The notes under the pieces are model-generated. The model saw nothing but the letters and a program-made list of their open reading frames with translations, did no database searches and was not told where the DNA came from. Source: Deltaproteobacteria bacterium HGW-Deltaproteobacteria-6 (GTDB taxonomy: Bacteria; Desulfobacterota; Syntrophia; Syntrophales; Smithellaceae). Taken from it: a stretch of 64,000 nt of DNA. The stretch is from assembly GCA_002840435.1 (NCBI GenBank), contig PHAT01000001.1, positions 592,979 to 656,978 on the forward strand, given 5' to 3'. Below, piece after piece: positions 1-64,000 of this stretch. Made by a program: the position numbers and the translations under genes. Position 1 is the stretch's first letter, and each line of letters opens with the position of its first letter.

Positions 1-236
1 CTGGCAATCAGTTCGTCGATGTCGTTCCAGCCCTGAAACATGGCGTCGTAATCGTGGCGCATCTGATCGAGCGCCCCGGTCACGTAAACCTCCAGCCCCG
101 GTGAGTTTTTTTCCAGCCCGGACGAGACATGAACAGGCCGTAGTCCTTTTTCTCTTATGGCTTTTGGATAGAACTGGCCGGTCGAATAGCCATCGACGAC
201 AAGGGCAACGCTAAAGGGCGCAATGTTTTGATCCAT
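1..236 (-). CDS. N-terminal part of a gene that runs off the left edge (possible ATP-grasp family enzyme)
   Basis: Hand translation of the minus strand from the ATG at 236-234 gives MDQNIAPFSVALVVDGYSTGQFYPKAIREKGLRPVHVSSGLEKNSPGLEVYVTGALDQMRHDYDAMFQGWNDIDELIA. The frame stays open to position 1. It is missing from the ORF track only because it is truncated. The family call is tentative, based on a pre-ATP-grasp-like N-terminus. Confidence 0.5.
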   Translation of the reverse strand, partial: MDQNIAPFSVALVVDGYSTGQFYPKAIREKGLRPVHVSSGLEKNSPGLEVYVTGALDQMRHDYDAMFQGWNDIDELIA

Positions 237-376
237 GATGATACTCCTATTTTTCAAGATCCTGCGGGCTCACGTGATTGCAGAGACAGCCGTTCCAATG
301 CGGCGACACACTCCGAATCCCACTTTGTGCCGGCTGTTGTTCACCGGGAGCGTGAGCGATCCGGTGGAGCGACGGG

Positions 377-901
377 TTATGCGCCCATTTCTTTATTATT
401 CTTTCTTACAGAAACCACCAAATCATTTGGCAAAGGCCAAAGTACAATTTCTATAAAAGGAGCAATAGAATCAAAAAAGCTCTCATATCTTTTAGCAAAA
501 TCTCGCCAATAATCTTCATTCATATAAATAGTTTCATACTCATTCATATAAACAGATAAAATCAGTTGATAGTTGAGATCGTAACCCTTTTTGGCTTTTT
601 CTATTTTCTCCCTTATTCTATCTAAAATCCGACTTTCATAGGTATCTGTGTTTTGTTGATTTTCTAGTATATATTCAGATTTATCGCTCATATGCTTATC
701 TGGAACGCTTCTCTCATTAAGATACTCTGATGTAAGTTCAATTCCAAACTCTTCACCTGTTAATTCATCTTTGACAATTCTATCTGGTTTTTCTCTTTCA
801 TTAATGACTATGAAATGTCTTCCATGCTTCAATTTTTTATAAGAATCGATAAATCCTTTAATTTCAAAATTTTCACAATCCTTTTTATTTGGCCAATTCA
901 T
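377..901 (-). CDS. hypothetical protein, orphan gene in an AT-rich islet
   Basis: 174-aa ORF from the track. It is clearly more AT-rich than both flanks and is K/E/N/Y-rich. I recognise no family. The stretch EKPDRIVKDELTGEEFGIELTSE only weakly recalls a PD-(D/E)xK nuclease core. Confidence 0.55.
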   Translation of the reverse strand: MNWPNKKDCENFEIKGFIDSYKKLKHGRHFIVINEREKPDRIVKDELTGEEFGIELTSEYLNERSVPDKHMSDKSEYILENQQNTDTYESRILDRIREKIEKAKKGYDLNYQLILSVYMNEYETIYMNEDYWRDFAKRYESFFDSIAPFIEIVLWPLPNDLVVSVRKNNKEMGA

Positions 902-1117
902 AATAATTCACCGCATAACAATTAAATATACTTGGTGGGTATTTTCCGAAATTTGTTGGAATCTTACCCTATTTAACAAGAAATGCAAATTCAAACTCAC
1001 CATGATATCAAGGATAATGAAATTCGGGTACATGGCATTTCATGGTAATAAGGACAAAGAGAACTTCGTAATTTATAGTAATTTGGCTAATGTTTTTATT
1101 ATAAGAAATGAATTCAA

Positions 1118-1149
1118 TTGTAGGGAACAGTCGCGACTGTTCCCTACAA
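1118..1149. repeat. perfect 32-bp palindrome TTGTAGGGAACAGTCG/CGACTGTTCCCTACAA
   Basis: Read directly: the two 16-nt halves are exact reverse complements with no spacer. It lies in the AT-rich divergent intergenic region between 377..901 (-) and rpmB (+). Confidence 0.9.
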
Positions 1150-1256
1150 ACATTTTGAGTATCATGCAAAATAGTTTCGCGATATTGCAAAAAATGCTTG
1201 CAAAATAACCTATTATAGCTTAGTAACGACGCACATTTTCAAGAAGGAGTTTTATT

Positions 1257-1454
1257 ATGTCTCGTATTTGTGAAGTATGTGGAAAAAAGCCGGCGGTCGG
1301 CAATAATGTCAGTCACGCCAATAACAAGAGCAAGACCGTTTGGCGTCCGAATCTCCAGAAGTTACGCTGTGTTGATGAAAAAACGGGAGCCGTGAAAAGA
1401 GTTAAAGCGTGTACGCGTTGCATCCGTTCCGGTTTTGTTAAAAAAGCAAGCTAA
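1257..1454 (+). CDS. rpmB: 50S ribosomal protein L28
   Basis: 65 aa, [35 protein letters not shown]..., a typical L28 sequence. An AAGGAG Shine-Dalgarno lies 8 nt upstream of the ATG. Confidence 0.95.
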
Positions 1455-2239
1455 TCCGTTGGAAGCCAACCGATTTTTCTGATGGCCGCGGCAGTCTGTT
1501 GAAGAAAATCTTCATTTTCAATGGAATCAAGGGCATCCTGAAACAAGGTTTGAATCGCATCAGCAAATATTGCATTATCATTTTTGAGGCCGAATTTGCC
1601 CGTAAAAAGACGAATTCGGCCTTCGATATTCATGATCTTGTCCATTCTTTCTTTGGTAAGATATAGTGCCGCATTTTTCAGCACGTCCTGAACGGCACTT
1701 TTTTCAATACCGTAAAGCCAGCCAATTTCTCCGCAAAATTCATTTCCTCTTCTGTCCAGCGTAAAATGAATCGCCTCTTCCAAAAGATCAATCGACCGGT
1801 CGGCGTGAATGCGCGACAAAATCACCAGGTCATAAATCATCTCAATGATTAAATGGGAACGGTATGCCGCTTCGTTATAGGAAATGTCGCGGTCAATGAT
1901 TTTATGTAATTCCATGATGGAACCGATAAGATGCTTTCCTTTCAGGTATGTATAGCCCGCGGAATGAGGATCAAATCCTTCCTGACAGGTCAGCGAAATG
2001 TTCCCGTAATGCGCCAGATCGTCCACCAGCAGATGAAACATGATATACGCGGTTCGTTTATGATCCGGAGGAACTTCGATCAAACGGTTAATGGAATGCG
2101 TTTGATTGGAATTGATGTCGGGATGGATGGTCAGCAAGTCGGGGGCAATGTTATAAATGTAGATGTCCGGATCGCTGTTTTTGATGTCGGAAGCGTCCAT
2201 GATTTGCTGCAATAAATAGGTATGGGTTAACATCAACAT
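1451..2239 (-). CDS. hypothetical protein (262 aa), co-transcribed with the DUF4911-like gene
   Basis: Long ORF with normal composition. Its start overlaps the stop of 2233..2466. No family recognised (His/Asp-rich stretch [11 protein letters not shown]). Confidence 0.7.
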
Positions 2240-2466
2240 AAAGACACCTGATGACGGCAGGACGGTATTTCTTCCATCAAAAAACGGCCTTTGAGATCGT
2301 CCAGAATACCTTCCATCTCCTCAAGAAAATCCGGCATGATTAATACTTGAATAATGGCTTCTTTAGGATCGATTGTGGAGACAGTGGCCAACCCTTCGTA
2401 TCCTTCGATAATAAACTGGACAAGGGTGATATCGCTTGTCTTTAATTTAAACCATTTCGTAATCAT
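2233..2466 (-). CDS. DUF4911-like small protein
   Basis: 77 aa. The segment LVQFIIEGYEGLATVSTIDPKEAIIQV matches my memory of the DUF4911 family. Confidence 0.6.
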   Translation of the reverse strand: MITKWFKLKTSDITLVQFIIEGYEGLATVSTIDPKEAIIQVLIMPDFLEEMEGILDDLKGRFLMEEIPSCRHQVSLC

Positions 2467-2611
2467 ATCTTATGTGCGGACTACCATTTATTTTTTTAAA
2501 GATCAAGAAACTAAGACTGCGCAGTTATTACCGTCAAAGGATAAACACCGCGATTTAACAGTGAAATGTATAAATAAATTCAAATTATTATTCAGGATAA
2601 CCAATGAAGGC

Positions 2612-2639
2612 TTGACATAAGATCTGTCACTGATATGAT
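2612..2639 (+). promoter_or_regulatory. candidate sigma70-type promoter (TTGACA - 16 nt - TATGAT) upstream of recJ
   Basis: TTGACA at 2612-2617 and TATGAT at 2634-2639. The first in-frame ATG of recJ (2635) sits inside the -10 box, which argues for the ATG at 2671 as the real start. Confidence 0.35.
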
Positions 2640-4410
2640 AGCCGCAAAATTACAATTCAAAGAAGAAAACATGCTCGAAGAAGGACACCTGCCGGTAACA
2701 CAATGGAAGCTTAAAGATTCCGGCAATAATAATATAGTAGAATCGCTGGCGAAGGAATTTGGCATCCCCCGGATCATTTCTCAATTGATATTAAACCGGC
2801 ATGTTGACAGCCTGGAAGATGCTTACCAATATCTTCATCCTTCACTCAATGATCTGCACAGCCCTTTTCTGATGCAGGACATGAAGAAAGGCGTGACCAG
2901 ACTGATCAACGCCATTTATGCCGGCGAAGAAATTGTTATCTACGGCGACTACGATGCTGACGGCATCACCTCGGTCGTTATTCTTTATAAATTTATCAAA
3001 GAACTGACCTCGCATGTATCCTATTATATTCCGGACAGGGTGCTGGAAGGTTACGGCCTGAAAAATCCGGTCATCGACCAATTCAAAAGCAAAAACGTCA
3101 AACTGATTATTACGGTGGATTGCGGTGTTTCCGATGTCGAACAAATCGCTTACGCGAAGTCCATCGGCATCGACACGATTGTGCTGGACCATCATGAAAT
3201 ATCCGATCAGCTTCCAGTAGCGGTCGCCTGCATAAATCCGAACCGATCCGATTGCTTATTTCCCTTTAAACATCTGGCCGGCGTCGGGATTGCCTTCTAT
3301 TTTCTCATCGCTCTGCGGGGGACTTTGCGTAAAGAAGGCTTCTGGAAAGATGGAAAATATCCCAACCTGAAAGAATATCTGGACGTTGTAGCCTTGGGAA
3401 CAATCGGCGATATCGCTCCGCTCGCCCGCGAAAACCGGATATTTGCTAAAATTGGTTTGGAACTGGTCACTGAAGGCAAACGCCCCGGTATCAAGGCCCT
3501 CAAAGAAGTCAGTGGTATTGATGGGCAGATCATCGATTCCTTTAAGGCCTCTTTCTGCCTGATACCCCGTATTAATGCGGCAGGAAGAATTGCTTCTCCG
3601 CTGGATGCGGTTGAACTGCTCCTGGCGGAGAATATGGCTGAGGCCCGTCCGCTTGCCGAGAAGCTTGATTTGCATAACCGGCGGCGCCAGGCCATGGAAA
3701 AAGATATCCTCAAAGACATTCTCGGACAGTTGGGAACAAACCCCGATCTGGAAAATATGAACGCTTTGGTTTTTTCTTCCGAAAAATGGCATCCCGGCGT
3801 CGTGGGCATTGTGGCCTCACGCCTGGTGGATCTATACAGCCGTCCGACTTTTGTCATCAGCATTAAAAACGGCGTAGGTAAAGGGTCCGGCCGCAGCGTT
3901 TCTGATTTTAATATTCATAAGGGCTTGCAGCAGTGCGCGCCGCTGTTGTTGTCTTTCGGCGGCCACTATCGGGCAGCGGGAATTTCCATTAAAGAGGATG
4001 ATATTGACGAATTTGCCTGCATGCTGGATGAAATTATCCGGAATACCGTTCAAGCCTCGGAAATGGTTTCTCATACTTTTATTGACGCGGAATGCGATCT
4101 TCAGGATATCAACATCGATCTGATCAGTCAGATGACAAAACTTGCGCCCTTCGGCTGTGAGAATCCCGAACCGATCCTTTGCGCCCGCAACATCAAGGCA
4201 TTGTCACCTGTCATTGTCGGCAACAACCACCTTAAAATGCGCCTGACGTCAAACGGAGCATCATTGAATGCCATCTGGTTCGGCATGGGCAAACATCTGG
4301 GCGCCATTAACGGAGCAAATCTGGATGTTGTATTTTCCCCTCAGATTAATTACTGGAACGGTTCATCCGATGTTCAGCTGAAAATTAAGGACGCTGCCGT
4401 TCTGTCTTAA
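2635..4410 (+). CDS. recJ: single-stranded-DNA-specific exonuclease RecJ
   Basis: 591 aa. It has the DHH-family motifs (IYGDYDADGITS, TVDCG, VLDHHE) and a C-terminal OB-fold region typical of RecJ. The start may be the ATG at 2671 (MLEEGHLPVTQW...). Confidence 0.92.
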   Translation: MIAAKLQFKEENMLEEGHLPVTQWKLKDSGNNNIVESLAKEFGIPRIISQLILNRHVDSLEDAYQYLHPSLNDLHSPFLMQDMKKGVTRLINAIYAGEEIVIYGDYDADGITSVVILYKFIKELTSHVSYYIPDRVLEGYGLKNPVIDQFKSKNVKLIITVDCGVSDVEQIAYAKSIGIDTIVLDHHEISDQLPVAVACINPNRSDCLFPFKHLAGVGIAFYFLIALRGTLRKEGFWKDGKYPNLKEYLDVVALGTIGDIAPLARENRIFAKIGLELVTEGKRPGIKALKEVSGIDGQIIDSFKASFCLIPRINAAGRIASPLDAVELLLAENMAEARPLAEKLDLHNRRRQAMEKDILKDILGQLGTNPDLENMNALVFSSEKWHPGVVGIVASRLVDLYSRPTFVISIKNGVGKGSGRSVSDFNIHKGLQQCAPLLLSFGGHYRAAGISIKEDDIDEFACMLDEIIRNTVQASEMVSHTFIDAECDLQDINIDLISQMTKLAPFGCENPEPILCARNIKALSPVIVGNNHLKMRLTSNGASLNAIWFGMGKHLGAINGANLDVVFSPQINYWNGSSDVQLKIKDAAVLS

Positions 4411-4420
4411 AGGATCCGGC

Positions 4421-4807
4421 ATGGATAAAGCGAAAAATGCAGCCCTGTTGAGCGCTCTTCTTTTTCCCGGATGGGGACAGTTTTACCTGAAACAATATAA
4501 AAGAGGATTGGTTTTCATCGTGCCCGTAATGGCAGGCCTTCTGGCTCTGGTCTGGTCGATTGCTCAGGTTGCCGTTACGATCATTAAAGCTGCGCCTTTA
4601 AAAAAAGGAACCCTTCGACTGGCAGACATCATCCAGGTAACGGATGACGCTCTGAAGGCCGTCAACATTTTTTATTTTATCATGATACTGATTCTGATCG
4701 GCGCCTTCTGGATTATTTCGATTATTGACGCGTATCACATCGGCAAAAAAATGATGTCGGCCCCTACCACTGCCTCTGGTCAAGAATCAACTTCTGATCA
4801 GGCGTAA
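4421..4807 (+). CDS. small membrane protein (3 predicted TM segments)
   Basis: 128 aa with LLFPGWGQFYLKQYKRG followed by hydrophobic helices. The start is 10 nt after the recJ stop. Its 3' end overlaps the convergent ligase gene by 44 nt. Confidence 0.65.
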   Translation: MDKAKNAALLSALLFPGWGQFYLKQYKRGLVFIVPVMAGLLALVWSIAQVAVTIIKAAPLKKGTLRLADIIQVTDDALKAVNIFYFIMILILIGAFWIISIIDAYHIGKKMMSAPTTASGQESTSDQA

Positions 4808-6017
4808 TCAAGCCTGCTTCCACATATTGAATCTCATCAATTTTGACCGTGCAAATTTCCTTAAAGATCTTCTTAAAGTTATTATCCCAGATGGCCGAAC
4901 CTGTTTCTTGATTTACCTTCTCTAGACGTAGCGTTAAAACATCCTCGTGACCTTTGCGGCTGACAATTGCCTGCAATGGCAGATTGTTGAATTTGGCTGA
5001 AATCATTTTGAGTTGACTCGGGGCGATAAACAACCCGCGGACTTTCACGGCATCCCCTACCCTGCCCGCAATACCGGCAAGCCGGTAGGCCGTTCGGCCG
5101 CAGGAGCATTTTTCGGTGATCAATCGCGATAAATCGCCTGTGCCGAAACGCAGCAGAAAGAAAATATCAATGAGGCGGGTTACGACGACTTCGCCTAATT
5201 CACCCGGCGCTACATTCTTTCCGGTTGTTGGATCGACAATTTCCACGATCGTTTCCTCGCAGATGTGCCAGCCGGATTTCCGTGAGCATTCATAAGCCAC
5301 ATCGCCTACCTCGGTTGCCCCATACATCTGATAGGTATCAATGCCGTATTCTTTTTCAAAGGCCTGTCGCAATGAAGGCAGCAGCGGCTCGGCGGCAAAG
5401 CAGGCTTTTTTTACCCGGAAATCTTTTTTGAAATTAAAACCCAGCTCCCGGGCTTTTGTGATGATGGACATCAGGAAGCTCGGTGTGCCGACGTAGGCAG
5501 TCACTTTCAAATCCTTGATCAGTTGGACCTGAACCTGCGATGAGGATGTGCCGGAAGGAACAACCGTCGCCCCGACTTTGCGCAATCCGTTGTGAAACGT
5601 CAGTCCGGCAGCGACAAGATGATAGGAAAAGGCATTAAGGGCAACGTCTTTGGGCCCGATACCCGCCGCGAAAAATGCTCTCGCCCACAGATAGTCCGTT
5701 TCGGAAAGATGCGGTTCATAAACCGGTCCCGGTGAGGTAAAAATGCGGTCGATGGATATTGAAGGATTTTCCAGTCCCGCATAAGGCGGATGCTTCATCT
5801 CCATTTCCACCAGTTTTTCCCGAGATGTGACCGGTAAACTTTCCAGATCTTCCCGTGTTTTAATTTTTGCGGGATTGATTTTGTGCCTGTCGAGTATTTT
5901 TTTTAATGCGGTTGACTTTTTATATCCCAGTTTCAGCATGGCGGACAGCGCCTGATCCTGTGTTGCCTTGCGCTCTTTTATTGAGGAATTTTCTCTGACG
6001 TCGAAATATTTTTTCAT
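4764..6017 (-). CDS. phenylacetate-CoA ligase (PaaK)/coenzyme F390 synthetase-family adenylating enzyme
   Basis: The track ORF 4764..6173 overlaps livF. The internal ATG at 6017 (MKKYFDVRENSS...) lies 10 nt after the livF stop. YQMYGATE and GDLS-type motifs and overall similarity fit PaaK-like ligases. Confidence 0.8.
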   Translation of the reverse strand: MKKYFDVRENSSIKERKATQDQALSAMLKLGYKKSTALKKILDRHKINPAKIKTREDLESLPVTSREKLVEMEMKHPPYAGLENPSISIDRIFTSPGPVYEPHLSETDYLWARAFFAAGIGPKDVALNAFSYHLVAAGLTFHNGLRKVGATVVPSGTSSSQVQVQLIKDLKVTAYVGTPSFLMSIITKARELGFNFKKDFRVKKACFAAEPLLPSLRQAFEKEYGIDTYQMYGATEVGDVAYECSRKSGWHICEETIVEIVDPTTGKNVAPGELGEVVVTRLIDIFFLLRFGTGDLSRLITEKCSCGRTAYRLAGIAGRVGDAVKVRGLFIAPSQLKMISAKFNNLPLQAIVSRKGHEDVLTLRLEKVNQETGSAIWDNNFKKIFKEICTVKIDEIQYVEAGLITPDQKLILDQRQW

Positions 6018-6027
6018 AAGTCCCCCT

Positions 6028-6828
6028 TTACAGCCAGCGTTTGCGGCGGCGGTAGGCTTTAACATCCTTGTAGGATTTGGCAATGCCCGATGCCGCCATT
6101 CCCAGGTAAAATTCTTTAACGTCCGGATTGTCTGAAAGTTCTTTGGACGTTCCTTCCATGACGATCTTGCCATTTTCCATCACATAGCCGTAATGAGCGA
6201 CCTGCAGCGCCATATTGGCGTTTTGTTCGACTAACACAATGGTTGTGGCGTGTTCTTCGTTGATCTTTTTGATGATGTGGAAGATCTCCTGAACGACCAG
6301 CGGCGCCAGTCCCAGCGACGGCTCATCCAGCATCAGCAGTTGCGGATGAGCCATTAACGCCCGGCCGATCACCAGCATCTGCAACTCTCCGCCGCTGCAA
6401 TAACCGGCCAGCGCTTTTTTTCTTTTCACCAGCGCCGGGAAATAATGATAGACCATTTCCAGATCCTGCTTATAGGGCTTGCCCGGTCTTGTTGCCGTAC
6501 CCACGCGCAGATTTTCTTCAATGGTCAGATATTTAAAAGGCTGGCGGCCTTCCAGCACCTGAATGATACCCTGGCGGGTAATAAATTCCGGCGCCTGGTT
6601 TTGAATGTTCACGCCGTTGCAAATGATATCGCCATCCGTCACTTCGCCGTTTTCCGGTTTCAGCAAACCGGAAATCGCCTTGAGCGTGGTGGTCTTCCCT
6701 GCGCCGTTGCTGCCCAGAAGCGACACAATATGCCCCCGTTCCACCGTCAGCGACACGCCTTTCAGCACCTGAATGACGTTGGAATAAACGACGGAAATGT
6801 TATTGAGTTGTAAAAGAATGTCTCCCAT
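6028..6828 (-). CDS. livF: branched-chain-amino-acid-type ABC transporter ATP-binding protein (LivF-like)
   Basis: Walker A GSNGAGKTT, signature CSGGELQM, Walker B LLMLDEPS. Confidence 0.9.
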   Translation of the reverse strand: MGDILLQLNNISVVYSNVIQVLKGVSLTVERGHIVSLLGSNGAGKTTTLKAISGLLKPENGEVTDGDIICNGVNIQNQAPEFITRQGIIQVLEGRQPFKYLTIEENLRVGTATRPGKPYKQDLEMVYHYFPALVKRKKALAGYCSGGELQMLVIGRALMAHPQLLMLDEPSLGLAPLVVQEIFHIIKKINEEHATTIVLVEQNANMALQVAHYGYVMENGKIVMEGTSKELSDNPDVKEFYLGMAASGIAKSYKDVKAYRRRKRWL

Positions 6829-6872
6829 ATGTTATCCTACCTAACCCCGCTATGCGGGATAAGTGCGTTAAC

Positions 6873-6910
6873 GAAATTATTTTCTCCAATCATTTGCGGA
6901 AAATAATTTC
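6873..6910 (-). other. intercistronic hairpin (12-bp AU-rich stem, 14-nt loop) between livM-like and livF-like genes
   Basis: GAAATTATTTTC at 6873-6884 and its exact reverse complement GAAAATAATTTC at 6899-6910. Confidence 0.5.
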
Positions 6911-6917
6911 TAACTTA

Positions 6918-7988
6918 CTAATACGAAAACGGCCAGAGCCGGAAATTTGAACGCACAATCCGCCACAATTCAGCGAGCCCCTTCGGTTCCAGCAGAATGA
7001 ACAGGACAATGGCCAGACCGAAAACAAACTCACGAAGCGGCGCCATATTCAACCCCATGCTGGTGATCACACCAACGTTCATCAGCGACCCCGTCGCGAA
7101 TCGCAAAACCTCATTCAGAATGGTAATGAAGGTCGCGCCGAAAATTGCGCCGGGAATGTTGCCCATGCCGCCGATAATAACCATGGCGATAAACTCCACC
7201 GAAAGCCCCAGATTGAATGGTTCGGTGGTAATGCTGACCATGTAATAAGCCCAGAGGGCGCCGGCAAATCCGGCATAGAACGAGCTGATGGCAAACGACA
7301 GCAGTTTATACTTGAAAATGGGAATTCCCATTCCTTCCGCAGCGCGGTCATTGTCGCGGATGGCAATAAACGCCCGTCCGTACTTGCTGCGCATGATATT
7401 AACGGCAAACCAGGTCATCGAAACGAGGCAAACGAAAATCAAAAAGAAAAAAGCTTTATCGCCTGCAATATCCCAACCCAGAATACTGGGGCCGGGCAAT
7501 GTAATGCCCATGGTTCCCTTGGTGAGGCTTTCCCACTGAATCAGCACATATTCAATAATGATTTGCCCGGCGAGCGTCGCAATCGTCAAATAAAGCCCTT
7601 TCAGCCGGCCGGATGGAATACCGAAGATCATACCGATCATGGCGGTAACCAGACCGGCTGCGGGAATGGACAGGTAAAACGGCACATCCAGACGCGTCGC
7701 CAGGATCGCCGCGGCATAAGCGCCAACGCCGAAGAACGCCCCATGCCCCAGAGAGATCTGCCCGGTGTAGCCAACGAGGATATTGAGGCCTATCGCGGCA
7801 ATCGCCAGAATGCCGATGGTGTTTAAAATGTAAAGCAGATAAGAGCTTAAAAATAATGGCGCGAGTCCGAAAAGCAGAATCAGAAAGCCGCCCATGCAGC
7901 ACCTGCCGAACCAGGTTTCGAAGATGGATAATTCCTCGGCGTAATTTTCGCGATAGTTACCGCAGGGATGAAAAGATAATTTTTTCAT
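6918..7988 (-). CDS. livM: LIV-type ABC transporter permease (LivM-like)
   Basis: 356 aa, polytopic membrane protein with typical LivM-family sequence (GQISLGHGAFFGVGAY). Confidence 0.9.
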   Translation of the reverse strand: MKKLSFHPCGNYRENYAEELSIFETWFGRCCMGGFLILLFGLAPLFLSSYLLYILNTIGILAIAAIGLNILVGYTGQISLGHGAFFGVGAYAAAILATRLDVPFYLSIPAAGLVTAMIGMIFGIPSGRLKGLYLTIATLAGQIIIEYVLIQWESLTKGTMGITLPGPSILGWDIAGDKAFFFLIFVCLVSMTWFAVNIMRSKYGRAFIAIRDNDRAAEGMGIPIFKYKLLSFAISSFYAGFAGALWAYYMVSITTEPFNLGLSVEFIAMVIIGGMGNIPGAIFGATFITILNEVLRFATGSLMNVGVITSMGLNMAPLREFVFGLAIVLFILLEPKGLAELWRIVRSNFRLWPFSY

Positions 7989-7994
7989 AAATAT

Positions 7995-8873
7995 TTAAAC
8001 TCTTTCAATCTCCACCAGACCGAACAGGCCATAGGGTTTAACCATCAAAATGAAGACCAGGACAATGTAAGGCACAACATCGCGAAGCGACGGCGAGAGG
8101 TAACCACCGGTAAAGGTCTCCAGAAGGCCGATAATGATCCCTCCGATGATCGCGCCGCCGATGCTGTCCAACCCGCCTAAAATGACCACCGGAAATACCT
8201 TCAGTCCGATGGCGCTTAAATCATGAACATTGACGCCGTTGATGATGCCCAGGACAATTCCGCTCATGCATGCCACCATGGCCGCAATGGCCCAGGATAG
8301 CGCAAAGACGCGCCGGACATGAACGCCCAGCGACAAAGCGGCCTTTTGATTATCGGCCACGGACCGCATAAAAATCCCCTGTGATGATTTTTTAAAAAAC
8401 AATCCGAAGAGAATCAGAAAAATAACGCTGATGACCAGTGTGGCTGAATAAACCGGGGCGATGTAAATGGAACCTAAATGCAGTTCCAGTTCCGGAGGCA
8501 GAAATTCAGGATAGGTTTGCAGATTGCCGCCCCAGATCAGCAGGATGAGGCCTTTGAACATGGCGGACAGTCCCACGGTAAGCATAATGACAAAAATCAG
8601 TTTTTCACCGATAAGCGGCCTCAGAAAGAATTTTTCAATCAGGACGCCCAGGATAAAGCAGCCGGCCAGCGTAATTAAGAATGAAGCCGCAATCGGGAGT
8701 TTTCCCCAGGTAACAAGCGATAGAAAAAAGAAAGCGCCCAGCGCCAGCAACTCACCATGAGCAAAATTAAGAACGCTCGACGCTTTGAAGATCATGACAA
8801 ATCCCATGGCGGATATGCCGTAAAGGAGTCCGACACAAACCCCGTTGACCAATAACTGTAGAAAAAATTCCAT
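7995..8873 (-). CDS. livH: LIV-type ABC transporter permease (LivH-like)
   Basis: 292 aa, polytopic. The N-terminus MEFFLQLLVNGVCVGLLYGISAMGFVMIF is typical of LivH. Confidence 0.9.
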   Translation of the reverse strand: MEFFLQLLVNGVCVGLLYGISAMGFVMIFKASSVLNFAHGELLALGAFFFLSLVTWGKLPIAASFLITLAGCFILGVLIEKFFLRPLIGEKLIFVIMLTVGLSAMFKGLILLIWGGNLQTYPEFLPPELELHLGSIYIAPVYSATLVISVIFLILFGLFFKKSSQGIFMRSVADNQKAALSLGVHVRRVFALSWAIAAMVACMSGIVLGIINGVNVHDLSAIGLKVFPVVILGGLDSIGGAIIGGIIIGLLETFTGGYLSPSLRDVVPYIVLVFILMVKPYGLFGLVEIERV

Positions 8874-8884
8874 ATTCTGATTCC

Positions 8885-10813
8885 TTAATCCACGCCGATA
8901 ATGTTGATCGTCGTTTCGATTTCGCCGATCCGTCCGTCCCGATACCGGATTTTCCCCGTCACCGGAACATTCTTTATTCCGCCGTACATGGCCTCGATAA
9001 TCTTGATATACAGTCCATAGACGAAACGCCGGCGCACCTTTCCGGTGCGTGTCAGTTCATCATCGTCTGCGTCCAGTAGTTTATAAAGCAAAACGAACTT
9101 TTTGATTTTCATCACGTCGGGCAACTGTTCATTCACCTGTCGGACTTCCTTTAAAATCAGCTCTTCCACGGCCTTTTGCTGCGATAAATCCATATACGTC
9201 GTATACGGGATCATCCTTTCTTCCGCCCAGTTGCCGACATTGCCCAGATCGATGTTGATCATGGCGGAAATATAGGGTCTTGCTTCGCCGAAGGTGACCG
9301 CTTCCTTGATATAAGGACTGAACTTGAGACGGGTTTCTATAAAATCCGGAGAGAAAGCCTCACCGCTTTTATTGCGGATGATGTCTTCTTTTCTGCCGAT
9401 AATCAACAAGTGGCCGTCTTCATCAATGTAACCCGCGTCACCGGTTTTGAGCCAACCGTTTTCAAACGCTTCTTCCGTTGATTTGTAATCGTTATAATAG
9501 CCGGAAAAATTGGCTTCCGATTTCACCAGCACTTCCTGATCATCGGCCAGTTTCACTTCCGTGAGCGGCAGGGGCCTACCGACGGTTTCCAGTTTGACTT
9601 CGTCATCGGGCTGAATCTGAAAAATACCGCCGGATTCCGTGAGGCCATAGCACTGTTTTAAATTCAGGCCGATTGCGCGAAAAAAGCCAATCACGTCCGG
9701 GCTGATCGGATGGCCGCCGGTGAAGGCGCTGTGAAAATGCGAACAGCCCAGGCGGTCGAGCAAAGGATTATAAACAGCCACCGTTAGAAAGCGATACAGG
9801 AGTTTCGATGTCCAGGAAATATTTTGCTTGTGTAATTTTTTTTCAACAACCGATCGACCGACGCTTTCCCCAAAATAAAACAGCTTTCTTTTAATCCAAC
9901 TGGCATCCGATATCTTGACGCGGATGCGAGAGGCCATATCCTCCCAGAACCGCGAAGACGTTATGAGCATGGAAGGGCCAATGTCTCTGAAATCGTCCAG
10001 CACCGTTTCAGCCGTCTCCGGAAAGTTCATGGTCATCGCAGTGCCGAGGGCCACGCCCATCCCCCACATCTGATCGACGATCCACGCCGGCGGCGACATG
10101 GAGATCCAGTTTTCTTCCGGTTGAATGTTCGTGGCTTCCACCCACTGCGTCGCCATCGTTGTCAGATTGCGGTGGGACAGCATGGCCATTTTCGGGACAC
10201 CGGTGGTGCCCGATGTCTGGATCATCACCGCAATATCCTGCGCCCGTCCTTTGCCGATTTCCTCTTCAACATAACCCGGATGACCGGCCATGAATTTTTC
10301 ACCGATCTCCAGCAGACCGGCATAGCTGATCAGCCAGGGATCATTTTCATAAGCCGTCATGCCGGTGGGATCAATATAAACAACTTTTTGCACGTTAGGC
10401 AGTTTATCTTTTACTTCGATAAGTTTATCGACCTGCTCCTGATCCTGTACCACCACCAGAGGAGAATGAATGCGCCCGATGGAAAAAGCCAGTTCATCGG
10501 CAATGGATGACGTGAATAAATTGAGGGAGGTCGCACCCAGAGCATGCGTAGCCAGTTCGGTAAACAGCCATTCGGGGGCATTGTTGACAATCATGCAGAG
10601 ATTTTCGCCCCGTTTCATGTTCAGGGCGGCAAAACCCGCGGCGGTTTTCTTGACGTAGTTGAAGTAATCATTCCAGGTATATCTTTGCCAGATACCGTAA
10701 GCCTTTTCACGGATCGCCGTTTTCGCGTCACCGTAATGAGCGGCATTTTGAGCCAGCAGCTGCGGCAGTGTTAAATTCCGCAAATTGCGGCTATTTGATT
10801 TGTCCTTATCCAA
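8885..10813 (-). CDS. AMP-dependent (long-chain-type) acyl-CoA synthetase
   Basis: 642 aa. AMP-binding signature IQTSGTTGVPKMAMLSH and the downstream GWLKTGDAGYIDEDGHLLIIGR motif. Confidence 0.88.
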   Translation of the reverse strand: MDKDKSNSRNLRNLTLPQLLAQNAAHYGDAKTAIREKAYGIWQRYTWNDYFNYVKKTAAGFAALNMKRGENLCMIVNNAPEWLFTELATHALGATSLNLFTSSIADELAFSIGRIHSPLVVVQDQEQVDKLIEVKDKLPNVQKVVYIDPTGMTAYENDPWLISYAGLLEIGEKFMAGHPGYVEEEIGKGRAQDIAVMIQTSGTTGVPKMAMLSHRNLTTMATQWVEATNIQPEENWISMSPPAWIVDQMWGMGVALGTAMTMNFPETAETVLDDFRDIGPSMLITSSRFWEDMASRIRVKISDASWIKRKLFYFGESVGRSVVEKKLHKQNISWTSKLLYRFLTVAVYNPLLDRLGCSHFHSAFTGGHPISPDVIGFFRAIGLNLKQCYGLTESGGIFQIQPDDEVKLETVGRPLPLTEVKLADDQEVLVKSEANFSGYYNDYKSTEEAFENGWLKTGDAGYIDEDGHLLIIGRKEDIIRNKSGEAFSPDFIETRLKFSPYIKEAVTFGEARPYISAMINIDLGNVGNWAEERMIPYTTYMDLSQQKAVEELILKEVRQVNEQLPDVMKIKKFVLLYKLLDADDDELTRTGKVRRRFVYGLYIKIIEAMYGGIKNVPVTGKIRYRDGRIGEIETTINIIGVD

Positions 10814-10828
10814 CTCTTCAAGCCCTTA

Positions 10829-11659
10829 TCATTCTAGTGCCTGCGCATCTCCCAGATACGCTTTTATCACTTCGGGATTGGCGCTGATTTCTTCCGGATT
10901 GCCTTCGCCCAGTTTTTCACCGAAATTCAAAACCATGATCCGCTGGGAAATACTCATGACGATGGACATATCATGTTCAACGAGAATCATCGTGAGTCCC
11001 CATCTGCCGTTTAGTTCCAGCAGAAATCTGACCATGTCCTCTTTTTCTTCCAGATTCATGCCCGCGAAAGGTTCATCCAGAATCAGCAAACGGGGTTCGA
11101 GAGCCAGTGCCCTGCCCAGTTCTACTCTTTTCATCATGCCGTAAGGCAGAGAACCAACGGTTTGTTTGCGAATGGATTGCATTTCGAGAAAATCAATTAT
11201 CTCTTCCAGAATCTGACGATGCCTTATTTCTTCTCTCCGGACTTGCGGTGAAAAAAGGCATGAGCGTAAAAAACTGTAATGGCAATGGATATGACGCGCC
11301 AACGTCATATTGGCCAGGACGGTCATGCCGGGAAACAACTCGATGTTTTGGAAAGTTCTGCCGATACCGACGCCGACCAGCTGGTGCGTATGCAGATGCG
11401 TAATGTCCTGGCCGTTGAAAATAATCTGCCCCTGCTGCGGATGATAGAATCCGGTAACGCAATTGAGCAGACTGGTTTTGCCTGCGCCGTTAGGCCCTAT
11501 GACCGCCATCAGTTCGCCGGTATGGACAGTCAGATCCACATCTTTAACCGCCACAACACCGCCAAAACTTAAACGTAAGTTCCGGATCTCCAATTCGGCT
11601 TTTTTGTCTTCTTGGGGCCGGTTGATCATGATGGAAGGCCGGCTGCGGAATGCTTTCAT
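10829..11659 (-). CDS. livG: LIV-type ABC transporter ATP-binding protein (LivG-like)
   Basis: Walker A GPNGAGKTS, LPYGMMKRVELGRAL, Walker B LLILDEPFAG. The start could be the internal ATG at 11629. Confidence 0.9.
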   Translation of the reverse strand: MKAFRSRPSIMINRPQEDKKAELEIRNLRLSFGGVVAVKDVDLTVHTGELMAVIGPNGAGKTSLLNCVTGFYHPQQGQIIFNGQDITHLHTHQLVGVGIGRTFQNIELFPGMTVLANMTLARHIHCHYSFLRSCLFSPQVRREEIRHRQILEEIIDFLEMQSIRKQTVGSLPYGMMKRVELGRALALEPRLLILDEPFAGMNLEEKEDMVRFLLELNGRWGLTMILVEHDMSIVMSISQRIMVLNFGEKLGEGNPEEISANPEVIKAYLGDAQALE

Positions 11660-11740
11660 GAATCCCTCTGTGCAGACAAAAACACTGCGCTCAAATACCC
11701 CGGGGATGCCGGATCATCCGGCCCCCCGGGTTTAATTTCA

Positions 11741-12973
11741 TTATTTATTGATCAGTTTAATCTTATCTTTCCCGGGAATATAAAAATTCGTCAGGGGTGT
11801 ATAAGTTCCGTCTTCTTTTACTTTCACCATGCGCGCGGTAAATGACGCCTCATGATTGTCTTTGCTAAATGACACCGCCGGGACCAGGCCGCCAAAATCC
11901 TCTTTCTTCATGGATTCCAGTGCGGCATTGATCGTGGCCGGGTTGATGACTTTGGACTTTTCGCTGGCGCGGATGAAGGCTCTCTCCATTATCATCCCGA
12001 CTACGACGCCTTCCCAGTAAGCCGCATCAAACGAATCCACTGTTTTGTATCGTTTCCACAGATCTCTCATAATGTCCATTCCCTTGGATTTATCCGATGG
12101 CAAACCGCCCGGAAACTGCATCACCAGACGGTCGCGGATCAGACCCTTGCCCATTTTGAAGAAGTCCGGATCGGTGGATGTCCAGGTTCCGAGAAAGACA
12201 GGATTGTATTTGATACGATCGGCACTCTTAAAAGCGGTAATGATGGCCGAAGGCAGCATCTGAATGAAAATGTACTCCGCGCCGGCTTTCTGCAGACGCA
12301 AAAGTTCCGTATTGAGATCAACCGTACGCGGCGGAAATTCTTCAATAGCAACCAGACGAATTCCCAACTGCTTCGCATATTCCCTGCTGGGAGCATGAAT
12401 CGAACGTCCATAAGCATTGTTGTAGGTTAACAGGCCGACCTTGGGGGCTTCCTTGCCTTTATGAATGGCCTTGATGTATTCCAGAACGGCATGACAGTCC
12501 AGTTTGTAGCTCCCGAAGGGCAGATACATATAATGAACCGGTTTTTCGAGAATTTCCCAGCTGGTCGAATAGTTAATCGTCGGTACTTTGTACTCCTGAA
12601 TGATGGGTTTTGCGGCAAGTCCCTCGCCTGCACCCCAGGTGGCGATCATATCCACTTTATCCTGCATGACAAATTTGCGAACGGCCGCCTGAGCTTCCGG
12701 CACTTTATAAGCAGTGTCAATGGTAATCATTTCGATTTTCTGGCCGGCAACGCCGCCCTTTGTTTCATTGACATAACGGAAATAGTCGCGCTGGCCTTTT
12801 TCATGAAATTTCCCCCAGCTTGACGCCGGACCGGTCAGGTTGATTGCCGCACCGACCTTGATCGGTTTTTTGTCGGCGGCAGCGGTGCCAACGGTCATTA
12901 ACACAAAAACTGAAATTGCCAGCAATATTCTGATCCATCTCTTCATTTTTTTCATTCCCCCTTTATTTTTCAT
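11741..12973 (-). CDS. LIV-type periplasmic substrate-binding protein (type I PBP)
   Basis: Signal peptide MKRWIRILLAISVFVLMTVGTAAA followed by a PBP fold. The track start at 13006 lies inside the upstream terminator hairpin, so I use the ATG at 12973. The ATG at 12946, behind AAGGGGG, is an alternative. Confidence 0.85.
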   Translation of the reverse strand: MKNKGGMKKMKRWIRILLAISVFVLMTVGTAAADKKPIKVGAAINLTGPASSWGKFHEKGQRDYFRYVNETKGGVAGQKIEMITIDTAYKVPEAQAAVRKFVMQDKVDMIATWGAGEGLAAKPIIQEYKVPTINYSTSWEILEKPVHYMYLPFGSYKLDCHAVLEYIKAIHKGKEAPKVGLLTYNNAYGRSIHAPSREYAKQLGIRLVAIEEFPPRTVDLNTELLRLQKAGAEYIFIQMLPSAIITAFKSADRIKYNPVFLGTWTSTDPDFFKMGKGLIRDRLVMQFPGGLPSDKSKGMDIMRDLWKRYKTVDSFDAAYWEGVVVGMIMERAFIRASEKSKVINPATINAALESMKKEDFGGLVPAVSFSKDNHEASFTARMVKVKEDGTYTPLTNFYIPGKDKIKLINK

Positions 12974-12985
12974 CACCTTTTCCCG

Positions 12986-13026
12986 GCAAAAAAAAACCGT
13001 GGGCAAATTCTCATCTGCCCACGGTT
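12986..13026 (-). terminator. intrinsic terminator (11-bp stem, 10-nt loop, T-run) 13 nt upstream of the substrate-binding-protein start
   Basis: Minus strand reads AACCGTGGGCA-gatgagaatt-TGCCCACGGTT followed by TTTTTTT. Forward-strand arms are at 12995-13005 and 13016-13026, with the A-run at 12988-12996. Confidence 0.75.
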
Positions 13027-13045
13027 CATTCCCTTTTGCGATCGG

Positions 13046-13138
13046 TCATGATACTTTCAGGCAGACCTTGAAGCCGCTAAAGCTAAAAAAGTAAAAGTAA
13101 AAGCTGACTGCCTGGGTAAATAAATATTGTTTTAACAT
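13046..13138 (-). CDS. candidate 30-codon Phe/Tyr-rich leader peptide MLKQYLFTQAVSFYFYFFSFSGFKVCLKVS
   Basis: Hand translation: ATG at 13138-13136, TGA at 13048-13046, GAGGTG Shine-Dalgarno at 13148-13153 (9-nt spacing). It has 7 Phe and 3 Tyr. It is below the length cut-off of the ORF track. Confidence 0.4.
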   Translation of the reverse strand: MLKQYLFTQAVSFYFYFFSFSGFKVCLKVS

Positions 13139-13163
13139 ACCTTGAAACACCTCATATGCCGCG

Positions 13164-13192
13164 TGTATAGGCAAATGACTGATAAAAGTCAA
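13164..13192 (-). promoter_or_regulatory. candidate sigma70-type promoter (TTGACT - 17 nt - TATACA) for the leader and LIV-type operon
   Basis: On the minus strand, TTGACT is the reverse complement of 13187-13192 and TATACA is the reverse complement of 13164-13169. Confidence 0.4.
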
Positions 13193-13228
13193 GAAAAAAG
13201 TTATATTTCGAAAGATGAGTATCCCGTT

Positions 13229-14515
13229 CTAGCGTTCTTCCATCGGAACATAATGCCTTAAATTACTTCCGGTGTAGATTTGTCTCGGACGGCCGAGTTT
13301 TAACGGAATGGAATCGTGCATCTCCTTCCACTGCGCGATCATACCCGGCAATCTCCCGATGGCAAACATGACGGTGAACATATTCGTCGGAATACCGATC
13401 ATCCGGTAGAGAATACCGCTGTAAAAATCCACGTTGGGATAGAGTTTCCGCTCGATAAAAAAGTCGTCCTTCAAAACCGCTTCTTCTAGCTCCATGGCGA
13501 TGTCGACAAGGGGATCATCATAGTTATATTTTTTAAAAATCTTTTCACAATACTGTTTCAGAATCTTGGCGCGCGGATCATAATTCTTGTAAACACGATG
13601 TCCAAAACCGAAAAGCCTGAACTTACTGTCTTTACTCTTGGCCGAGTCGATGCATTGCTGGATGGTCACATTGTCTTTCTTGATGTTTTCCAGCATCTCG
13701 ATGACTTTTTGATTTGCGCCACCGTGCAATGGACCCCAGAGCGCGCAGATCCCCGCGCAGATTGAGGCGTAAAGGTTGGACATGCTGCTGCCGACCAGCC
13801 TTACAGCGGATGTGGAGCAATTCTGTTCATGATCGGCATGCAGAATCAATAATGTGGAAAGCGCTTTTTCAACATCCGGGTCCGGCGTATAAGGATTCAC
13901 CGGAGAGTCGAACATCATGTAAAGAAAATTCGCCGCATATTTCAAATCGCGTTTTGGATAAACATGCGGGTGGCCGATACTGTGTTTGTAGGAATAGGCG
14001 GCAATTGTGCGGATTCTGGAGATCAGGGACGCAGCCATCAGATCGAAGGTGTCCGCCTGAAAATCTTCCGTAAAGTAATCCGTATAATAAACGGACATGG
14101 AGTTGACCATTGTTGCCAGAATCGCCATGGGATGGGCGGTCGGCGGAAACCCGTCAAAGAATCTCAGCATCTCTTCATGAATCATCGAATTCTGTGTCAG
14201 GTGCTGAGAAAAAAGCTGCTGCTGAGACTGATCGGGAAGATCGCCGTAAATCAGCAGATAGGCCACTTCGGAAAAACTGGCCTTTTCGGCAAGTTCCTCG
14301 ATAGGGATGCCGCGATATCTCAAGATACCCTTGTCGCCGTCGATAAATGTGATGGAAGACATGCAGGACCCCGTGTTTTGATAGCCGAGATCCAGTGTAA
14401 TCAAACCGGTTTCCTGACGCAGCCTGGAGATGTCAACGCCCTTCTCCCCTTCCGTGCCCTCTACAACTTCCATTTCATGAGTTACGCCTTGATAGGTTAA
14501 CTTTGCTTTTTTCAT
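13229..14515 (-). CDS. gltA: citrate synthase
   Basis: Typical type II citrate synthase sequence (GILRYRGIPIEEL, LILHADHEQNCSTS, GPLHGGAN, GFGHRVYK). The ATG at 14515 (MKKAKLTYQG) has AGGAGA 9 nt upstream, so I prefer it to the track start at 14548. Confidence 0.95.
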   Translation of the reverse strand: MKKAKLTYQGVTHEMEVVEGTEGEKGVDISRLRQETGLITLDLGYQNTGSCMSSITFIDGDKGILRYRGIPIEELAEKASFSEVAYLLIYGDLPDQSQQQLFSQHLTQNSMIHEEMLRFFDGFPPTAHPMAILATMVNSMSVYYTDYFTEDFQADTFDLMAASLISRIRTIAAYSYKHSIGHPHVYPKRDLKYAANFLYMMFDSPVNPYTPDPDVEKALSTLLILHADHEQNCSTSAVRLVGSSMSNLYASICAGICALWGPLHGGANQKVIEMLENIKKDNVTIQQCIDSAKSKDSKFRLFGFGHRVYKNYDPRAKILKQYCEKIFKKYNYDDPLVDIAMELEEAVLKDDFFIERKLYPNVDFYSGILYRMIGIPTNMFTVMFAIGRLPGMIAQWKEMHDSIPLKLGRPRQIYTGSNLRHYVPMEER

Positions 14516-15032
14516 TTTTAATAGTCTCCTGACATAAAATCCATTCATTAATATCCACCGTCTGCATTACACGTCATTTCGTTGAAATAAGTGTGATAAT
14601 GAGATTTCACTTCTCCGTGATAGCCAGTGGATTGGTTTATAGAATCAACTTATTTCGTAATATATACATTAAAGGGAAAAAGTCTGTCAATATCTTATAA
14701 TGGATCACCGTGGAAAGATGGTTTCTGTATGTAACAAACGGGCAAATGCCGGGATTTAAAGAAACAATCGCTTATTGGATATTATTCAAATAGTCAGGCA
14801 TGAGCGATGGTTATCGACACTCGCCTTGAGAAAATAATCAAATCGGGAGGAAATCAGTGATCTCCCTCTTGAATGAGAAAGCGATCAGTATAATGAGCGA
14901 ATTGAATGGCCCAAACCGATTAAAAAAGGGAAACGGCCGGTTCCGGCGAGTCCGCCTGATCTTGTCTTGAGGAATTGATTGACAAACAGGACCGGCCCGC
15001 ATACTCTACGATTACAGAAAGAGGTAAATGTT

Positions 15033-15683
15033 ATGGTTGCCGCTCAGGATGCTTCATATCATTATTTAGAAGAATTATTGAACAGCATTACCCATGGCGC
15101 CGGCGCTTTGTTAAGCGTTGCCGCTTTGATTTTGCTGATTGTTTATTCCAGTATTCACGGCACCGCCAGCCACGTCGTGAGTTTTACGATTTTCGGCGTT
15201 ACGCTGATTTTGTTATATTCGGCATCCACTTTATATCACAGCATCCGGAAGCCGCAGGCAAAAAACATCCTTAAAATCATTGATCATTCCTGTATCTATC
15301 TTTTAATAGCCGGCACTTACACCCCTTTCCTGATGGTTACACTGCGTGGCGTTCTGGGATGGTCGATGTTCGCCGCGATCTGGTTGATGGCAGTTGCCGG
15401 TGTGCTTTTCAAAATATTCTTTGTGCATCGCTTTAAAATCATCTCTACAGCCGCCTATCTCCTCATGGGCTGGATTATCATTTTTGTCATTAAGCCGTTG
15501 ATTGATTCGCTTCCGCCGGGAGGCATTATTCTGCTTTTGGCAGGCGGACTATCCTATTCTCTGGGTGTCATTTTTTATGCCTGGGAAAAGCTGCCTTTCA
15601 ATCACGCGATCTGGCATCTGTTTGTCCTCGCCGGCAGTATCTGTCACTTTTTCTCCATCATTTTTTACGTCCTTCCTCTGTAA
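15033..15683 (+). CDS. hemolysin III / PAQR-family membrane protein
   Basis: 7-TM protein with N-terminal ELLNSITHG and C-terminal HAIWHLFVL motifs. The ATG at 15033 has GAGG 8 nt upstream, whereas the track uses a TTG at 14979. Confidence 0.85.
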   Translation: MVAAQDASYHYLEELLNSITHGAGALLSVAALILLIVYSSIHGTASHVVSFTIFGVTLILLYSASTLYHSIRKPQAKNILKIIDHSCIYLLIAGTYTPFLMVTLRGVLGWSMFAAIWLMAVAGVLFKIFFVHRFKIISTAAYLLMGWIIIFVIKPLIDSLPPGGIILLLAGGLSYSLGVIFYAWEKLPFNHAIWHLFVLAGSICHFFSIIFYVLPL

Positions 15684-15777
15684 TTGTTAAGGAATAAAAA
15701 CAGCCTTGAATTATCATTTTTTAAATGCTAGAAGCAGGCTTGTTTCAATAATAACAAGCTGAAACGGGGAGATCAAT

Positions 15778-17487
15778 ATGAAAAAAACTATTTCGGTTAT
15801 TCTGTGTCTGGCAGCTCTCCTGTTGGTTGTTGCAACAGTCTGGGCCAAGGATAAATATACAGTAACGGTTTTGCCGTTTTCACTGCACAGTGCAGAAAAC
15901 ATTGAATATGTCCGTCAGGGAATCGGCGACATGCTGACAAGCCGGATCGCAGTTCCTGATAAAATTGAAGTGACAAGCAAAGACGTTGTTCAGAATATCG
16001 TGAGCAAAACAGGAGCAAAGGAACTGAAACCTGCCGATGTTCAAAAAATCGGCCAGCAATTAAAAGCCGATTATGTCGTCTGGGGCAGTATTACAAAAAT
16101 CGGCAGCAGTATCAGTATTGACGGAAAACTTATCGATATTACGGGCGGAAAATCGGATGTCGGCATTTTCTCCCAATCACAAACCCTTGATGAAGTCATT
16201 CCGAAAATCAATAATTTTTCACAACGGATCGTCCAGCACATTCTTGGAACAACACCCCAGGCGGAGCCGGCGCCATCCGTCGCACCCGCGGCGGTTCGAC
16301 CTCCCGTTCCCGGAGCATCGCGTGAAGCGCAAATCATTGCGGGAATGAAGGCTGGCAGCAAAAAGGGCACCCTGACCTCCATGATCAATCCGGAATACAT
16401 CAACACAGCCGATCCCATCAACCGGCGAGGCTTCTGGATGAGTCAGCAGTTCAAAACGGAATTTAAAGGGATGGACGTAGGCGACGTCAACCGCGACGGA
16501 TTGAACGAAGTCGTCGTTATTGACAGCCACAATGTGTATATATACCAGAAGACCAAGGATAATTTAAAATTACTCAAGCAAATAAAGGGAAAATCGTACC
16601 ATAATTACATATCCGTGGATATAGCAGACATCAACAAGGACGGCACTCCGGAAATTATTGTCACATCCTTAATGGAGAAAACACTCAATTCTTTCGTCCT
16701 GCAATACCAGGACGGCGACTATAAGATGATTGCTTCAGGCATCGAGTATTTTATGCGTATGATCGATACCCCGTCGGGCATTCCGATCCTTCTGGGACAG
16801 ACTTTTGGCACGGGAGAGAAGATCTTTGATACGCCGATTTATGAAATGGTATGGAAGAACGGGACCTATGATGCCGGCGATAGAATGAAAATACCTCAGG
16901 GCTTATCCATTTATGGTTTGACAATGGATACAATTGGTTCGGGGACCAGTGAAAAAATTATTGCCCTGGATGAACTGGACTACTTATTAGTTATTACACC
17001 AACCAATAAATCGTTGAGCCGGCTTTTAACTTTTGGTTTTACTCCCGAAGAATTGATCTGGAGAAGCGATGATGTTTATGGCGGCAGCAATAACTATATC
17101 TCCAACTTTGACAAGGATAGATCCACCAGCAGCGAGTCCGTTCAGAAAGATAACGCATTTGCCAATTTGCGTATTCTGTCGTTCGATACCAACAAAGACG
17201 GCAGGAAGGAACTGATTATTGTTAAAAACCTGTCGTCTTCAGGCCGAATTTTTAAAAACTTGAAACTTTTCACATCCAGTGAAATATACAATCTGGAGTG
17301 GGATGGCCTCGGAATGATGGAAAACTGGCGTACAAAAAAAATTAATGGCTATGTCGCCGACTACTGTTTCAAAGATATCAACAACAACGGTAAACCTTCC
17401 ATTGTCCTGGCCCTGGTCCAATCCGTCGGAGGGACGCTCAGTGAACGAAGTGTCATCGTTGTTTATGAATTGGCGATGCCTCAATAG
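15778..17487 (+). CDS. secreted FG-GAP/VCBS-repeat protein with an LpoB/CsgG-like N-terminal domain
   Basis: Signal peptide MKKTISVILCLAALLLVVATVWA. Repeated Ca-binding-like loops DVNRDGLNEVVVID, DINKDGTPEIIVTS, DTNKDGRKELIIV and DINNNGKPSIVLA. Confidence 0.8.
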   Translation: MKKTISVILCLAALLLVVATVWAKDKYTVTVLPFSLHSAENIEYVRQGIGDMLTSRIAVPDKIEVTSKDVVQNIVSKTGAKELKPADVQKIGQQLKADYVVWGSITKIGSSISIDGKLIDITGGKSDVGIFSQSQTLDEVIPKINNFSQRIVQHILGTTPQAEPAPSVAPAAVRPPVPGASREAQIIAGMKAGSKKGTLTSMINPEYINTADPINRRGFWMSQQFKTEFKGMDVGDVNRDGLNEVVVIDSHNVYIYQKTKDNLKLLKQIKGKSYHNYISVDIADINKDGTPEIIVTSLMEKTLNSFVLQYQDGDYKMIASGIEYFMRMIDTPSGIPILLGQTFGTGEKIFDTPIYEMVWKNGTYDAGDRMKIPQGLSIYGLTMDTIGSGTSEKIIALDELDYLLVITPTNKSLSRLLTFGFTPEELIWRSDDVYGGSNNYISNFDKDRSTSSESVQKDNAFANLRILSFDTNKDGRKELIIVKNLSSSGRIFKNLKLFTSSEIYNLEWDGLGMMENWRTKKINGYVADYCFKDINNNGKPSIVLALVQSVGGTLSERSVIVVYELAMPQ

Positions 17488-17490
17488 TTA

Positions 17491-17519
17491 TTGACAAACG
17501 CTCTACTCTTAGATATAGC
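17491..17519 (+). promoter_or_regulatory. candidate promoter (TTGACA - 17 nt - TATAGC) for tRNA-Met
   Basis: TTGACA at 17491-17496 and TATAGC at 17514-17519, about 65 nt upstream of the tRNA. Confidence 0.45.
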
Positions 17520-17583
17520 GTCCGGGCGACTTCGTAAGCACATGCTTGCCAATATCGCCTGAAAGCCAGACAAATTGATCAGA

Positions 17584-17660
17584 GGCGGTGTAGCTCAGCT
17601 GGTCAGAGCATACGGCTCATATCCGTAGTGTCCCCTGTTCAAATCAGGGCACCGCCACCA
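17584..17660 (+). tRNA. tRNA with CAT anticodon (elongator Met, or Ile2 if lysidine-modified)
   Basis: Cloverleaf folded by hand: acceptor GGCGGTG/CACCGCC, D stem GCTC/GAGC, anticodon stem TACGG/CCGTA with loop CTCATAT, T stem CCCTG/CAGGG with loop TTCAAAT, encoded CCA. It is not initiator-like because it lacks the GGG/CCC anticodon stem. Confidence 0.93.
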
Positions 17661-17690
17661 TTTCACAATTCAGCAGTTCCTGAACAGTAC

Positions 17691-17720
17691 AAAAAACCGC
17701 TAGAAATAGCGGTTTTTTGT
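17691..17720 (+). terminator. intrinsic terminator after tRNA-Met
   Basis: AACCGCTA-gaaa-TAGCGGTT, flanked by an A-run upstream and TTTTGT downstream. Confidence 0.75.
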
Positions 17721-17877
17721 CATTTACCGGATAGGGAGGCGCCTCAGGATACAGGCTGTGAGCCGATGATTGTCTTTAACTTGACCGTTTGACATTTTAT
17801 TCATTGCAGAATATAGGATAAGCTGTATTTATTTAACAACAAACAAACGCTTAGCGGAGCTTTTCACAAAGAATCAC

Positions 17878-18855
17878 ATGACTCCCATATCCAATAATTA
17901 TAATGCAACTTTTCTGCCCAGATCTTTCCTGAAAAACGGGCATCTTCAGTCAATTCTGGCTTCGGCGAGCTTGCTGATTCCTCCCCATCGTCCCCTTTTG
18001 GATCATTCCCGGGAATTGATTATCGACACGACGGAAGGATCGAAATTGCTGGCTTATTATTCGCGTCATCCCCGTTCTAAAGGACTATTCATTATTCTGC
18101 ATGGCTGGGAAGGTTCTTCATCTTCAGCCTATGTCCTGGCCACCGGGTCATACTTTTTTAACAAGGGCTTCTCCGTTTGCCGTCTGAATTTAAGAGATCA
18201 CGGCGACTCGCATCATCTCAATGAAGGTCTTTTCCACGGCGCTCTGCTCCAGGAAACGTTTGATGCCGTCGACACTCTTGCAAAACATTCACAGGGTTTA
18301 CCCGTCTACCTGATGGGCTTTTCTCTGGGCGCAAACTTCTCTCTTCGCATCGCGATGAAACATTCTCAAACACCCATTGAAAATTTAAAACATGTCTTCG
18401 CCGTCAGCCCCCCTCTGGACCCTTATAAAACAACACTGGCTATCGATAACGGTCTTCCCTTCTATCGTCGATACTTTATGAAAAAGTGGAGGCGTTCGTT
18501 AAAAAAGAAGCAACAGCTTTTTCCGCAAAAATATAACTTTACCCAAATGCTGCGCGCTGAAACATGTCTGGAGCTAACCGATGACATTATGGTGTATTTT
18601 CCGCAGTTCCCTTCATATCGTGATTATTTCAGGTTATACACATTGAGCAACCAGTCATTTCAGAATCTCAACATACCGGTCAGAATAATCATCGCAACGG
18701 ATGATCCGGTCATCCCTCTGGATGATTATCAATCCCTCAGTGACAACCATTTTCTGACAATATCCCGGCAGCCCTTTGGGGGGCACTGCGGTTTTATTAA
18801 CTTGTTTCCCTACAGCCGCTGGTATAATGAAACCATTTCAGAAATATTAAAATGA
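17878..18855 (+). CDS. alpha/beta hydrolase (YheT-like)
   Basis: 325 aa with HGWEGSSSSAY, the nucleophile elbow GFSLGAN and a C-terminal GGHCGF, as in the YheT/abhydrolase family. Confidence 0.8.
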   Translation: MTPISNNYNATFLPRSFLKNGHLQSILASASLLIPPHRPLLDHSRELIIDTTEGSKLLAYYSRHPRSKGLFIILHGWEGSSSSAYVLATGSYFFNKGFSVCRLNLRDHGDSHHLNEGLFHGALLQETFDAVDTLAKHSQGLPVYLMGFSLGANFSLRIAMKHSQTPIENLKHVFAVSPPLDPYKTTLAIDNGLPFYRRYFMKKWRRSLKKKQQLFPQKYNFTQMLRAETCLELTDDIMVYFPQFPSYRDYFRLYTLSNQSFQNLNIPVRIIIATDDPVIPLDDYQSLSDNHFLTISRQPFGGHCGFINLFPYSRWYNETISEILK

Positions 18856-18872
18856 TTTTTTAATGGATTGTA

Positions 18873-19706
18873 ATGGACATAAAATTGCTTAGACAAAAAG
18901 ACGAATTCCCTCGTCACGTTTTTTCTCAATTGGAAAAAGAGTCACTTGACTATCGGGAAAAACACCTCTCGATTGTCCAGTCCAATTCCGCGGGGGGCAA
19001 TCACCTGGAAGCGGGCGTTGTCGTGCTGCTGCGCTATGATAATTCAGAATATGGTTTTCAGTTGATTAAACGTTCGGAAACTGTTGCTCAGGCAGGTGAC
19101 ATCAGTTGTCCGGGCGGTATGCTGGAGAGCTCAACCGATGAAATGCTGAGCCACATTCTTTTAAAAACGGGCGTCGTCCGTACAATCGATAACCGGATGC
19201 TGCATGAGCTTCAGAAGAAAGACGAACAAACAGCCTCTCTCGTCCGGCTCTTTCTCATGAACGCGCTTCGGGAAGCCTGGGAAGAAATCGGTCTGAGCCC
19301 GCTCAACGTGGAGTTTCTGGGCGCCCTTCCCTCTTATTCGCTGGCATACTTTTCCCGGACTATTTTCCCCGTGGTTTGCCTGGTGAAGGAACCTTTCGAT
19401 TATCATTTGAGTGATGAGGTTGAAAAAGTGCTGGAAATCCCCCTGAGTTACTTTTTTCAGAGTTCATCGTATGCCACATTGGAGGTAGAATCCGCTCTCG
19501 GAAGCGCCGATCCCCGCTATAACATGAAATTCCCCTGCCTGGTGATCCCTGACGGCAATGGGCATGAAGACATCCTCTGGGGCGCCACCTTTTATATCGT
19601 CACTAATTTTTTAAAAACCATTTCCGGCAATATGCTGCCGCCCATATCTCCTTCACGTATTGTTAGAAAATCCCTATCTCCTCATTACGCATCGGGACAT
19701 CGCTGA
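18873..19706 (+). CDS. NUDIX hydrolase (CoA pyrophosphatase-like)
   Basis: Nudix box GDISCPGGMLE...ALREAWEEIGL. Confidence 0.75.
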   Translation: MDIKLLRQKDEFPRHVFSQLEKESLDYREKHLSIVQSNSAGGNHLEAGVVVLLRYDNSEYGFQLIKRSETVAQAGDISCPGGMLESSTDEMLSHILLKTGVVRTIDNRMLHELQKKDEQTASLVRLFLMNALREAWEEIGLSPLNVEFLGALPSYSLAYFSRTIFPVVCLVKEPFDYHLSDEVEKVLEIPLSYFFQSSSYATLEVESALGSADPRYNMKFPCLVIPDGNGHEDILWGATFYIVTNFLKTISGNMLPPISPSRIVRKSLSPHYASGHR

Positions 19707-19710
19707 GAGC

Positions 19711-20385
19711 ATGAGCCATTTACGCATCAATCATACGGCAATTGACACGGTTATCTTTGATTTTGACGGCACTCTGGCCAAACTAAATATTGATTTTGAT
19801 CTGATGCGCCGATCTGTTGGTGAACTTGTAACCCTATACGGCATTGACCATCATATTCTGCAACACAGGCATGTTCTGGAAATCATCGGTGAGGCAGGTG
19901 CGTTATTGCGGAAAAACTCGCACCGGAAGTCTGAATCTTTTACCGGCAATGCCTTCCGGATCATTGAAGGTATTGAAGTGGATGCCGCCCAACGAGGAGA
20001 ATTATTCGATGGAACAAAAGAACTGCTGAGCGTTCTCCGGGAACATTCAATCCGCTCAGGCATCATCACCAGAAACTGCGCAAAAGCGGTTCGTACCGTA
20101 TTTCCGGATATTTTATCTTATTGCCCGGTCGTCATTTGTCGTGATGATGTAGAACATGTCAAGCCGCACCCCGAACAACTGAACCTCGCTCTGTCCAAAC
20201 TGGGCAGCAGCGCCGGGACTTCGATGATGATCGGCGATCATCCGCTGGATATCGAAACCGGCCAGAATGCCGGAACGCTTTGTGCGGGTGTCCTGACCGG
20301 ACATTTTCAAAAAGACGATTTTATCAGGGCCGGGGCGAATCTCGTGCTGGCGCAAGCCGTGGACATTCTGAAACTATTAAGTTAG
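19711..20385 (+). CDS. HAD-superfamily phosphatase (phosphoglycolate phosphatase-like)
   Basis: Motif I VIFDFDGTLA, motif II ITRN, motif IV GDHPLDIETG. The ATG at 19711 avoids the overlap with the NUDIX gene that the track start at 19660 would create. Confidence 0.8.
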   Translation: MSHLRINHTAIDTVIFDFDGTLAKLNIDFDLMRRSVGELVTLYGIDHHILQHRHVLEIIGEAGALLRKNSHRKSESFTGNAFRIIEGIEVDAAQRGELFDGTKELLSVLREHSIRSGIITRNCAKAVRTVFPDILSYCPVVICRDDVEHVKPHPEQLNLALSKLGSSAGTSMMIGDHPLDIETGQNAGTLCAGVLTGHFQKDDFIRAGANLVLAQAVDILKLLS

Positions 20386-20497
20386 CTGCGGTTCCGGCAA
20401 TCATCTTTAATTGACATATTCTGTTAAGTTATATAGAAAATTGCACGGTTTGCGGCTTTGATCCTGTGCTGAATATTTTTAATCTGAGGAGAATTAT

Positions 20498-21835
20498 ATG
20501 AATCCACATGTCTTTCGTGAATATGATGTCCGGGGTATTGTTGACATAGATTTAAATGAGGAATTTATTGTGAACCTGGGACGGTCTATCGGCGCTTACG
20601 CGCTTCAGAATAAAATTAAAACGATGACCATAGGACGCGATTGCCGTTTGAGTTCCGATGATTACCACCGGTATTTAATTCAAGGCCTGAATGCCTCAGG
20701 GATCGACACGATTGATATCGGTCTTTGCGCCACGCCCATGCTCTATTTCTCCATCCGTCATTGCAACGCGGAAGGCGGCGTGATGATCACCGGCAGCCAC
20801 AATCCTCCGGAGTTTAACGGCTTCAAAATCTGCATCGGATATGATTCCATACACGGCCTGGAAATTCAGGAATTAAGAAAAATAATGGAATCCCAAAGCT
20901 ATTCTGCAGGCAATGGAACTTCGCGGTCCGAAGATATTACCGATGCCTACCAGAACTATCTTTTTGATCACGTCAAGATTTCCAAAAAGCTGAAACTCGT
21001 TCTGGATGCCGGCAACGGCGTCGGAGGAAAGTTTGCCTTGCCTGTTCTGGAAAGGATGGGGTGTGATGTCACCTGTCTCTATTGTGATCCGGATGGCCGA
21101 TTTCCCAATCATTTCCCAGATCCCACCGTTGAAGATAATTTAAGAGACTTGATCCGGCTGGTAGACCGGGAACAGGCTGATTTAGGAATAGCTTTCGACG
21201 GAGACGCCGACCGCATCGGCGTAATCAGCGATACCGGTGAAATCATCTGGGGGGACAAACTGCTGCTGTTGTTCGCCCGTTACATTTTAAAAGAGCATCC
21301 GCAAGCCACCATCATTGGTGAGGTCAAATGCTCCCAGGTGTTGTATGACGGCATTAAGCAATATTCGGGAAAACCAATCATGTGGAAAGCCGGCCATTCA
21401 CTCATCAAAGCCAAGATGAAAGAAGAAAAGGCGCTGCTGGGGGGAGAAATGAGCGGTCATTTGTTCTTTGCCGACCGTTATTTCGGATATGATGACGCCA
21501 TTTACGCCGCCGTGAGATTGCTGGAAATCCTTTCCCGCACCAATCAAAAGCTCAGCGAACTGCTTTCGGATGTGCCCAAAACATTTGCCACTCCCGAAAT
21601 ACGGGTGGACTGCGATGATGACAAAAAAGCGGCGGTTGTAGAAAAAATAAAACACCACTACCGGAATACGCCGGGTATCATTGATATTGACGGCATTCGC
21701 ATTCCGTTTCAAGACGGTTGGGCACTCGTACGCTGTTCCAACACGCAACCGGTCATTGTGCTGCGTTTTGAAGCGTCATCCGCTGACGGTTTACAAAAAA
21801 TACGAAGTGAAGTGGAAAGCCTTCTGGCTTGCTGA
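20498..21835 (+). CDS. phosphomannomutase/phosphoglucomutase
   Basis: 445 aa with active-site TGSHNP, metal loop FDGDADR and sugar loop GGEMSGH. Confidence 0.93.
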   Translation: MNPHVFREYDVRGIVDIDLNEEFIVNLGRSIGAYALQNKIKTMTIGRDCRLSSDDYHRYLIQGLNASGIDTIDIGLCATPMLYFSIRHCNAEGGVMITGSHNPPEFNGFKICIGYDSIHGLEIQELRKIMESQSYSAGNGTSRSEDITDAYQNYLFDHVKISKKLKLVLDAGNGVGGKFALPVLERMGCDVTCLYCDPDGRFPNHFPDPTVEDNLRDLIRLVDREQADLGIAFDGDADRIGVISDTGEIIWGDKLLLLFARYILKEHPQATIIGEVKCSQVLYDGIKQYSGKPIMWKAGHSLIKAKMKEEKALLGGEMSGHLFFADRYFGYDDAIYAAVRLLEILSRTNQKLSELLSDVPKTFATPEIRVDCDDDKKAAVVEKIKHHYRNTPGIIDIDGIRIPFQDGWALVRCSNTQPVIVLRFEASSADGLQKIRSEVESLLAC

Positions 21836-21901
21836 TAAGGGCTGAATCAATCATCTCGCAGTAAACGGCGGCTCACGGATGGCCGCCTTGCGGCAGCCGG
21901 A

Positions 21902-22426
21902 TTAAAGTTTATGGATGATTTCATCGAGTTGCCGCAAAGCATCATCAATCGAACCGGTGTTTAAAACATAGGCATCGGCCAGGGCAATGCAAACAGCAAC
22001 ACCATACTCAATTTCCCGCTGATCGCGATTATCAAAATGATCCGCGGAATCATCCTCCCGGCCTCTTTGTTTTACACGATTCAATCTCAAATTCCTCGGG
22101 GCGACAACGGCCACGAGCGTGCAGGGTGTTTTGCTTCGAATGAGTTCAATCTCCGGCCATGACCGAATGCCCTCCAGAAAAACCAGATCAGCTTTTTGAC
22201 GCAGGGCTTCTGCAACAGCCAGGCGGGTAACACCCAGTCCGTCAGAGCCTCTCATTTCCGTGGATACCTTTGCCGAGGTTTCCGCATCACCCATGCAGGC
22301 CCGCTTACGAATTTCCGCCCGGACAAAATCCCCCGTAGAAAAATAAGGGTATTGATGAGCCCGGGCATACTGATCCGCTATATTTTTTCCGGCTGCGGGC
22401 ATTCCCGTAACAACAATGATTTTCAT
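21902..22426 (-). CDS. P-loop nucleotide kinase-like protein (UPF0200 / dephospho-CoA-kinase-like)
   Basis: MKIIVVTGMPAAGKN P-loop at the N-terminus. AGGAGG lies upstream of the ATG at 22426. Confidence 0.65.
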   Translation of the reverse strand: MKIIVVTGMPAAGKNIADQYARAHQYPYFSTGDFVRAEIRKRACMGDAETSAKVSTEMRGSDGLGVTRLAVAEALRQKADLVFLEGIRSWPEIELIRSKTPCTLVAVVAPRNLRLNRVKQRGREDDSADHFDNRDQREIEYGVAVCIALADAYVLNTGSIDDALRQLDEIIHKL

Positions 22427-22693
22427 AGTCCTCCTGACAACTTTTTTCTGCATCATAGACATTTTTTTTGATAAAACAAGTCCAATAAGTCAACTTACAT
22501 AAATAACGGACATTGTTCATGATGTGTTTTTTATTGAATATTTTTCAATAGTATGCAAAATCACCACAACCATCTTTAATAGCAATGCATGGTTCAACAT
22601 GAATTCGGCTGCGAGCAAATAATGCATGATATTTTAAAAGAATCGAAGCTTCACCGCGGCCTGATGCGGAAATCGTCAATGGGAACAGTGATT

Positions 22694-23413
22694 ATGAAAA
22701 TTGCGCATCGTTTTTCAGTCATTCTTTTGATCTGCTTTTTATTATTTGGATGCGGCGATAAGACGGCAGGTATTGAAGGCAGGATTATCGATGGAAAAGG
22801 AAAGCCCTTGTCCGGCGTTTTCATTATTTTCAAGCAGGTTAAACCTGCTCAGGGATATGAACATTTCGAAACCAGGACAAGCGCAGACGGCGGTTTTTAT
22901 ATAACCGGCATTGCACCATCTTCCGATTATGTCATGACTCTCCTTTCCGACAAATGGAGCACCCGCTTCAGCAGGAACATTAAGACGCTGAAGGCTGGAG
23001 AAAAGCTTTCTTTAAACACTCCCATTCAAATTCGTTTTAAGCAAATGAAAGACGGAACCGTGATCGATACCAAAACCGGCATTCAATGGTCGATCTATCC
23101 GGCTTCCGATATCACGGCAGCCAATGTCAAAAGCATGGTAAAAGGCCTCCAAGAAGCCGGTTTCACGGATTGGCGTCTTCCGTCAAGAAAAGACCTGACA
23201 GACCTTATGGAAAATCCGGCCCTGGCTAAAAAAACATGCTGTGTCTGGGTTGCGGAAGTCAATTCTGAAACGGCTGAATGGCATCCATATGGGGAAGAGG
23301 ATAATGAATTATGGGCATCCAGAAAAGAAGCACCCGAAAATAGAATTGTTATCTTAAGAGGCATGACGCCGTCACCGGTTGCACCCCCTGTTCCACCGGT
23401 TGTCAAACCGTGA
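22694..23413 (+). CDS. lipoprotein with a carboxypeptidase-regulatory-like domain and a DUF1566-like domain
   Basis: Lipobox LLFGCGD after MKIAHRFSVILLICF. GRIIDGKGKPLSGV is CarboxypepD_reg-like. TGIQWS...FTDWRLPSRKDL is DUF1566-like. Pro-rich tail. Confidence 0.7.
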   Translation: MKIAHRFSVILLICFLLFGCGDKTAGIEGRIIDGKGKPLSGVFIIFKQVKPAQGYEHFETRTSADGGFYITGIAPSSDYVMTLLSDKWSTRFSRNIKTLKAGEKLSLNTPIQIRFKQMKDGTVIDTKTGIQWSIYPASDITAANVKSMVKGLQEAGFTDWRLPSRKDLTDLMENPALAKKTCCVWVAEVNSETAEWHPYGEEDNELWASRKEAPENRIVILRGMTPSPVAPPVPPVVKP

Positions 23414-23449
23414 TTGATGGCTCGTCATCAATCAATTTGCCCCGCTTTT

Positions 23450-23872
23450 TTACTTTTTCTTCAGAATCATAAAGGTTGCCGATACGCGGCAGATGTTTTC
23501 TCCCGATTGATCTCTCACCAGGCAGTCGCCGATAATCAGGCTCTTTCCCTTTTTAAATACAGTTGCTTCGGCAATAAGATGGCCCTTTGATACACCTGCC
23601 AGAAAATTGCTTTTGAGCTCAATTGTGGTCAGGCCTTCATCCAACGACAATTGAGACATCATCGCGTGAGCAATCGTCTCGTCCGCAAACGCGACGATCA
23701 GACCACCCTGCATGATTTTTGCGCCTTGCAGGTATTCGGGACGAACCGGCATTTGCATGCGCGCCAGACCATTTTTAATCTCAAGAACCGTTACGCCGAA
23801 AAAGTCCAGATATGGATTTACGCCCTGCTGGCCATCACATACTTTTTTTAAATAATGATTGTAATCAAAAAT
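23450..23872 (-). CDS. PaaI-family hotdog thioesterase, probably starting at a non-canonical codon
   Basis: The track gives 23450..23758. The same frame is open upstream to the stop at 23897-23899 and encodes NPYLDFFGVTVLEIKNGLARMQMPV, which is the conserved N-terminal part of the PaaI fold. There is no ATG, GTG or TTG there. ATT at 23872-23870 sits 8 nt after a GGGGG Shine-Dalgarno. Confidence 0.6.
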   Translation of the reverse strand: MFDYNHYLKKVCDGQQGVNPYLDFFGVTVLEIKNGLARMQMPVRPEYLQGAKIMQGGLIVAFADETIAHAMMSQLSLDEGLTTIELKSNFLAGVSKGHLIAEATVFKKGKSLIIGDCLVRDQSGENICRVSATFMILKKK

Positions 23873-24221
23873 GATTCTTACCCCCTGGTTATTGATTTAT
23901 AATCGTTTATTTTTCCCTGCGTCAAGAGAAAACATCATCAGAGATTGGCTATTAATTATCCACCTGGTTACTGTTTGCGGGTAAATATTATCCGTTTGCC
24001 GTGACTTTATCACTGTGATTTCCGGATCTTTATACTTTACTCTGTAATAACGATCTATTACGATTGCAAAACGATCTGGCATGAAGATTGATATTTATCT
24101 ATTTAAAATGCTATAAGAAAAGTTAATTTTGCATATATGCAGCAGTCAACTTGGTATTTAAGCAATTTAAAACATGTGGTAAACAACTTTGGAAAGGCAT
24201 CTGATCAACAGTCTTATGCTA

Positions 24222-25499
24222 ATGAATAAAAAAATATTTTTCCTCATTCTATTGATTTTAGCTCACGGACAGAGTCTCCGGGCTGCAGATTCGATTCAGA
24301 AAGGCGATGTCCTTACGCTTCAATACTGCCTGGACACCGCCCTGAAAAATCATCCCGCTCTCAATGCCGCCACCAGCACAATCAGGCAATACGAAAGCAA
24401 GATCGGTCAGGCCAGAGCCGGGTATTATCCGCAGATCAATCTCCAGTCCGGTTATACACGCAGTGGTACAACAGCCACATCCCTGAAGAGCGATCCGTAT
24501 AACTACTATTCCAACGCCATTGGACTCAACCAGACACTTTTTGATTTCGGAAAAACATGGACTCAGGTGGATATTGCCAGCCTGAATAAAGAATCAGCCA
24601 AAGCGGATTATCAGGATGTCACCGCCGCCATCATCTATGGTGTGAAGGAATCCTATTACTCCTTTCTCAAATTAAAAATGAGCGAAACTGTCGCCCTGGA
24701 AACGGTAAATCAGTTTCAGGAACATTATGATGTCGCTAAAACATTTTTCGAAACCGGAAAAAGTTCAAAAATCGACGTGACCAGCGCCGAGGTCAACCTC
24801 AGCAACGCCCGCATTCAATTGATTTCCGCTCAGAACGCCATGCGCATTGCGCGGGTAAACCTGAACAAAGCCATGGGCGTAATATCTTCCCCTGAATACA
24901 ATGTTGAGGAGACATTTCCTCTTGAGAAGAGGAATATTTCTTTTGATTCCGCCCTTGCCCAAGCCTATGAAAACCGGCCGGACATTCTTTCCACCAGTTT
25001 AAAAAAAGATGCGCTGGAAAAGAGTATTGATCTCAATAAAAAAGGATATCTGCCCGTCCTTTCCGGCAGCGCCGCTTACGGTTACGCGGGAGATGATAAC
25101 TCCATGGATAAATCATGGAATGTCGGCGTTGCCCTGACCTTCCCTCTTTTCACAGGACTATCCACCAGGTATGCCGTCGATGAAGCAAGAGCCAATCTGG
25201 ACATTGCCAGGGCTAATGAGGAGTCGCTCAGGCAGAAAATCTATCTGGAGGTGCAATCAGCCTGGTTGAACCGCAGGGAAGCTTTTGAACGCATTGAAGC
25301 GGGCAGAATCATCGTACGTCAGGCCGAGGAAACACTTGAACTCGCCCGGGGACGGTATGCAACCGGCGTGGGCAGTTCTATCGAAATCACCGATGCCATG
25401 ATCAAACTTAACAATGCTAAAATGACGTATATTACCGCCTTATCCGACTTCAGCATTGCTGAAGCCAATCTGGAAAAAGCCATCGGAGCGAAAAAATGA
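24222..25499 (+). CDS. TolC-family outer-membrane efflux protein
   Basis: Signal peptide MNKKIFFLILLILAHGQSLRA followed by two TolC repeats. The track start is a TTG at 24189. Confidence 0.9.
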   Translation: MNKKIFFLILLILAHGQSLRAADSIQKGDVLTLQYCLDTALKNHPALNAATSTIRQYESKIGQARAGYYPQINLQSGYTRSGTTATSLKSDPYNYYSNAIGLNQTLFDFGKTWTQVDIASLNKESAKADYQDVTAAIIYGVKESYYSFLKLKMSETVALETVNQFQEHYDVAKTFFETGKSSKIDVTSAEVNLSNARIQLISAQNAMRIARVNLNKAMGVISSPEYNVEETFPLEKRNISFDSALAQAYENRPDILSTSLKKDALEKSIDLNKKGYLPVLSGSAAYGYAGDDNSMDKSWNVGVALTFPLFTGLSTRYAVDEARANLDIARANEESLRQKIYLEVQSAWLNRREAFERIEAGRIIVRQAEETLELARGRYATGVGSSIEITDAMIKLNNAKMTYITALSDFSIAEANLEKAIGAKK

Positions 25500-26662
25500 A
25501 AAAAATAGTTGTTGCGATTGCCATCCTGATAATGATCATTTCCGGCTTGTTTTTCTTCATTAAAAAAAGTGATAATATGCCGCAATACGTAACACAGACT
25601 GCAGACCGTGGCGATATCCGTGCGACCGTTTCCGCAACGGGAACCGTCAATGCCGTTACCACCGTCCTGGTCGGCACACAGGTATCCGGCACGATTAAAC
25701 AGCTTTTCGTTGATTATAACTCAACCGTCAAAAAAGGACAGTTACTGGCTCAAATTGATCCATCCTCGTTTGAAGCGCAGGTATCCCAGGCTTCCGCTAA
25801 TTTATCATTGTCCCGGGCTAACCTGGAAAAATCAAAAATTGCCGTGCGCGATACCATCACGACTTTTGAAAGAAACAAAATTCTTTTCGCGAAAAATTTT
25901 ATTTCTAAAAGTGATCTGGATACCTCCGAAACTAATTATCTTTCGGCGCTGGCCCAGGTTAAGGCATCCGAGGCGCAGGTTCAACAGGCCCGGGCCGCTT
26001 TAAATTTAGCCAATACCAATCTCCGCTACACACAAATTCTTTCACCGGTCAACGGTACGGTCATTTCACGAAGCATCGATGTGGGACAAACCGTGGCAGC
26101 CAGCTTTCAGACGCCCACCTTGTTCAACATTGCGCAGGATTTGACGAAAATGCAGATTGAAACCAGTGTTGATGAAGCCGATATCGGCAGCATCAGAACA
26201 AATCAGCCGGTAACTTTTACCGTGGACGCTTATCCCGATGTAACATTTAGAGGAAATGTCTCTGTCATTCGCAACGCACCGACCACCGTCTCCAACGTGG
26301 TAACCTACACGGTAATCGTTCAAGTGGATAACCAGGAGTTGAAGCTCAAACCCGGCATGACGGCAAACGTGTCGATTATTATCAACGATAAAAAAGGTGT
26401 CTTACGCGTTCCCAATGCAGCGCTGAGAGTTAAGATATCTGACAGGGAGCTTACCGCCAGGACACCCAAAGGCGCCGGGGTCTGGATACTGGATAATAAG
26501 AAACCCAAACGCGTTCCGCTGACTATTGGCATCAGAGACAACCGGTTTACGGAAGTTCTATCAGGAAATGTAACCGAAGGCTCCGCGATTATTGTGGAAG
26601 TAAAAGACAACAGCAAAACAGCGAATGCACAAACCGTCCGGCCTCCCGGTCCGAGGTTTTAA
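25496..26662 (+). CDS. efflux periplasmic adaptor (MacA/HlyD family)
   Basis: N-terminal TM, coiled-coil hairpin, lipoyl and beta-barrel segments. 4-nt overlap with the TolC gene. Confidence 0.9.
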   Translation: MKKIVVAIAILIMIISGLFFFIKKSDNMPQYVTQTADRGDIRATVSATGTVNAVTTVLVGTQVSGTIKQLFVDYNSTVKKGQLLAQIDPSSFEAQVSQASANLSLSRANLEKSKIAVRDTITTFERNKILFAKNFISKSDLDTSETNYLSALAQVKASEAQVQQARAALNLANTNLRYTQILSPVNGTVISRSIDVGQTVAASFQTPTLFNIAQDLTKMQIETSVDEADIGSIRTNQPVTFTVDAYPDVTFRGNVSVIRNAPTTVSNVVTYTVIVQVDNQELKLKPGMTANVSIIINDKKGVLRVPNAALRVKISDRELTARTPKGAGVWILDNKKPKRVPLTIGIRDNRFTEVLSGNVTEGSAIIVEVKDNSKTANAQTVRPPGPRF

Positions 26663-26667
26663 GTAAA

Positions 26668-27357
26668 ATGGCATTGATCGAAACCGAGCAATTGGAGAAG
26701 AAATACGACGTTGGCGACAGTATCGTTCATGCGCTGGATAAAGTGTCCCTTCAGATTTCCGCGGGAGAATTCGTCTCGGTGATGGGACCTTCCGGCTCCG
26801 GAAAATCCACATTTATGAATGTTATCGGCTGTCTCGATGAGCCGACCGCCGGACGGTATCTTCTTGATGGCATTGACGTCAGTCAAATGGGCCGCGATGC
26901 GCTCGCGGAAATTCGCAATGAAAAAATCGGTTTTGTTTTTCAGGGTTTCAATCTTCTTTCCCGCACGTCCGCACTGGAAAATGTTGAAGTGCCTCTGCTC
27001 TACAGCAAAAACATCCCGAAAAACCGCAAAGATAAAGCCAGGGAAGCGCTTAAACTCCTGGGACTGGAAGAACGGCAGCATCACCATCCGAATCAACTCT
27101 CCGGCGGACAACAGCAGCGAGTGGCCATCGCACGCGCTCTGGTCAATAACGCGCCTCTTTTACTGGCCGATGAGCCTACAGGCAATCTGGATACTAAAAC
27201 CAGTATTGAAATCATGGAACTGTTCGTCCGGCTCAATCAAGAAAAAAAAATTACCATTGTTCTGGTTACGCATGAACCGGACATCTCTGCTTTCAGTAAG
27301 CGAATCGTTCGATTTCTTGATGGGAAGATTGTCAGCGATAAGGAAAACAAGCCATGA
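26668..27357 (+). CDS. MacB/LolD-type ABC ATP-binding protein
   Basis: [36 protein letters not shown]. Confidence 0.92.
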
Positions 27358-28583
27358 TCAATATTCCCTCCACCGTCAAAATATCGCTGCGAGCCCTGCG
27401 CGTCAACAAGATGCGCTCAGCGTTAACCATGCTGGGCATCATTATCGGTGTTGCCGCCGTCATCACGATGCTGGCGGTCGGTAAAGGAGCCAGTAATAAA
27501 ATATCCGAACAGATCGCTACAGTCGGCAGCAATCTGATTATTGTCCTTCCCGGATCGACAACCACCGGCGGCATTCGTCTGGGCAGCGGCGCCATCCAGA
27601 ATTTAACACGCGCCGACGCTGATGCCATCAAAAACGAATGCTCCGCGGTATTGACTACCGCTCCTGTCTTAAACGGCGGCGCACAGATTGTTTACGGCAA
27701 TCAAAACTGGGCAACGGTTGTCTACGGAACGGATGAAAATATGGTCGTGGTGCGCGACTGGACACTGGCAGCGGGAAGAAATTTTAATGATCAGGAAGTG
27801 CGCAGCGCCGCCAAAGTCTGCGTTCTGGGTCAAACCGTGGTGGACAATCTCTTTGGCAATGATGATCCGGTCAATAAAGCCATCCGCATCAAGAAAGTGC
27901 CTTTCACGGTTATCGGCGTTCTGGAATCGAAAGGCCAGTCCATGATAGGACAGGATCAGGACGATGTTATTTATGTGCCGGTAACCGCCGCGCAGCGAAA
28001 CCTTTTTGGCAGAACGTTTCCGGGAACCGTGCGGTCCATCATGGTGAAGGCAAAAAGCGCTGAGGATCTGAACAGAGCCGAAACGCAGATCAAGGAACTC
28101 TTACGTCAAAGACATCGTCTCAGTCCGAATCAGGAAGACGATTTTACCGTCCGCAACCTCACGCAAATGATGCAGATGGCGGAGCAGGCCTCCCAGGTCA
28201 TGGCATTGCTGCTGGCGGCCATAGCCGGAGTATCACTTCTGGTGGGCGGCATCGGCATCATGAATATCATGCTGGTATCCGTCACCGAAAGAACGCGTGA
28301 AATCGGTATCCGCATGGCGGTCGGCGCCAAATCCTGGGACATTCGCACACAGTTTATTATTGAGGCTCTTATTCTGTCGCTCATCGGCGGCCTGATCGGC
28401 GTTTTGCTGGGGATCTTCGCAGCGGAACTGCTGTCTTTTTTTGCCGGATGGACCATACTCATCTCTACTTATTCCATTGTGTTGTCTTTTGGTTTTTCGG
28501 GACTCGTCGGTATTTTTTTCGGTTTCTATCCCGCTTACAAAGCATCCCTGATGAATCCCATCGACGCCCTCCGTCATGAATAA
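27354..28583 (+). CDS. MacB/FtsX-type ABC permease
   Basis: 409 aa with a MacB periplasmic domain between TM1 and TM2 and a C-terminal FtsX domain (RTREIGIRMAVGA). Confidence 0.9.
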   Translation: MINIPSTVKISLRALRVNKMRSALTMLGIIIGVAAVITMLAVGKGASNKISEQIATVGSNLIIVLPGSTTTGGIRLGSGAIQNLTRADADAIKNECSAVLTTAPVLNGGAQIVYGNQNWATVVYGTDENMVVVRDWTLAAGRNFNDQEVRSAAKVCVLGQTVVDNLFGNDDPVNKAIRIKKVPFTVIGVLESKGQSMIGQDQDDVIYVPVTAAQRNLFGRTFPGTVRSIMVKAKSAEDLNRAETQIKELLRQRHRLSPNQEDDFTVRNLTQMMQMAEQASQVMALLLAAIAGVSLLVGGIGIMNIMLVSVTERTREIGIRMAVGAKSWDIRTQFIIEALILSLIGGLIGVLLGIFAAELLSFFAGWTILISTYSIVLSFGFSGLVGIFFGFYPAYKASLMNPIDALRHE

Positions 28584-28624
28584 TAAGCGAATTCCTTCCC
28601 CCCTCGATTCTTTGGATAATTATA

Positions 28625-28653
28625 TTGACCTATCCTTGCATTTACGGTAAATA
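28625..28653 (+). promoter_or_regulatory. candidate promoter (TTGACC - 17 nt - TAAATA)
   Basis: TTGACC at 28625-28630 and TAAATA at 28648-28653, upstream of the biotinyl-domain gene. Confidence 0.4.
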
Positions 28654-28748
28654 TCTTCATCGATTTATCAGTCTCAATCATGATTCAGTCTGATAATTTC
28701 ATTAAGGATATTAAAATAAAATAACTATAAAGGGAGGCACGAAAAACG

Positions 28749-28964
28749 ATGAGTATGGAAATTAAAGCCCCCATGCCGGGGAAAATTGCAAGCATTACGG
28801 TAAGTGTCGGCAGTCAGGTACAGGAAGAAGAAGAAGTGATCATCATGGACGCGATGAAAATGGAAATTCCCGTTTACGCGCCGGGCGCGGGAACCATTAA
28901 GGAGATCATGGTAAAGGCCGGTGATTCCGTTAATGAAGGCCAGGTGCTGGCTATCCTCGAATAA
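28749..28964 (+). CDS. stand-alone biotinyl/lipoyl-carrier domain protein
   Basis: 71 aa with the biotinylation motif MDAMKME and a flanking hammerhead-like sequence. AGGGAGG Shine-Dalgarno upstream. Confidence 0.85.
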   Translation: MSMEIKAPMPGKIASITVSVGSQVQEEEEVIIMDAMKMEIPVYAPGAGTIKEIMVKAGDSVNEGQVLAILE

Positions 28965-28987
28965 CATAAATCCGTTTGACCGGAAAT

Positions 28988-29034
28988 GAACCCGTTGAAT
29001 TTATGCTTCAGGCGTAACTCAACGGGTTTTTTAT
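28988..29034 (+). terminator. intrinsic terminator after the biotinyl-domain gene
   Basis: AACCCGTTGA (28989-28998) pairs with TCAACGGGTT (29019-29028), followed by TTTTTAT. The 20-nt loop is large. Confidence 0.55.
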
Positions 29035-29052
29035 GATCCTGTTGCCGCTTCA

Positions 29053-30657
29053 TCACACCGCTTCCGCAACATCGTCGTCTTCTTCAAGTTCCTCTTCGTA
29101 ACCCGGATTGCGTTCAATGGCTTCACCTTCCAGGATTTCGATGATCCTGTTGGCAACAGTCGAAACAAATTCCTGATCACGCGAAGCAAACAAAACCACC
29201 TCGGAAAACGCGATAAGCCCGTCGTTTAAGGCGGTGATCGATTCCAGATCCAAGTGGTTTGTCGGTTCATCCAGGATAAGAACATTGGCCCCGGTCAGCA
29301 TCATGCGGGAGAGCATGCAGCGAACCCGTTCACCGCCGGAGAGAACGACGATATTTTTCATGGCCTCTTCTCCGGAAAACAGCATTCTGCCCAAAAAACC
29401 GCGGGCGAAGGCGTCCCCATCCGAAGGAGGTGAATACTGGCTCAGCCATTCGATCAGCGTCATCTCTCTTTCAAAGAACCCGCTATTCTCCTGAGGAAAA
29501 TAAGCATTAGTGATGGTTACACCCCAGCGGTAACTGCCGCTGTCCGGTTCCATCTCACCTGCCAGAATCTGAAAAAGGGTTGTGCGCGCCAAAGCGTTGT
29601 CTCCGACAAAAGCGATTTTGTCGCCTTTGCGCACATTCAGATCAAAATTATCCAGGACTTTAACGCCGTCAATTATCTTGGTTAAGCCGGTAATGGACAG
29701 GATGATGTCACCACAGGCACGCTCGGGTTTGAATACCACATAAGGATATTTTCGGGATGACGTCGGCATATCCTCCAGCGTCAATTTATCAAGCAGCTTC
29801 TTGCGCGAGGTGGCCTGCTTGGACTTGGAGGCATTGGCACTGAACCGCTGGATGAAAGCTTTCAGTTCATCAGCTTTTTCGGACAGTTTGCGGTTATCGG
29901 CCTGCTTCTGCTTTAAGTGCAACTGGCTGGCGCGGTACCAGAAATCATAATTGCCCACATAAATCTGAATCCGCCCGAAATCGATATCAGCGGTATGCGT
30001 GCAGACCTGATTCAGAAAGTGACGGTCATGGGATACCACAATGACCGTATTGGGAAACCGGTACAGGAACTCTTCCAGCCATTTAATGGATTTCCGGCCG
30101 AGATTATTGGTCGGTTCGTCCAGAAGCAGTATATCGGGATTGCCGAAAAGAGCCTGAGCCAGAAGCACGCGGACCTTCTCGCCCGCCTCTAAATCCTTCA
30201 TCTTTTTTGTCCGGAGATCTTCGGATATGCCCAGTCCGTTCAAAAGCACGGCGGCTTCGGATTCCGCTTCATAACCGTTCATTTCAGCGAATTCCGCTTC
30301 CAGTTCGGCCGAACGCACACCGTCCTCTTCCGTAAATTCCGGTTTGGCGTAAATGGCCTCGCGCTTCATCATGACTTTGTATAAACGCTTGTGCCCCATG
30401 ATCACCGTATTGAAAACGATTTCATCGTCGAAGGCAAACTGATCCTGCCGCAGAACGGCGATTCGTTCCCGGCGGCCGACGATAATTTCTCCCTTATCCG
30501 CCTCCAGCTCACCGGCCAGAATTTTCAGGAAGGTGGACTTCCCCGACCCGTTGGCGCCGATCAACCCGTAACAGTTGCCCGGGGTAAACTTAATATTCAC
30601 ATCTTTGAATAGTATTCTCTTCCCATAGGCAAGAGTGACATTTTCTGCTGCAATCAT
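29053..30657 (-). CDS. ABC-F family ATPase (YbiT/EttA-like translation factor)
   Basis: 534 aa, two ABC cassettes joined by a charged linker, no TM domain. NBD1 Walker A is GANGSGKST. NBD2 Walker A is degenerate (GDNALARTT). Confidence 0.9.
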   Translation of the reverse strand: MIAAENVTLAYGKRILFKDVNIKFTPGNCYGLIGANGSGKSTFLKILAGELEADKGEIIVGRRERIAVLRQDQFAFDDEIVFNTVIMGHKRLYKVMMKREAIYAKPEFTEEDGVRSAELEAEFAEMNGYEAESEAAVLLNGLGISEDLRTKKMKDLEAGEKVRVLLAQALFGNPDILLLDEPTNNLGRKSIKWLEEFLYRFPNTVIVVSHDRHFLNQVCTHTADIDFGRIQIYVGNYDFWYRASQLHLKQKQADNRKLSEKADELKAFIQRFSANASKSKQATSRKKLLDKLTLEDMPTSSRKYPYVVFKPERACGDIILSITGLTKIIDGVKVLDNFDLNVRKGDKIAFVGDNALARTTLFQILAGEMEPDSGSYRWGVTITNAYFPQENSGFFEREMTLIEWLSQYSPPSDGDAFARGFLGRMLFSGEEAMKNIVVLSGGERVRCMLSRMMLTGANVLILDEPTNHLDLESITALNDGLIAFSEVVLFASRDQEFVSTVANRIIEILEGEAIERNPGYEEELEEDDDVAEAV

Positions 30658-30680
30658 GCTTGTTTAATGCTCCTCGTATG

Positions 30681-30717
30681 AAATAAAAAAACCACAGGGC
30701 ATGGTGACCCCTGTGGT
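30681..30717 (-). terminator. intrinsic terminator inside the 5' leader of the ABC-F gene
   Basis: Minus strand reads ACCACAGGG-gtcaccatg-CCCTGTGGT followed by TTTTTTATTT. It ends 23 nt before the ATG at 30657. No minus-strand gene ends upstream of it. Confidence 0.6.
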
Positions 30718-30962
30718 TCACTGACGGAAGGCTTAGTATCACCTATTTTACAATGTAGCAACACATTATTACCGGAACCTTACCCTCGTAAGCAAGTCTT
30801 CTTCAGGCAGGCAGCAGGCGACCTTTATTTCATTGAAATTATTATCGATTAAAAAGCATTCTTTACTCTTTACGGCATTTATGGCTTATAGTGCACTGAA
30901 CATAGTCATAAATATTTATGCTGATTATTCGGCGCATAAAATAAGAATAACCTATCAGGAGA

Positions 30963-31817
30963 ATGGCAATGGAAAACAAGGTCATCTGGGCGACCCTCGA
31001 AAAGATTAAAGATTTGCCGACATTACCCAGCGTTTATTTCAAACTCAATCAACTTCTCAAAGACAAACAGGCATCGATTGAAAGAGTAGCCCATATTATC
31101 GAACTGGATCCGGCCATGTCATCCAGAATTTTGCGCCTGGTCAACTCCGCATTTTATGGCGTTCGGCAGGAAAGCAACTCTATTGCTCATGCTGTCATGA
31201 TTCTGGGTTTCAATGCCGTGAAAAATGCCGTAGTCTCCGTCGCCATCCTCGACACATTCAGTTATAAGGATCGATACGAGAACTTTGACATTACCGAGTT
31301 CTGGCGTCATGCGGTCAGCGTTGCCGTTCTCAGTAAACAACTGGCGGAACGAAGCCGTCTGGTGGCTCCGGAGGATGCCTTTATAGCCGGTCTTTTGCAC
31401 GACATCGGCAAAATCATCATGACAAAGTATTTTAAAGAAGATTTCGGAAAAGTCTGGAAGATCATGCAGGAAACAAAATGCAGTTATGCCGATGCCGAGC
31501 AGCAAGCAGCATCCATCGATCATGTGCAGATCGGGGCATACCTTGTCAGAAAATGGCAACTTCCCGAACCCATCATTCAAGCCATTGCCGGTCATCATTA
31601 TTACATGTCGTCATCGGAATCCACCGGCATGATTGAGTCCCTCATGCTGGCTGATGCTCTGGCCAATTCCGGATATCAAATCAATCCGGACAATTATGTT
31701 TTTGAGGGTCATATCGAAAAAGTGCTCAAACCACTTATGCAAAAGAGCGATAGCTGGCTGCCTCAGGCCATTACTGAAATTGACATGGCCAATGAATTCT
31801 TTTTAGAAGGTAAATAG
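30963..31817 (+). CDS. HDOD-domain signalling protein
   Basis: LPTLPSVYFKLNQLL...IIELDPAMSSRILRLVNSAFYG and GLLHDIGK are typical HDOD features. Confidence 0.88.
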   Translation: MAMENKVIWATLEKIKDLPTLPSVYFKLNQLLKDKQASIERVAHIIELDPAMSSRILRLVNSAFYGVRQESNSIAHAVMILGFNAVKNAVVSVAILDTFSYKDRYENFDITEFWRHAVSVAVLSKQLAERSRLVAPEDAFIAGLLHDIGKIIMTKYFKEDFGKVWKIMQETKCSYADAEQQAASIDHVQIGAYLVRKWQLPEPIIQAIAGHHYYMSSSESTGMIESLMLADALANSGYQINPDNYVFEGHIEKVLKPLMQKSDSWLPQAITEIDMANEFFLEGK

Positions 31818-31918
31818 TCGCCATGCTTTCAGGGTCCGAAAAAACCCGCCTGTTCCACAAGCGTGGTTGGACAAGGGATATTTAGCGGAGGAAATTAATC
31901 TGTCCCTGATCTTCTCAC

Positions 31919-32419
31919 CTATTCTGTTTCGTAACAGGCCAGTATTTCACCAAAGTAAAGGGTGTGATAATCTTTTTGCGGATAAAGGGACTGATCATAA
32001 CCTTGATCCAGGTTAGCCGGATTCATGGCGGACTTGTAAACTATTTTGCATTCAAAATGAATTCCGGCAACTTTGATAATCGGTGACGCGACCTTCCGTC
32101 CTTCTGCCGTTTCCAGGCTGCACATCTTGAACTTATCGACATCCCGGCCGGATTTCGTTCCGCAAAAAGCAATGGCTTTGCTCATATCACTTGAAGGTAT
32201 CGTTACCGTAAAGTCTGAAGCCTTTTCCATAATACCAAAGGTGTAGCGTGAATCGCGCACCGCCACCATTATGACCGGTTTTTGCCAGATAAATCCGAAA
32301 GTAGCCCAGCCGATGGTCATGGTGTTTTGTACATCCGTGGCTTTGACGGTCAGGAACGCTCCTTTCCTGATTTTATTCATGGCCTCTTCAGCAATGCTCA
32401 TATACTTTAAGTCTTTCAT
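31919..32419 (-). CDS. flavin reductase-like (flavoredoxin) FMN-binding protein
   Basis: 166 aa. GAFLTVK...NTMTIGWATFG is typical of the split-barrel flavin reductase family. Confidence 0.8.
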   Translation of the reverse strand: MKDLKYMSIAEEAMNKIRKGAFLTVKATDVQNTMTIGWATFGFIWQKPVIMVAVRDSRYTFGIMEKASDFTVTIPSSDMSKAIAFCGTKSGRDVDKFKMCSLETAEGRKVASPIIKVAGIHFECKIVYKSAMNPANLDQGYDQSLYPQKDYHTLYFGEILACYETE

Positions 32420-32582
32420 GAAAAGCCCTCCTCTGTTATTGAAATCTGAAAGTAAATACCGCTCCGGTTTTTTTAAATATCTTCATTCTGCGGACACCCT
32501 GACTGCCTGATTACGGCATGCTCTCAGGGCATTCGATTTCCCGACAATGCGCGGAACGTGACATGTAACCGGCCGCTTCAGT

Positions 32583-34703
32583 TCAGGACTTTGCCGCCCC
32601 CAGCGTTACCATATCGAACAGGATGTTGACGCTCTCGTTCACGAAAGGCGCATACTGCTCGCGTATTTTCTGCTTTTGTTCGGAACGCGTTTCCGTCTCT
32701 TTTCCGATACCTTCTTTTTTCATCGACTTGCTGAAATCGTCAAGCTGAATGATGCCCTTCTTGTCGGCGGCTTCTTTGTTGTCTTTAATGATTTTGGCAA
32801 ACTTTGCGTCTTTCGCAATCCGTCCCTGGGACCTCGGCGCAAGCTTGGCGATCAATCGCTTATCAACAGGCTTCCATTGCGTCGCATCTTTTCCCCGTGT
32901 GCCGAGAAATGGCACGATCGACTGAGCCGGCAGCGGATAGTCCAGCGCCGCTTCACCGATTTCTTCAAGTACGAACCAGCCAGGCAGCCTGATGTCCGCC
33001 GCCACACCGGTCTTCTGCGTCGATTTACCGCCCGGCAGGAAGTACAGCCCCGTGGTGACCTTCATGGCACCCAGATCCCAGGGCAGCGGCATTAAAGCCT
33101 GCACGGAACCCTTGCCATAGGTATGATCCGACCCGACAATCACCGCGCGATCATAGTCTTTCAGGGCTCCCGCTACGATCTCGCTGGCTGACGCGCTCAT
33201 TCGGCTGGTTAGAACCACCAGGGGACCCATGTAGAGCGCCTTGGGGTTTTCTGCAGGAGCCGCAACGATACTGCGCTTATCGTATTCCTTCACCGGCGCC
33301 GTCGAACCATTGGCGAGAATCATCACTTGTCCCCGGCTGTCCTTGACGGCAACGATTCCGCCCCTGCCGATAAAAAGACCGGCAAGACGCACTGCTTCTT
33401 CGAGCAACCCGCCGCCATTGCGCGACAAGTTCAGCACAATGCCATCCACCTGCTGACGTTTAGCCTCGGTGAGAAGTCTTTTGACGTCTTCATAACTTGA
33501 TTTGCCGCCCTTCTCGTCTCCGTAAAATGAAGGAAGATCGATTACACCGAAGCGGTATTGTTTGCCGTTAACTTTCCTGATCTCGTAGGTCATCTTCGCT
33601 TCCTGTTCCGTCACGTCGATCTTGTCGCGCATGATGGTAACATCAAAGCGCTCCTTGCGCTGCGTCTGCCGTAAAATCGTCAGGGTGACCCTTGTGCCTT
33701 TCTTGCCGCGTATCATACTGACCACGTCGCGCAGATCCATATCGATGACGTCAACCGGCTTTTCCCCCTCCTGAGCCACGGCAATAATTTTGTCTTTCGG
33801 TTTCAAAAGACCCGTTTTTTCGGCGCCGCCGCCGGGAACCAATTCTTCAATAACGGTGAAGCCGGTTTCGCTGCTCAGCATGGCCCCGATTCCCTCCAGG
33901 GAAAGCTTCATCTGAATCTGCAGGTCCTCGAGGTTTTTGGGTGACAGGTAGCTTGTGTGCGGGTCCAATGCCCCGGCAAAGGCCTCGGCGGCTGTCGAAA
34001 TGAGTTTGGAAGGATTTTGTTCGATCACCCGCTTCGTCTGCAACTCATAGCGGTGTATGTGTCTTTTTTTTGCTGTTTCCAGATCAATGCCGGCCAGCAG
34101 GGAATTCTCCATTTGGAATTGCACGATCTTTTTCAGGGACTCCTGCTTGTCCGTCCTCGTCTTCAGATAGGGGCGTTTGTCCACATTGATGTTCAGTTCC
34201 ACCCTCTTGTCAGACCGGAAGGCCGGTCCCAGTATATCTTTGACGATAGCTTCGTTCTCCCGTGCCCGCACAACAAGCAGGTTGTATACTTGTTGAAGCG
34301 AAGCACAGTTGCCTTTTTCCGCGCTCAGGAAAACATCCAGCAGAAGCGGTTTAAGCGTCTCCAAATCCGATTCGTACAGCAGTGTTTTCGAGGGATCAAG
34401 GTGCTTGATCATTTGGTCGACAGCGTGCATCCTTATTTCGGTGGTGGTGCTTTTCATCGCATAATGTTTGGCATGAAATGCTTCCATCAGGATGGGAAGG
34501 TGTTTACAGGCAAGGTCATTTGCCGCCGCAGTAAATGGAAGCAGAAGAACCATGATCAGCATCAGCTTAAGCAGGAAACGGAACCTGCCCGTCGTAATGA
34601 AGGCTACGGCATGGTATGGTTGTTGGTCGCGGAATGTATTTTCAGAGTTTCTTTTCACTCTTATGTTGCACATATTCAGTCTCCTTATTCTTTTCCGTTG
34701 CAC
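32583..34703 (-). CDS. prc: carboxy-terminal (tail-specific) processing protease, S41 family
   Basis: PDZ segment plus S41 catalytic segments (SASASEIVAGALKD, GKGSVQ). The true start is probably one of the internal Met codons before the signal anchor LMLIMVLLLPFTAAA. Confidence 0.88.
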   Translation of the reverse strand: MQRKRIRRLNMCNIRVKRNSENTFRDQQPYHAVAFITTGRFRFLLKLMLIMVLLLPFTAAANDLACKHLPILMEAFHAKHYAMKSTTTEIRMHAVDQMIKHLDPSKTLLYESDLETLKPLLLDVFLSAEKGNCASLQQVYNLLVVRARENEAIVKDILGPAFRSDKRVELNINVDKRPYLKTRTDKQESLKKIVQFQMENSLLAGIDLETAKKRHIHRYELQTKRVIEQNPSKLISTAAEAFAGALDPHTSYLSPKNLEDLQIQMKLSLEGIGAMLSSETGFTVIEELVPGGGAEKTGLLKPKDKIIAVAQEGEKPVDVIDMDLRDVVSMIRGKKGTRVTLTILRQTQRKERFDVTIMRDKIDVTEQEAKMTYEIRKVNGKQYRFGVIDLPSFYGDEKGGKSSYEDVKRLLTEAKRQQVDGIVLNLSRNGGGLLEEAVRLAGLFIGRGGIVAVKDSRGQVMILANGSTAPVKEYDKRSIVAAPAENPKALYMGPLVVLTSRMSASASEIVAGALKDYDRAVIVGSDHTYGKGSVQALMPLPWDLGAMKVTTGLYFLPGGKSTQKTGVAADIRLPGWFVLEEIGEAALDYPLPAQSIVPFLGTRGKDATQWKPVDKRLIAKLAPRSQGRIAKDAKFAKIIKDNKEAADKKGIIQLDDFSKSMKKEGIGKETETRSEQKQKIREQYAPFVNESVNILFDMVTLGAAKS

Positions 34704-34913
34704 CCAAAATGGCAGTTTATCTTTATTACTGTATGAAAAATCATTCTGTTGCGACGATAGAAGGCCTGCGGATTTCTGTCAAGGAAAAAAGGGCCACCCG
34801 TCTTCCCCGGCATTCCGGATAATGTTAAGATTGATTTGCAGCATTTTTTGTGAAATTATATTAAAAATGTTCAGGATAAGGCAAAGTACAGCCATTACAG
34901 GAGAAATAAAGCC

Positions 34914-35924
34914 ATGTTGATCGTCATGCATCGCAATGCCACCCAAAAGCAAATAAATGCCGTCTTAACGGCGGTTGAAAAGATGGGGCTGACGGCGTCG
35001 TCTATTCCCGGAACGGAAAGAACGGCCATTGGCGTCCTGGGCAATAAAGGATATGTGGATGATGTTTCCATCCGCGACCTCGCCGGCGTCAAGGAAGTGA
35101 TTCATGTCTCCAAACCGTACAAGATGGTGTCCCGGGACTTTCACCCCCGGCCGACGGTAATCAAGATCGACGGCGTGGAAATCGGCGAAGGGAGAAGTCC
35201 CGTAATCATCGCCGGCCCATGTGCCGTGGAAAGTAGAGATCAGATTATCCGGACGGCAAAAGCCGTTAAAGCCGCCGGCGCCCAATTTCTCCGCGGCGGC
35301 GCATTCAAACCCCGGACCGGCCCCTATACATTTCAGGGCCTGGGCGAGGAAGGACTGAAACTTTTAGCCCTGGCAAAACAGGAGACCGGCCTTCCGATCG
35401 TTTCAGAGGTCATGAGCGTGGAAAACGTGGAACTCGTGGCCGGCTATATAGATGTCCTTCAGGTGGGCGCCCGGAATATGCAGAATTTCGATCTCCTCCG
35501 GGAAGTTGGCCGAATCCGGAAACCGGTGCTTCTCAAACGCGGCCTCAGCGCTACGATTGAAGAATTTCTGGCGGCTGCCGAGTATATCTTGGCTGAAGGA
35601 AATTCCCAGGTCATTCTCTGCGAACGGGGCATCCGAACCTACGAAACGGCCACGCGCAATACCCTGGATCTCTCGGTCATTCCCATTATTAAAGAGCTTT
35701 CCCATCTCCCGATCATTGTTGATCCGTCACACGCCACCGGAAAGCGCAGCCTGGTGCCGCCCATGGCAAAAGCAGCCCTGGTGGCAGGATCCCACGGCAT
35801 TATGATAGAGGTTCACCCCGAACCGGAAAAGGCGCTCTCCGACGGCCCCCAGTCCTTAACGATTCCCGGCTTTGAAAAGCTTATGGATGAGATCAGGCAG
35901 ATCAAAGCTTTTCTCGGGTACTGA
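34914..35924 (+). CDS. aroF: 3-deoxy-7-phosphoheptulonate (DAHP) synthase, class I-beta with N-terminal regulatory domain
   Basis: 336 aa. The N-terminal ferredoxin-like domain MLIVMHRNATQKQINAVLTAVEKMG and a KDO8P/DAHP TIM barrel (GPCAVES, FKPRTGPYTFQG, DPSHATG). Confidence 0.92.
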   Translation: MLIVMHRNATQKQINAVLTAVEKMGLTASSIPGTERTAIGVLGNKGYVDDVSIRDLAGVKEVIHVSKPYKMVSRDFHPRPTVIKIDGVEIGEGRSPVIIAGPCAVESRDQIIRTAKAVKAAGAQFLRGGAFKPRTGPYTFQGLGEEGLKLLALAKQETGLPIVSEVMSVENVELVAGYIDVLQVGARNMQNFDLLREVGRIRKPVLLKRGLSATIEEFLAAAEYILAEGNSQVILCERGIRTYETATRNTLDLSVIPIIKELSHLPIIVDPSHATGKRSLVPPMAKAALVAGSHGIMIEVHPEPEKALSDGPQSLTIPGFEKLMDEIRQIKAFLGY

Positions 35925-35947
35925 CTATTCTGATGCCGTTTTGGCGC

Positions 35948-37018
35948 TTAAAACAAATACTCCAGTTTGATCATCAGGCTCATTTGTTCCGACCACACCT
36001 TGACACCGTTAATCCAGGTCTGGTCGGCTCTTTCCATATCATCGATCCATTGATGGGAACCTTCGGTCTGAATCCGGAGGTACTCCGCCTCCACACCCAC
36101 GTTAATGTTTTCAGTCAGACCGGCCTGGAAGCCAAGAGATGCATGCCAGGCGCTGCCACTTGTATTTTCGAAGGTCAGGCGGGTTCCCCGACGCTGTAAA
36201 TGATGGTCTTTATTTTCCCCGCTGACATAAGCCCAGTCCAACCGGCCCGATATTTTCAATCTGCGCGATGTCTTCAGGTGCCTTCCCAAATCATAATCCG
36301 TTCTTATCCCCAGGAAAAACTGCCAATAGTCCTGACTGAACCGAATGGCATCGCCCGGGTAAGGCTCCGGAGGCTTGCCTGCTCCCAACGGATTTTCGTC
36401 GTCCGGATACAGATAGACCTGAAAGCCGTCATGAGCCATAAATTCGAGGCGCTGCCAGCGAATCCCGACCACAGGTCGTGGGTCAAGCCAGACGGGCAGC
36501 CCAATCCAGTCCGCCACCTTCAGATCCACATCGCCCCGGACCATGTAACTTGGTTCCATGCGACATTCCGCTTCCGAGTAGATCGTCTTGAGATCCGTTC
36601 TCGTATTGTTAGTCCAGTCTGAATCCTTAAAGGCACCTTCTGATTCCCTGGATACACTTCTCAACACTTCCAGCCCCGCCGAAAAGCGGGAAAAACGACG
36701 CCGGAATTCTCCTCCGGCCCACCAGGTGTTCATGGGAAACTCCAGACGACTCAAAGGCGCCTGTCGGGGCGGATCGGGATTGCCGAATTCATAGGAGGTA
36801 TGGCTTCTGAAGTAGCGTTTAACATGCAGTTCAGCGGACCATGGCTTGTCCGGCGCAGATGGTTTTTCACCTGTCACAGACGCAATCGCCGGCAATCCCG
36901 ACAGCACCAGCATCAGGGCTGTCAGGTATGCCATGCGATGTATCCAGAAAATGCTTCTCATTACTTTTCTACTGCAAAGATTATTCATTTGGACCCTCTG
37001 AAATAATTCATGCTTCAT
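35948..37018 (-). CDS. omptin-like outer-membrane beta-barrel protein (possible protease)
   Basis: Signal sequence and C-terminal KLEYLF. Stretches DSDW, RWQRLEFMAHDG, IRFSQDYWQFFLGIRTDYDL and SGENKDHH line up by eye with OmpT DQDW, YQESRYSFTARGG, IGYKQRFKMPYIGLTGSYRY and SSDNDEHY. Confidence 0.6.
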   Translation of the reverse strand: MKHELFQRVQMNNLCSRKVMRSIFWIHRMAYLTALMLVLSGLPAIASVTGEKPSAPDKPWSAELHVKRYFRSHTSYEFGNPDPPRQAPLSRLEFPMNTWWAGGEFRRRFSRFSAGLEVLRSVSRESEGAFKDSDWTNNTRTDLKTIYSEAECRMEPSYMVRGDVDLKVADWIGLPVWLDPRPVVGIRWQRLEFMAHDGFQVYLYPDDENPLGAGKPPEPYPGDAIRFSQDYWQFFLGIRTDYDLGRHLKTSRRLKISGRLDWAYVSGENKDHHLQRRGTRLTFENTSGSAWHASLGFQAGLTENINVGVEAEYLRIQTEGSHQWIDDMERADQTWINGVKVWSEQMSLMIKLEYLF

Positions 37019-37204
37019 TAAATCGCAGGAGGAGTTGGGGTAACCCGACCGTCTTTATTATAATCGGCTTCACCGTTCAGCCGTTTTAACAGAACCATCT
37101 TTCATGTCAATGAAATATTGGTTTTAACCTGCTGTCCGGATAACCCAAACGGCCTGCTCCGGTATTTATTCCCTCATGGCGTCTCTGCATATTATATATA
37201 GTAT

Positions 37205-37224
37205 ATATTAAATATATTTAATAT
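37205..37224. promoter_or_regulatory. perfect 20-bp palindrome ATATTAAATATATTTAATAT (candidate operator)
   Basis: Self-complementary when read directly. It lies 7 nt upstream of the -35 box of the RHH gene promoter. A second palindrome, ATATATAGTATATAT, abuts it upstream. Confidence 0.6.
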
Positions 37225-37230
37225 TTGTTA

Positions 37231-37259
37231 TTGACATTATATCACGGATACTGTATATA
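37231..37259 (+). promoter_or_regulatory. near-consensus promoter (TTGACA - 17 nt - TATATA) placing the TSS on the ATG of the RHH gene
   Basis: TTGACA at 37231-37236 and TATATA at 37254-37259. The ATG at 37266 is 7 nt after the -10 box, and no Shine-Dalgarno lies in between. Confidence 0.55.
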
Positions 37260-37265
37260 TAAACC

Positions 37266-37475
37266 ATGACCATGGAAAAAGCGAAAATATTAATCACTCT
37301 GGAAGATACACTTTTGACGCATATCGACGATTACCGCTTTGATAATCGCATCAACTCCCGTTCTGAAGCTATCCGCCGGCTCATCGAATCAGGCCTGGAA
37401 ACATCGGGAACAGCAAATGCCAACATCCATAAAAAGAACGCGCCTAAATTATCCGCGAAAGGAAAAGGGAAATGA
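37266..37475 (+). CDS. ribbon-helix-helix (CopG/Arc/MetJ-type) DNA-binding protein
   Basis: 69 aa. KILITLEDTLLTHIDDY...SRSEAIRRLIESGL is a typical RHH strand-helix-helix. Confidence 0.75.
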   Translation: MTMEKAKILITLEDTLLTHIDDYRFDNRINSRSEAIRRLIESGLETSGTANANIHKKNAPKLSAKGKGK

Positions 37476-37975
37476 ATAATGCTCAAAAGACAATAGGCAT
37501 AATCGTCAGTATTGTTTTTCTCATCATGCTGCTGTACCCTCCTTTTATTGTCATCAGCGAACCGCATGGACAGCCGGGGGTTGCCTATGACTTCCTCTTC
37601 GGTAACCCTGACCATCGCAACATCAATACTTTCCTGTTGCTGACACAAATGTTCGGGATATTGATTATTGGAGCAATATCCTTCTTTATAGCGAATAGAG
37701 TGGGAGACAGAAATAATTTAACGGGAGGCCTGTGGGAACAAACGGGTGAAAACGGCCATCCCTTCTTCAGCGGCCCGCTTAGCTCTTTCAGTAAGATTTA
37801 TATCGTGCCGAATATCTACAAAGATGAAAAGAGTGACCCGGACTATTTCTTTTATCTGGGGGGTAACGAAAAAAAAGCGATGCCGAAGCCGAATACCGGA
37901 CAACAACTTGTCGGTAAAAATAATCTTTCTGATGAAGCCTATCGGCATTGTAAACCGGCAAGCATGGAGGAGTGA
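37472..37975 (+). CDS. two-TM membrane protein of unknown function
   Basis: 167 aa with an ATGA overlap with the RHH gene. TM segments IGIIVSIVFLIMLLYPPFIVI and LLLTQMFGILIIGAISFFIA. The soluble C-terminal domain is unrecognised. Confidence 0.65.
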   Translation: MNNAQKTIGIIVSIVFLIMLLYPPFIVISEPHGQPGVAYDFLFGNPDHRNINTFLLLTQMFGILIIGAISFFIANRVGDRNNLTGGLWEQTGENGHPFFSGPLSSFSKIYIVPNIYKDEKSDPDYFFYLGGNEKKAMPKPNTGQQLVGKNNLSDEAYRHCKPASMEE

Positions 37976-38059
37976 ATTCTTGCAGCTGCAAGCCATGCTC
38001 ATGATTTCGCAGCATAGGGCATGAGATATTCTGACGGCATAATCACTGACTGGAGGTAA

Positions 38060-39004
38060 TTGAAAATCGCTATTTCATATTTTAGCAAAAATTGTACGGC
38101 GCGTCGATCTGTTCTGAAATCGGGAATCCTTCTTTATACAGCCACGCTGTTGATCCTTTGTTTCGCAGGATTATCAGATGCGTCTGTATCCCCGGCTGCT
38201 CATAGAAATTATGCAAAAATAAAAAACGTCCGTCCTCCCCGCAATCTCGTTCTCCGTTCCGCCTCGGCCTTGGTGGAGGATCAGAGAACAGGGGAATGTC
38301 TGGTTCAGAAACAGGCGGACGTCATCCTGCCTATTGCGTCCATCACGAAACTCATGACCGCCATGGTTGTGTTGGATGCCAAAATGAACCTTAAAGAATC
38401 GATCACTATCGCATCCGAAGATGTGGATACCCTGCGTCACAGTCGTTCCCGTCTGCCTGTTCATAGCAGTCTCACCCGTGGAAATGCCCTGCTATTGGCT
38501 TTGATGGCTTCAGAAAACAGGGCCGCTCATGCTCTGGGACGGACATATCCCGGCGGTCTCGCCGCTTTTGTTGCAGCCATGAATACCAAGGCTCGTGTCC
38601 TGGGGCTTACCGATACACATTTTGATGATCCAACCGGTATTTCCAATGGCAATACTTCTTCCGCCCGCGATCTGGCCAGGATGGTGGATGCAGCATACCA
38701 GTACAGTCTGATTCGGAAATTCACGACCAGTGAAGAAATCTCGATCCGTTTGGGCCATCGCAAATTGAAATTTCACAATACCAATGTCCTGCTCCGGAAT
38801 CCCCGGTGGCAGATTGGCCTCTCCAAGACGGGTTTTATCGATGAATCGGGCCGATGCCTTGTCATGCAGTTTAAAGTGGCTAAACGTCCCGTCTTGATTG
38901 TACTGCTCGATGCTCCGGGTAAATCGGCACGTTATGATGATGCCAGACGCATTAAACAGTGGATGGAAGGTTCACAACAGGTGCGAAAAAAACATAGAGC
39001 CTGA
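38060..39004 (+). CDS. pbpG: D-alanyl-D-alanine endopeptidase/carboxypeptidase (S11, PBP7-like)
   Basis: SITK (SxxK), SEN (SxN) and KTG motifs at the expected spacing. Signal anchor present. TTG start according to the track. Confidence 0.88.
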   Translation: MKIAISYFSKNCTARRSVLKSGILLYTATLLILCFAGLSDASVSPAAHRNYAKIKNVRPPRNLVLRSASALVEDQRTGECLVQKQADVILPIASITKLMTAMVVLDAKMNLKESITIASEDVDTLRHSRSRLPVHSSLTRGNALLLALMASENRAAHALGRTYPGGLAAFVAAMNTKARVLGLTDTHFDDPTGISNGNTSSARDLARMVDAAYQYSLIRKFTTSEEISIRLGHRKLKFHNTNVLLRNPRWQIGLSKTGFIDESGRCLVMQFKVAKRPVLIVLLDAPGKSARYDDARRIKQWMEGSQQVRKKHRA

Positions 39005-39056
39005 TCAGTATCAGGTCGAAACAATTTTTCAGGAGTGGAGTTATTTTCTGTCTTTT

Positions 39057-40238
39057 TTACGAGCGTAAAGCCTTGATGGGATCCAGCCTTGCCGCAGTGC
39101 GGGCCGGATAGAAACCGCAGAATACACCGACCAGCGTTGATACGCCGAAACCCAGAACGATCGAAGAGTAGGACATCACAAACTGCCACTTGGACAGGAA
39201 GGCGAATAGAAAAGCGATGCCGATTCCCAGAATGATCCCGATAATCCCCCCCACCAGGCAGAGAATAACCGATTCGATAAGAAACTGGCTTTGGATGTCG
39301 CCCTGCTGCGCTCCCAGGGCGCGTCTCAGACCAATTTCGCTTTTGCGTTCGGTGACTGAGATGAGCATGACGTTCATCACGCCAATACCGCCGACAATCA
39401 ATGCAATGCTGCCGATCGCGCCTAAAAGAAGAGAAAACATCTGCATTTGTTTTTTCATTCTCTCGATCAGTTCCTCCGCCGATGTAATTTCCACCTGCGT
39501 GCCTCTTGCTTTTTTCTGAAAATAGTCCTGAATATCGGTCTTGATCTGTCCCGCGGGAATATTGGGCTCTGTTCTGGCCATAATGGTATTGATATCTGAG
39601 TTCTGGAACGACCGGACGGCCGTGGACAGGGGAACCAGCATGCCCCGGTTGATTCCGTAAGGACGAAGCCCCCCTTCCGCCGACTGTTTGAGGATTCCGA
39701 TAACGGTATAGGCCCGGTCGTTGGACATGATCCGGCCGCCCAGAATCTGCGACATGCCGTTTTGCCTCAGAAAATCGGCCAGTTCGGAACCGATGACGCA
39801 GCAATAACGGTTCTGATCGAGCTCCAAAATGATTCTTCCCTCGCGGATCTGAAGTTTGTTGATTGAAAAAAAAGAACGGGTAACGCCCATCTGCTCCAGG
39901 TTGGTTTTGGCCCGCCCGCGATAATATTCAGTTCCGCTGATCACATAGGGCGCAACTTCGATGATATGCTTTTTTTCCAAAGGCAGTTTCATCAGGATCT
40001 CTATGTTGAACTCCGAAGGCGAGCCGCCTTCGCTGAAGCCTTTTCTGATGGTGATAATGTCAACACCCATATCCTTGAATTGCCGGATGGACTCCTGCTG
40101 GACAATCGTGCCGATGGATACCATGGCAATGACCGATCCAATTCCAATGACAATGCCAATCAAAGCAAGAAGGCTTCGCTGCTTGGAACTCCACAGGCTC
40201 CTGAACGCTTCGTAAAAATTAATTTTTAATAGATTCAT
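39057..40238 (-). CDS. MacB/FtsX-type ABC permease
   Basis: The start at 40238 (MNLLKINFYEAF) makes an ATGA overlap with the upstream ATPase stop. FtsX C-terminal domain (RKSEIGLRRALGA). Confidence 0.9.
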   Translation of the reverse strand: MNLLKINFYEAFRSLWSSKQRSLLALIGIVIGIGSVIAMVSIGTIVQQESIRQFKDMGVDIITIRKGFSEGGSPSEFNIEILMKLPLEKKHIIEVAPYVISGTEYYRGRAKTNLEQMGVTRSFFSINKLQIREGRIILELDQNRYCCVIGSELADFLRQNGMSQILGGRIMSNDRAYTVIGILKQSAEGGLRPYGINRGMLVPLSTAVRSFQNSDINTIMARTEPNIPAGQIKTDIQDYFQKKARGTQVEITSAEELIERMKKQMQMFSLLLGAIGSIALIVGGIGVMNVMLISVTERKSEIGLRRALGAQQGDIQSQFLIESVILCLVGGIIGIILGIGIAFLFAFLSKWQFVMSYSSIVLGFGVSTLVGVFCGFYPARTAARLDPIKALRS

Positions 40239-40915
40239 GTTGAGTAAATCATCCCGTCGATAATTTTTACGGACCGTCCGCATTGCGAAGCAAGCTCCGG
40301 GTTATGGGTAATAATGACGATGGTAATGCCTTCGTCGCGGTTGAGCCGCTGGAAGAGTTCCATAATCTCCTCGCCTGTTTTTACATCGAGGGCGCCCGTC
40401 GGTTCATCGGCCAGAATGATCGACGGCGATCCCACCAGGGCGCGTGCAATGGCTACGCGTTGCTGCTGCCCGCCGGACATTTCACTGGGGCGATGGCCGG
40501 CCCGTTGCTGGATGTCCACCTTGGTCAGGAATTCCATGCTCTTTTGCCTGATCTCATTCATGCTGATACCGCGATAGGTCAGAGGAACCCCCACATTTTC
40601 CAGGGCTGTCAGCTTGGGCAGAAGGTGATATTGCTGAAAAACAAACCCGATCTTCCGGTTTCTCAGGGTTGATAAAACCCGGTCGTCGTCATAAACAACC
40701 TTTGCTCCTTCTACATGGTAAGTTCCGGAATCAGGTTTTTCCAAAAGTCCCAGCATGTGCATCAGAGTGGATTTGCCGCTTCCCGACGGTCCGATAATGG
40801 CCAAAAGTTCTCCCCGCTCCACGGAAAGATTAATCCCCTTGAGGACATTCACTTCCGTTGGACCAATGCGATAGGATTTGCGTATATCCACAATATCCAG
40901 CATCAGGGAGTTCAT
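40235..40915 (-). CDS. MacB/LolD-type ABC ATP-binding protein
   Basis: [38 protein letters not shown]. Confidence 0.92.
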   Translation of the reverse strand: MNSLMLDIVDIRKSYRIGPTEVNVLKGINLSVERGELLAIIGPSGSGKSTLMHMLGLLEKPDSGTYHVEGAKVVYDDDRVLSTLRNRKIGFVFQQYHLLPKLTALENVGVPLTYRGISMNEIRQKSMEFLTKVDIQQRAGHRPSEMSGGQQQRVAIARALVGSPSIILADEPTGALDVKTGEEIMELFQRLNRDEGITIVIITHNPELASQCGRSVKIIDGMIYST

Positions 40916-42675
40916 TGATAGGTTACCTCATCACCGGCTGCAAGTCCGCTTGTGATCTCGACGGCATCCATGGAGGTAATCCCTGTCTCCACCTTCACTT
41001 TTTTCCCCTTATTTGTCGCTTTATCCCGGATGGTAACGAAACGGTTCGGTCCCTCTACGATTACGGCCGGAATCGGAATCATCAGAGCATTTGGCTTGTT
41101 AACCATCATGATTTCCATATTGGCCGACATGCCCAGACGAAGTTTCTCTTTCAGGACTGCAGGTAGGCTTTCCATGGTGACGGACACCTCGAAATTGGCT
41201 GTTTTTTTCCCATCATTGCTTTTAACAGCCTGGGATGAGATATGGGCAACCCGTCCCTTGATTGAGTCGCCAAAAGCGTCAACCGTAATCCGGACATCCT
41301 GGCCTACTTTTATTTTCAACACTTCCAGTTCATCCACGCCTGCTGTCATGGACAGACCTTCCGTATTGCCTATGGAAAGCAGAATGTCGCCCTGCGAGAA
41401 TGTTACACCCAACTCGACGGTTTTCCCTTTCTGCTGTTTATCACCGGCCAGATCGGGAAGCAGAATAGTCCCGGAAACCGGCGCAATAATATCGGAATGA
41501 CGAAGTTGGATTTCGAGATCCTGCAATTTTTGACGGGTATTCTGCAGTTTGAGATCAGCAATGTGCCTGTTTTGACCTTCCCCCTTTTGGCGGACAACCT
41601 CCATATCCCGGAGCGATGCTTCATAATCCATTTTTGCGGTTGTAAACTGCTGTTTGGCGCTGGCATATTCCGTAGCCGGAACAATGTCTTTTTTGAACAG
41701 GCGTTCCGTTTCCTGAAGGGTTTTCTGATAGCCGTCCAGACTCAACTTCGAACGTGTAACACTCTGCTGGGCCTTGGACATTTCGTTGCTGTTCTTCCAG
41801 TTATCCAACTCTTTGACTTTTTCCGCCGCTTCGATATAAGCCGTTTTTGCATCCCGGTACTTCACCGCTGTTTCGTTCTTGTCCAATCTGAGCAAAATTT
41901 GCCCTTTCGTAACCGCCTGCCCGTATTCGAATAATTTTTCCTTCACCATACCGCTGGCGGGACTGGTGATGTTGACAACCTGAATCGGTTTGAGGACGCC
42001 CTTCAGCGTAATGCTGTCCGTGAGGGGGCCGGGAACAACCGTATAAATCTTTGCTGTCTCACCTTTCCCGCCTTCGCCTGTCATCTTACCGGACGAAAGG
42101 TGGGTTTGTTTCCATGTAAACAATCCAATAGACAAAAATAGAACAATGACAAATCCCGTAGCCGCCACACGGATGATCTGCACTTTGCGCAGAGCTGACT
42201 TGAGGGTTTCGTTGGTTTCCTCCATTTCCAGATAGGACTTCTGGAGTTCATTATGCTTTTCCTTCAGTTCCCGGGTAAGACGCTCTTCCGATTCCTGGAG
42301 CCTTTCAACTTCTGTTTTATCTGTGAAGACGACCACTACGGCGACATTTTTCTTTACGCCGTTTTCTTTTTGAGAAAGAAAGGAGGTGGTCACTTCCAGA
42401 CTGAGAACCTGCCCCCCTTTATGCCATGGAACAATTTTATTGTGAATCGTGTCGGCGTCATAGACAGCATTGAGAATCGTCTGATTAAACGGGTCGTTTT
42501 CCTCACTTCCCAGAAAGACTTCGCCAAATGGTTTCTCGATTACGTCCTGATGATTCAGGCCGAGAATGTCTTCCGCAGCCTGATTAAAGGTCAGGATTTT
42601 GCCGTCAAGTCCGATCGTCATGACGCCGTCGCCCATGCTTTCGAGGATATTGCGGAATATGATGTCAGTTGCCAT
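40912..42675 (-). CDS. membrane-fusion (HlyD/MacA-type) adaptor with an N-terminal cytoplasmic PAS domain
   Basis: aa 1-125 are PAS-like (NILESMGDGVMTIGLDGKILTFNQAAEDILG...). A coiled coil follows, then the TM VAATGFVIVLFLSIGLF at about aa 165-187, then typical adaptor lipoyl/hairpin/barrel segments. Confidence 0.85.
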   Translation of the reverse strand: MATDIIFRNILESMGDGVMTIGLDGKILTFNQAAEDILGLNHQDVIEKPFGEVFLGSEENDPFNQTILNAVYDADTIHNKIVPWHKGGQVLSLEVTTSFLSQKENGVKKNVAVVVVFTDKTEVERLQESEERLTRELKEKHNELQKSYLEMEETNETLKSALRKVQIIRVAATGFVIVLFLSIGLFTWKQTHLSSGKMTGEGGKGETAKIYTVVPGPLTDSITLKGVLKPIQVVNITSPASGMVKEKLFEYGQAVTKGQILLRLDKNETAVKYRDAKTAYIEAAEKVKELDNWKNSNEMSKAQQSVTRSKLSLDGYQKTLQETERLFKKDIVPATEYASAKQQFTTAKMDYEASLRDMEVVRQKGEGQNRHIADLKLQNTRQKLQDLEIQLRHSDIIAPVSGTILLPDLAGDKQQKGKTVELGVTFSQGDILLSIGNTEGLSMTAGVDELEVLKIKVGQDVRITVDAFGDSIKGRVAHISSQAVKSNDGKKTANFEVSVTMESLPAVLKEKLRLGMSANMEIMMVNKPNALMIPIPAVIVEGPNRFVTIRDKATNKGKKVKVETGITSMDAVEITSGLAAGDEVTYQ

Positions 42676-42684
42676 TTTTTGCTC

Positions 42685-44346
42685 TCACGGTTTGGAGGAT
42701 TGTGTTTCTTTATTGACCGGGGTCTGCCGGATCTTATCATCTTCTCTGCGAACGTCAATTTTCCATGTGGACAGGGTCGTCCCAAGCGTTTCATCAAGGT
42801 TGGTCAGTGAATTCAGATAGGCGGTTCTGGCCGTTAATTCACTGTTCTGGGCATTCTGTAGGTCTCTTTGAAAACTGACAAATTGAAAGTTTGTCGTCCG
42901 GCCCGCGTTGAGTTTCTCTTTTTCAATTTGCAATTTCTTTTCAGCCAGTTCACGCGCCAGTGTCGCGCTTTTTAGCTGACGGTAGCTGGAATCAACATTG
43001 CGCAGAGCGTTCTGTACTTCGATTTCGATATCGAGTTTCTTTTTTTCAAAGGCCATGTTGGCCTTTTCCAAATCTTTCTTTATCGTCAGATAATTTTTTA
43101 TATCCGCTGTCATGTAATAAACGATGGGAATTGTCAAATCCAGACCGACATACCAGTCTCTTTCATTCGCACTGCTAAACGCCCGCCTGATTGACGAATC
43201 TTGGGAATCAAAGGTTGTCGCGGAGGCCCCGTCACTTGTGGAGGCTTTGAAATCCAGTTGCCAGAGCATATTACGCCTGGCCGTTGCCAGTTTTAACTTC
43301 AGTGATTCAATGCTCTTTGTGTCCTGTTGATAGTCTGTGCGGAACTGAAAGGCCAGCGCGAGCGCCTCCTCCAGAACAGGAGGGGATACCAATTCCTGGT
43401 TTTCATCAACCGCTTCAAACGTGGTATTTTTGTTAATGTACAGAGCCTGGATTAAAACCAGGCGGGCGTTATCCAGGCTGTTTTTTGCGTTGATCAGGGA
43501 TGTTTCCTGCGAGGCGATATCGGCCTGAGCCTGAACGATTTCCGTACCCGCCATCCGACCGGCTTCAATCATATCCTTATTGTATTCATACAGAGCCTTC
43601 GCCCGGACCAGACTCATTTCAGCAATGATCAGAGATCGTTCCGCGTCTTTGTAAGCACGGAAAGCCGTAATGGCCGTTCTGATCGTTTGCGAAATGGTGT
43701 TTCTCAAAGATAAGATATTGTTTTCTTCCGTGATCCGCGCAATTCTGACGTTTAAAGCGGCGTTATCCAGACCGCCTCCTTTAAGGAGCGGTTGTGTAAG
43801 CATGGCAGTCCAATCGGAACGATAATTGTTTATACCCTGGTCCATGTCGGAACGTTCGCCATGGTTGTTCCAGACAAAATCGATCTTGCCGCCGGTAGGA
43901 ATGGCCAGTGTAGCCGTGAAATTACCGTCACCGGTCAAATAATCCCTTCGGACTGAGTTGATCATGCCGGGCGACGTAAAACTTGATCCTCGTCTGACGG
44001 AAAGAGCCAGGGAGGGGTCGGAGGGCAGATAGTATTTTCTTTCCGCTTCCTGCAGGTCGACCCGCTGGAGATAGCGGTCAAGATACGCGCTGCGCAGAGT
44101 AACGTTATTGGTCAGGGCAACAAACACGGCATCCGCCAATGTCATTTTCCGGACATCATTTCTCTGATTATAGGCCGGATTTTGACAAAATCCGGGTCGT
44201 ACGGAGATAAGTAAAGACAAGGCGATCAGTAAAATTATGCTCAAAAAACGGATGCGTGGTTTCTCGGAGATGATGGTGAAAGATGATCCCCTCAATCTAC
44301 GATAACAGGAGGATTGTGAAAGTAATGCGCAGAGAATCATCTCCAT
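42685..44346 (-). CDS. TolC-family outer-membrane efflux protein
   Basis: 553 aa with two TolC repeats. First gene of the minus-strand efflux operon. Confidence 0.88.
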   Translation of the reverse strand: MEMILCALLSQSSCYRRLRGSSFTIISEKPRIRFLSIILLIALSLLISVRPGFCQNPAYNQRNDVRKMTLADAVFVALTNNVTLRSAYLDRYLQRVDLQEAERKYYLPSDPSLALSVRRGSSFTSPGMINSVRRDYLTGDGNFTATLAIPTGGKIDFVWNNHGERSDMDQGINNYRSDWTAMLTQPLLKGGGLDNAALNVRIARITEENNILSLRNTISQTIRTAITAFRAYKDAERSLIIAEMSLVRAKALYEYNKDMIEAGRMAGTEIVQAQADIASQETSLINAKNSLDNARLVLIQALYINKNTTFEAVDENQELVSPPVLEEALALAFQFRTDYQQDTKSIESLKLKLATARRNMLWQLDFKASTSDGASATTFDSQDSSIRRAFSSANERDWYVGLDLTIPIVYYMTADIKNYLTIKKDLEKANMAFEKKKLDIEIEVQNALRNVDSSYRQLKSATLARELAEKKLQIEKEKLNAGRTTNFQFVSFQRDLQNAQNSELTARTAYLNSLTNLDETLGTTLSTWKIDVRREDDKIRQTPVNKETQSSKP

Positions 44347-44750
44347 CTCTTTTTTACGGGTTATTTATTGTGTGCTCATTCAACATCAATATTCGCGCGA
44401 TACTATGCCAGAGTAGGGTCAATTGTCAATGATGTATTCAACGGCACAGTTCTTCTTTACTTATTTATTTGCTGCTAAGCATGCCGGAAATGGACGGGTT
44501 GACCGCCCTTCTATCGGTCGGATGCTCCCGATATTCCCCTCAAACAGATTAATACAGACAATCGCGAAAATCAGCAACATATCGTAATTTAATGTTTTTT
44601 AAATATGCTTCCCGATATGCTTCTTTCGCACCTGATCTTCTCCCCGCATCATTTTTTTCCCATTACAAGATTATTATGGTATATTCATGTGCGGTTGATG
44701 CATGCTGTTTGTGCTTCTGAACCATATTTTTGTACCTTAACTTATGGCCT

Positions 44751-45194
44751 ATGAAACCTGAAGATAAAAACATGGAATACCTTACCCTTCAGAAAGAAAA
44801 CCTGCATTTGAAGCAAAGCATCGCCGCCCTGCGCGATCAAATGGAAAAAATGGAGATTGCCCGGGAAGAGGCCGTACAGAATACCCTGCATTCCGTACAG
44901 GGCGAAATCACCCAGCTTCGGACAACCATTGCCGCAATGCGTGAAGAACTGGAAAAAACCTGTTACGAAAAAGACTGTCTCTTTCAGCAGGAAACTGCAA
45001 CCGCAAATGATAGAAGCAAACAGCTGCATGATACAATCGTAGCCCTGCGCGCCGAACTGGAGCACCGGGAAGGAAAGTATCAGGAAGACCTTCAGGCAAT
45101 TACCAGAAATTATCGTGACGAAGTTATTCAGTTGCATCAGACGATCAACGCATTGAGAGAGAATCTGGAACAAAAGAAAAACAAGAATCCGTAA
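44751..45194 (+). CDS. coiled-coil protein with four ~35-aa repeats
   Basis: HLKQSIAALRDQMEK, QLRTTIAAMREELEK, QLHDTIVALRAELEH and QLHQTINALRENLEQ. It ends 12 nt before the cyclase gene. The start is uncertain (44730 TTG, 44751 or 44772 ATG). Confidence 0.65.
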   Translation: MKPEDKNMEYLTLQKENLHLKQSIAALRDQMEKMEIAREEAVQNTLHSVQGEITQLRTTIAAMREELEKTCYEKDCLFQQETATANDRSKQLHDTIVALRAELEHREGKYQEDLQAITRNYRDEVIQLHQTINALRENLEQKKNKNP

Positions 45195-45206
45195 GGGCCG
45201 CACAAA

Positions 45207-47477
45207 ATGAAAAAAAACAATCAGAATAACCACACTGCAAAGCGCATGAGTTTGAAGAAAATGCAGTTGCTGCTCGATATTTCCCGGAAAGTATCGACGC
45301 TGGAAACACTAGATGAAATACTGGCGGAACTGATCAAGATTACCACGTCCGAGTTGGGCGCAGACCGGGGAACAATTTTTCTGAATGATCCGGAAACGGG
45401 AGAATTATATTCCCGGGTTGCACAGGGAAATATTCAACGGGAAATCAGAGTACTGAACAACAGCGGCATCGCGGGAGCCGTTTTTCATTCCGGAAAAAGC
45501 CTGATTATCAACGATGCATACAGTGATAAACGATTTAACCAATCCGTGGATGAAAAGACAGGCTATATTACAAAATCAATTCTCTGTGTTCCCATCAGAG
45601 CCGCCAAAAATGAAATTATCGGGGCTGCCCAGGTCTTAAACAAGAAAGAAGGTCATTTCACGGAAGATGACGTGATGCTCCTCGAAGCGATAGCCACGCA
45701 GGCGGCCATTGCCCTCCAAAGCACCATATTCACGGAGCGAATGAAAAAATTCCGCACGAAAGAGATGGAATTTTTCGACGTGGTCGCCGAAGCAACTTCG
45801 GAAATCAACCTGGGCGTTCTCCTTCGCAAGGTCATGTCCGAGGCAATGCGGATGATGGATGCCGAACGTTCCACCCTGTTTCTTAATGATGAAAAAACAA
45901 ATGAACTATATTCAAGGATTGGCGAAGGCTTAGGAACCATAGAAATTCGCTTTCCTAATAACGTAGGCATTGCCGGAACGGTTTTTCAATCCGGTGAAGC
46001 CATTAATATCCCCCATGCCTATGCCGACCTGAGATTCAACCCGTCTTTCGACAAGAAAACGGGGTTTTTCACCCGTTCCATCCTCTGTACTCCCGTCACC
46101 AATAAATCCGGCAAGATTATCGGCGTTACACAGGTTTTGAATAAAATGGGCGGTCCCTTTACTAAAGAGGATGAGATGCGTCTGAAAGCTTTTACCGCTC
46201 AGGTTGCCATTGCCCTGGAAAATGCCAAGCTCTTTGATGATGTGCAAAACATGAAGAATTACAATGAAGGCATGCTGGAAAGCATGTCCAACGGCGTGAT
46301 CACCTTAAATGAGGAAGGGAAAATCATCACGTGCAATACGGCCGGCATGAGAATCATGAAGGTGTCTCCATCGGAAATACTCAACCGCAGGGCTGAAGAA
46401 TTTTTCAGCGGCGTCAATGCCTGGCTGCTGGAAAAAACCGAGAAAGTCGGCAAGACGCAGGAACAGGATGTCATTGTGGATGCCGACCTGATGTTCGGAG
46501 GGTCAAAACTTTCCGTCAACCTGACAATTCTTCCGCTCCTCAGCGTCACGAAAAAGAAACTTGGAACGATGATTGTCATTGAAGACATTTCGAGTGAGAA
46601 ACGCATGAAGTCGACTATGTCCAGGTATATCGACCCGGCCCTCACCGATCAGATCATGGATTGCACGGAGGACTTCATGGGAGGTAAGAACATAACAGCC
46701 ACCATTCTGTTTTCCGATATCCGCGGTTTTACCACATTGACTGAAGAACTGGGCGCGCAGGGCACCGTCGCCCTCCTCAATGAATATTTTACATTGATGG
46801 TGGACTGCATCCAGAAACAGGGCGGTATTCTGGATAAGTTTATTGGCGATGCGATAATGGCCGCCTTTGGCATACCCTTGTCGCATGACGACGACGAGGA
46901 CCGCGCGGTCCGTGCCGCAATTAACATGGTAACGGCTCTCCACGAGTGGAATAAGGTGCGGATCGGCGACGGCAAAAAGCCTGTGCGGATAGGAATAGGT
47001 TTAAATACCGACTCAATTGTTTCCGGAAACATCGGTTCCCCCAAGCGTACGGATTATACGGTCATCGGCGATGGCGTCAATCTGGCTTCGCGCCTGGAGT
47101 CCGCCTGCAAGCAATATCATGCTTCTATTCTGATTTCCGACAATACTTACCGCAGGCTCAAAGGCACGTACCGCGTCCGGAAGGTCGACCGGGTGGTGGT
47201 CAAAGGTAAAACGGAGCCGGTGAGTATTTACGAAGTGCTTGACCACCACACGGAAGAAACTTTCCCCAACCTCATGGATGTGATCAATAATTTCTCGCAT
47301 GGCCTGATTTGTTATCAAAAAGGGCAATGGAACAAGGCTATCGAGGCATTCCAGAGCACATTGTCTTTAAACAGCAATGACAAACTCTGCTCCATGTATA
47401 TAGACAGATGCGAGGTTATGAAAAATAATCCACCGACCGGTGAATGGGACGGTGTTTGGGTCATGACATCGAAATAA
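45207..47477 (+). CDS. GAF-GAF-PAS class III adenylate/guanylate cyclase
   Basis: 756 aa with two GAF domains (GTIFLNDPETGELYSRV and STLFLNDEKTNELYSRI), a PAS domain, and a CHD catalytic domain (ATILFSDIRGFTTLTE, KFIGDAIMAAFG, GSPKRTDYTVIGDGVNLASRLE). Confidence 0.92.
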   Translation: MKKNNQNNHTAKRMSLKKMQLLLDISRKVSTLETLDEILAELIKITTSELGADRGTIFLNDPETGELYSRVAQGNIQREIRVLNNSGIAGAVFHSGKSLIINDAYSDKRFNQSVDEKTGYITKSILCVPIRAAKNEIIGAAQVLNKKEGHFTEDDVMLLEAIATQAAIALQSTIFTERMKKFRTKEMEFFDVVAEATSEINLGVLLRKVMSEAMRMMDAERSTLFLNDEKTNELYSRIGEGLGTIEIRFPNNVGIAGTVFQSGEAINIPHAYADLRFNPSFDKKTGFFTRSILCTPVTNKSGKIIGVTQVLNKMGGPFTKEDEMRLKAFTAQVAIALENAKLFDDVQNMKNYNEGMLESMSNGVITLNEEGKIITCNTAGMRIMKVSPSEILNRRAEEFFSGVNAWLLEKTEKVGKTQEQDVIVDADLMFGGSKLSVNLTILPLLSVTKKKLGTMIVIEDISSEKRMKSTMSRYIDPALTDQIMDCTEDFMGGKNITATILFSDIRGFTTLTEELGAQGTVALLNEYFTLMVDCIQKQGGILDKFIGDAIMAAFGIPLSHDDDEDRAVRAAINMVTALHEWNKVRIGDGKKPVRIGIGLNTDSIVSGNIGSPKRTDYTVIGDGVNLASRLESACKQYHASILISDNTYRRLKGTYRVRKVDRVVVKGKTEPVSIYEVLDHHTEETFPNLMDVINNFSHGLICYQKGQWNKAIEAFQSTLSLNSNDKLCSMYIDRCEVMKNNPPTGEWDGVWVMTSK

Positions 47478-47502
47478 TGGAATTCCATATCATCAGAAAC
47501 CA

Positions 47503-48603
47503 TCAATGGCTGGTCTGTCGTTCATTGAAAAGCGGATCGGCGAACCATTGTTCCATAAACGCACGCTTATCATCACACCTGGGATTCTTCCAGCAGGATG
47601 CATAAATGATGTCCGGCATACCCGCCCGGCTGATCCGTATTTCATAAGGCTTATTTTCTCTGACAACATGGATGTAGGTGACAAAACTCTCGGCAAAATC
47701 CTCCCAGAGATCGGCTCCCGCATGAATTGTCGGATAATTTGTTCTGGTGTTCAGCGTTTCGTAAATTCTGGTTATCTGGTTTTCTGTTAATGCAGAATAG
47801 TCGAATGCATATGGTTTGATCGATTTTCTTTCCGGAAATACTTCGTCAAAAACGCTTTTTATTTCATGATCGCTTTTGTACCAGGACAACTTTGAAAAAG
47901 GTCCGATCATAATTTCTTTTTTTGTCCAGGATGAGTGGGCAGAGCTTACCATACCCAGAGAATGGCCTATCTCATGGAGCATGATATAGACAATGGCACT
48001 CTGCGCGTTGTTGTTTTCCAGTGATTCAATCGTAACATCCAACTTAACCTGTTCGGCCGTACCGGGTTTAAATATGCTTCTTTCCTTCCAGGTCGCCCAG
48101 TCATTCGCTTTTCTTTTGAGCAGAACGTCCCGATCAAGCACAATAAATGTATACCTCTCCATGCCGCTTTCATCCATAACCGATTCAACGTAGCCGCTGC
48201 CGCCGAGGTTTTTGACGGCAAAAATACCGATGATTTTGTTTTTAGCGAGCATCATCACGGACATCGGTAAACTGTCTTCCACTTGTTTTATGGCTGCTGA
48301 AAATTCCGGCGGCAGTTCCGCGGGAACAGGAATTTCCCTGAAACCTTCCAACTGATTATCCAGAATAAGCTTTTCAATCAGGTCATCCGGCGCTTTGGCC
48401 AGTCTCTCTGATAAAGGTTGTTTCTGCCATGCGCTGCCCCAGTATTGAATTGTTCTGACTTTATGCTTTAAGGATTTTTCCTTGATATCTTCCTTGCAGG
48501 ATGGGGCGGAGACACAAATGAGAAAATAGATCTGACAGATAATAAAGACCATCGACACGATGAGCAGACCCGGATTGTTTCTATTCTTTATTGGATTCAT
48601 CAT
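47503..48603 (-). CDS. membrane-anchored putative zinc metallopeptidase (HExxH ... E)
   Basis: N-terminal anchor LLIVSMVFIICQIYFLICV, then MLHEIGHSLG, then a downstream WEDFAESFVTY (gluzincin-like third ligand). The start is 3 nt after the HD gene stop. Confidence 0.7.
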   Translation of the reverse strand: MMNPIKNRNNPGLLIVSMVFIICQIYFLICVSAPSCKEDIKEKSLKHKVRTIQYWGSAWQKQPLSERLAKAPDDLIEKLILDNQLEGFREIPVPAELPPEFSAAIKQVEDSLPMSVMMLAKNKIIGIFAVKNLGGSGYVESVMDESGMERYTFIVLDRDVLLKRKANDWATWKERSIFKPGTAEQVKLDVTIESLENNNAQSAIVYIMLHEIGHSLGMVSSAHSSWTKKEIMIGPFSKLSWYKSDHEIKSVFDEVFPERKSIKPYAFDYSALTENQITRIYETLNTRTNYPTIHAGADLWEDFAESFVTYIHVVRENKPYEIRISRAGMPDIIYASCWKNPRCDDKRAFMEQWFADPLFNERQTSH

Positions 48604-48606
48604 TTC

Positions 48607-49521
48607 TTATTCGACGCAGCGAAGGCCGGACGCGCGCCTGAGTTTGTTCCTGAAGTTGGTGCTGTCGTCGGCAATAATGGCGTCCAGATAGGTCATTTGA
48701 CGAACAACAGATTCACTGTAGAGGTCCTGGGCAATGCCGTACCGGGCATTGAAATGTTCTTTCATCCGTCCCGACACCCGGCCGAGTGTGACGTCCAGCC
48801 TGTTCTTTGTTGACGCGTAAAATCCGGAAGTTTTCAAGATGATGTCAAAGGCTTTGTCATAGCCTCCAATCCCCGCTTCGCGGAATTCATAATAAAGGAA
48901 AAGCAGCTTCTCGAGGTATGCCCTGTCCGCCATCTGACCAAGAAGATCAGCAGTCGCCAGTATTTCTGCGGCGATTCTCTCTTTTTCGGAATCGAAAACA
49001 AGGCTTTCCCAGGGGCGTCCGAGATCGGTGCCGAGGATTATTCGCGATATACGGGCGGCAGTTCTGGAACTTAGCCCGAAAGCGTCGGCTTCCAACAGTG
49101 TAAAAACCGCGGATCGGTTCACATGCGTTTTTGTGTACTGGCCTCCTGTGCCGCTGGTATCTCCTGTCTTTCGGATATAACCTGTATCATGGAGCAGGGC
49201 TGCGATGAGAACCTCTTCGGCGATTTTAGGCCCCAGTTTAAGTCCGGAGACCTCGCAGCCGTCAAGCAGCCGTGATGTAGCGGCAAAGACCGCTGCAATG
49301 TGAGCGAAATTATGGTATTCGACGGCACAGGCTAAATAACCGGGAAAACGGCCATCATAAAGGCGCTTCGTGAGCAGGAATACTTTATGGATGCGATTGA
49401 AGTCCGCATTCCCGTACGAGACCCGATAGAGCCGTTTTGCTTCCCCGAGGATAGTACGCGGTTTATTGGGATCAACCAGGATGGATATTTGGATTTCTTT
49501 CTTGGGAACGGTAGCTGCCAT
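48607..49521 (-). CDS. HD-domain phosphohydrolase with PDE-like motifs
   Basis: EYHNFAHIAAV, then AALLHDTGY, then TADLLGQM give an H...HD...D arrangement. The YHNxxHA plus AAxxHD pair resembles class I cyclic-nucleotide phosphodiesterases. Confidence 0.75.
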   Translation of the reverse strand: MAATVPKKEIQISILVDPNKPRTILGEAKRLYRVSYGNADFNRIHKVFLLTKRLYDGRFPGYLACAVEYHNFAHIAAVFAATSRLLDGCEVSGLKLGPKIAEEVLIAALLHDTGYIRKTGDTSGTGGQYTKTHVNRSAVFTLLEADAFGLSSRTAARISRIILGTDLGRPWESLVFDSEKERIAAEILATADLLGQMADRAYLEKLLFLYYEFREAGIGGYDKAFDIILKTSGFYASTKNRLDVTLGRVSGRMKEHFNARYGIAQDLYSESVVRQMTYLDAIIADDSTNFRNKLRRASGLRCVE

Positions 49522-49582
49522 ATTATTTTCTGCACGCCATATCAGGATCTATGTAAGAAATTTATGGTCCATGCCATCGCTT

Positions 49583-50242
49583 TCATTGATGGACCAGAAT
49601 GACGACACGTCTGTTCTGGGCCTGATTTCCCGGAATGGATTGTCCCTGCGAATCCGTATTAGGCATAAGCGGTTTATTGTCGGCATACCCGATGATCTGC
49701 ACCTTTTCTTTTGGAATCCCATTGGCAATGAACAGACGGGCGACAGCACCCGCGCGTGCGGATGACAACTCCCAGTTTGACGGAAACTGCAGCGACTGGA
49801 TGGGCAAATTATCGGTGTGTCCCTCAATGGTGATGCGATATTTGATATTTGTCAGGGATCCGGCAATTTTCTTCAGGATCGCATAGGAGCTTTCATTGAG
49901 GTCAGCCGTCCCCAACGGAAAAAGAACCCCTTCCTTGAGCCCCAGCGCAACGGCATTGGCCCTTGTTTCAAAGGATGCAATGTTCTGATCGGCAACGACA
50001 ATTTTCTCCAACTCCTGCCAAATGGTCTGAAGGTCCTTCTCTTTCGCCTGAGCAACGCTTTGCTGGACTCCCATGGCTTTTTTCATGGAGTCCGCCACTT
50101 CTTTGTATTGTTCAACATCGACACTGGACACGGCGGCAATCAGAATAAAAAAACAGAAAAGCTGCGTGACCATATCGCCAAAGGTCATCTGCCAATCGTC
50201 GCTTTCCTGAACGTTCTTCCGAAAAGGCATTTTTCTTTGCAT
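49583..50242 (-). CDS. MotB/OmpA-family stator subunit homologue
   Basis: 219 aa. Single TM with the conserved channel Asp (TFGDMVTQLFCFFILI) and a C-terminal OmpA-like peptidoglycan-binding domain (ITIEGHTDN...SNWELSSARA). Confidence 0.88.
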   Translation of the reverse strand: MQRKMPFRKNVQESDDWQMTFGDMVTQLFCFFILIAAVSSVDVEQYKEVADSMKKAMGVQQSVAQAKEKDLQTIWQELEKIVVADQNIASFETRANAVALGLKEGVLFPLGTADLNESSYAILKKIAGSLTNIKYRITIEGHTDNLPIQSLQFPSNWELSSARAGAVARLFIANGIPKEKVQIIGYADNKPLMPNTDSQGQSIPGNQAQNRRVVILVHQ

Positions 50243-50254
50243 GCGCCACCCTCG

Positions 50255-51031
50255 TTATTTACGCTTCTTAATGGAGGCCCACCGTCGGGGGGGAAGATAG
50301 GCTTTGAGTTTGTCCATGACGATGGGCGCCGGGGTTTTGTCTTTCATGAACAGGACGCCGTCTCTGATCACAGACATCAGAATAATGCGCTCTTCGATTC
50401 TTTTTTCAACCTTTACGGCAATCGGCAGAAACAACATATACGCCAACAGAATCCCGTATAATGTTGCGGTCAGGGCCACGGCCATGGCCGGCCCGACCAG
50501 TTTGATGTTTACGCTCATGGTCTGCATCATGCTGATCAATCCGATAAGCGTTCCAATCAGACCGAAAGCGGGAGAAAGCTTTGCCATGGTGCGGAAGATG
50601 CCTGCCGAAGACATTTCCTGATCGTAGGTCTGCTCAATCCGCGTATCGAGAATTTCGCGAATTTCCTCGCGGGAATATCCGTCGATGAGCATCTGCATCG
50701 CATCCTGCAGAAAGATATTCTCAATCCCGGTCAATTGTTTCTCGATATGAATCTTCCCTTTTAAGGCAAACTCGTTGGCCAGATAGACCAGTTCATGAAT
50801 ATAATTGCCGATCGGAAGTTCTTCCCGTTTCAGTGCGCTGAAAAAGACACTGAACACCCTCATGACCTCCTTCATTGGATAGCAGATGAAGGTTGCCGCA
50901 ATGGTGCCGCCCAGAACAATCGCAATGCCGGGTAAATTCAGGAAAACCGTTACGCTGGTTGTCGCATGGTAGGTCGCAAATGTCAGGATTCCGATACCGA
51001 ACAAGATGCCCAGGACAGTCGCAATATTCAT
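50255..51031 (-). CDS. MotA/PomA-family proton-channel stator subunit homologue
   Basis: 258 aa, 4 TM with a large loop between TM2 and TM3. The C-terminal pair PAFGLIGTLIGLISM / GPAMAVALTATLYGILLAYMLFLP is typical of MotA/ExbB/TolQ. Confidence 0.88.
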   Translation of the reverse strand: MNIATVLGILFGIGILTFATYHATTSVTVFLNLPGIAIVLGGTIAATFICYPMKEVMRVFSVFFSALKREELPIGNYIHELVYLANEFALKGKIHIEKQLTGIENIFLQDAMQMLIDGYSREEIREILDTRIEQTYDQEMSSAGIFRTMAKLSPAFGLIGTLIGLISMMQTMSVNIKLVGPAMAVALTATLYGILLAYMLFLPIAVKVEKRIEERIILMSVIRDGVLFMKDKTPAPIVMDKLKAYLPPRRWASIKKRK

Positions 51032-52209
51032 GTAGTAACCCCTTTCAGAGCTTTTATCGTAAGAATCAATTCCCGCTCAATGTCTCCCGCTTCGATCTCA
51101 TCCACCGTCTGACCATTGGCAATCTGTTCTTTTACAACTTCTACCATCTTCTTGGAAAGGTTGGCATAAATTTTTGACCGGGCTTCATCCCCTGCAATCG
51201 ATACGAGGATGCAGACTTTGTAAGGGCCAAGTTTTGAAATGGCATCCTGAAGGGTTGTATTATCCACGAACACGACATCGTTGATGTCCTGGAGGTCTTC
51301 GATATTCAAAGTGCGGCGCTTCAATTTCTTGAAGAACATTGTGCCCACTTTGCCGGACCATTCGGAAGCCGCCTGCTGGTGAATAAAAAAAATATTCTCG
51401 GGAATTTCACCGGCGCCGATCTTCTTGTAGATTATTTCAGGCGTGCTATCGACCATCCTGGCAAAATCATTGATGTCGATAAACTCATGGCCGGTCGTCT
51501 CAACCGAAATCGTATTCTTGAATTCCGTATAAAACCGCTCGGCCGCTTTGAGGAACGTCTTGGGGTCGGAGGGCATCAGATAACGCTGCATGCTGTCTTC
51601 TTTACCCCGGCAATAGAAGTTGTCCGGCGCGGCATTCTTATCAATAATCTGGATGATGTTGACACTTTTCATCTTGTTGAGAAAAGTATCAACTTCCAGT
51701 TGCGAGAGGCCGAGAATCTCTTTAACTTTTGCCAGTACTGCATTATACGGTATTCCCATGCCCGCAGGTGTTTTTTCGCCGTGCGTCGACATCATGAATT
51801 CAATGATATTGCAGGTGCCAAGGAAAGCATTTGCCGCCGTTTGAGCGGAAATTTTCTGCGTGGTCGTCCTGAGCCGTTCGATAAGCACTTTGGTGATCGC
51901 TTGCACAATTTTCGGGCTGTCCAGAAGCACGTTGTTCAGAGTATCTTCACTGATAATGATCAGTTCGCAGAATTCTTCAACGATGGCACTGGCATTGCGG
52001 GGTTCGCCGCTGATGATCCCCATCTCTCCGAAGATTCCGCCGGCCTTGATATTCGCCAGAGTCACCCGTTTCCCATCAATCATTTTCTGAATGGTAACGG
52101 AACCGCTTTTAACCAGATAAGCAGTATTGGCTTTCTGGCCTTCTCTGAAAATGATCTGTCCCTTATGAAAGGGTTTTATGTTGTATTGATTATTATTGCT
52201 GGCGCTCAA
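51028..52209 (-). CDS. cyclic-nucleotide-binding domain protein with HTH-like middle region and FliG C-terminal (MgtE_N)-like domain
   Basis: aa 10-115 are cNMP-binding (FREGQKANTAYLVKSGSV...GGIFGEMGIISGEPRNASA). aa 315-390, VDNTTLQDAISKLGPYKVCILVSIAGDEARSKIYANLSKKMVEVVKEQIANGQTVDEIEAGDIERELILTIKAL, align without gaps to my memory of FliG_C (LDDRSIQ.VLREVDTRDLALALKGASDELKEKIFKNMSKRAAALLKDELEYMGPVRLKDVEEAQQKIINIIRRL). TTG start behind GGGGAGA. 4-nt overlap with the MotA-like gene. Confidence 0.8.
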   Translation of the reverse strand: MSASNNNQYNIKPFHKGQIIFREGQKANTAYLVKSGSVTIQKMIDGKRVTLANIKAGGIFGEMGIISGEPRNASAIVEEFCELIIISEDTLNNVLLDSPKIVQAITKVLIERLRTTTQKISAQTAANAFLGTCNIIEFMMSTHGEKTPAGMGIPYNAVLAKVKEILGLSQLEVDTFLNKMKSVNIIQIIDKNAAPDNFYCRGKEDSMQRYLMPSDPKTFLKAAERFYTEFKNTISVETTGHEFIDINDFARMVDSTPEIIYKKIGAGEIPENIFFIHQQAASEWSGKVGTMFFKKLKRRTLNIEDLQDINDVVFVDNTTLQDAISKLGPYKVCILVSIAGDEARSKIYANLSKKMVEVVKEQIANGQTVDEIEAGDIERELILTIKALKGVTT

Positions 52210-52460
52210 GGTATCTCCCCGATTGATAGAAATTAATCGCTAACAGCTTCCTTTGTGCGGGTGGAGTATAAAAAACGAGGTCATATATGTCAATGAAAAA
52301 CTTATCAATATGTTAGATTTTAACATCTGCTTTTTATCTGATGGGTTGTTGTGTATTCATGATTGGAGGTTAATGTTTTCAGCCAATCCAGAGGGTCGCT
52401 GCTTTCGGAGAGAATTACAGACCCGCCTTTGATCGTTTTCAATGTTTCCGTAGAATCGTG

Positions 52461-52489
52461 TTGACACATTTATTTTCGCCCCATATACT
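52461..52489 (+). promoter_or_regulatory. near-consensus promoter (TTGACA - 17 nt - TATACT)
   Basis: TTGACA at 52461-52466 and TATACT at 52484-52489, 48 nt upstream of the repeat-protein ATG. GGAGG Shine-Dalgarno at 52526-52530. Confidence 0.55.
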
Positions 52490-52537
52490 CCCGTCAGACA
52501 ATGTCTTCTCAATTAATGAAACAATGGAGGTAAAAGT

Positions 52538-53500
52538 ATGAAGCGGCTTATGCTGATGATGGTTCTGGCAACTCTGATGATGGTCACCTCTTATCAGGCT
52601 TACGCCAGCGATTGGATAGCCTGTGCGGGTGAAAATGAATATTGCATGGTTCCCGGAACAAAGATGGTGCGGTACGGAGCCGGCGACCGATGGGTACTGA
52701 AAAGGGCGACCGATCGAATTTATTGCGGGAATAATGTGTTTGGTGATCCTGCCCGCGGTGTGTCAAAAGCCTGCTATTATCAGGACACGCAACATTCCGA
52801 TAAAGGATGGCGTCCTCCATCAGGATATAAAGGCGGTCATCAGGATCAATGGGTGCACTGCGCCAACGAAGGAGGATTTTGCAAGTTTAATGGCCAGAAG
52901 GATATCCGATATGGCGCCGGGGACAGGTGGAACTACCAATCGGCGAGGAACAGCATTGCCTGCAGTAACGATGTGTTTGGTGATCCTGCAGTAGGCGTGG
53001 GAAAAGCCTGTTATTATCAGGAGTCCCGACAACCGGACAAAGGATGGCGTCCTCCATCAGGACGTAACGACGGTCACCAGTATCAATGGGTGCACTGCGC
53101 CAACGAAGGAGGATTTTGCAGATTTAACGGCCAGAAGGATATCCGATATGGCGCCGGGGACAGGTGGAACTACCAATCGGCGAGGAACAGCATTGCCTGC
53201 AGTAACGATGTGTTTGGCGATCCCGCAGTAGGTGTGGGAAAAGCCTGCTATTATCAGGAGGCTCGACAACCGGACAAAGGATGGCATCCTTCATCAGGAT
53301 ATGACAACGGTCGTCAGGATCGCTGGGTACGCTGCGCCAACGAAGGAGGATATTGCAAATTTTACGGCCAAAGGGATATCCGATACGGCTCCGGAGACAG
53401 GTGGAACCATCAATCCGCAAGGAACGGTATTGGCTGCAGTAATAATGTGTTTGGCGATCCCGCGCCCGGTGTAGGAAAAGCTTGTTATATCAGGGAATAA
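52538..53500 (+). CDS. secreted Cys-containing tandem-repeat protein (four ~79-aa modules)
   Basis: Signal peptide MKRLMLMMVLATLMMVTSYQAYA, then four copies of W..CA.E...C.F.G...[IV]RYG.GDRW........I.C.N.VFGDP..GV.KACY. Family not recognised. Confidence 0.85.
   Translation: MKRLMLMMVLATLMMVTSYQAYASDWIACAGENEYCMVPGTKMVRYGAGDRWVLKRATDRIYCGNNVFGDPARGVSKACYYQDTQHSDKGWRPPSGYKGGHQDQWVHCANEGGFCKFNGQKDIRYGAGDRWNYQSARNSIACSNDVFGDPAVGVGKACYYQESRQPDKGWRPPSGRNDGHQYQWVHCANEGGFCRFNGQKDIRYGAGDRWNYQSARNSIACSNDVFGDPAVGVGKACYYQEARQPDKGWHPSSGYDNGRQDRWVRCANEGGYCKFYGQRDIRYGSGDRWNHQSARNGIGCSNNVFGDPAPGVGKACYIRE
52841..53314 (+). repeat. two near-identical tandem 237-bp repeat units inside the repeat-protein gene
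   Basis: ATCAATGGGTGCACTGCGCC starts at 52845 and again at 53082, giving a period of 237 nt (79 codons). By eye there are only about a dozen mismatches over roughly 215 nt. The outer copies are much more diverged. Confidence 0.9.
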
Positions 53501-53563
53501 TTCCTTTCTAAATAAAAGACGGCTTCATTGGACGCTGTACGTTGAGGATGTCGCCCTTTGGAC

Positions 53564-53591
53564 AAAAAAAAGGGGCTACGGAAGTAGCCCC
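53564..53591 (-). terminator. intrinsic terminator copy next to the orphan tRNA-Lys 3' half
   Basis: Minus strand reads GGGGCTAC-ttcc-GTAGCCCC followed by T8. It also lies downstream of the plus-strand repeat-protein gene. Confidence 0.7.
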
Positions 53592-53599
53592 TTAATATT

Positions 53600-53645
53600 T
53601 GGTGAGCCCTGTCGGGGTCGAACCGACAACCTACTGATTAAGAGT
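53600..53645 (-). pseudogene. 3' fragment of tRNA-Lys(CTT), from anticodon loop to CCA (att-type duplicate)
   Basis: TGGTGAGCCCTGTCGGGGTCGAACCGACAACCTACTGATTAAGAGT matches the intact gene exactly and diverges at 53646. Confidence 0.9.
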
Positions 53646-53867
53646 TGTTTGGGCTACTTTCTATCATATTGATAATGTTAATCAAGATACTCTGAAGTAT
53701 CTGCTTATTACAGATTCATTGATGTTAGCCCATTTATTTCTTGATTTCACCAAAATAAATCCTCATAATTAATGTCCAATATGCTGATCATTTTTAAAAG
53801 TACACGACAGTAGCAAAGAGTGTTGCTGCCATATAATCTAGCGAACATCTGAACCATAGGAGAGATT

Positions 53868-54845
53868 TTGGAAATCCCTGAATTCATTATGCGGGTTCAC
53901 TCATATTGCGAAATTGCCCTCAGTTACGTTTCTTGGAACAACATCAAGACGTTTCTCAACTCCCATTTTTTTACAGCTGTAAGTGGCTCACTGGCCGGTG
54001 CTTTTGCCGGTGCGTATATTGCTCAACGGATCGCTAAAAGAAACAAGAACCGAGATGAGTTACTCCTAGAAATCCGAAACACTAATTCAGCAATCTCACT
54101 GTCTTTAAATATATGCAATTCTCTAATCAAGACAAAGAAGCAAAATATAAAGCCTCTCAAGGATGAATTCAGCAAGTCTAAGGCAGAAATAAACGAAGTC
54201 ATGCAAAAAATTCAAACTGGCGAGATTGAGAGGAATTCGTTGTCACATAAATTTACCTTCAAATATAATCTGCAATTTCTGCCGGTGCCATGGCTACCGA
54301 CCGATGCACTTCAGAACCAAATATTTGAAAAGATTTCAATTGGCAATCGACCATTTAGTGCCTTCATTTCGCTCTTGGAGTCCACAAGATTGCTTCAAGA
54401 ATCGATCAAGAATAGAAATCAGCTCATCGAACAATATAAAGTGAACTCAGAACCAGAGAATCCAGAGTTCTACAAACGTTATTTTGGACTTCCGTATGGT
54501 ACGGGGCATGTTGACCTTGTCTATCTGAACTTAATAGATAACCTGTATAGTTATTGCGATGACGCTATCTTCTTCAGCCATCTTCTTTGTACTGACCTCA
54601 TCAAATCTGGAGAAGCGCTTTCTACAAAATTCAAGCAGAAATTCGGAAATAAGGCTCCATCGATAACTACAGTTGACTTCACGAAATCGATAGTTGATGG
54701 CTTAATTCCGAGTAATGAAGTTTATATAAACTGGTTAAATTGTTTCGTCGAGTCAAATAACCTTCACAAATCCACAACTCGTTTTAAGAAATGCCTGGAT
54801 CATTTGCTCAGGACTAATCGCTTTCCACGAAAAAGTAACAAATAA
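53868..54845 (+). CDS. hypothetical membrane-anchored protein, cargo of the tRNA-Lys islet
   Basis: 325 aa, AT-rich, TTG start behind AGGAGA. One TM (FFTAVSGSLAGAFAGAYIAQRI) followed by a K/N/E-rich soluble domain. No family recognised. Confidence 0.65.
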   Translation: MEIPEFIMRVHSYCEIALSYVSWNNIKTFLNSHFFTAVSGSLAGAFAGAYIAQRIAKRNKNRDELLLEIRNTNSAISLSLNICNSLIKTKKQNIKPLKDEFSKSKAEINEVMQKIQTGEIERNSLSHKFTFKYNLQFLPVPWLPTDALQNQIFEKISIGNRPFSAFISLLESTRLLQESIKNRNQLIEQYKVNSEPENPEFYKRYFGLPYGTGHVDLVYLNLIDNLYSYCDDAIFFSHLLCTDLIKSGEALSTKFKQKFGNKAPSITTVDFTKSIVDGLIPSNEVYINWLNCFVESNNLHKSTTRFKKCLDHLLRTNRFPRKSNK

Positions 54846-54889
54846 ATATGCAAATAACATACTGATGTAATGTTATAAAATGTCATTAT

Positions 54890-54908
54890 CGAATTGACAA
54901 CCTACTGA
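54890..54908 (-). repeat. third, degenerate copy of the tRNA-Lys T-arm/anticodon-stem core
   Basis: CGAATTGACAACCTACTGA compared with CGAACCGACAACCTACTGA at 55083-55101: 17 of 19 positions match. Confidence 0.7.
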
Positions 54909-54997
54909 CATATTTTTAGGACGTCCATTCATATTATGTTATAAACAAATAATATTCCTAACTAATTTGTTATTTCATTTTCATGAGTTGAGAGTAG

Positions 54998-55028
54998 TAA
55001 ACAGATAATAAACAGATAAACAGACAAA
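54998..55028. repeat. short tandem repeat TAAACAGATAA x2 plus a partial third unit
   Basis: Read directly at 54998-55008 and 55009-55019, followed by ACAGACAA. It abuts the terminator of the intact tRNA-Lys. Confidence 0.8.
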
Positions 55029-55109
55029 AAGGGGTTACGCAGTTCACGTAACCCCTTAATATTTGGTGAGCCCTGTCGGGGTCGAACCGACAACCTACTG
55101 ATTAAGAGT
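55023..55109 (-). repeat. direct repeat, right copy: 3' half of the intact tRNA-Lys plus its terminator
   Basis: Partner of 53561-53645. The terminator stems differ by compensatory changes: GGGGTTACG/CGTAACCCC here, GGGGCTAC/GTAGCCCC in the left copy. Confidence 0.9.
55026..55055 (-). terminator. intrinsic terminator of the tRNA cluster
   Basis: Minus strand reads GGGGTTACG-tgaactg-CGTAACCCC followed by TTTTT, 8 nt after the tRNA-Lys 3' end. Confidence 0.75.
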
Positions 55110-55139
55110 CAGTTGCTCTACCAGCTGAGCTAAGGGCCC
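55064..55139 (-). tRNA. tRNA-Lys (anticodon CTT)
   Basis: Reverse complement is GGGCCCTTAGCTCAGCTGGTAGAGCAACTGACTCTTAATCAGTAGGTTGTCGGTTCGACCCCGACAGGGCTCACCA. Anticodon stem ACTGA/TCAGT with loop CTCTTAA. 76 nt, CCA encoded. Confidence 0.93.
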
Positions 55140-55154
55140 TTGTGCTTTCTATTC

Positions 55155-55231
55155 TGGTACGCCCGGTAGGATTCGAACCTACGACCAACAGATTCGAAGT
55201 CTGCGACTCTATCCAGCTGAGCTACGGGCGC
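55155..55231 (-). tRNA. tRNA-Arg (anticodon TCG)
   Basis: Reverse complement is GCGCCCGTAGCTCAGCTGGATAGAGTCGCAGACTTCGAATCTGTTGGTCGTAGGTTCGAATCCTACCGGGCGTACCA. Anticodon loop CTTCGAA. 77 nt. Confidence 0.9.
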
Positions 55232-55251
55232 GTAGTTTCAAATCCCAAAAA

Positions 55252-55329
55252 TGGGGTGAGTGAAGGGGTTCGAACCCTCGACCTCCGGGGCCACAACCCG
55301 GCACTCTAACCAGCTGAGCTACACCCACC
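55252..55329 (-). tRNA. tRNA-His (anticodon GTG, with G-1)
   Basis: Reverse complement is GGTGGGTGTAGCTCAGCTGGTTAGAGTGCCGGGTTGTGGCCCCGGAGGTCGAGGGTTCGAACCCCTTCACTCACCCCA. Anticodon stem CCGGG/CCCGG with loop TTGTGGC. 78 nt including the extra 5' G. Confidence 0.9.
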
Positions 55330-55339
55330 ATTTTCGTCT

Positions 55340-55416
<77 letters not shown>

Positions 55417-55447
55417 ATAATTAATCCTGCACCAGAAAAGAAGTAGC

Positions 55448-55476
55448 CTAATATCCCCTCTTCCTTTTTTTGTCAA
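55448..55476 (-). promoter_or_regulatory. candidate promoter (TTGACA - 17 nt - TATTAG) of the four-tRNA cluster
   Basis: On the minus strand, TTGACA is the reverse complement of 55471-55476 and TATTAG is the reverse complement of 55448-55453, about 30 nt upstream of tRNA-Arg(TCT). Confidence 0.45.
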
Positions 55477-55500
55477 GATCAAATGCTTGGCAATTTCACA

Positions 55501-57228
55501 TTATCTAACATAACCGGCAATGCCGTCAAAACGGTACCCCTTTCGTTCTCCGGTTGCAGCTTTCGCATTTGTCGAATAATAATGCCTGCCTGTTGACGGA
55601 TTAAACCAGCGATACAATTCCCGGGTGTTTGTCATTCGGGATGTCGCAATGTTGCCGATCGTGCCTTCATAAACATAGCCGTCCAGTTTTTTTCCTCCAC
55701 CGGACCGGTCATAATGATAATAATGATCCCTTTTGACAGGATTATACCAGCGATAAAAGTTTGTTGTCCCGGGTGTTTGCGGCATGAAAAGCCTGAAAGC
55801 AATACCCTCTTTCAAATAACCGTTTTGGATCAGCCTTTTGGATTCCGCTTGAGGATCTATGGTAAACAAATAATCTTTGTCTTTTGAATATAAATAAACG
55901 TCAATGATTTTTGGTCCGGAATCAGACATTATATCTACATATATTTCCGCTTTTTCTTCGCCCGCATTGGATTTAAATATAATTTTATCTCCGTAATAGC
56001 CCGGAGTAAGATTGGACGTATCAACCTTAACATTGATATAATCAATTTCCGTCATGGTCGTTCCGGAATTGGGAAATACGGTAATCCAGCCCCTCGGGCC
56101 GCGCATAATATCTTTACCGAACACTTTGATGCCTTCCAGTTCCAAACTGCCTTCCCGGATTACAATTGTGACTACATGCGGGCCTTCCGCCAGTCCTTCG
56201 GCTATCACTAATTCTTTCTTTTCCCACTGACCGGATAACACGTCCGGCAGATTCAGCAATATTTCATCAAGATAGATGGAACAATTTCCATCCTCCGTAT
56301 GAGATTGCAGAAACACGCTGATTCCGGTCCCATTAAATCGATATTTTATGGAGCTTGCCGCCCCTTTACTTAATGGGTAGCCATTTTTTTCCGTCCATTT
56401 TCCAATCAATTCCATCGAATCTTTCAGGTGTTCGGGAATAATGTACTTACCCGGTTCCGGCAGCACTTCATTATGAAAAGACAGATATCTTTCTTTTTGT
56501 AATTCTCCGGGAATCTGAGCAACATTTGCCTGCGGCTGGGCGACAGACCATCTCAACATTTCCCTGCCTTTATTGATTAATTCTATTCTTTTAGAGATTA
56601 TTTTACCCGGTAATTGCGTACCTAAATCCAAACGTTGCGGATTTAAACTGATGGAAGGAATTTCCTGCAAGGCATGAATTCGAAAATCCACAAAGATCGT
56701 CCTTTGACCACCCGCTGAGGTTATCTTAATTGCCTTTCGATACTCACCGGCCTTTAAGTCTTTATTGCAGATGAGTTCTCTGCCCGCCGCCTCCAGTTTC
56801 ATGCTGGTTTGATAACCGGGAATTCTTTTTTTATCGCCCGGAATATTCTCCGCGCGTTCGGCAATTTTTAATTCCAGACTGAGATTAGCCGGTTCGCCCG
56901 ATACGGAACCTCTGAGCGTTTTACCCGTAACACCATCCCAGCCTTCCGGACAGGATGTTGACCAGGACATCGTTCCCGGTGAAATATTTTTTAAATTGAA
57001 TTCTCCAAAGACGGTTTCACCCGGTTTTACGGATCCCAGATCAATTTCCCGTGGCGTTACGGTCAGGACAGGACGCGATTCCTCTTTACTAACACTCGGC
57101 GGGATTACGGTGCCGGATGTCCGATGCTGATTGATGTTGTAATCTGATCCGGACAGCAAAGAAGGATGAAAGATTTCCAAGTTAAACACAACAAAAAATG
57201 AAATAAAACAAATTAATACCTTCTGCAT
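55501..57228 (-). CDS. secreted multi-domain protein (DUF1573-like Ig folds, C-terminal DUF5648-like repeats)
   Basis: Signal peptide MQKVLICFISFFVVF. IDLGSVKPGETVFGEFNLKN and LDLGTQLPGKIISKRIELIN are DUF1573-like. The C-terminal FYRWYNPVKRDHYYH...DGYVYEG and LYRWFNPSTGRHYYS...GYRFDG repeats are DUF5648-like. Confidence 0.8.
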   Translation of the reverse strand: MQKVLICFISFFVVFNLEIFHPSLLSGSDYNINQHRTSGTVIPPSVSKEESRPVLTVTPREIDLGSVKPGETVFGEFNLKNISPGTMSWSTSCPEGWDGVTGKTLRGSVSGEPANLSLELKIAERAENIPGDKKRIPGYQTSMKLEAAGRELICNKDLKAGEYRKAIKITSAGGQRTIFVDFRIHALQEIPSISLNPQRLDLGTQLPGKIISKRIELINKGREMLRWSVAQPQANVAQIPGELQKERYLSFHNEVLPEPGKYIIPEHLKDSMELIGKWTEKNGYPLSKGAASSIKYRFNGTGISVFLQSHTEDGNCSIYLDEILLNLPDVLSGQWEKKELVIAEGLAEGPHVVTIVIREGSLELEGIKVFGKDIMRGPRGWITVFPNSGTTMTEIDYINVKVDTSNLTPGYYGDKIIFKSNAGEEKAEIYVDIMSDSGPKIIDVYLYSKDKDYLFTIDPQAESKRLIQNGYLKEGIAFRLFMPQTPGTTNFYRWYNPVKRDHYYHYDRSGGGKKLDGYVYEGTIGNIATSRMTNTRELYRWFNPSTGRHYYSTNAKAATGERKGYRFDGIAGYVR

Positions 57229-57402
57229 AAACTCCTCTTGCTCATGTTATATCCTGAGTTCATTAACTCAAAGATCAATTTTACGCAATAATTTTAAAAT
57301 ACTTGACAGATACGATACAGAAGAGGTAGCTTTTCTTCCAATTTTTCAAGACACCCTGTAAAACCGATCTTGAAATTACATATCCTGTCAAAATATTACT
57401 CT

Positions 57403-58542
57403 ATGAATGAACATATCAAATACTGGATAGCGTTAAGGTCTATTAACGGAATCGGGAATGCATCAGTTCAATCGCTGCTGGATCGTTTCCTGTCTCCCGC
57501 CGCCGTTTTTTCGGCATCCATTCAGGCTCTTTCAGCTATCCCGGGAATAAGTAAAGAGAACGCGGCAGCCATTGTTTCGTTCAATGACTGGGATAAAATC
57601 CTTCGACAAATGGATGCGCTTGATAAAACGGGTGTCAAAATAATCACCTGTCTTGATGATTTCTATCCGATAAATCTGCTTAATATTTATGATCGCCCCG
57701 TCTTTCTTTATGTTCTGGGCAATCTTGAAAAAGATGATATTCCTGTTGCTATCGTCGGCTCCCGTCGTGCCAGCGCCTATGGCAGATACACAACGGATCG
57801 GATCAGCAGAGAGCTTGCACTCAAGGGGATTACCATTGTCAGCGGCATGGCCAGAGGCATCGACTCCTGCGCTCATCGCGGCGCACTAGCCGCCAAGGGA
57901 CGCACAATTGCCGTTCTGGGCAGCGGTCTGGATGTCATTTATCCTCCCGAAAACAAAAATTTATTTACTGATATTGCTCAAAACGGCGCAGTAGTTTCGG
58001 AATTTCCGCCGGGAACTCAACCCCTTCCCTATCATTTCCCGGCGCGCAATCGCATCATTAGTGGTTTGTCCTATGGCGTCGTGGTTGTTGAAGCAGGAGA
58101 AAAAAGCGGTTCGTTGATTACCGCCAGATTAGCGATGGAACAAGGGCGCGAAGTTTTCGCGATTCCCGGCACGATTGATTCCGCTTCTTCGCGCGGCACG
58201 AACAGTCTGATTAAACAAGGGGCGAAACTCATCGATAGCATTGATGACATTCTGGAAGATATCCTTCCGCAGATCGAACGATCATCCCTGCAGATAAAAC
58301 CGCAAAAGCAACAGATAGTACCCGCTTGTATTCCTCGCGCAAACGCCGAAAGAAACGCAGATTCTCTCAGCCTCATTGATCAGACCATTCTGAAAACGCT
58401 GTCCCGGGAAAAGACACATGCCGACGATATTATTTCCGGCACAGGGCTTCCCCCCGCTGATGTATCAAGCGCGCTTATTATGTTGGAATTAAGAGGGATT
58501 ATCTTACAGCACACGGGTCAATACTATTCGTTGAAGCAATAA
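57403..58542 (+). CDS. dprA: DNA-processing protein DprA (Smf)
   Basis: N-terminal SAM-like IKYWIALRSINGIGN, Rossmann core VAIVGSRRASAYG...IVSGMARGIDSCAHRGAL, and a C-terminal winged helix. The track start is a TTG at 57370. Confidence 0.92.
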   Translation: MNEHIKYWIALRSINGIGNASVQSLLDRFLSPAAVFSASIQALSAIPGISKENAAAIVSFNDWDKILRQMDALDKTGVKIITCLDDFYPINLLNIYDRPVFLYVLGNLEKDDIPVAIVGSRRASAYGRYTTDRISRELALKGITIVSGMARGIDSCAHRGALAAKGRTIAVLGSGLDVIYPPENKNLFTDIAQNGAVVSEFPPGTQPLPYHFPARNRIISGLSYGVVVVEAGEKSGSLITARLAMEQGREVFAIPGTIDSASSRGTNSLIKQGAKLIDSIDDILEDILPQIERSSLQIKPQKQQIVPACIPRANAERNADSLSLIDQTILKTLSREKTHADDIISGTGLPPADVSSALIMLELRGIILQHTGQYYSLKQ

Positions 58543-58717
58543 GGCAACAGGGTGCCCTTTCACCGTCGGGGACACATAATATATTTAAATCACTGGATTC
58601 CCGCTTTCTTGATATCGACAAAGAGCGGCCTTATTTGACTTTTTAAAAGATCGGCAAAGAATAAAAAGCTTTACAAAAGCATTTTGACCATCTATATGGT
58701 GCGCCGAAATGTAAGGA

Positions 58718-61054
58718 GTGGCTATGGCTAATTCATTAATCGTTGTGGAATCTCCAACAAAAGTTAAAACGATAAAAAAATTCATGGGCAAGGATTTTAA
58801 TGTGGTCGCTTCAATGGGACACATCAAAGACCTGCCGAAAAGCACCCTGGGCATCGATCTGACCAAAGACTTCGAGCCCACCTATAATGTTATTGACGCC
58901 AAAAAGAAAACAATTGATGAACTGAAAAAAGCGGCCAAAACTGCTGAAAACATCTACCTGGCCCCCGACCCAGACCGTGAAGGGGAAGCCATCGCCTGGC
59001 ATATTTCCGATATCATCGGCGCGAAAAAAAATAAAAATATCTATCGGGTGCTTTTCAACGATCTCACAAAAAAAACCGTAATCGATGCAATCAGCCATCC
59101 GCTGCAACTGGACTTTGATAAGTACGAGGCGCAGCAGACGCGCCGCATTCTGGACCGTCTCGTTGGCTATCAGATCAGCCCCGTTCTCTGGGACAAGGTG
59201 AAACGGGGATTGAGCGCAGGCCGCGTTCAGTCCGTCGCGGTTCGCATCATCTGCGACCGTGAAGATGAAATTGATAAATTTGTGCCTGAAGAATACTGGA
59301 ATCTCGTAGCCCAGTTTGAAGGCAGCCATCCGCCTCCCTTCGATGCCAAGCTTCTTAAGATTGATGGTAAAAAAGCTAAAGTAGTAAATGGTGAGCAAGC
59401 CAATCAATTGGCCGCTGACATTCAGAAGGCTTCTTTCATTGTCGAGAAGCTGGATAAAAAAGAACTTAAACGCTCGGCCCTGCCCCCATTCACCACCAGT
59501 AAATTGCAGCAGGAAGCCTCCCGCTGGCTGAGATTTTCGGCCAAAAAAACCATGAGCGTCGCTCAGAAACTTTATGAAGGCATCGAATTGGGAAAAGAAG
59601 GTTCCGTAGGTCTGATCACCTATATGCGAACGGACTCCTACCGGATCGCCGATGAAGCTCTTGCCGCCGTGCGGGACTACATCAAGGATAATTATTCATC
59701 GGATTACCTGCCGCCCAAACCTCATGTTTACAAAAACACCCAAAAGGCGCAGGACGCGCATGAAGCCATTCGTCCGTCAAGCATGGCCTATAAGCCGCAG
59801 GATATTAAAGAATATCTCTCCGCCGAGCAATTCAAGCTCTATCAGCTTATCTGGAACCGTTTTGTGGCAAGCCAGATGAATCCGGCAATCTTTGATCAGA
59901 CCACCATTGACATTTCCGGCGCCAACTGCATTTTCCGCGCTCAGGGACAAGTCCTGAAGTTCCCCGGATTCACGATCGTCTATACCGAAGGCAAGGATGA
60001 AAAAGAGGAAGAAAACGGCACGGACAAACTTTTGCCTGATGTTAAAGAAAAAGAAAAGATCAACCTGATCAAACTCGACACGCAGCAGAAATTCACCCAG
60101 CCTCCGCCTCGTTTTTCAGAAGCATCGCTGGTGCGCGAGCTGGAGGAAAAAGGCATCGGCCGTCCCAGCACATACGCCACGATTCTTTCGACGATCCAGG
60201 ACCGCGAATATGTGCGTCTGGAAAAGGGCAAATTCTTCCCGACGGAACTGGGCAAGGTCGTCACCGAGCTTTTGGTCAAAAGTTTCCCCACCGTTTTAGA
60301 CCTGGCATTTACGGCCGATATGGAAAACAAACTCGATGCTATTGAAAGCGGCACCGACAAACGAGTCAAGACGCTCCAGGATTTCTATAAGCTTTTTTCT
60401 GGAGAATTGGATAAAGCAAAAAGCGAAATGCGCAACGTCAAGCGGGAAGAAACACCGACCGATCTGGTTTGCGAAAAATGCAGTTCACCGATGGTGATCA
60501 AATGGGGTAAGAACGGTCGTTTCCTGTGCTGTTCCAAGTACCCGGAATGCAAAAATACCATGAATTTCACTCATGACGAAAATGGCAAGGTAAAGCACGT
60601 GGCGGCTCAAACAACCGATATCAAATGTAATAAATGCGGCAAAAGCATGACCGTCAAAGAAGGGCGTTTCGGACAGTTTCTGGCTTGTTCCGGCTATCCG
60701 GACTGCAAGAACACCATGAACGCAGCCAGGAATGAAAACGGCGAAATCGTTGCACAGGAAGCGCCCTCAACCGAAGAAGTCTGCGAATTGTGCAGCAAAC
60801 CGATGGCTGTTAAGCGCGGCCGCTACGGCCAGTTCCTCGGATGTACGGGTTACCCTGAATGCAAGAATATCAAAAAAATGAGCAAAGACGGTAAGGTCAC
60901 GCCCCAGGAAGCAGTTCTTTCGGATGAAGTCTGTGAGCATTGCGGCAAGCCAATGGCGATCAAAAGGGGCCGCTACGGCCAGTTTCTGGGCTGCACGGGT
61001 TATCCTGAATGCAAGAATATCAAGAAAATACCAAAAAATAAATCAACTGAATGA
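58718..61054 (+). CDS. topA: DNA topoisomerase I
   Basis: 778 aa with the TOPRIM N-terminus LIVVESPTKVKTIKKF, the active-site region GLITYMRTDS, and four C-terminal C4 zinc ribbons (C..C...M..K.GR.G.FL.C.GYP.CKN). Confidence 0.97.
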   Translation: MAMANSLIVVESPTKVKTIKKFMGKDFNVVASMGHIKDLPKSTLGIDLTKDFEPTYNVIDAKKKTIDELKKAAKTAENIYLAPDPDREGEAIAWHISDIIGAKKNKNIYRVLFNDLTKKTVIDAISHPLQLDFDKYEAQQTRRILDRLVGYQISPVLWDKVKRGLSAGRVQSVAVRIICDREDEIDKFVPEEYWNLVAQFEGSHPPPFDAKLLKIDGKKAKVVNGEQANQLAADIQKASFIVEKLDKKELKRSALPPFTTSKLQQEASRWLRFSAKKTMSVAQKLYEGIELGKEGSVGLITYMRTDSYRIADEALAAVRDYIKDNYSSDYLPPKPHVYKNTQKAQDAHEAIRPSSMAYKPQDIKEYLSAEQFKLYQLIWNRFVASQMNPAIFDQTTIDISGANCIFRAQGQVLKFPGFTIVYTEGKDEKEEENGTDKLLPDVKEKEKINLIKLDTQQKFTQPPPRFSEASLVRELEEKGIGRPSTYATILSTIQDREYVRLEKGKFFPTELGKVVTELLVKSFPTVLDLAFTADMENKLDAIESGTDKRVKTLQDFYKLFSGELDKAKSEMRNVKREETPTDLVCEKCSSPMVIKWGKNGRFLCCSKYPECKNTMNFTHDENGKVKHVAAQTTDIKCNKCGKSMTVKEGRFGQFLACSGYPDCKNTMNAARNENGEIVAQEAPSTEEVCELCSKPMAVKRGRYGQFLGCTGYPECKNIKKMSKDGKVTPQEAVLSDEVCEHCGKPMAIKRGRYGQFLGCTGYPECKNIKKIPKNKSTE

Positions 61055-62373
61055 AGTCTGCTCAAATCAATATTATCGGCGGCGGACTCGCAGGCTGTGA
61101 AGCGGCTTGGCAGCTTCTAAGGCGCGGGCATGCTGTTCATCTCTTTGAAATGAAGCCGCAGAAATATTCTCCCGCACATAAGATGAAACATCTTGCTGAA
61201 CTGGTTTGCAGCAACTCTCTTAAATCCAATGATCCCAACAGCGCTCCCGGTTTGCTCAAAGAAGAAATGCGCAGGCTCAACTCTCTGATATTGTCTGTGG
61301 CCGATCAAACAGCCGTTGCCGCAGGCTCCGCGCTGGCCGTGGATCGCGCGGAATTTTCCCTCAAGGTGGAAGAAAGTTTATTACAGCAGAATAATTTTGA
61401 GCTGAGCCGGGCTGAAATAACCCGGATCCCTGCTGAAGCATTAACCATCATCGCCACAGGACCTCTGACTTCCGACCTGCTGGCTCAATCAATTCATCAA
61501 ATACTTGGCGGTTCCTATCTTTATTTTTATGACGCTATTGCACCCATTGTAGATGCCGGTTCCATCAACATGGAAAAAGTTTACTGGGCATCGCGTTACG
61601 ACAAAGGCACACCGGACTATCTCAACTGTCCTCTTTCCGAGGAGGAATATAAACGTTTTCGGCAGGAACTGCTGGCCGGAGAAAAAGTTGCCGCAAAATC
61701 CTTCGAAGACGTCAAGCACTTTGAAGGTTGCCTGCCTATTGAAGTCATGGCTGCGCGCGGGGAGGATACGCTGGCTTTCGGTCCGATGAAGCCGGTGGGA
61801 TTAATCAATCCGCACACGGGAACCCGGCCTTACGCCGTGGTTCAATTACGCCGAGAAAATGCCTCCGGAACACTTTTCAATCTGGTTGGATTTCAGACCA
61901 AGCTTACCTGGTCTTCACAGGAACGCATCTTCCGTATGATCCCCGGACTGGAAAATGCGCAATTTGCCCGCATGGGCAGTATTCATCGTAACACTTACAT
62001 TCACTCCCCCTCCCTGCTGCAACCCACATTACAACTCAAGCATCATCCGGATATTTTCTTCGCCGGGCAGATTACCGGTGTGGAAGGTTATATGGAATCG
62101 ACAGCCATGGGACTTATGGCAGGATTGAGCGCAGCATCTTACCTTGAAGGAAAATCGTTTCAGCCCCCTCCGGCGGAAACAGCAATCGGCGCGCTGCTGA
62201 GTTATATTACTTCTCCGGAATCAGCGGATAATTTCCAGCCCATGAATATCAATTTCGGCATTCTCAGTCCTCTTGCGGCAAGAAAAATGAAAAAGAGGGA
62301 AAAACATATTTTATATTCGAAGCGAGCTTTGGATATTTTAAGTGATTGGATGCAGAATAAGGTATTTCGTTGA
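61051..62373 (+). CDS. trmFO: methylenetetrahydrofolate--tRNA-(uracil54-C5)-methyltransferase TrmFO
   Basis: 440 aa with FAD motif IIGGGLAGCEAAWQL and typical TrmFO/Gid sequence. 4-nt overlap with topA. The dprA-topA-trmFO order is known from Firmicutes. Confidence 0.93.
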   Translation: MKSAQINIIGGGLAGCEAAWQLLRRGHAVHLFEMKPQKYSPAHKMKHLAELVCSNSLKSNDPNSAPGLLKEEMRRLNSLILSVADQTAVAAGSALAVDRAEFSLKVEESLLQQNNFELSRAEITRIPAEALTIIATGPLTSDLLAQSIHQILGGSYLYFYDAIAPIVDAGSINMEKVYWASRYDKGTPDYLNCPLSEEEYKRFRQELLAGEKVAAKSFEDVKHFEGCLPIEVMAARGEDTLAFGPMKPVGLINPHTGTRPYAVVQLRRENASGTLFNLVGFQTKLTWSSQERIFRMIPGLENAQFARMGSIHRNTYIHSPSLLQPTLQLKHHPDIFFAGQITGVEGYMESTAMGLMAGLSAASYLEGKSFQPPPAETAIGALLSYITSPESADNFQPMNINFGILSPLAARKMKKREKHILYSKRALDILSDWMQNKVFR

Positions 62374-62419
62374 TTTCCGTGTTAACTTAATCCTGAAAGA
62401 ATTATTACAGCAGACGTCA

Positions 62420-63229
62420 TCAAGCTTTTGCACTTTTATAATAAGAGTTGACCTTTTCGATGTAACCAATTGTTTCCGCAGGCAGTTTGTCCGGTTTCTT
62501 CTCTACGTTTCCCATACCCCAGTTATAAGCCGCCAATGCCAGATCGACCTGTCCATCATATCGGGTCAGAAGCATTTTCAAATAACGGGTGCCGCCCATA
62601 ACATTTTCCCGGGGATCGTAAGCGTTTTGTACGCCCAGTTCTCTGGCTGTCTCGGGCATAAGCTGCATCAAACCCATCGCACCGCGAGGCGACGTAGCGG
62701 AAGCATTAAAGTTACTTTCTGTTTTAATGACGGAACGAATCAAATCGGCATCAACATCGAATTTTTGGGCCGCCTGATCAACAATTTGGTTAATATGCGG
62801 ATCATGACCGGAAAGATTATTTTTTGGCGTTTGCTGATTATTTTTTGACGTATCGGAACGATGATGAGAAATTCTGGCCCCGTAATCCTGCATAACTTTG
62901 GAAGCCAGAGCATTTGATTCCAGCGAATTATTGAATACGGTATTGTACAAACGTGCATTCATCTGGATTTGCAGGGCCTTGGTAAAAAGTATCAGTTGGT
63001 CTTTACTTAACGTGGTCATTGCAGATGAATCAAGGGATATATTGTCTTTATTTCCTATTAACTCACTTAGATAATTATTGAATTTACTGACACTTTTGTC
63101 TGCCGAAGGCGTAGAATTTGTTTTTCCGTTGCCTTGCTGATTCAATAATTTTGATAAAGCGGCAACATCGCGCGATATAACCATATTATCTCCTTCAACC
63201 TGACAGAAATAATTCAATTTATATGCCAA
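62420..63229 (-). CDS. lytic transglycosylase (SLT domain) protein
   Basis: C-terminal SLT motifs IKTESNFNASATSPRGAMGLMQLMPETA and AYNWG. The N-terminal half is unrecognised. Confidence 0.85.
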   Translation of the reverse strand: MAYKLNYFCQVEGDNMVISRDVAALSKLLNQQGNGKTNSTPSADKSVSKFNNYLSELIGNKDNISLDSSAMTTLSKDQLILFTKALQIQMNARLYNTVFNNSLESNALASKVMQDYGARISHHRSDTSKNNQQTPKNNLSGHDPHINQIVDQAAQKFDVDADLIRSVIKTESNFNASATSPRGAMGLMQLMPETARELGVQNAYDPRENVMGGTRYLKMLLTRYDGQVDLALAAYNWGMGNVEKKPDKLPAETIGYIEKVNSYYKSAKA

Positions 63230-63247
63230 ATTTACTATTATTAATTT

Positions 63248-64000
63248 TTACAGGATTTTTACGTAGGCGTCAACGACATCAGGATCAAACTGTGTCTTCT
63301 TGTTGCGGATTAATTCTTCAATAGCTTCTTCTTTTGAGAGTGCAGGTCGATAGGGACGATTATTGGTCATCGCATCAAATGAATCGACGACTGCTAAAAT
63401 CCTTGCCAGAAAAGGAATACCAGCGCCTTTTAATCCAAGGGGATAGCCTTTCCCGTCCCACCGTTCATGATGGCAGAGAATGATCATTCTTTCTTTCTCC
63501 AGCAAGATAATTGATTTTAAAATGTTCTCGCCGATAGTTGAATGATTCTTAATAACCATATATTCTTCATCAGTCAGTTTGCTTGTCTTTAACAAAATAC
63601 TGTCCGGAACGGCAATCTTTCCGACATCATGCAACACACCGGCAATCTTAATACTTTCCAGGTCTTTCATCGGACAATTCATACTCGCTGCCAGACGGAT
63701 AGCTTCATCTGTCACCCGCTGTGAATGTTCCTCCGTATAGTGATCCCGCGCCTGAATGGAAGATATTAATGATTTTAAGGTATCCATGATATTAAAAAAG
63801 ATACTTTCATAAAGAATTTTATTTTCCAGATTCAACGATGCTCGTTTGGTCAGACTCAAGATATGATGAAGATCTTTTTTACTGAAAACTTCTCTGTTTT
63901 TCTTCTTACGAATGCTCAGGATACCGAGAATATTATTGCGAATCATTAACGGAGCGCAAATAAGCGAGGGCGACACTTCCGGGTGGTCATTTGAATTAAT
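63248..64000 (-). CDS. HD-GYP domain phosphodiesterase with upstream GAF-like segment (N-terminus beyond the right edge)
   Basis: HYTEEHSQRV, GVLHDVGKIAVP and HHERWDGKGYP motifs. The frame stays open upstream of the track Met at 63976 to the window end. Confidence 0.88.
   Translation of the reverse strand: MNSNDHPEVSPSLICAPLMIRNNILGILSIRKKKNREVFSKKDLHHILSLTKRASLNLENKILYESIFFNIMDTLKSLISSIQARDHYTEEHSQRVTDEAIRLAASMNCPMKDLESIKIAGVLHDVGKIAVPDSILLKTSKLTDEEYMVIKNHSTIGENILKSIILLEKERMIILCHHERWDGKGYPLGLKGAGIPFLARILAVVDSFDAMTNNRPYRPALSKEEAIEELIRNKKTQFDPDVVDAYVKIL

Follow-up and report, generated by a model that had tools for sequence, protein, structure and literature searches.

The 282-nt spacer between gltA and the gene of a periplasmic substrate-binding protein, within the window (the whole 64-kb stretch of DNA analysed), holds a leader element that, as judged from comparative sequence data, is very probably a ribosome-mediated (leader-peptide) transcription attenuator sensing the supply of charged tRNA-Phe. 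The leader would most likely raise expression of the operon behind it when phenylalanine is scarce. The design is that of classical ribosome-mediated attenuation; the element has no Rfam match, and no description of it was found in the searchable literature. This reading had been put forward in the preliminary description of the region and is supported by the conservation of the leader ORF, the independence from gltA, the covariation of helices, and the occurrence of the same scaffold, with aromatic-rich leaders, elsewhere in Desulfobacterota ahead of aro, pheA and trpE operons. Taken by itself, the window sequence is judged not strongly beyond chance, and the significance lies in the comparison across genomes.

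Anatomy of the leader and of the operon behind it

All elements listed in the preliminary description, from the promoter and Shine-Dalgarno sequence to the ORF, the pairing segments and the terminator, were recovered at their positions when the minus strand was read. The putative promoter (13164..13192, minus strand, as are the other leader elements and the operon genes) consists of the -35 box TTGACT (13192-13187), a 17-nt spacer and the -10 box TATACA (13169-13164), and is preceded by a T-rich stretch. It starts 37 nt after the end of gltA with no gltA terminator in between, and gltA transcripts therefore probably end at the leader hairpin. The Shine-Dalgarno sequence GAGGTG (13148..13153) lies 9 nt 5' of the ATG at 13138, which opens the leader ORF (13046..13138) of 30 codons and a TGA stop (MLKQYLFTQAVSFYFYFFSFSGFKVCLKVS) with 7 Phe and 3 Tyr. 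The regulatory codon run F13-F23 (FYFYFFSFSGF, 13070..13102) contributes 6 Phe and 2 Tyr codons and lies in the loop between segments 1 and 2.

Segment 1, CAGGCAG (13108..13114), has segment 2 as its partner and is paired with it in the minimum-free-energy fold. Segment 2, GGTCTGCCTG (13058..13067), covers the CTGCCTG at 13064-13058, is translated as K-V-C-L in the window leader, and can pair either with segment 1 as an anti-antiterminator or with segment 3 as an antiterminator. A small conserved hairpin, UCAUGACC ... GGGAAUGA (13026..13051), sits between segments 2 and 3, includes the stop codon of the leader and can form in either of the alternative states. Segment 3 is the terminator 5' arm AACCGTGGGCAGAT (13013..13026), in which GGCAGA occupies 13019-13014, and segment 4 is the 3' arm ATTTGCCCACGGTT (12988..13008), which runs into 9 T. 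Together they form the terminator AACCGTGGGCA(GAT)...(ATT)TGCCCACGGTT followed by T9 (13026-12988), which, with 15 pairs counted, was the strongest terminator-like site within 4000-16000.

The terminator had been described as ending 13 nt before the binding-protein gene. The gene, however, most likely starts at the ATG at 12946 and not at 12973. The start at 12946 gives a protein of 401 aa, the length reported by gene callers for most orthologues, and is preceded by a GGGGGA Shine-Dalgarno sequence about 10 nt upstream; the distance from the end of the T-run to the gene is thus 41 nt. In line with the accompanying claim that no promoter lies downstream of the terminator, the 41-nt spacer, whose sequence changes from species to species, gave no promoter-like site in a consensus scan that demands T at the last -10 position (and hence missed the TATACA of the leader promoter itself). 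TTGAC and a TA-rich -10 box are found at equal distance in 59 of 60 related loci, those without gltA included, and it is on this conservation that the case for the leader promoter rests.

The first regulated gene (11741..12946) encodes the 401-aa binding protein (Peripla_BP_6). It is followed by the rest of the operon (4764..11659), which encodes, in this order, a LivG-like ATPase, a 642-aa AMP-binding acyl-CoA ligase, the two permeases LivH and LivM, a LivF-like ATPase and a PaaK-like AMP-binding ligase. The operon is followed by recJ, which lies on the opposite strand. The order of the operon genes was kept in all loci examined, and the usual annotation is “branched-chain amino acid transport” together with “long-chain-fatty-acid-CoA ligase”. 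Two acyl-CoA ligases are not obviously required for amino-acid uptake. The ligase encoded by the last gene scored 205.7 bits against NF041878 (cut-off 700) and 183.6 against TIGR02155 (cut-off 646), far under the curated cut-offs of these PaaK models, and its assignment as an equivalog of phenylacetate-CoA ligase PaaK was rejected in favour of PaaK-like. A tie between this ligase and the aromatic-rich leader is one that we can only infer.

Conservation of the leader across related loci

The comparative set comprised 60 related species-level loci with binding proteins 64-92% identical. In 60 of 60 genomes, the promoter, the Shine-Dalgarno sequence, the in-frame Phe-rich ORF, segment 2 (GGTCTGCCTG) and the terminator were found ahead of the same operon. 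gltA lies upstream in 27 of these loci; the remaining 33 have other genes there and yet keep the whole element, in agreement with a regulatory role that does not depend on gltA. A covariance model found the element once and only once in every locus, in each case ahead of the binding-protein gene and also in loci outside the training set. The T9 run is kept in nearly all loci, and TTTTTTAGCTTTA, GGTCTGCCTG, TCATGACC and AAGGGAAATGAACCGTGGGCAGA show almost no variation among Smithellaceae. The binding-protein copy of one locus (L054) has stop codons.

The conservation of the ORF frame and its Phe codons in orthologous loci, on which the preliminary description had staked its reading, was borne out. 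An open and Phe-rich leader ORF is found in frame both in the window and at 59 of the 60 loci, the element lying further upstream in the 60th. Across the 60 sequences, no stops occur in frame 0 compared to 123 and 133 in the other two frames, which are closed in 57-58 of the sequences, and indels inside the ORF are mostly multiples of 3 nt. The 56 distinct leader peptides range from 17 to 34 aa and vary in sequence and length with the Phe run kept; their N-termini diverge freely, the constant parts being the Phe run and the RNA segments. Phe makes up 21.9% of the residues in these peptides with 4-8 per leader, and Trp is absent. Phe codons number 341 in frame versus 161 and 177 out of frame, an approximately twofold enrichment, and TTC codons number 58 versus 14 and 17, respectively. 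In Smithella-type loci, GAGGT, AAGAGG or AAGGAG stands 6-11 nt before the leader ATG, with changing bases around it.

A second architecture consists of 17-19-aa peptides ending in FGFFFFD or SFFFFFV before the stop codon. The stop codon adjoins GGTCTGCCTGCG, which is able to form 12 bp with the terminator 5' arm. In this short type the 5' UTR is all but absent, and the ORF may be leaderless.

Codon-position entropy across the leaders was 0.51, 0.83 and 0.74 at positions 1, 2 and 3, respectively, which shows no third-position excess and no detectable purifying selection on the peptide; such selection is therefore not claimed. Beyond its frame, start codon, Shine-Dalgarno sequence and the phase of its Phe codons, the leader is without a classical protein-coding signature.

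Alternative helices and the proposed switch

The helices had been proposed as mutually exclusive. Covariation, which had been suggested as a check, was seen in 1:2 and 3:4 and not in 2:3. Helix 1:2 (7 bp) is 95.7% paired in 48 sequences, with compensatory changes from C-G to A-U and from A-U to G-C. The G+C-rich terminator stem 3:4 (13 bp) is 90-92% paired, with compensatory changes in 4 (alignment A1) to 8 (alignment A3) pairs, and the small hairpin is 91.8% paired, with compensatory changes that are absent in the close set and present in A3, an alignment that was fitted to the model structure and hence leans towards the model. Over 90 sequences, 25 of 35 pairs showed compensatory changes in 131 cells, compared to 35 +/- 5 in shuffles; none of 500 shuffles reached this value, and slid controls were far lower. 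The pairing of the antiterminator 2:3 is conserved in 95.7% of cells. No covariation of this helix was found in the alignments, since each of its strands is also constrained by another helix.

Folding of the 181-nt leader, as the preliminary description had proposed, gave z = -2.8 against shuffles, of which 2 of 200 were equally good. In the nascent RNA that still lacks the 3' arm, the fold of minimum free energy is the antiterminator, at -18.2 kcal/mol (with the ribosome on F18), and the full-length minimum fold, at -46.5, combines 1:2 with 3:4. The 2:3 duplex of the window has -13.3 kcal/mol and is no better than shuffles (z = -1.1), likewise non-significant in many close relatives; in deep-branching loci it reaches -22 to -30 kcal/mol with z = -3 to -6.5. 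Segment 2 is preceded by the Phe codons at a distance of 6-44 nt, and the stop codon starts 10 nt past its end; these distances would fit presumed ribosome footprints of standard size.

In the following scheme, where the ribosome stands, in which order the helices fold kinetically and how the leader responds to phenylalanine are points that we infer from these data. Transcription would start at the conserved promoter near 13160, with read-through from gltA probably adding to it, and a ribosome would translate the 30-codon leader. With phenylalanine plentiful, the ribosome would reach the TGA at 13048-13046 and cover segment 2 (13067-13058) or, if it has already gone, segment 2 would pair with segment 1. 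In both cases the terminator 3:4 (13026-12995 plus U9) would form and transcription would stop 41 nt before the operon. When charged tRNA-Phe is scarce, the ribosome would stall on the Phe codons at 13102-13078 and keep segment 1 off segment 2. The freed segment 2 could then pair with the terminator 5' arm (GUCUGCCU:GGGCAGAU, extended via the small hairpin) ahead of the synthesis of the 3' arm, and the antiterminated RNA polymerase would continue into the operon.

The textbook case of this 1:2 / 2:3 / 3:4 logic is E. coli trpL, which has two Trp codons inside segment 1. As in trpL, the terminator exceeds the antiterminator in thermodynamic stability, and the choice would hence be kinetic; unlike in trpL, a long Phe run lies between segments 1 and 2, and the sequences are unrelated. 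In the leaders of E. coli pheA (pheL) and pheST (pheM), the ribosome reads the charging of tRNA-Phe. These leaders share with the present one a promoter-proximal short ORF with a run of Phe codons and hairpins 1:2, 2:3 and 3:4, here only putatively exclusive, with the terminator just before the first structural gene. In contrast to pheL and pheM, the present leader occurs in Syntrophales and other Desulfobacterota, is twice as long, carries its Phe codons in the 1-2 loop, is translated through segment 2, and precedes genes for an ABC importer and acyl-CoA ligases rather than a biosynthetic enzyme or tRNA synthetase. No similarity to Rfam Phe_leader (RF01859) or to the other curated amino-acid leader families was found in 12000-14000 even at E = 10, and the Rfam cmscan of this range at E <= 10 returned only five chance-level matches to unrelated families.

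Attenuators that control uptake systems as well as biosynthesis have precedents in the attenuators with histidine leader peptides that stand ahead of the transporter operons hisZ*YX (PMC9413887) and in the “ABC-leaders” predicted by comparative genomics (PMC2965389). Both differ from the present leader in amino acid and phylum and are unrelated to it in sequence, and none is associated with a LIV-type importer and acyl-CoA ligases. Searches of the accessible literature for this leader, for delta-proteobacterial attenuators and for aryl-acid salvage in Smithella gave no description.

Related leaders, rival readings and the role of the operon

The metagenome pattern GGTCTGCCTG-N25-45-CCGTGGGCAG followed by a T-run also occurs ahead of aromatic biosynthesis operons. 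The scaffold precedes DAHP synthase-aroB-aroE-aroA in 5 loci, ADH synthase-DHQ synthase II(-pheA/-aroE-aroA) in 7 loci and aroE-trpE in 1 locus. Among 120 pattern matches, 46 were dropped as chance since they lacked a T-run and lay inside coding DNA, as with the recurring MASWLAYLARSAWFSRFAMVL frame. A covariance model trained only on transporter leaders matched the aro-type leaders at E = 1e-10 to 1e-5, and two chance-match controls gave nothing. These relatives were found on Desulfobacterales-like contigs that are not demonstrably Smithella.

The aro, pheA and trpE leaders (L070, L071, L083, L158, L160, L166 and others) share with the window CAGGCAG, an aromatic run, GGTCTGCCTG, and the CCGTGGGCAG hairpin with a U-run. 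The composition of the leaders follows the pathway, with Phe before the present operon and pheA, Tyr, Phe and Trp before aro operons (Tyr > Phe > Trp), and Trp before trpE. One aro-type contig carries a Phe-rich leader with an FFFSF motif (MKTTYMTKGYFNFGRFFFSFRSVHPVC followed by a stop) before DAHP synthase-pheA. The aro-type leaders differ from that of the window in reading GGTCTGCCTG in the G-L-P-G frame, in having the stop about 18 nt after the start of GGTCTGCCTG and usually a second tandem terminator, and in controlling biosynthesis rather than uptake. No published description of aro-type leaders was found in a search that did not extend to the survey of Lopatovskaya et al. 2010, which reportedly covers attenuators across bacteria. 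Judging from these sequences, syntrophic and sulfate-reducing Desulfobacterota, most of which have not been cultured and for which few regulators are known, appear to govern the genes of aromatic amino acids (at aro, pheA, trpE and this importer) by a shared RNA scaffold, which could serve as a search tool for further regulon members.

It is very unlikely that the element is instead a riboswitch, or the target of an RNA-binding protein, sensing an aromatic compound directly with the ORF incidental or as a helper. A ligand-binding RNA needs neither an aromatic codon run that survives changes of frame, length and architecture nor a composition that tracks the pathway; the leader also offers just three alternative hairpins with no conserved multi-helix ligand pocket, and Rfam gave no match. 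Although the leader is more conserved at the nucleotide level than is usual for a leader-peptide attenuator and third-position variation is not in excess, both of which would favour such an RNA, the best-conserved blocks are the segments obliged to pair in two ways.

Substrate induction would suit the acyl-CoA ligases, which are typical of catabolic uptake systems, and Smithellaceae leaders largely agree in the C-terminal stretch of the peptide (FFSF.GFKVCL), as would be expected if the leader were a TnaC-type arrest peptide that stalls on free phenylalanine or an aryl acid and the operon were induced by its substrate, not by starvation. The chance of this is nevertheless slim. The C-terminal residues that are conserved fall on RNA segment 2, which aro leaders read in another frame (GLPG), the last three residues vary (KVS, TGS, DVS, IDS, PRL and others), and the short architecture has only FGFFFFD before its stop. 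With the ribosome halted at the stop codon, segment 2 would moreover be covered and termination favoured, not read-through, and the same design stands ahead of biosynthetic operons, where induction by starvation is expected.

That the ORF encodes a small hydrophobic protein with a function of its own, such as a membrane-associated transporter partner, and that the hairpin is an ordinary inter-cistronic terminator or stabiliser, is extremely improbable: the ORF is conserved with a good Shine-Dalgarno sequence and a 30-aa hydrophobic, aromatic-rich peptide could span the membrane, but the length range of 17-34 aa, the free variation outside the Phe run without detectable purifying selection and the related leaders ahead of cytoplasmic biosynthetic operons argue against it, and a strong terminator inside an operon is sensible only if regulated. 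That the hairpin is merely the terminator of gltA, whose end 37 nt before the -35 box lacks one of its own, that the ORF is a by-product of T-rich DNA, which gives rise to Phe codons whatever the frame (161-177 out of frame), and that the operon is served by unregulated read-through or an unseen promoter has next to no probability, being already contradicted by the comparative sequence data, in which the element is whole behind other genes in 33 of 60 loci, the frame, start codon and Shine-Dalgarno sequence are conserved with twofold enrichment of in-frame Phe, and the scaffold recurs ahead of aro, phe and trp operons.

Attenuation by charged tRNA-Phe would imply that the LIV-type/CoA-ligase operon supplies phenylalanine or a precursor, since the product of an operon switched on at uncharged tRNA-Phe should be phenylalanine or a phenylalanine-forming compound. 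It is possible, and put forward here only tentatively, that the leader is the Phe-specific member of an undescribed modular attenuator family of Desulfobacterota, in which one scaffold carries Phe, Tyr or Trp ORFs in different frames, and that the operon is a phenylalanine-salvage module working via an aryl acid. The operon would then take up phenylacetate, phenylpropionate or another aryl acid and activate this as a CoA thioester, which would be reductively carboxylated to phenylpyruvate and converted to Phe. An aryl-acid route to Phe is known from rumen bacteria and methanogens, and salvage of this kind would be an energy-saving strategy for syntrophs.

Among solved structures, the best match to the binding protein was 3lkb (E = 1e-29), annotated as an amino-acid-binding protein, and aromatic-acid binders matched only at about 1e-7 to 1e-9. 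A search for Phe genes, including indolepyruvate/phenylpyruvate ferredoxin oxidoreductase, in 50 of the 52 long ORFs of the window found only a DAHP synthase (34914-35924), which is without such a leader. The ORF annotation of the window left out a 128-aa ORF (4421-4807) and a 102-aa ORF (23450-23758). More than 2,200 binding-protein homologues were found at E <= 1e-30 in searches whose queries included the binding protein of locus L051, and the leader would offer a functional clue for a very widespread uncharacterised operon.

Leader and operon in the window

The leader upstream of the transporter operon very probably acts by classical ribosome-mediated attenuation in response to tRNA-Phe charging. 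The operon lies on the minus strand and encodes a periplasmic binding protein (Peripla_BP_6), a LivG-type ATPase, an AMP-binding acyl-CoA ligase of 642 aa, two LivH/LivM-type permeases, a LivF-type ATPase and, as the seventh and last gene, a PaaK-like AMP-binding ligase. Its end faces recJ on the opposite strand. Upstream, 282 nt separate the citrate synthase gene gltA (14548-13229, minus strand) from the binding-protein gene. When the sequence was read directly, all elements of the preliminary description were found in this spacer on the minus strand: the promoter TTGACT-17-TATACA (13192-13164), the Shine-Dalgarno sequence GAGGTG (13153-13148), the leader ORF MLKQYLFTQAVSFYFYFFSFSGFKVCLKVS with its stop codon (13138-13046), the pairing segments CAGGCAG (13114-13108) and CTGCCTG (13064-13058), and the terminator (13026-12988).

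The gap of 13 nt described between terminator and binding-protein gene needs correction. The most likely start codon of this gene is ATG 12946, which gives a protein of 401 aa, the length reported by gene callers for most orthologues, and leaves 41 nt after the U-run. This gap contains no promoter-like site, as had been claimed for the DNA following the terminator, and its sequence was not conserved across related loci. Within 12 kb, no terminator-like site is stronger than this terminator, and the leader folds better than its own shuffles (z = -2.8). Judged by the names of the closest binding proteins, the source organism belongs to the Smithella/Smithellaceae group (Syntrophales).

Directly 5' of the terminator stands a near-invariant AAGGGAAATGAAC block, which yields a second small ORF, MNRGQMRICPRFFFAGKR with its stop codon, crossing the terminator (13033-12975, minus strand). 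The distance from its GGGA to the ATG is too short for a normal Shine-Dalgarno sequence, and the block more probably owes its conservation to pairing with UCAUGACC.

Conservation of the leader peptide and of the proposed RNA switch

Conservation was scanned in one genome per species, giving 60 loci with binding proteins 64-92% identical to that of the window. The leader was present in all 60 by eye, while gltA lies upstream in only 27, which rules out the preliminary caveat that the hairpin merely terminates gltA and ties the element, on comparative grounds, to the operon. Transcripts of gltA probably end at the hairpin as well, because this gene lacks a separate terminator. A covariance model trained on 48 of the 60 loci gave exactly one match per locus; each match lies immediately 5' of the binding-protein gene, in the untrained loci too, and the entire 64-kb window contains a single match. 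The leader is also present in three more loci, found by way of less similar binding proteins; one of them is labelled Planctomycetaceae and one Syntrophobacteraceae. The gene order binding protein-LivG-ligase-LivH was identical in all loci examined.

The expected conservation of the leader frame was borne out, as both the window and 59 loci have an uninterrupted, in-frame ORF; in the 60th, L031, the element is displaced 228 nt further upstream. These sequences encode 56 distinct peptides of 17-34 residues, with 21.9% Phe, 4.9% Tyr and no Trp, and indels inside the ORF are mostly multiples of three. No stops occurred in the ORF frame of the 60 sequences, against 123 and 133 in the other two, which are open in just 2 and 3 sequences. 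Phe codons are likewise conserved, with 341 in frame and 161 and 177 out of frame (about twofold); TTC, which can mark phase, occurred 58 times in frame and 14 and 17 times out of frame. The Shine-Dalgarno sequence is kept 6-11 nt 5' of the ATG despite changing flanks. The N-terminal half varies freely and third codon positions showed no excess of variation, which is to be expected where nothing but frame, translatability and codon identity counts. By these sequence criteria, the small ORF behaves as a leader peptide.

In the full-length minimum free energy fold, at -46.5 kcal/mol in total, the Phe codons are enclosed by helix 1:2 (CAGGCAG:CUGCCUG), which is followed by a small hairpin and by terminator 3:4. 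Of the mutually exclusive helices proposed earlier, 1:2 and 3:4 showed compensatory changes, but antiterminator 2:3 did not. In 48 aligned leaders, helix 1:2 was 95.7% paired with 2 compensating pairs and the terminator 91.8% paired with 4. The antiterminator (GUCUGCCUG with UGGGCAGAU) was 95.7% paired; its lack of co-variation can be understood from the fact that both of its strands are tied up in other helices as well. Across 90 sequences, in an alignment fitted to the model structure and so biased towards it, 25 of 35 pairs showed compensatory changes; 131 compensatory cells were observed against 35 +/- 5 in shuffles, none of 500 shuffles reached the observed values, and slid controls scored far below them. 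For the nascent RNA that does not yet include the 3' terminator arm, the antiterminator is the minimum free energy fold (-18.2 kcal/mol with a ribosome set on Phe18). The bare antiterminator duplex of the window (-13.3 kcal/mol) was not better than shuffles (z = -1.1), and deeper branches reached -22 to -30 kcal/mol (z = -3 to -6.5). While stalled on Phe13-Phe20, a ribosome would hold segment 1 away and leave segment 2 free, and one at the leader stop codon would cover segment 2; this geometry appears consistent with standard ribosome footprints. Tyr may contribute in a minor way in Smithellaceae, where 1-4 Tyr codons are interspersed among the Phe codons.

A second, shorter architecture occurred in Desulfomonilia-type loci, with peptides of the form M...FGFFFFD or M...SFFFFFV, each followed by a stop codon, and almost no 5' UTR. 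The stop codon directly abuts GGTCTGCCTGCG, which is able to pair 12 bp with the terminator arm, and TGATTAGGTCT:AGATCTAGTCA is predicted to take the anti-antiterminator role. In the short-leader loci L046-L053, L058, L060 and L062, the ATG lies a few bases past the predicted -10 box with no Shine-Dalgarno sequence, and the peptide may be translated from leaderless mRNA.

Some loci differ around the element. A tandem second terminator, GGCCGTGG...CCACGGCC with a T-run and a stem resembling the first hairpin (CCGTGG/CCACGG), follows the attenuator terminator in L056, L040, L042, L054 and L061, upstream of the binding-protein gene, and in most leaders before aromatic biosynthesis operons; the window and its close relatives have a single terminator only. 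Insertions of ~190-230 nt, G+C-rich with long inverted repeats, separate terminator and binding-protein gene in L031 (1918-2144) and L063 (9812-10000); they are possibly repeat elements or small mobile insertions. In L061, small PDDEXK_3 and GIY-YIG nuclease-like genes (14455-14847 and 17926-18267) are inserted between transporter-operon genes, and a type III CRISPR-Cas locus (Cmr/RAMP, Cas1, Cas2) with ParDE and HEPN/NTase pairs lies upstream (1-7354). Beside the operon in L062 (18540-20287), an ACT-domain protein and a PaaK-type ligase (AMP-binding + AMP-binding_C_2) form a divergent pair, a pairing that often accompanies aryl-acid metabolism in anaerobes.

The same scaffold before aromatic biosynthesis operons

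Scanning metagenome contigs for GGTCTGCCTG-N25-45-CCGTGGGCAG gave at least 120 matches. Among the 120 listed, 46 were rejected as chance (no following T-run, located in coding DNA) and 74 resemble true terminators. Of these 74, 51 stand before the binding-protein operon and here too the leaders are Phe-rich, 5 stand before DAHP synthase (aroFGH type)-aroB-aroE-aroA, 7 before 2-amino-3,7-dideoxy-D-threo-hept-6-ulosonate (ADH) synthase-dehydroquinate synthase II with pheA or aroE-aroA next, and 1 each before aroE-trpE and an acyl-CoA ligase. The other 9 of the 74 comprise 8 with too little downstream sequence and L165, followed by no panel gene. The scaffold precedes aromatic operons in L070, L071, L077, L083, L093, L096, L137, L158, L160, L162, L166, L177 and L183, and the downstream gene identities meet NCBIfam cut-offs. 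The ADH synthase/DHQ synthase II route found in these bacteria is of the archaeal type. The names attached to the closest ADH synthase homologues are Desulfatirhabdiaceae and Desulfobacterales, so the members with aromatic operons come from an order neighbouring that of Smithella.

The leaders before aromatic operons are rich in Tyr, Phe and Trp (e.g., MAQIFSGNYAYYYFYYFNGIGLPGVR and MHNHSGNYFYYYWYFYTTGLPEAR, each with a stop codon), and that of trpE is Trp-rich (...GFGGWYWFWCDD...). They retain CAGGCAG, with GGTCTGCCTG read as G-L-P-G, in another frame than K-V-C-L; conservation of the block is therefore at the RNA level, and the part being tuned is the codon run. A model trained on transporter leaders only matched them at E = 1e-10 to 1e-5 and found no match in two chance-match controls.

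A divergent second leader in L083, MKTTYMTKGYFNFGRFFFSFRSVHPVC with its stop codon, precedes DAHP synthase (I-beta)-chorismate mutase/prephenate dehydratase (pheA); it carries a separate set of 1:2/2:3/3:4 hairpins, and the FFFSF motif occurs both in it and in the leader of the window. Two attenuators stand back to back on opposite strands, ~250 nt apart (7562-7728, minus; 7986-8128, plus), and such pairs also occur in L096, L077 and L093. In L083, the Tyr-rich leader would control DAHP synthase(I-alpha)-aroB-aroE-aroA and the Phe-rich one DAHP synthase(I-beta)-pheA. The window's own I-beta DAHP synthase, with an N-terminal ferredoxin-like regulatory domain (34914-35924, plus strand; 516.7 bits, cut-off 335), has neither leader ORF nor terminator in its 210-nt upstream region and is not under the attenuator scaffold.

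Probable phenylalanine signal, possible cargo and known systems

Read-through induced by starvation would imply that the operon supplies phenylalanine; its cargo could be either Phe itself or a precursor acid activated by the two ligases. The closest solved relative of the binding protein is 3lkb, annotated as an amino-acid-binding protein (E = 1e-29), and aromatic-acid binders among solved structures are far more distant. The ligase taken earlier for a PaaK-family member is the last gene, but is no closer than PaaK-like. No indolepyruvate or phenylpyruvate oxidoreductase was found among the annotated ORFs of the 64-kb window. Aryl-acid salvage, suggested by general knowledge of anaerobes, is a possible but rather doubtful role. 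A same-family Phe-rich leader in L095, MSMTAISMVDNFFSFFCFFRRVCLLCS with its stop codon (attenuator 3558-3712, minus strand as stored), lies directly before a stand-alone acyl-CoA ligase of 538 aa without transporter genes (ORF 5575-7191 after reverse-complementing the locus; 502.7 bits, cut-off 476, NF004837), a hint that CoA activation of some acid itself belongs to the Phe-responsive set.

In design the leader corresponds to the pheA, pheST and trp attenuators of E. coli, and the mechanism itself is unsurprising; the window's leader is a member of none of the curated Rfam leader families. Control of transporter operons by leader peptides or terminators was predicted earlier for histidine transporters and "ABC-leaders" (PMC9413887, PMC2965389). 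Neither a Phe leader on a LIV-type/CoA-ligase operon nor an aromatic attenuator scaffold in Desulfobacterota was found in the literature searched, and one published attenuator survey may cover related cases. The leader would assign a physiological signal to an operon that is very common yet uncharacterised, and the scaffold points to an aromatic amino-acid regulon based on RNA, in a phylum that has been little studied.

Elsewhere, the window carries two MacB-type tripartite efflux systems (OEP, HlyD, ABC, MacB_PCD/FtsX; 24189-28583, plus strand, and 39057-44346, minus strand), one with a PAS-domain fusion on its HlyD-like component, and a MotA/MotB pair adjoining a cNMP-binding protein with a FliG_C domain (49583-52209, minus strand).

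Follow-up and report, generated by a model that had tools for sequence, protein, structure and literature searches.

A cyclic-nucleotide receptor carrying a FliG torque domain is coupled to a MotA/MotB stator in a conserved three-gene unit

The window analyzed here, a 64-kb stretch of DNA, contains five co-directional minus-strand genes. An ORF check reproduced the coordinates and shared direction given for them in an earlier note, and the spacing described there is exact: the first two genes share an ATGA overlap at 51028-51031, followed by gaps of 12, 61 and 3 nt. The genes, their domains and the adjoining features are as follows.

52265-52293, minus strand: sigma-70-like promoter, TTGACA-17-TATACT (11/12, consensus match only), ~55 nt 5' of the sensor start
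Before the sensor TTG start, minus strand: ribosome-binding site GGGGAGA (consensus match only)
51028-52209, minus strand: sensor gene, 393 aa, TTG start; cNMP-binding domain, winged-helix domain 1 (wHTH1), HTH_17-like second domain (HTH2) and FliG_C torque domain
51925-52176, minus strand: cNMP_binding domain, residues 12-95 (E 3.4e-22)
51571-51834, minus strand: wHTH1, residues ~126-213, CRP-like fold with poorly conserved sequence
51310-51492, minus strand: HTH2-like small domain, residues ~240-300
51046-51291, minus strand: FliG_C torque domain, residues 307-388, from Pfam, profile comparison with the PDB and structure superposition
51112-51162, minus strand: torque-helix equivalent, residues 350-366; K354, E361 and Q362 correspond to FliG R281, D288 and D289
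50255-51031, minus strand: motA, 258 aa, PomA-like stator A subunit
49583-50242, minus strand: motB, 219 aa; TM helix with channel Asp23 (50174-50176), plug and OmpA-like peptidoglycan-binding domain
48607-49521, minus strand: HD-superfamily protein (YHNFAH...LLHDTGY), 304 aa, lineage-specific
47503-48603, minus strand: HExxH (HEIGH) protein, 366 aa, N-terminal hydrophobic segment, lineage-specific
47428-47445, minus strand: terminator-like hairpin and T-run 3' of the HExxH gene (consensus match only)
45207-47477, plus strand: convergent GAF-GAF-PAS class III adenylate/guanylate cyclase with TPR

No terminator-like site was found in the motB-HD gap or before the HExxH stop, and the five genes, from the sensor to the HExxH gene, are probably carried on a single transcript. 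In agreement with the earlier note, a domain search of the ~45 window ORFs that are 150 aa or longer found no flagellar, chemotaxis, Tol or Ton domains. There is also no second motA, motB or sensor gene within the 64 kb.

The soluble sensor protein, ~390 aa long, has an architecture like that of a CRP-family cyclic-nucleotide receptor. Public annotation labels it a 'Crp/Fnr family transcriptional regulator' and its neighbor 'chemotaxis protein MotA'. The cNMP_binding match places a cyclic-nucleotide-binding domain at the start of the protein, in keeping with the earlier note, and the phosphate-binding cassette G61-E62...R71...A75 is well retained among 87 representatives of the family (G in 85, E in 74, R in 68 and A in 76). 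In the structural model, residues 1-215 adopt the complete CRP fold of nucleotide-binding domain, long helix and winged helix. A Foldseek search with the model returned CRP, GlxR, NtcA and Bd2879 over 180-314 columns, with the alignment to Bd2879 spanning 277-314. The wHTH1 recognition-helix region is unconserved and shows no conserved basic residues; in the window protein it is acidic (SQLEVD). Pfam HTH_Crp found no match in the sensor. The CRP-like part is followed by HTH2, which has a net charge of ~0, is matched by Pfam HTH_17 in one family member, and is the best-conserved stretch apart from the nucleotide pocket (E242, D245, K263, E268, P270, F292, F293).

The C-terminal domain of the sensor is a genuine FliG torque-generating domain. 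Pfam FliG_C scores 29.0 bits (cut-off 23.3), FliG is the only PDB match to the sensor-family profile (E 4.3e-13), and the MgtE_N model finds no match in the window sensor. Superposition of the modeled domain gave a TM-score of 0.85 and an rmsd of 1.7 Å with T. maritima FliG_C (1QC7) and a TM-score of 0.79 with 8UCS_H, and in a Foldseek search with the C-terminal half the best 16 matches were without exception FliG, among them the FliG_C of the MotAB-FliG complex 8UCS. The FliG-like end proposed from the sequence is thus borne out.

Known rotor-stator contacts pair R90 with D288-D289 and E98 with R281 (PMC12505986). In alignments of 40 sensor/MotA pairs, the interface charges are conserved on both proteins: the sensor carries a basic residue at the FliG R281 position in 39 and an acidic one at D288 in 38, and 38 of the MotA proteins have Glu in the PomA E96 column. 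A MotA [KR]-G motif lies 1-2 columns away from PomA R88/K89 in all 40, so on this side the charge pairing is compatible but unproven. In the wider set of 87 sensor representatives, acidity at the D288/D289 equivalents falls to ~50-56%. The counterparts of PomA R88/K89 and E96 in the window MotA are K91 (in a K-G motif) and E97. The KREE cluster (MotA K68-E71), previously suggested as the FliG-contact site, aligns ~20 residues upstream of the contact columns and does not fit that role.

MotA and MotB form a stator of the flagellar structural type. The window MotA (MotA_ExbB, E 3e-26) aligns over its full length with PomA/MotA; its best matches are Paenibacillus MotA1 (5e-35) and PomA (6e-34), and ExbB reaches just 1e-4. 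The ExbB and TolQ models gave E values of 1e-4 to 1e-7 only, and PADLOC returned no ZorA match for the window stator. Together with the 4-nt overlap, this upholds the description of a PomA-sized MotA homologue translationally coupled to a soluble protein. The description of MotB stands as well: it has the channel Asp (D23, in FGDMVT), a plug (MotB_plug, E 4.5e-15) and an OmpA-type anchor (OmpA, E 2.6e-19). Both subunits score far under every curated flagellar equivalog cut-off.

The sensor-motA-motB order was found in ~43 loci from Desulfovibrionales, Magnetomoraceae, Smithellaceae, Nitrospirae and Poribacteria, spanning at least three phyla with MotA identities of 66-79%. Because the same order recurs in these loci, the arrangement is not due to chance, and the conserved system is the three genes sensor, motA and motB. 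The objection foreseen in the earlier note, that no other genome might keep the gene order, is thereby answered. In genomes found via MotA alone the sensor gene was directly upstream in 33 of 33, mostly with the 4-nt overlap. Sensor forms of 294 aa in Syntrophales represent a natural deletion: FliG_C and motAB are both absent, and the nucleotide-binding domain, wHTH1 and HTH2 are kept as a stand-alone protein. FliG_C-bearing sensors lacking adjacent motAB occur as a tandem pair in M. bastinii and on one metagenomic contig, which indicates that the sensor can act in trans, perhaps on flagellar stators.

The earlier note had extended the system to five genes, with the HD hydrolase and HExxH membrane protein as effector or accessory motor subunits. 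Their co-directional placement at gaps of 61 and 3 nt, with no terminator ahead of the HExxH stop, fits this proposal, as do the YHNxxH...HD motif of the HD protein, its sub-threshold matches to HD (E 0.018) and PDEase_I (E 0.045), and the presence of non-orthologous HD-type genes beside the sensor family in four contexts. However, tblastn against 46 comparison loci found no homologue of either protein, and relatives with 61-74% identical sensors have an unrelated FGE-sulfatase gene or nothing in their place. No solved structure matches either protein, and neither reaches a family cut-off; the HExxH protein has a match at the level of the zincin motif only (Peptidase_M10, E 0.0065). A conserved five-gene machine is largely refuted by these results, and we consider it very improbable. 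The HD protein is possibly a cNMP phosphodiesterase, and the convergent GAF-PAS cyclase, which is not conserved beside other triads, is a possible source of the sensor ligand. An ordinary flagellar motAB lying by chance behind an unrelated Crp-family regulator gene would agree with the public labels, but is hard to credit given that the regulator bears a true FliG torque domain in which the contact charges are conserved, that the pairing and its start-stop overlap are kept across phyla, that loss of FliG_C goes with loss of motAB, and that both stator subunits fall so far below the flagellar equivalogs.

The 'non-flagellar' status assigned to the system by the earlier note is unproven. Most triad hosts belong to flagellated taxa (Desulfovibrionales and Magnetomoraceae), and Desulfovibrio spp. 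are known to have 3-4 uncharacterized stator sets. One Desulfobaculum triad lies 2 kb from fliM, the solo sensor on the metagenomic contig is 4-10 kb from the late flagellar genes flgJ/N/K/L, fliW and flgM, and MCP genes are present in two triad flanks. These observations, and the flagellar-type features and best matches of MotA and MotB, are consistent with an auxiliary flagellar stator into which a cNMP clutch is built. MotAB would be one of several sets powering the host flagellum, and the sensor a FliG decoy that keeps units off the rotor or frees them, depending on cAMP/cGMP, in the manner of the c-di-GMP proteins YcgR, MotI and FlgZ but through rotor mimicry. We view this as possible yet somewhat unlikely. 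The translational coupling in 33 of 33 genomes resembles an obligate partner more than a regulator, and no triad was located inside a flagellar operon among the Pfam-annotated neighborhoods of nine triad loci, the window and two Poribacteria loci. A FliG_C profile scan of 34 loci found no canonical fliG within 10 kb. The triad also occurs in Poribacteria, where it is surrounded by sugar and sulfatase genes, and in Smithellaceae, for which MAGs with only flhG/flgP or no flagellar set have been reported; on this weak evidence the Smithellaceae host of the window may lack flagella. Alternatively, the nucleotide-binding domain, wHTH1 and HTH2 could constitute a cNMP-dependent DNA-binding regulator parked on the MotA ring by FliG_C, such that stator state (ion-motive force, wall anchoring) and cNMP set the amount reaching DNA. 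The complete CRP fold, the equal domain order in Bd2879, the HTH_17 match and the short Syntrophales forms, which keep exactly these three domains, speak for a tethered transcription factor. Such a role is nonetheless improbable, since the wHTH1 recognition-helix region has neither sequence conservation nor conserved basic residues, HTH2 is close to neutral, HTH_Crp finds no match, and a mere tether would not need the conserved channel Asp, plug and peptidoglycan anchor.

We tentatively favor, at slightly under even chances, a model in which the sensor docks on its own stator by FliG mimicry under cNMP control. What the data show is the identity of the domains, the FliG_C homology, the flagellar-type features of the stator, the obligate synteny and the interface charges kept by both partners; the docking, its nucleotide control, the direction of signaling and the physiological output are inferred as follows. 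The sensor would serve a dedicated PomAB-like 5:2 stator as its cognate partner in the cytoplasm, with the FliG_C-like domain docking on the MotA cytoplasmic ring via the charge pairs used by rotor FliG, and binding of cAMP or cGMP at the N-terminal domain would alter whether FliG_C is offered to MotA. A flagellar stator unplugs, anchors and conducts ions on contact with FliG; the triad would accordingly behave as a cNMP-switched stator, with ion flow and rotation turned on or off by nucleotide and no C ring needed. In the window's genome the operon has also acquired a PDE-like HD gene and the HExxH protein, and it abuts the GAF-PAS cyclase; cyclase, sensor and HD protein could form a local make-sense-degrade circuit, but the cyclase, HD and HExxH parts are lineage-specific. 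Several observations sit less easily with a switched stator: the two winged-helix-type domains, which point to DNA binding, are given no role; FliG_C-bearing sensors also occur away from motAB; the majority of hosts come from flagellated lineages that have more than one stator set; and, at the interface, the MotA basic residue is displaced by 1-2 columns and the D288/D289 acidity is lower in the wider family.

Compared with MotAB/PomAB-FliG, the triad shares an end-to-end alignable MotA with the E98/E96 equivalent, a MotB with plug, channel Asp and OmpA-like anchor, and a six-helix FliG_C with R281 and D288 equivalents. It differs in being a stand-alone unit outside flagellar operons, scoring far under the equivalog cut-offs, and in carrying FliG_C on a soluble cNMP receptor that lacks FliG_N (FliF-binding) and FliG_M (FliM-binding) and therefore cannot build a C ring. 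YcgR, MotI (DgrA) and FlgZ, which bind MotA or MotC and brake or declutch the flagellum, are likewise soluble nucleotide-second-messenger receptors, and the sensor is predicted to act at the same cytoplasmic face of the stator. Their ligand domain is PilZ for c-di-GMP, whereas the sensor has a cNMP-binding domain, is predicted to bind by FliG_C rotor mimicry, and is translationally coupled to a dedicated motAB. Bd2879 of Bdellovibrio (PDB 9SFA) and CRP/FNR proteins share the N-terminal cNMP-binding domain, C-helix and winged helix, and Bd2879 also the second HTH domain in equal order; unlike them, the sensor lacks conserved basic residues in its HTH regions. At its C-terminal end Bd2879 has a disordered zinc-finger region where the sensor has FliG_C, and it has no known stator linkage. 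The N-terminal domain of MgtE is another FliG-like helical domain outside the flagellum, but the sensor matches FliG_C, structurally the torque-generating subdomain specifically, and misses the MgtE_N model. ExbBD-TonB, TolQR-TolA, AglRQS, GldLM and ZorAB also recruit a MotAB-type unit to a non-rotor partner, a parallel that applies if autonomy of the triad holds. Their A/B subunits are divergent (lacking a plug, with a condensed cytoplasmic domain, or with the ZorA tail) and their partners membrane or periplasmic, whereas the triad has a stator of the flagellar structural class and a cytoplasmic FliG_C fusion as partner. No description of the sensor-motA-motB composition was found in the literature searched. 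On the published record we found, a cNMP receptor with FliG_C coupled to a dedicated MotAB is a new variation on the 5:2 motor, and may be a new way to wire a second messenger to a membrane motor.

Five co-directional open reading frames (ORFs) occupy the minus strand between 47503 and 52209, at exactly the coordinates assigned to them in the earlier note, and a nucleotide cyclase gene converges on them:

51028-52209, minus strand: sensor gene, ORF for a 393-aa protein with cNMP-binding and FliG_C domains
50255-51031, minus strand: motA, ORF, Pfam MotA_ExbB (E 3e-26)
49583-50242, minus strand: motB, ORF, Pfam MotB_plug and OmpA
48607-49521, minus strand: HD gene, ORF, sub-threshold Pfam matches only
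47503-48603, minus strand: HExxH gene, ORF, sub-threshold Pfam matches only
45207-47477, convergent with the operon: class III cyclase with GAF-GAF-PAS and TPR

The sensor gene and motA share an ATGA start/stop overlap, and the gaps that follow measure 12, 61 and 3 nt, as originally described. Consensus matches place an 11/12 sigma-70-like promoter and an RBS upstream of the sensor gene and a terminator-like site 3' of the HExxH gene; no terminator-like site was found in the motB-HD gap. This arrangement points to one transcript here, and the five genes are thus plausibly co-transcribed in the window organism. The remaining window is ordinary chromosome, with recJ, citrate synthase, topA, dprA, trmFO, Liv-type and MacAB-type transporters and a tRNA cluster. 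TopA shares 83-92% identity with proteins from Smithellaceae and Smithella MAGs, which places the host in the Smithellaceae (Syntrophales). Domain searches of the 64 kb returned no flagellar, chemotaxis, Tol or Ton domain, in agreement with the first reading, and the window holds no second copy of motA, motB or the sensor gene.

Several neighbouring features were recorded in passing. The divergent neighbour of the operon (52538-53500, plus strand) encodes a 320-aa secreted Cys-rich protein that belongs to no Pfam family. In its gene a 237-bp unit is repeated in tandem ~3.2 times (86% matches), which gives protein repeats of ~79 aa each with the pattern C..E.G.C.F.G..DIRYGAGDRW...C.N.VFGDPA.GV.KACYY. 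A 154-aa heptad-rich (coiled-coil-like) ORF (44730-45194, plus strand) stops 12 nt short of the GAF-GAF-PAS-cyclase gene, a spacing from which the two are probably co-transcribed. An efflux operon at 39057-44346 (minus strand) encodes TolC-like, HlyD-type, ABC and MacB components, and its membrane-fusion protein (40912-42675) bears an N-terminal PAS domain. Several unrelated loci, among them comparison loci L005 and L010 and Solidesulfovibrio-group loci, likewise have MacAB-type transporter sets no more than 10 kb from the sensor-motA-motB unit, hereafter the triad, which could be a coincidence or a real link. Further away are a Lys-Arg-His-Arg tRNA cluster (55064-55416, minus strand), beside it a 575-aa secreted protein with a terminal DUF5648 domain (55501-57228, minus strand) and, ~20 kb from the operon, an HDOD-domain protein with a putative signalling role (30963-31817, plus strand; E 3.9e-62).

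Whole-sensor searches of the PDB and with Foldseek were dominated by CRP and PKA matches, and the sensor was therefore split into parts for detection of the FliG_C domain. The FliG_C-like C-terminus proposed in the earlier note proved to be real, with a Pfam FliG_C score of 29.0 bits against a cut-off of 23.3. When residues 200-393 were compared with the PDB as a single sequence, the top of the list consisted only of FliG C domains, and the alignment spans the torque helix (window protein, NLSKKMVEVVKEQIANG; Salmonella FliG, NMSQRAADILRDDLANRG). A profile of 16 family C-termini gave FliG as the sole significant PDB match (T. maritima, E 4.3e-13; Salmonella, 9e-9). An AlphaFold model of residues 214-393 (pLDDT 81) retrieved FliG in all of its best 16 Foldseek matches, superposing on the isolated T. 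maritima C domain (1QC7) with a TM-score of 0.85 and an rmsd of 1.7 Å, and on the FliG_C chain of 8UCS, a MotAB-FliG complex, with a TM-score of 0.79. Pfam detected no FliG_M domain in the sensor, and for FliG_N a single sub-threshold match that overlaps the FliG_C region; the score against the TIGR00207 fliG equivalog was 19.6 bits, where the cut-off is 226.7. The sensor is a bona fide carrier of FliG_C, yet it is not a FliG.

The N-terminal part carries a cNMP_binding domain (Pfam E 3.4e-22) whose phosphate-binding cassette residues G61, E62, R71 and A75 are kept in 68-85 of 87 family representatives. Structure comparison revealed a complete CRP-type fold over residues 1-215, comprising the cNMP beta-roll, a long helix and a winged helix, which matches CRP, GlxR and NtcA over 180-230 columns. 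Pfam gave no HTH_Crp match, the CRP and NtcA equivalog scores are far under their cut-offs, and the recognition-helix region of the winged helix is unconserved in the family. Among long structural matches, Bdellovibrio Bd2879 is the best; its domain order has been described as NBD-HTH1-HTH2, and, like the sensor, it has a second small HTH in the corresponding position. In the sensor this HTH_17-like segment (residues ~240-300) is the most conserved stretch apart from the nucleotide pocket, and a profile of residues 118-300 gave only chance-level matches in the PDB (e.g. LEDGF, E 0.008). PilZ, the c-di-GMP-binding domain of the flagellar brakes YcgR, MotI and FlgZ, is absent from the sensor and from all five proteins by Pfam. 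Relatives of the sensor are annotated publicly as 'Crp/Fnr family regulator'.

Over residues 1-249 of its 258, MotA aligns with solved flagellar stators at full length, including the large TM2-TM3 cytoplasmic domain. The closest PDB entries are Paenibacillus MotA1 (5e-35), PomA (6e-34) and C. sporogenes/B. subtilis MotA (~1e-31), with ExbB at 1e-4. MotB contains MotB_plug (E 4.5e-15) and OmpA (E 2.6e-19) domains, the latter closest to flagellar MotB and PomB, and its channel aspartate D23 (FGDMVT) is invariant among the six triad MotBs that were aligned. Neither protein passed a curated NCBIfam flagellar equivalog (PomA, MotA, MotP, MotB, MotS, MotD), and scores fell far below the cut-offs, the best being PomA at 165.6 bits (cut-off 341) and MotD at 173.8 bits (cut-off 283). 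Two motifs mark the subfamily and are absent from PomA/MotA: REELPIGNYI after TM2 (residues 68-77, window ~50801-50830) and a C-terminal LKAYLPPRRW tail (residues 243-252, window ~50276-50305). Relatives are publicly annotated as 'chemotaxis protein MotA'. A 2025 survey of MotAB diversity separates a flagellar ('FIT') class from a 'generic ion transporter' class (PMC12505986); in these terms the triad stator is, as judged from its sequence, of the flagellar structural class and not a 'generic ion transporter'. An ExbBD/TolQR energiser was rejected, as the TolQ/ExbB models gave E-values of 5.5e-7 to 0.055, far under cut-offs, and the window encodes no TonB or TolA. A Zorya or other defence system, Zorya being marked by a ZorA whose cytoplasmic tail is long and by ZorC/D or other effectors, was likewise set aside: in PADLOC, MotA had no ZorA match, MotB showed only generic ZorB/MotB similarity, no Zorya effector gene was matched, and the sensor matched solely via the cNMP domain of Pycsar effectors.

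In the flagellar motor, charge pairs join MotA R90 to FliG D288/D289 and MotA E98 to FliG R281 (PMC12505986). The corresponding positions were scored in 40 sensor/MotA pairs and in a broader set of 87 sensors. The R281 position is K or R in 39 of the 40 pairs and the D288 position is D or E in 38; on the MotA side, the PomA E96 column is Glu in 38, and a [KR]-G is kept in all 40, 1-2 columns from PomA R88/K89 with its exact register uncertain. Across the broader set the R281 position is basic in 70/87, and D288 and D289 are acidic in 49/87 and 44/87, respectively. The KREE cluster, once taken to lie at about the FliG-contact site, belongs instead to the REELPIGNYI signature, and the contact residues have K91 and E97 as their equivalents. 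The residue pattern fits a predicted FliG-like docking of the sensor on MotA.

A word-indexed search returned ~32 relatives of the sensor, and a profile of its C-terminal half, searched exhaustively, returned ~90-115 clusters (50% identity) of proteins that are 375-420 aa long, contain the whole module and ranked above canonical FliG. cNMP_binding is found in 87/87 family representatives, and FliG_C is reached by 79. Among matches of unusual length, new FliG_C sensor fusions were ruled out, as all were FliG variants; unusual FliG relatives from the same search (P0269, P0286, P0284, P0290 and others) include proteins in which FliG_C occurs twice, DUF4116 repeats at the N-terminus, and a FliM-FliG fusion of 996 aa. 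Conservation of the gene order, on which the earlier proposal depended, was found in at least three phyla: sensor-motA-motB occurs in Desulfobaculum, Pseudodesulfovibrio, Solidesulfovibrio, Maridesulfovibrio hydrothermalis (at ~1.01 Mb of FO203522.1), Magnetomoraceae, two Nitrospirae MAGs and close relatives of the window. As a single query in the genome scan the sensor retrieved nothing; MotA succeeded, and its scan of 185,579 species genomes yielded 34 loci. A sensor homologue lies directly upstream in 33 of 33 loci with a MotA at least 48% identical, including two Poribacteria, and the sensor typically ends 4 nt inside motA. Across groups, MotA is 66-79% and the sensor 37-55% identical. An apparent second motA upstream of the sensor in some loci, produced by crude ORF clustering, was an artefact according to an HMM scan.

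The sensor is also found alone. Maridesulfovibrio bastinii has two tandem full-length sensors (L011 8815-9975 and 10001-11137) with no adjoining motAB, so the sensor can exist uncoupled from a dedicated stator. A metagenomic contig (P0031) carries a solo sensor without motAB 4-10 kb downstream of flgJ-flgN-flgK-flgL-csrA-fliW and flgM, and 294-aa Syntrophales forms (P0010-P0016), which end immediately ahead of the FliG_C position, lack both FliG_C and motAB. At the P0016 locus an HD-domain gene converges on the short-form gene at a distance of 9 nt. At L036 (11947-13977), from the MAG of an uncultured deltaproteobacterium, motB is directly followed by a second paralogue of the sensor, inside an open frame of 676 codons. 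The triad of a Nitrospirae MAG (L009) is flanked by an Ion_trans + cNMP_binding channel-like gene and a SulP-STAS-cNMP_binding transporter (8299-9663, 12953-15169); it is a local cluster of cNMP effectors.

The suggestion that the HD and HExxH proteins are parts of the conserved system did not hold: tblastn found no homologue of them in 46 other loci, and relatives whose sensors are 74% and 61% identical carry either an FGE-sulfatase gene or nothing in their place. Neither protein matched a solved structure. The two genes are additions specific to this lineage. The HD protein matches PDEase_I weakly (E 0.045; 13.9 bits, cut-off 24.8), over the region of the YHNxxH...HD motif only, which reads YHNFAH...HD in the window. 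Non-orthologous HD-type genes adjoin the sensor family in four separate contexts:

Window: HD gene of the five-gene cluster
Desulfobaculum group: GAF-HD_5-REC upstream
Solidesulfovibrio group: 263-aa HD protein and REC-TPR downstream
Short form: 184-aa HD protein beside it

A PDE-like HD protein with an adjacent cyclase suggests that the sensor ligand may be turned over locally.

Domain identities, homology, synteny and residue conservation are observed; from them we infer sensor-stator binding, ligand control, a direction of signalling and an output. An autonomous cNMP-switched stator ranks first of four explanations, although we give it a little under an even chance. The stator would have the sensor as its dedicated partner on the cytoplasmic side, and cNMP would control the FliG-like docking of the sensor and so the activation of the stator. 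Chance adjacency of motAB and the sensor gene is very improbable, and the same low standing is given to a machine made of all five genes, which are plausibly one transcript here and have only three members in common with other loci. That the sensor is a CRP-like transcription factor tethered by the stator is improbable, if less so: the Bd2879-like architecture and the stand-alone short forms speak for it, but the HTH surfaces are unconserved and non-basic.

An alternative of more weight, still unlikely in our estimate, is that the sensor docks in the same way and acts as a clutch, or as a decoy, on an auxiliary stator of the flagellum. In its favour, the stator belongs to the flagellar class, the hosts of the triad are mostly flagellated taxa, Desulfovibrio species are known to have three or four uncharacterised stator sets, and fliM lies near one triad as late flagellar genes do near one solo sensor. 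However, the annotated neighbourhoods of the triad include no flagellar operon, a scan of the 34 loci found no canonical fliG within 10 kb, and the triad has the look of an independent module that moved from one phylum to another. Two papers report MAGs of Smithellaceae or Syntrophaceae that have flhG/flgP alone or lack a set of flagellar genes, which is weak evidence; literature on Smithella and Poribacteria flagella offered weak hints or nothing. The evidence on a flagellar or non-flagellar role points both ways. Returning to the autonomous stator, we tentatively envisage a non-flagellar device in which a flagellar-class 5:2 ion motor has as its sole 'rotor' a soluble dimeric cNMP receptor with a FliG torque domain. 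Either cAMP/cGMP would gate ion flow or rotation of the peptidoglycan-anchored stator without a flagellum, or the motor would control a CRP-like regulator mechanically or energetically; this detailed form is possible rather than probable. Either version, if true, would couple second-messenger signalling, and perhaps gene expression, directly to ion-motive force.

Were the sensor a regulator of flagellar stators, it would be the first rotor-mimicking clutch of the cAMP/cGMP type and would account for part of the surplus of stator sets long noted in Desulfovibrio. An autonomous triad would represent a new use of the 5:2 motor and, with its soluble partner, a minimal system in which to study the activation of a stator by FliG contact. 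In both cases, the reach of second messengers other than c-di-GMP to a membrane motor becomes testable. As the earlier note supposed, the literature searched held no described system of such composition, nor any account of a cNMP-FliG_C protein, alone or paired with MotAB. Flagellar-class stators, with their plug and large torque interface, have been thought specialised for the flagellar rotor, and to our knowledge the FliG torque domain was until now a hallmark of that rotor. Its fusion to a cNMP receptor that is genetically locked to its own stator would surprise a specialist; the novelty here lies in the kind of partner that the 5:2 stator has.
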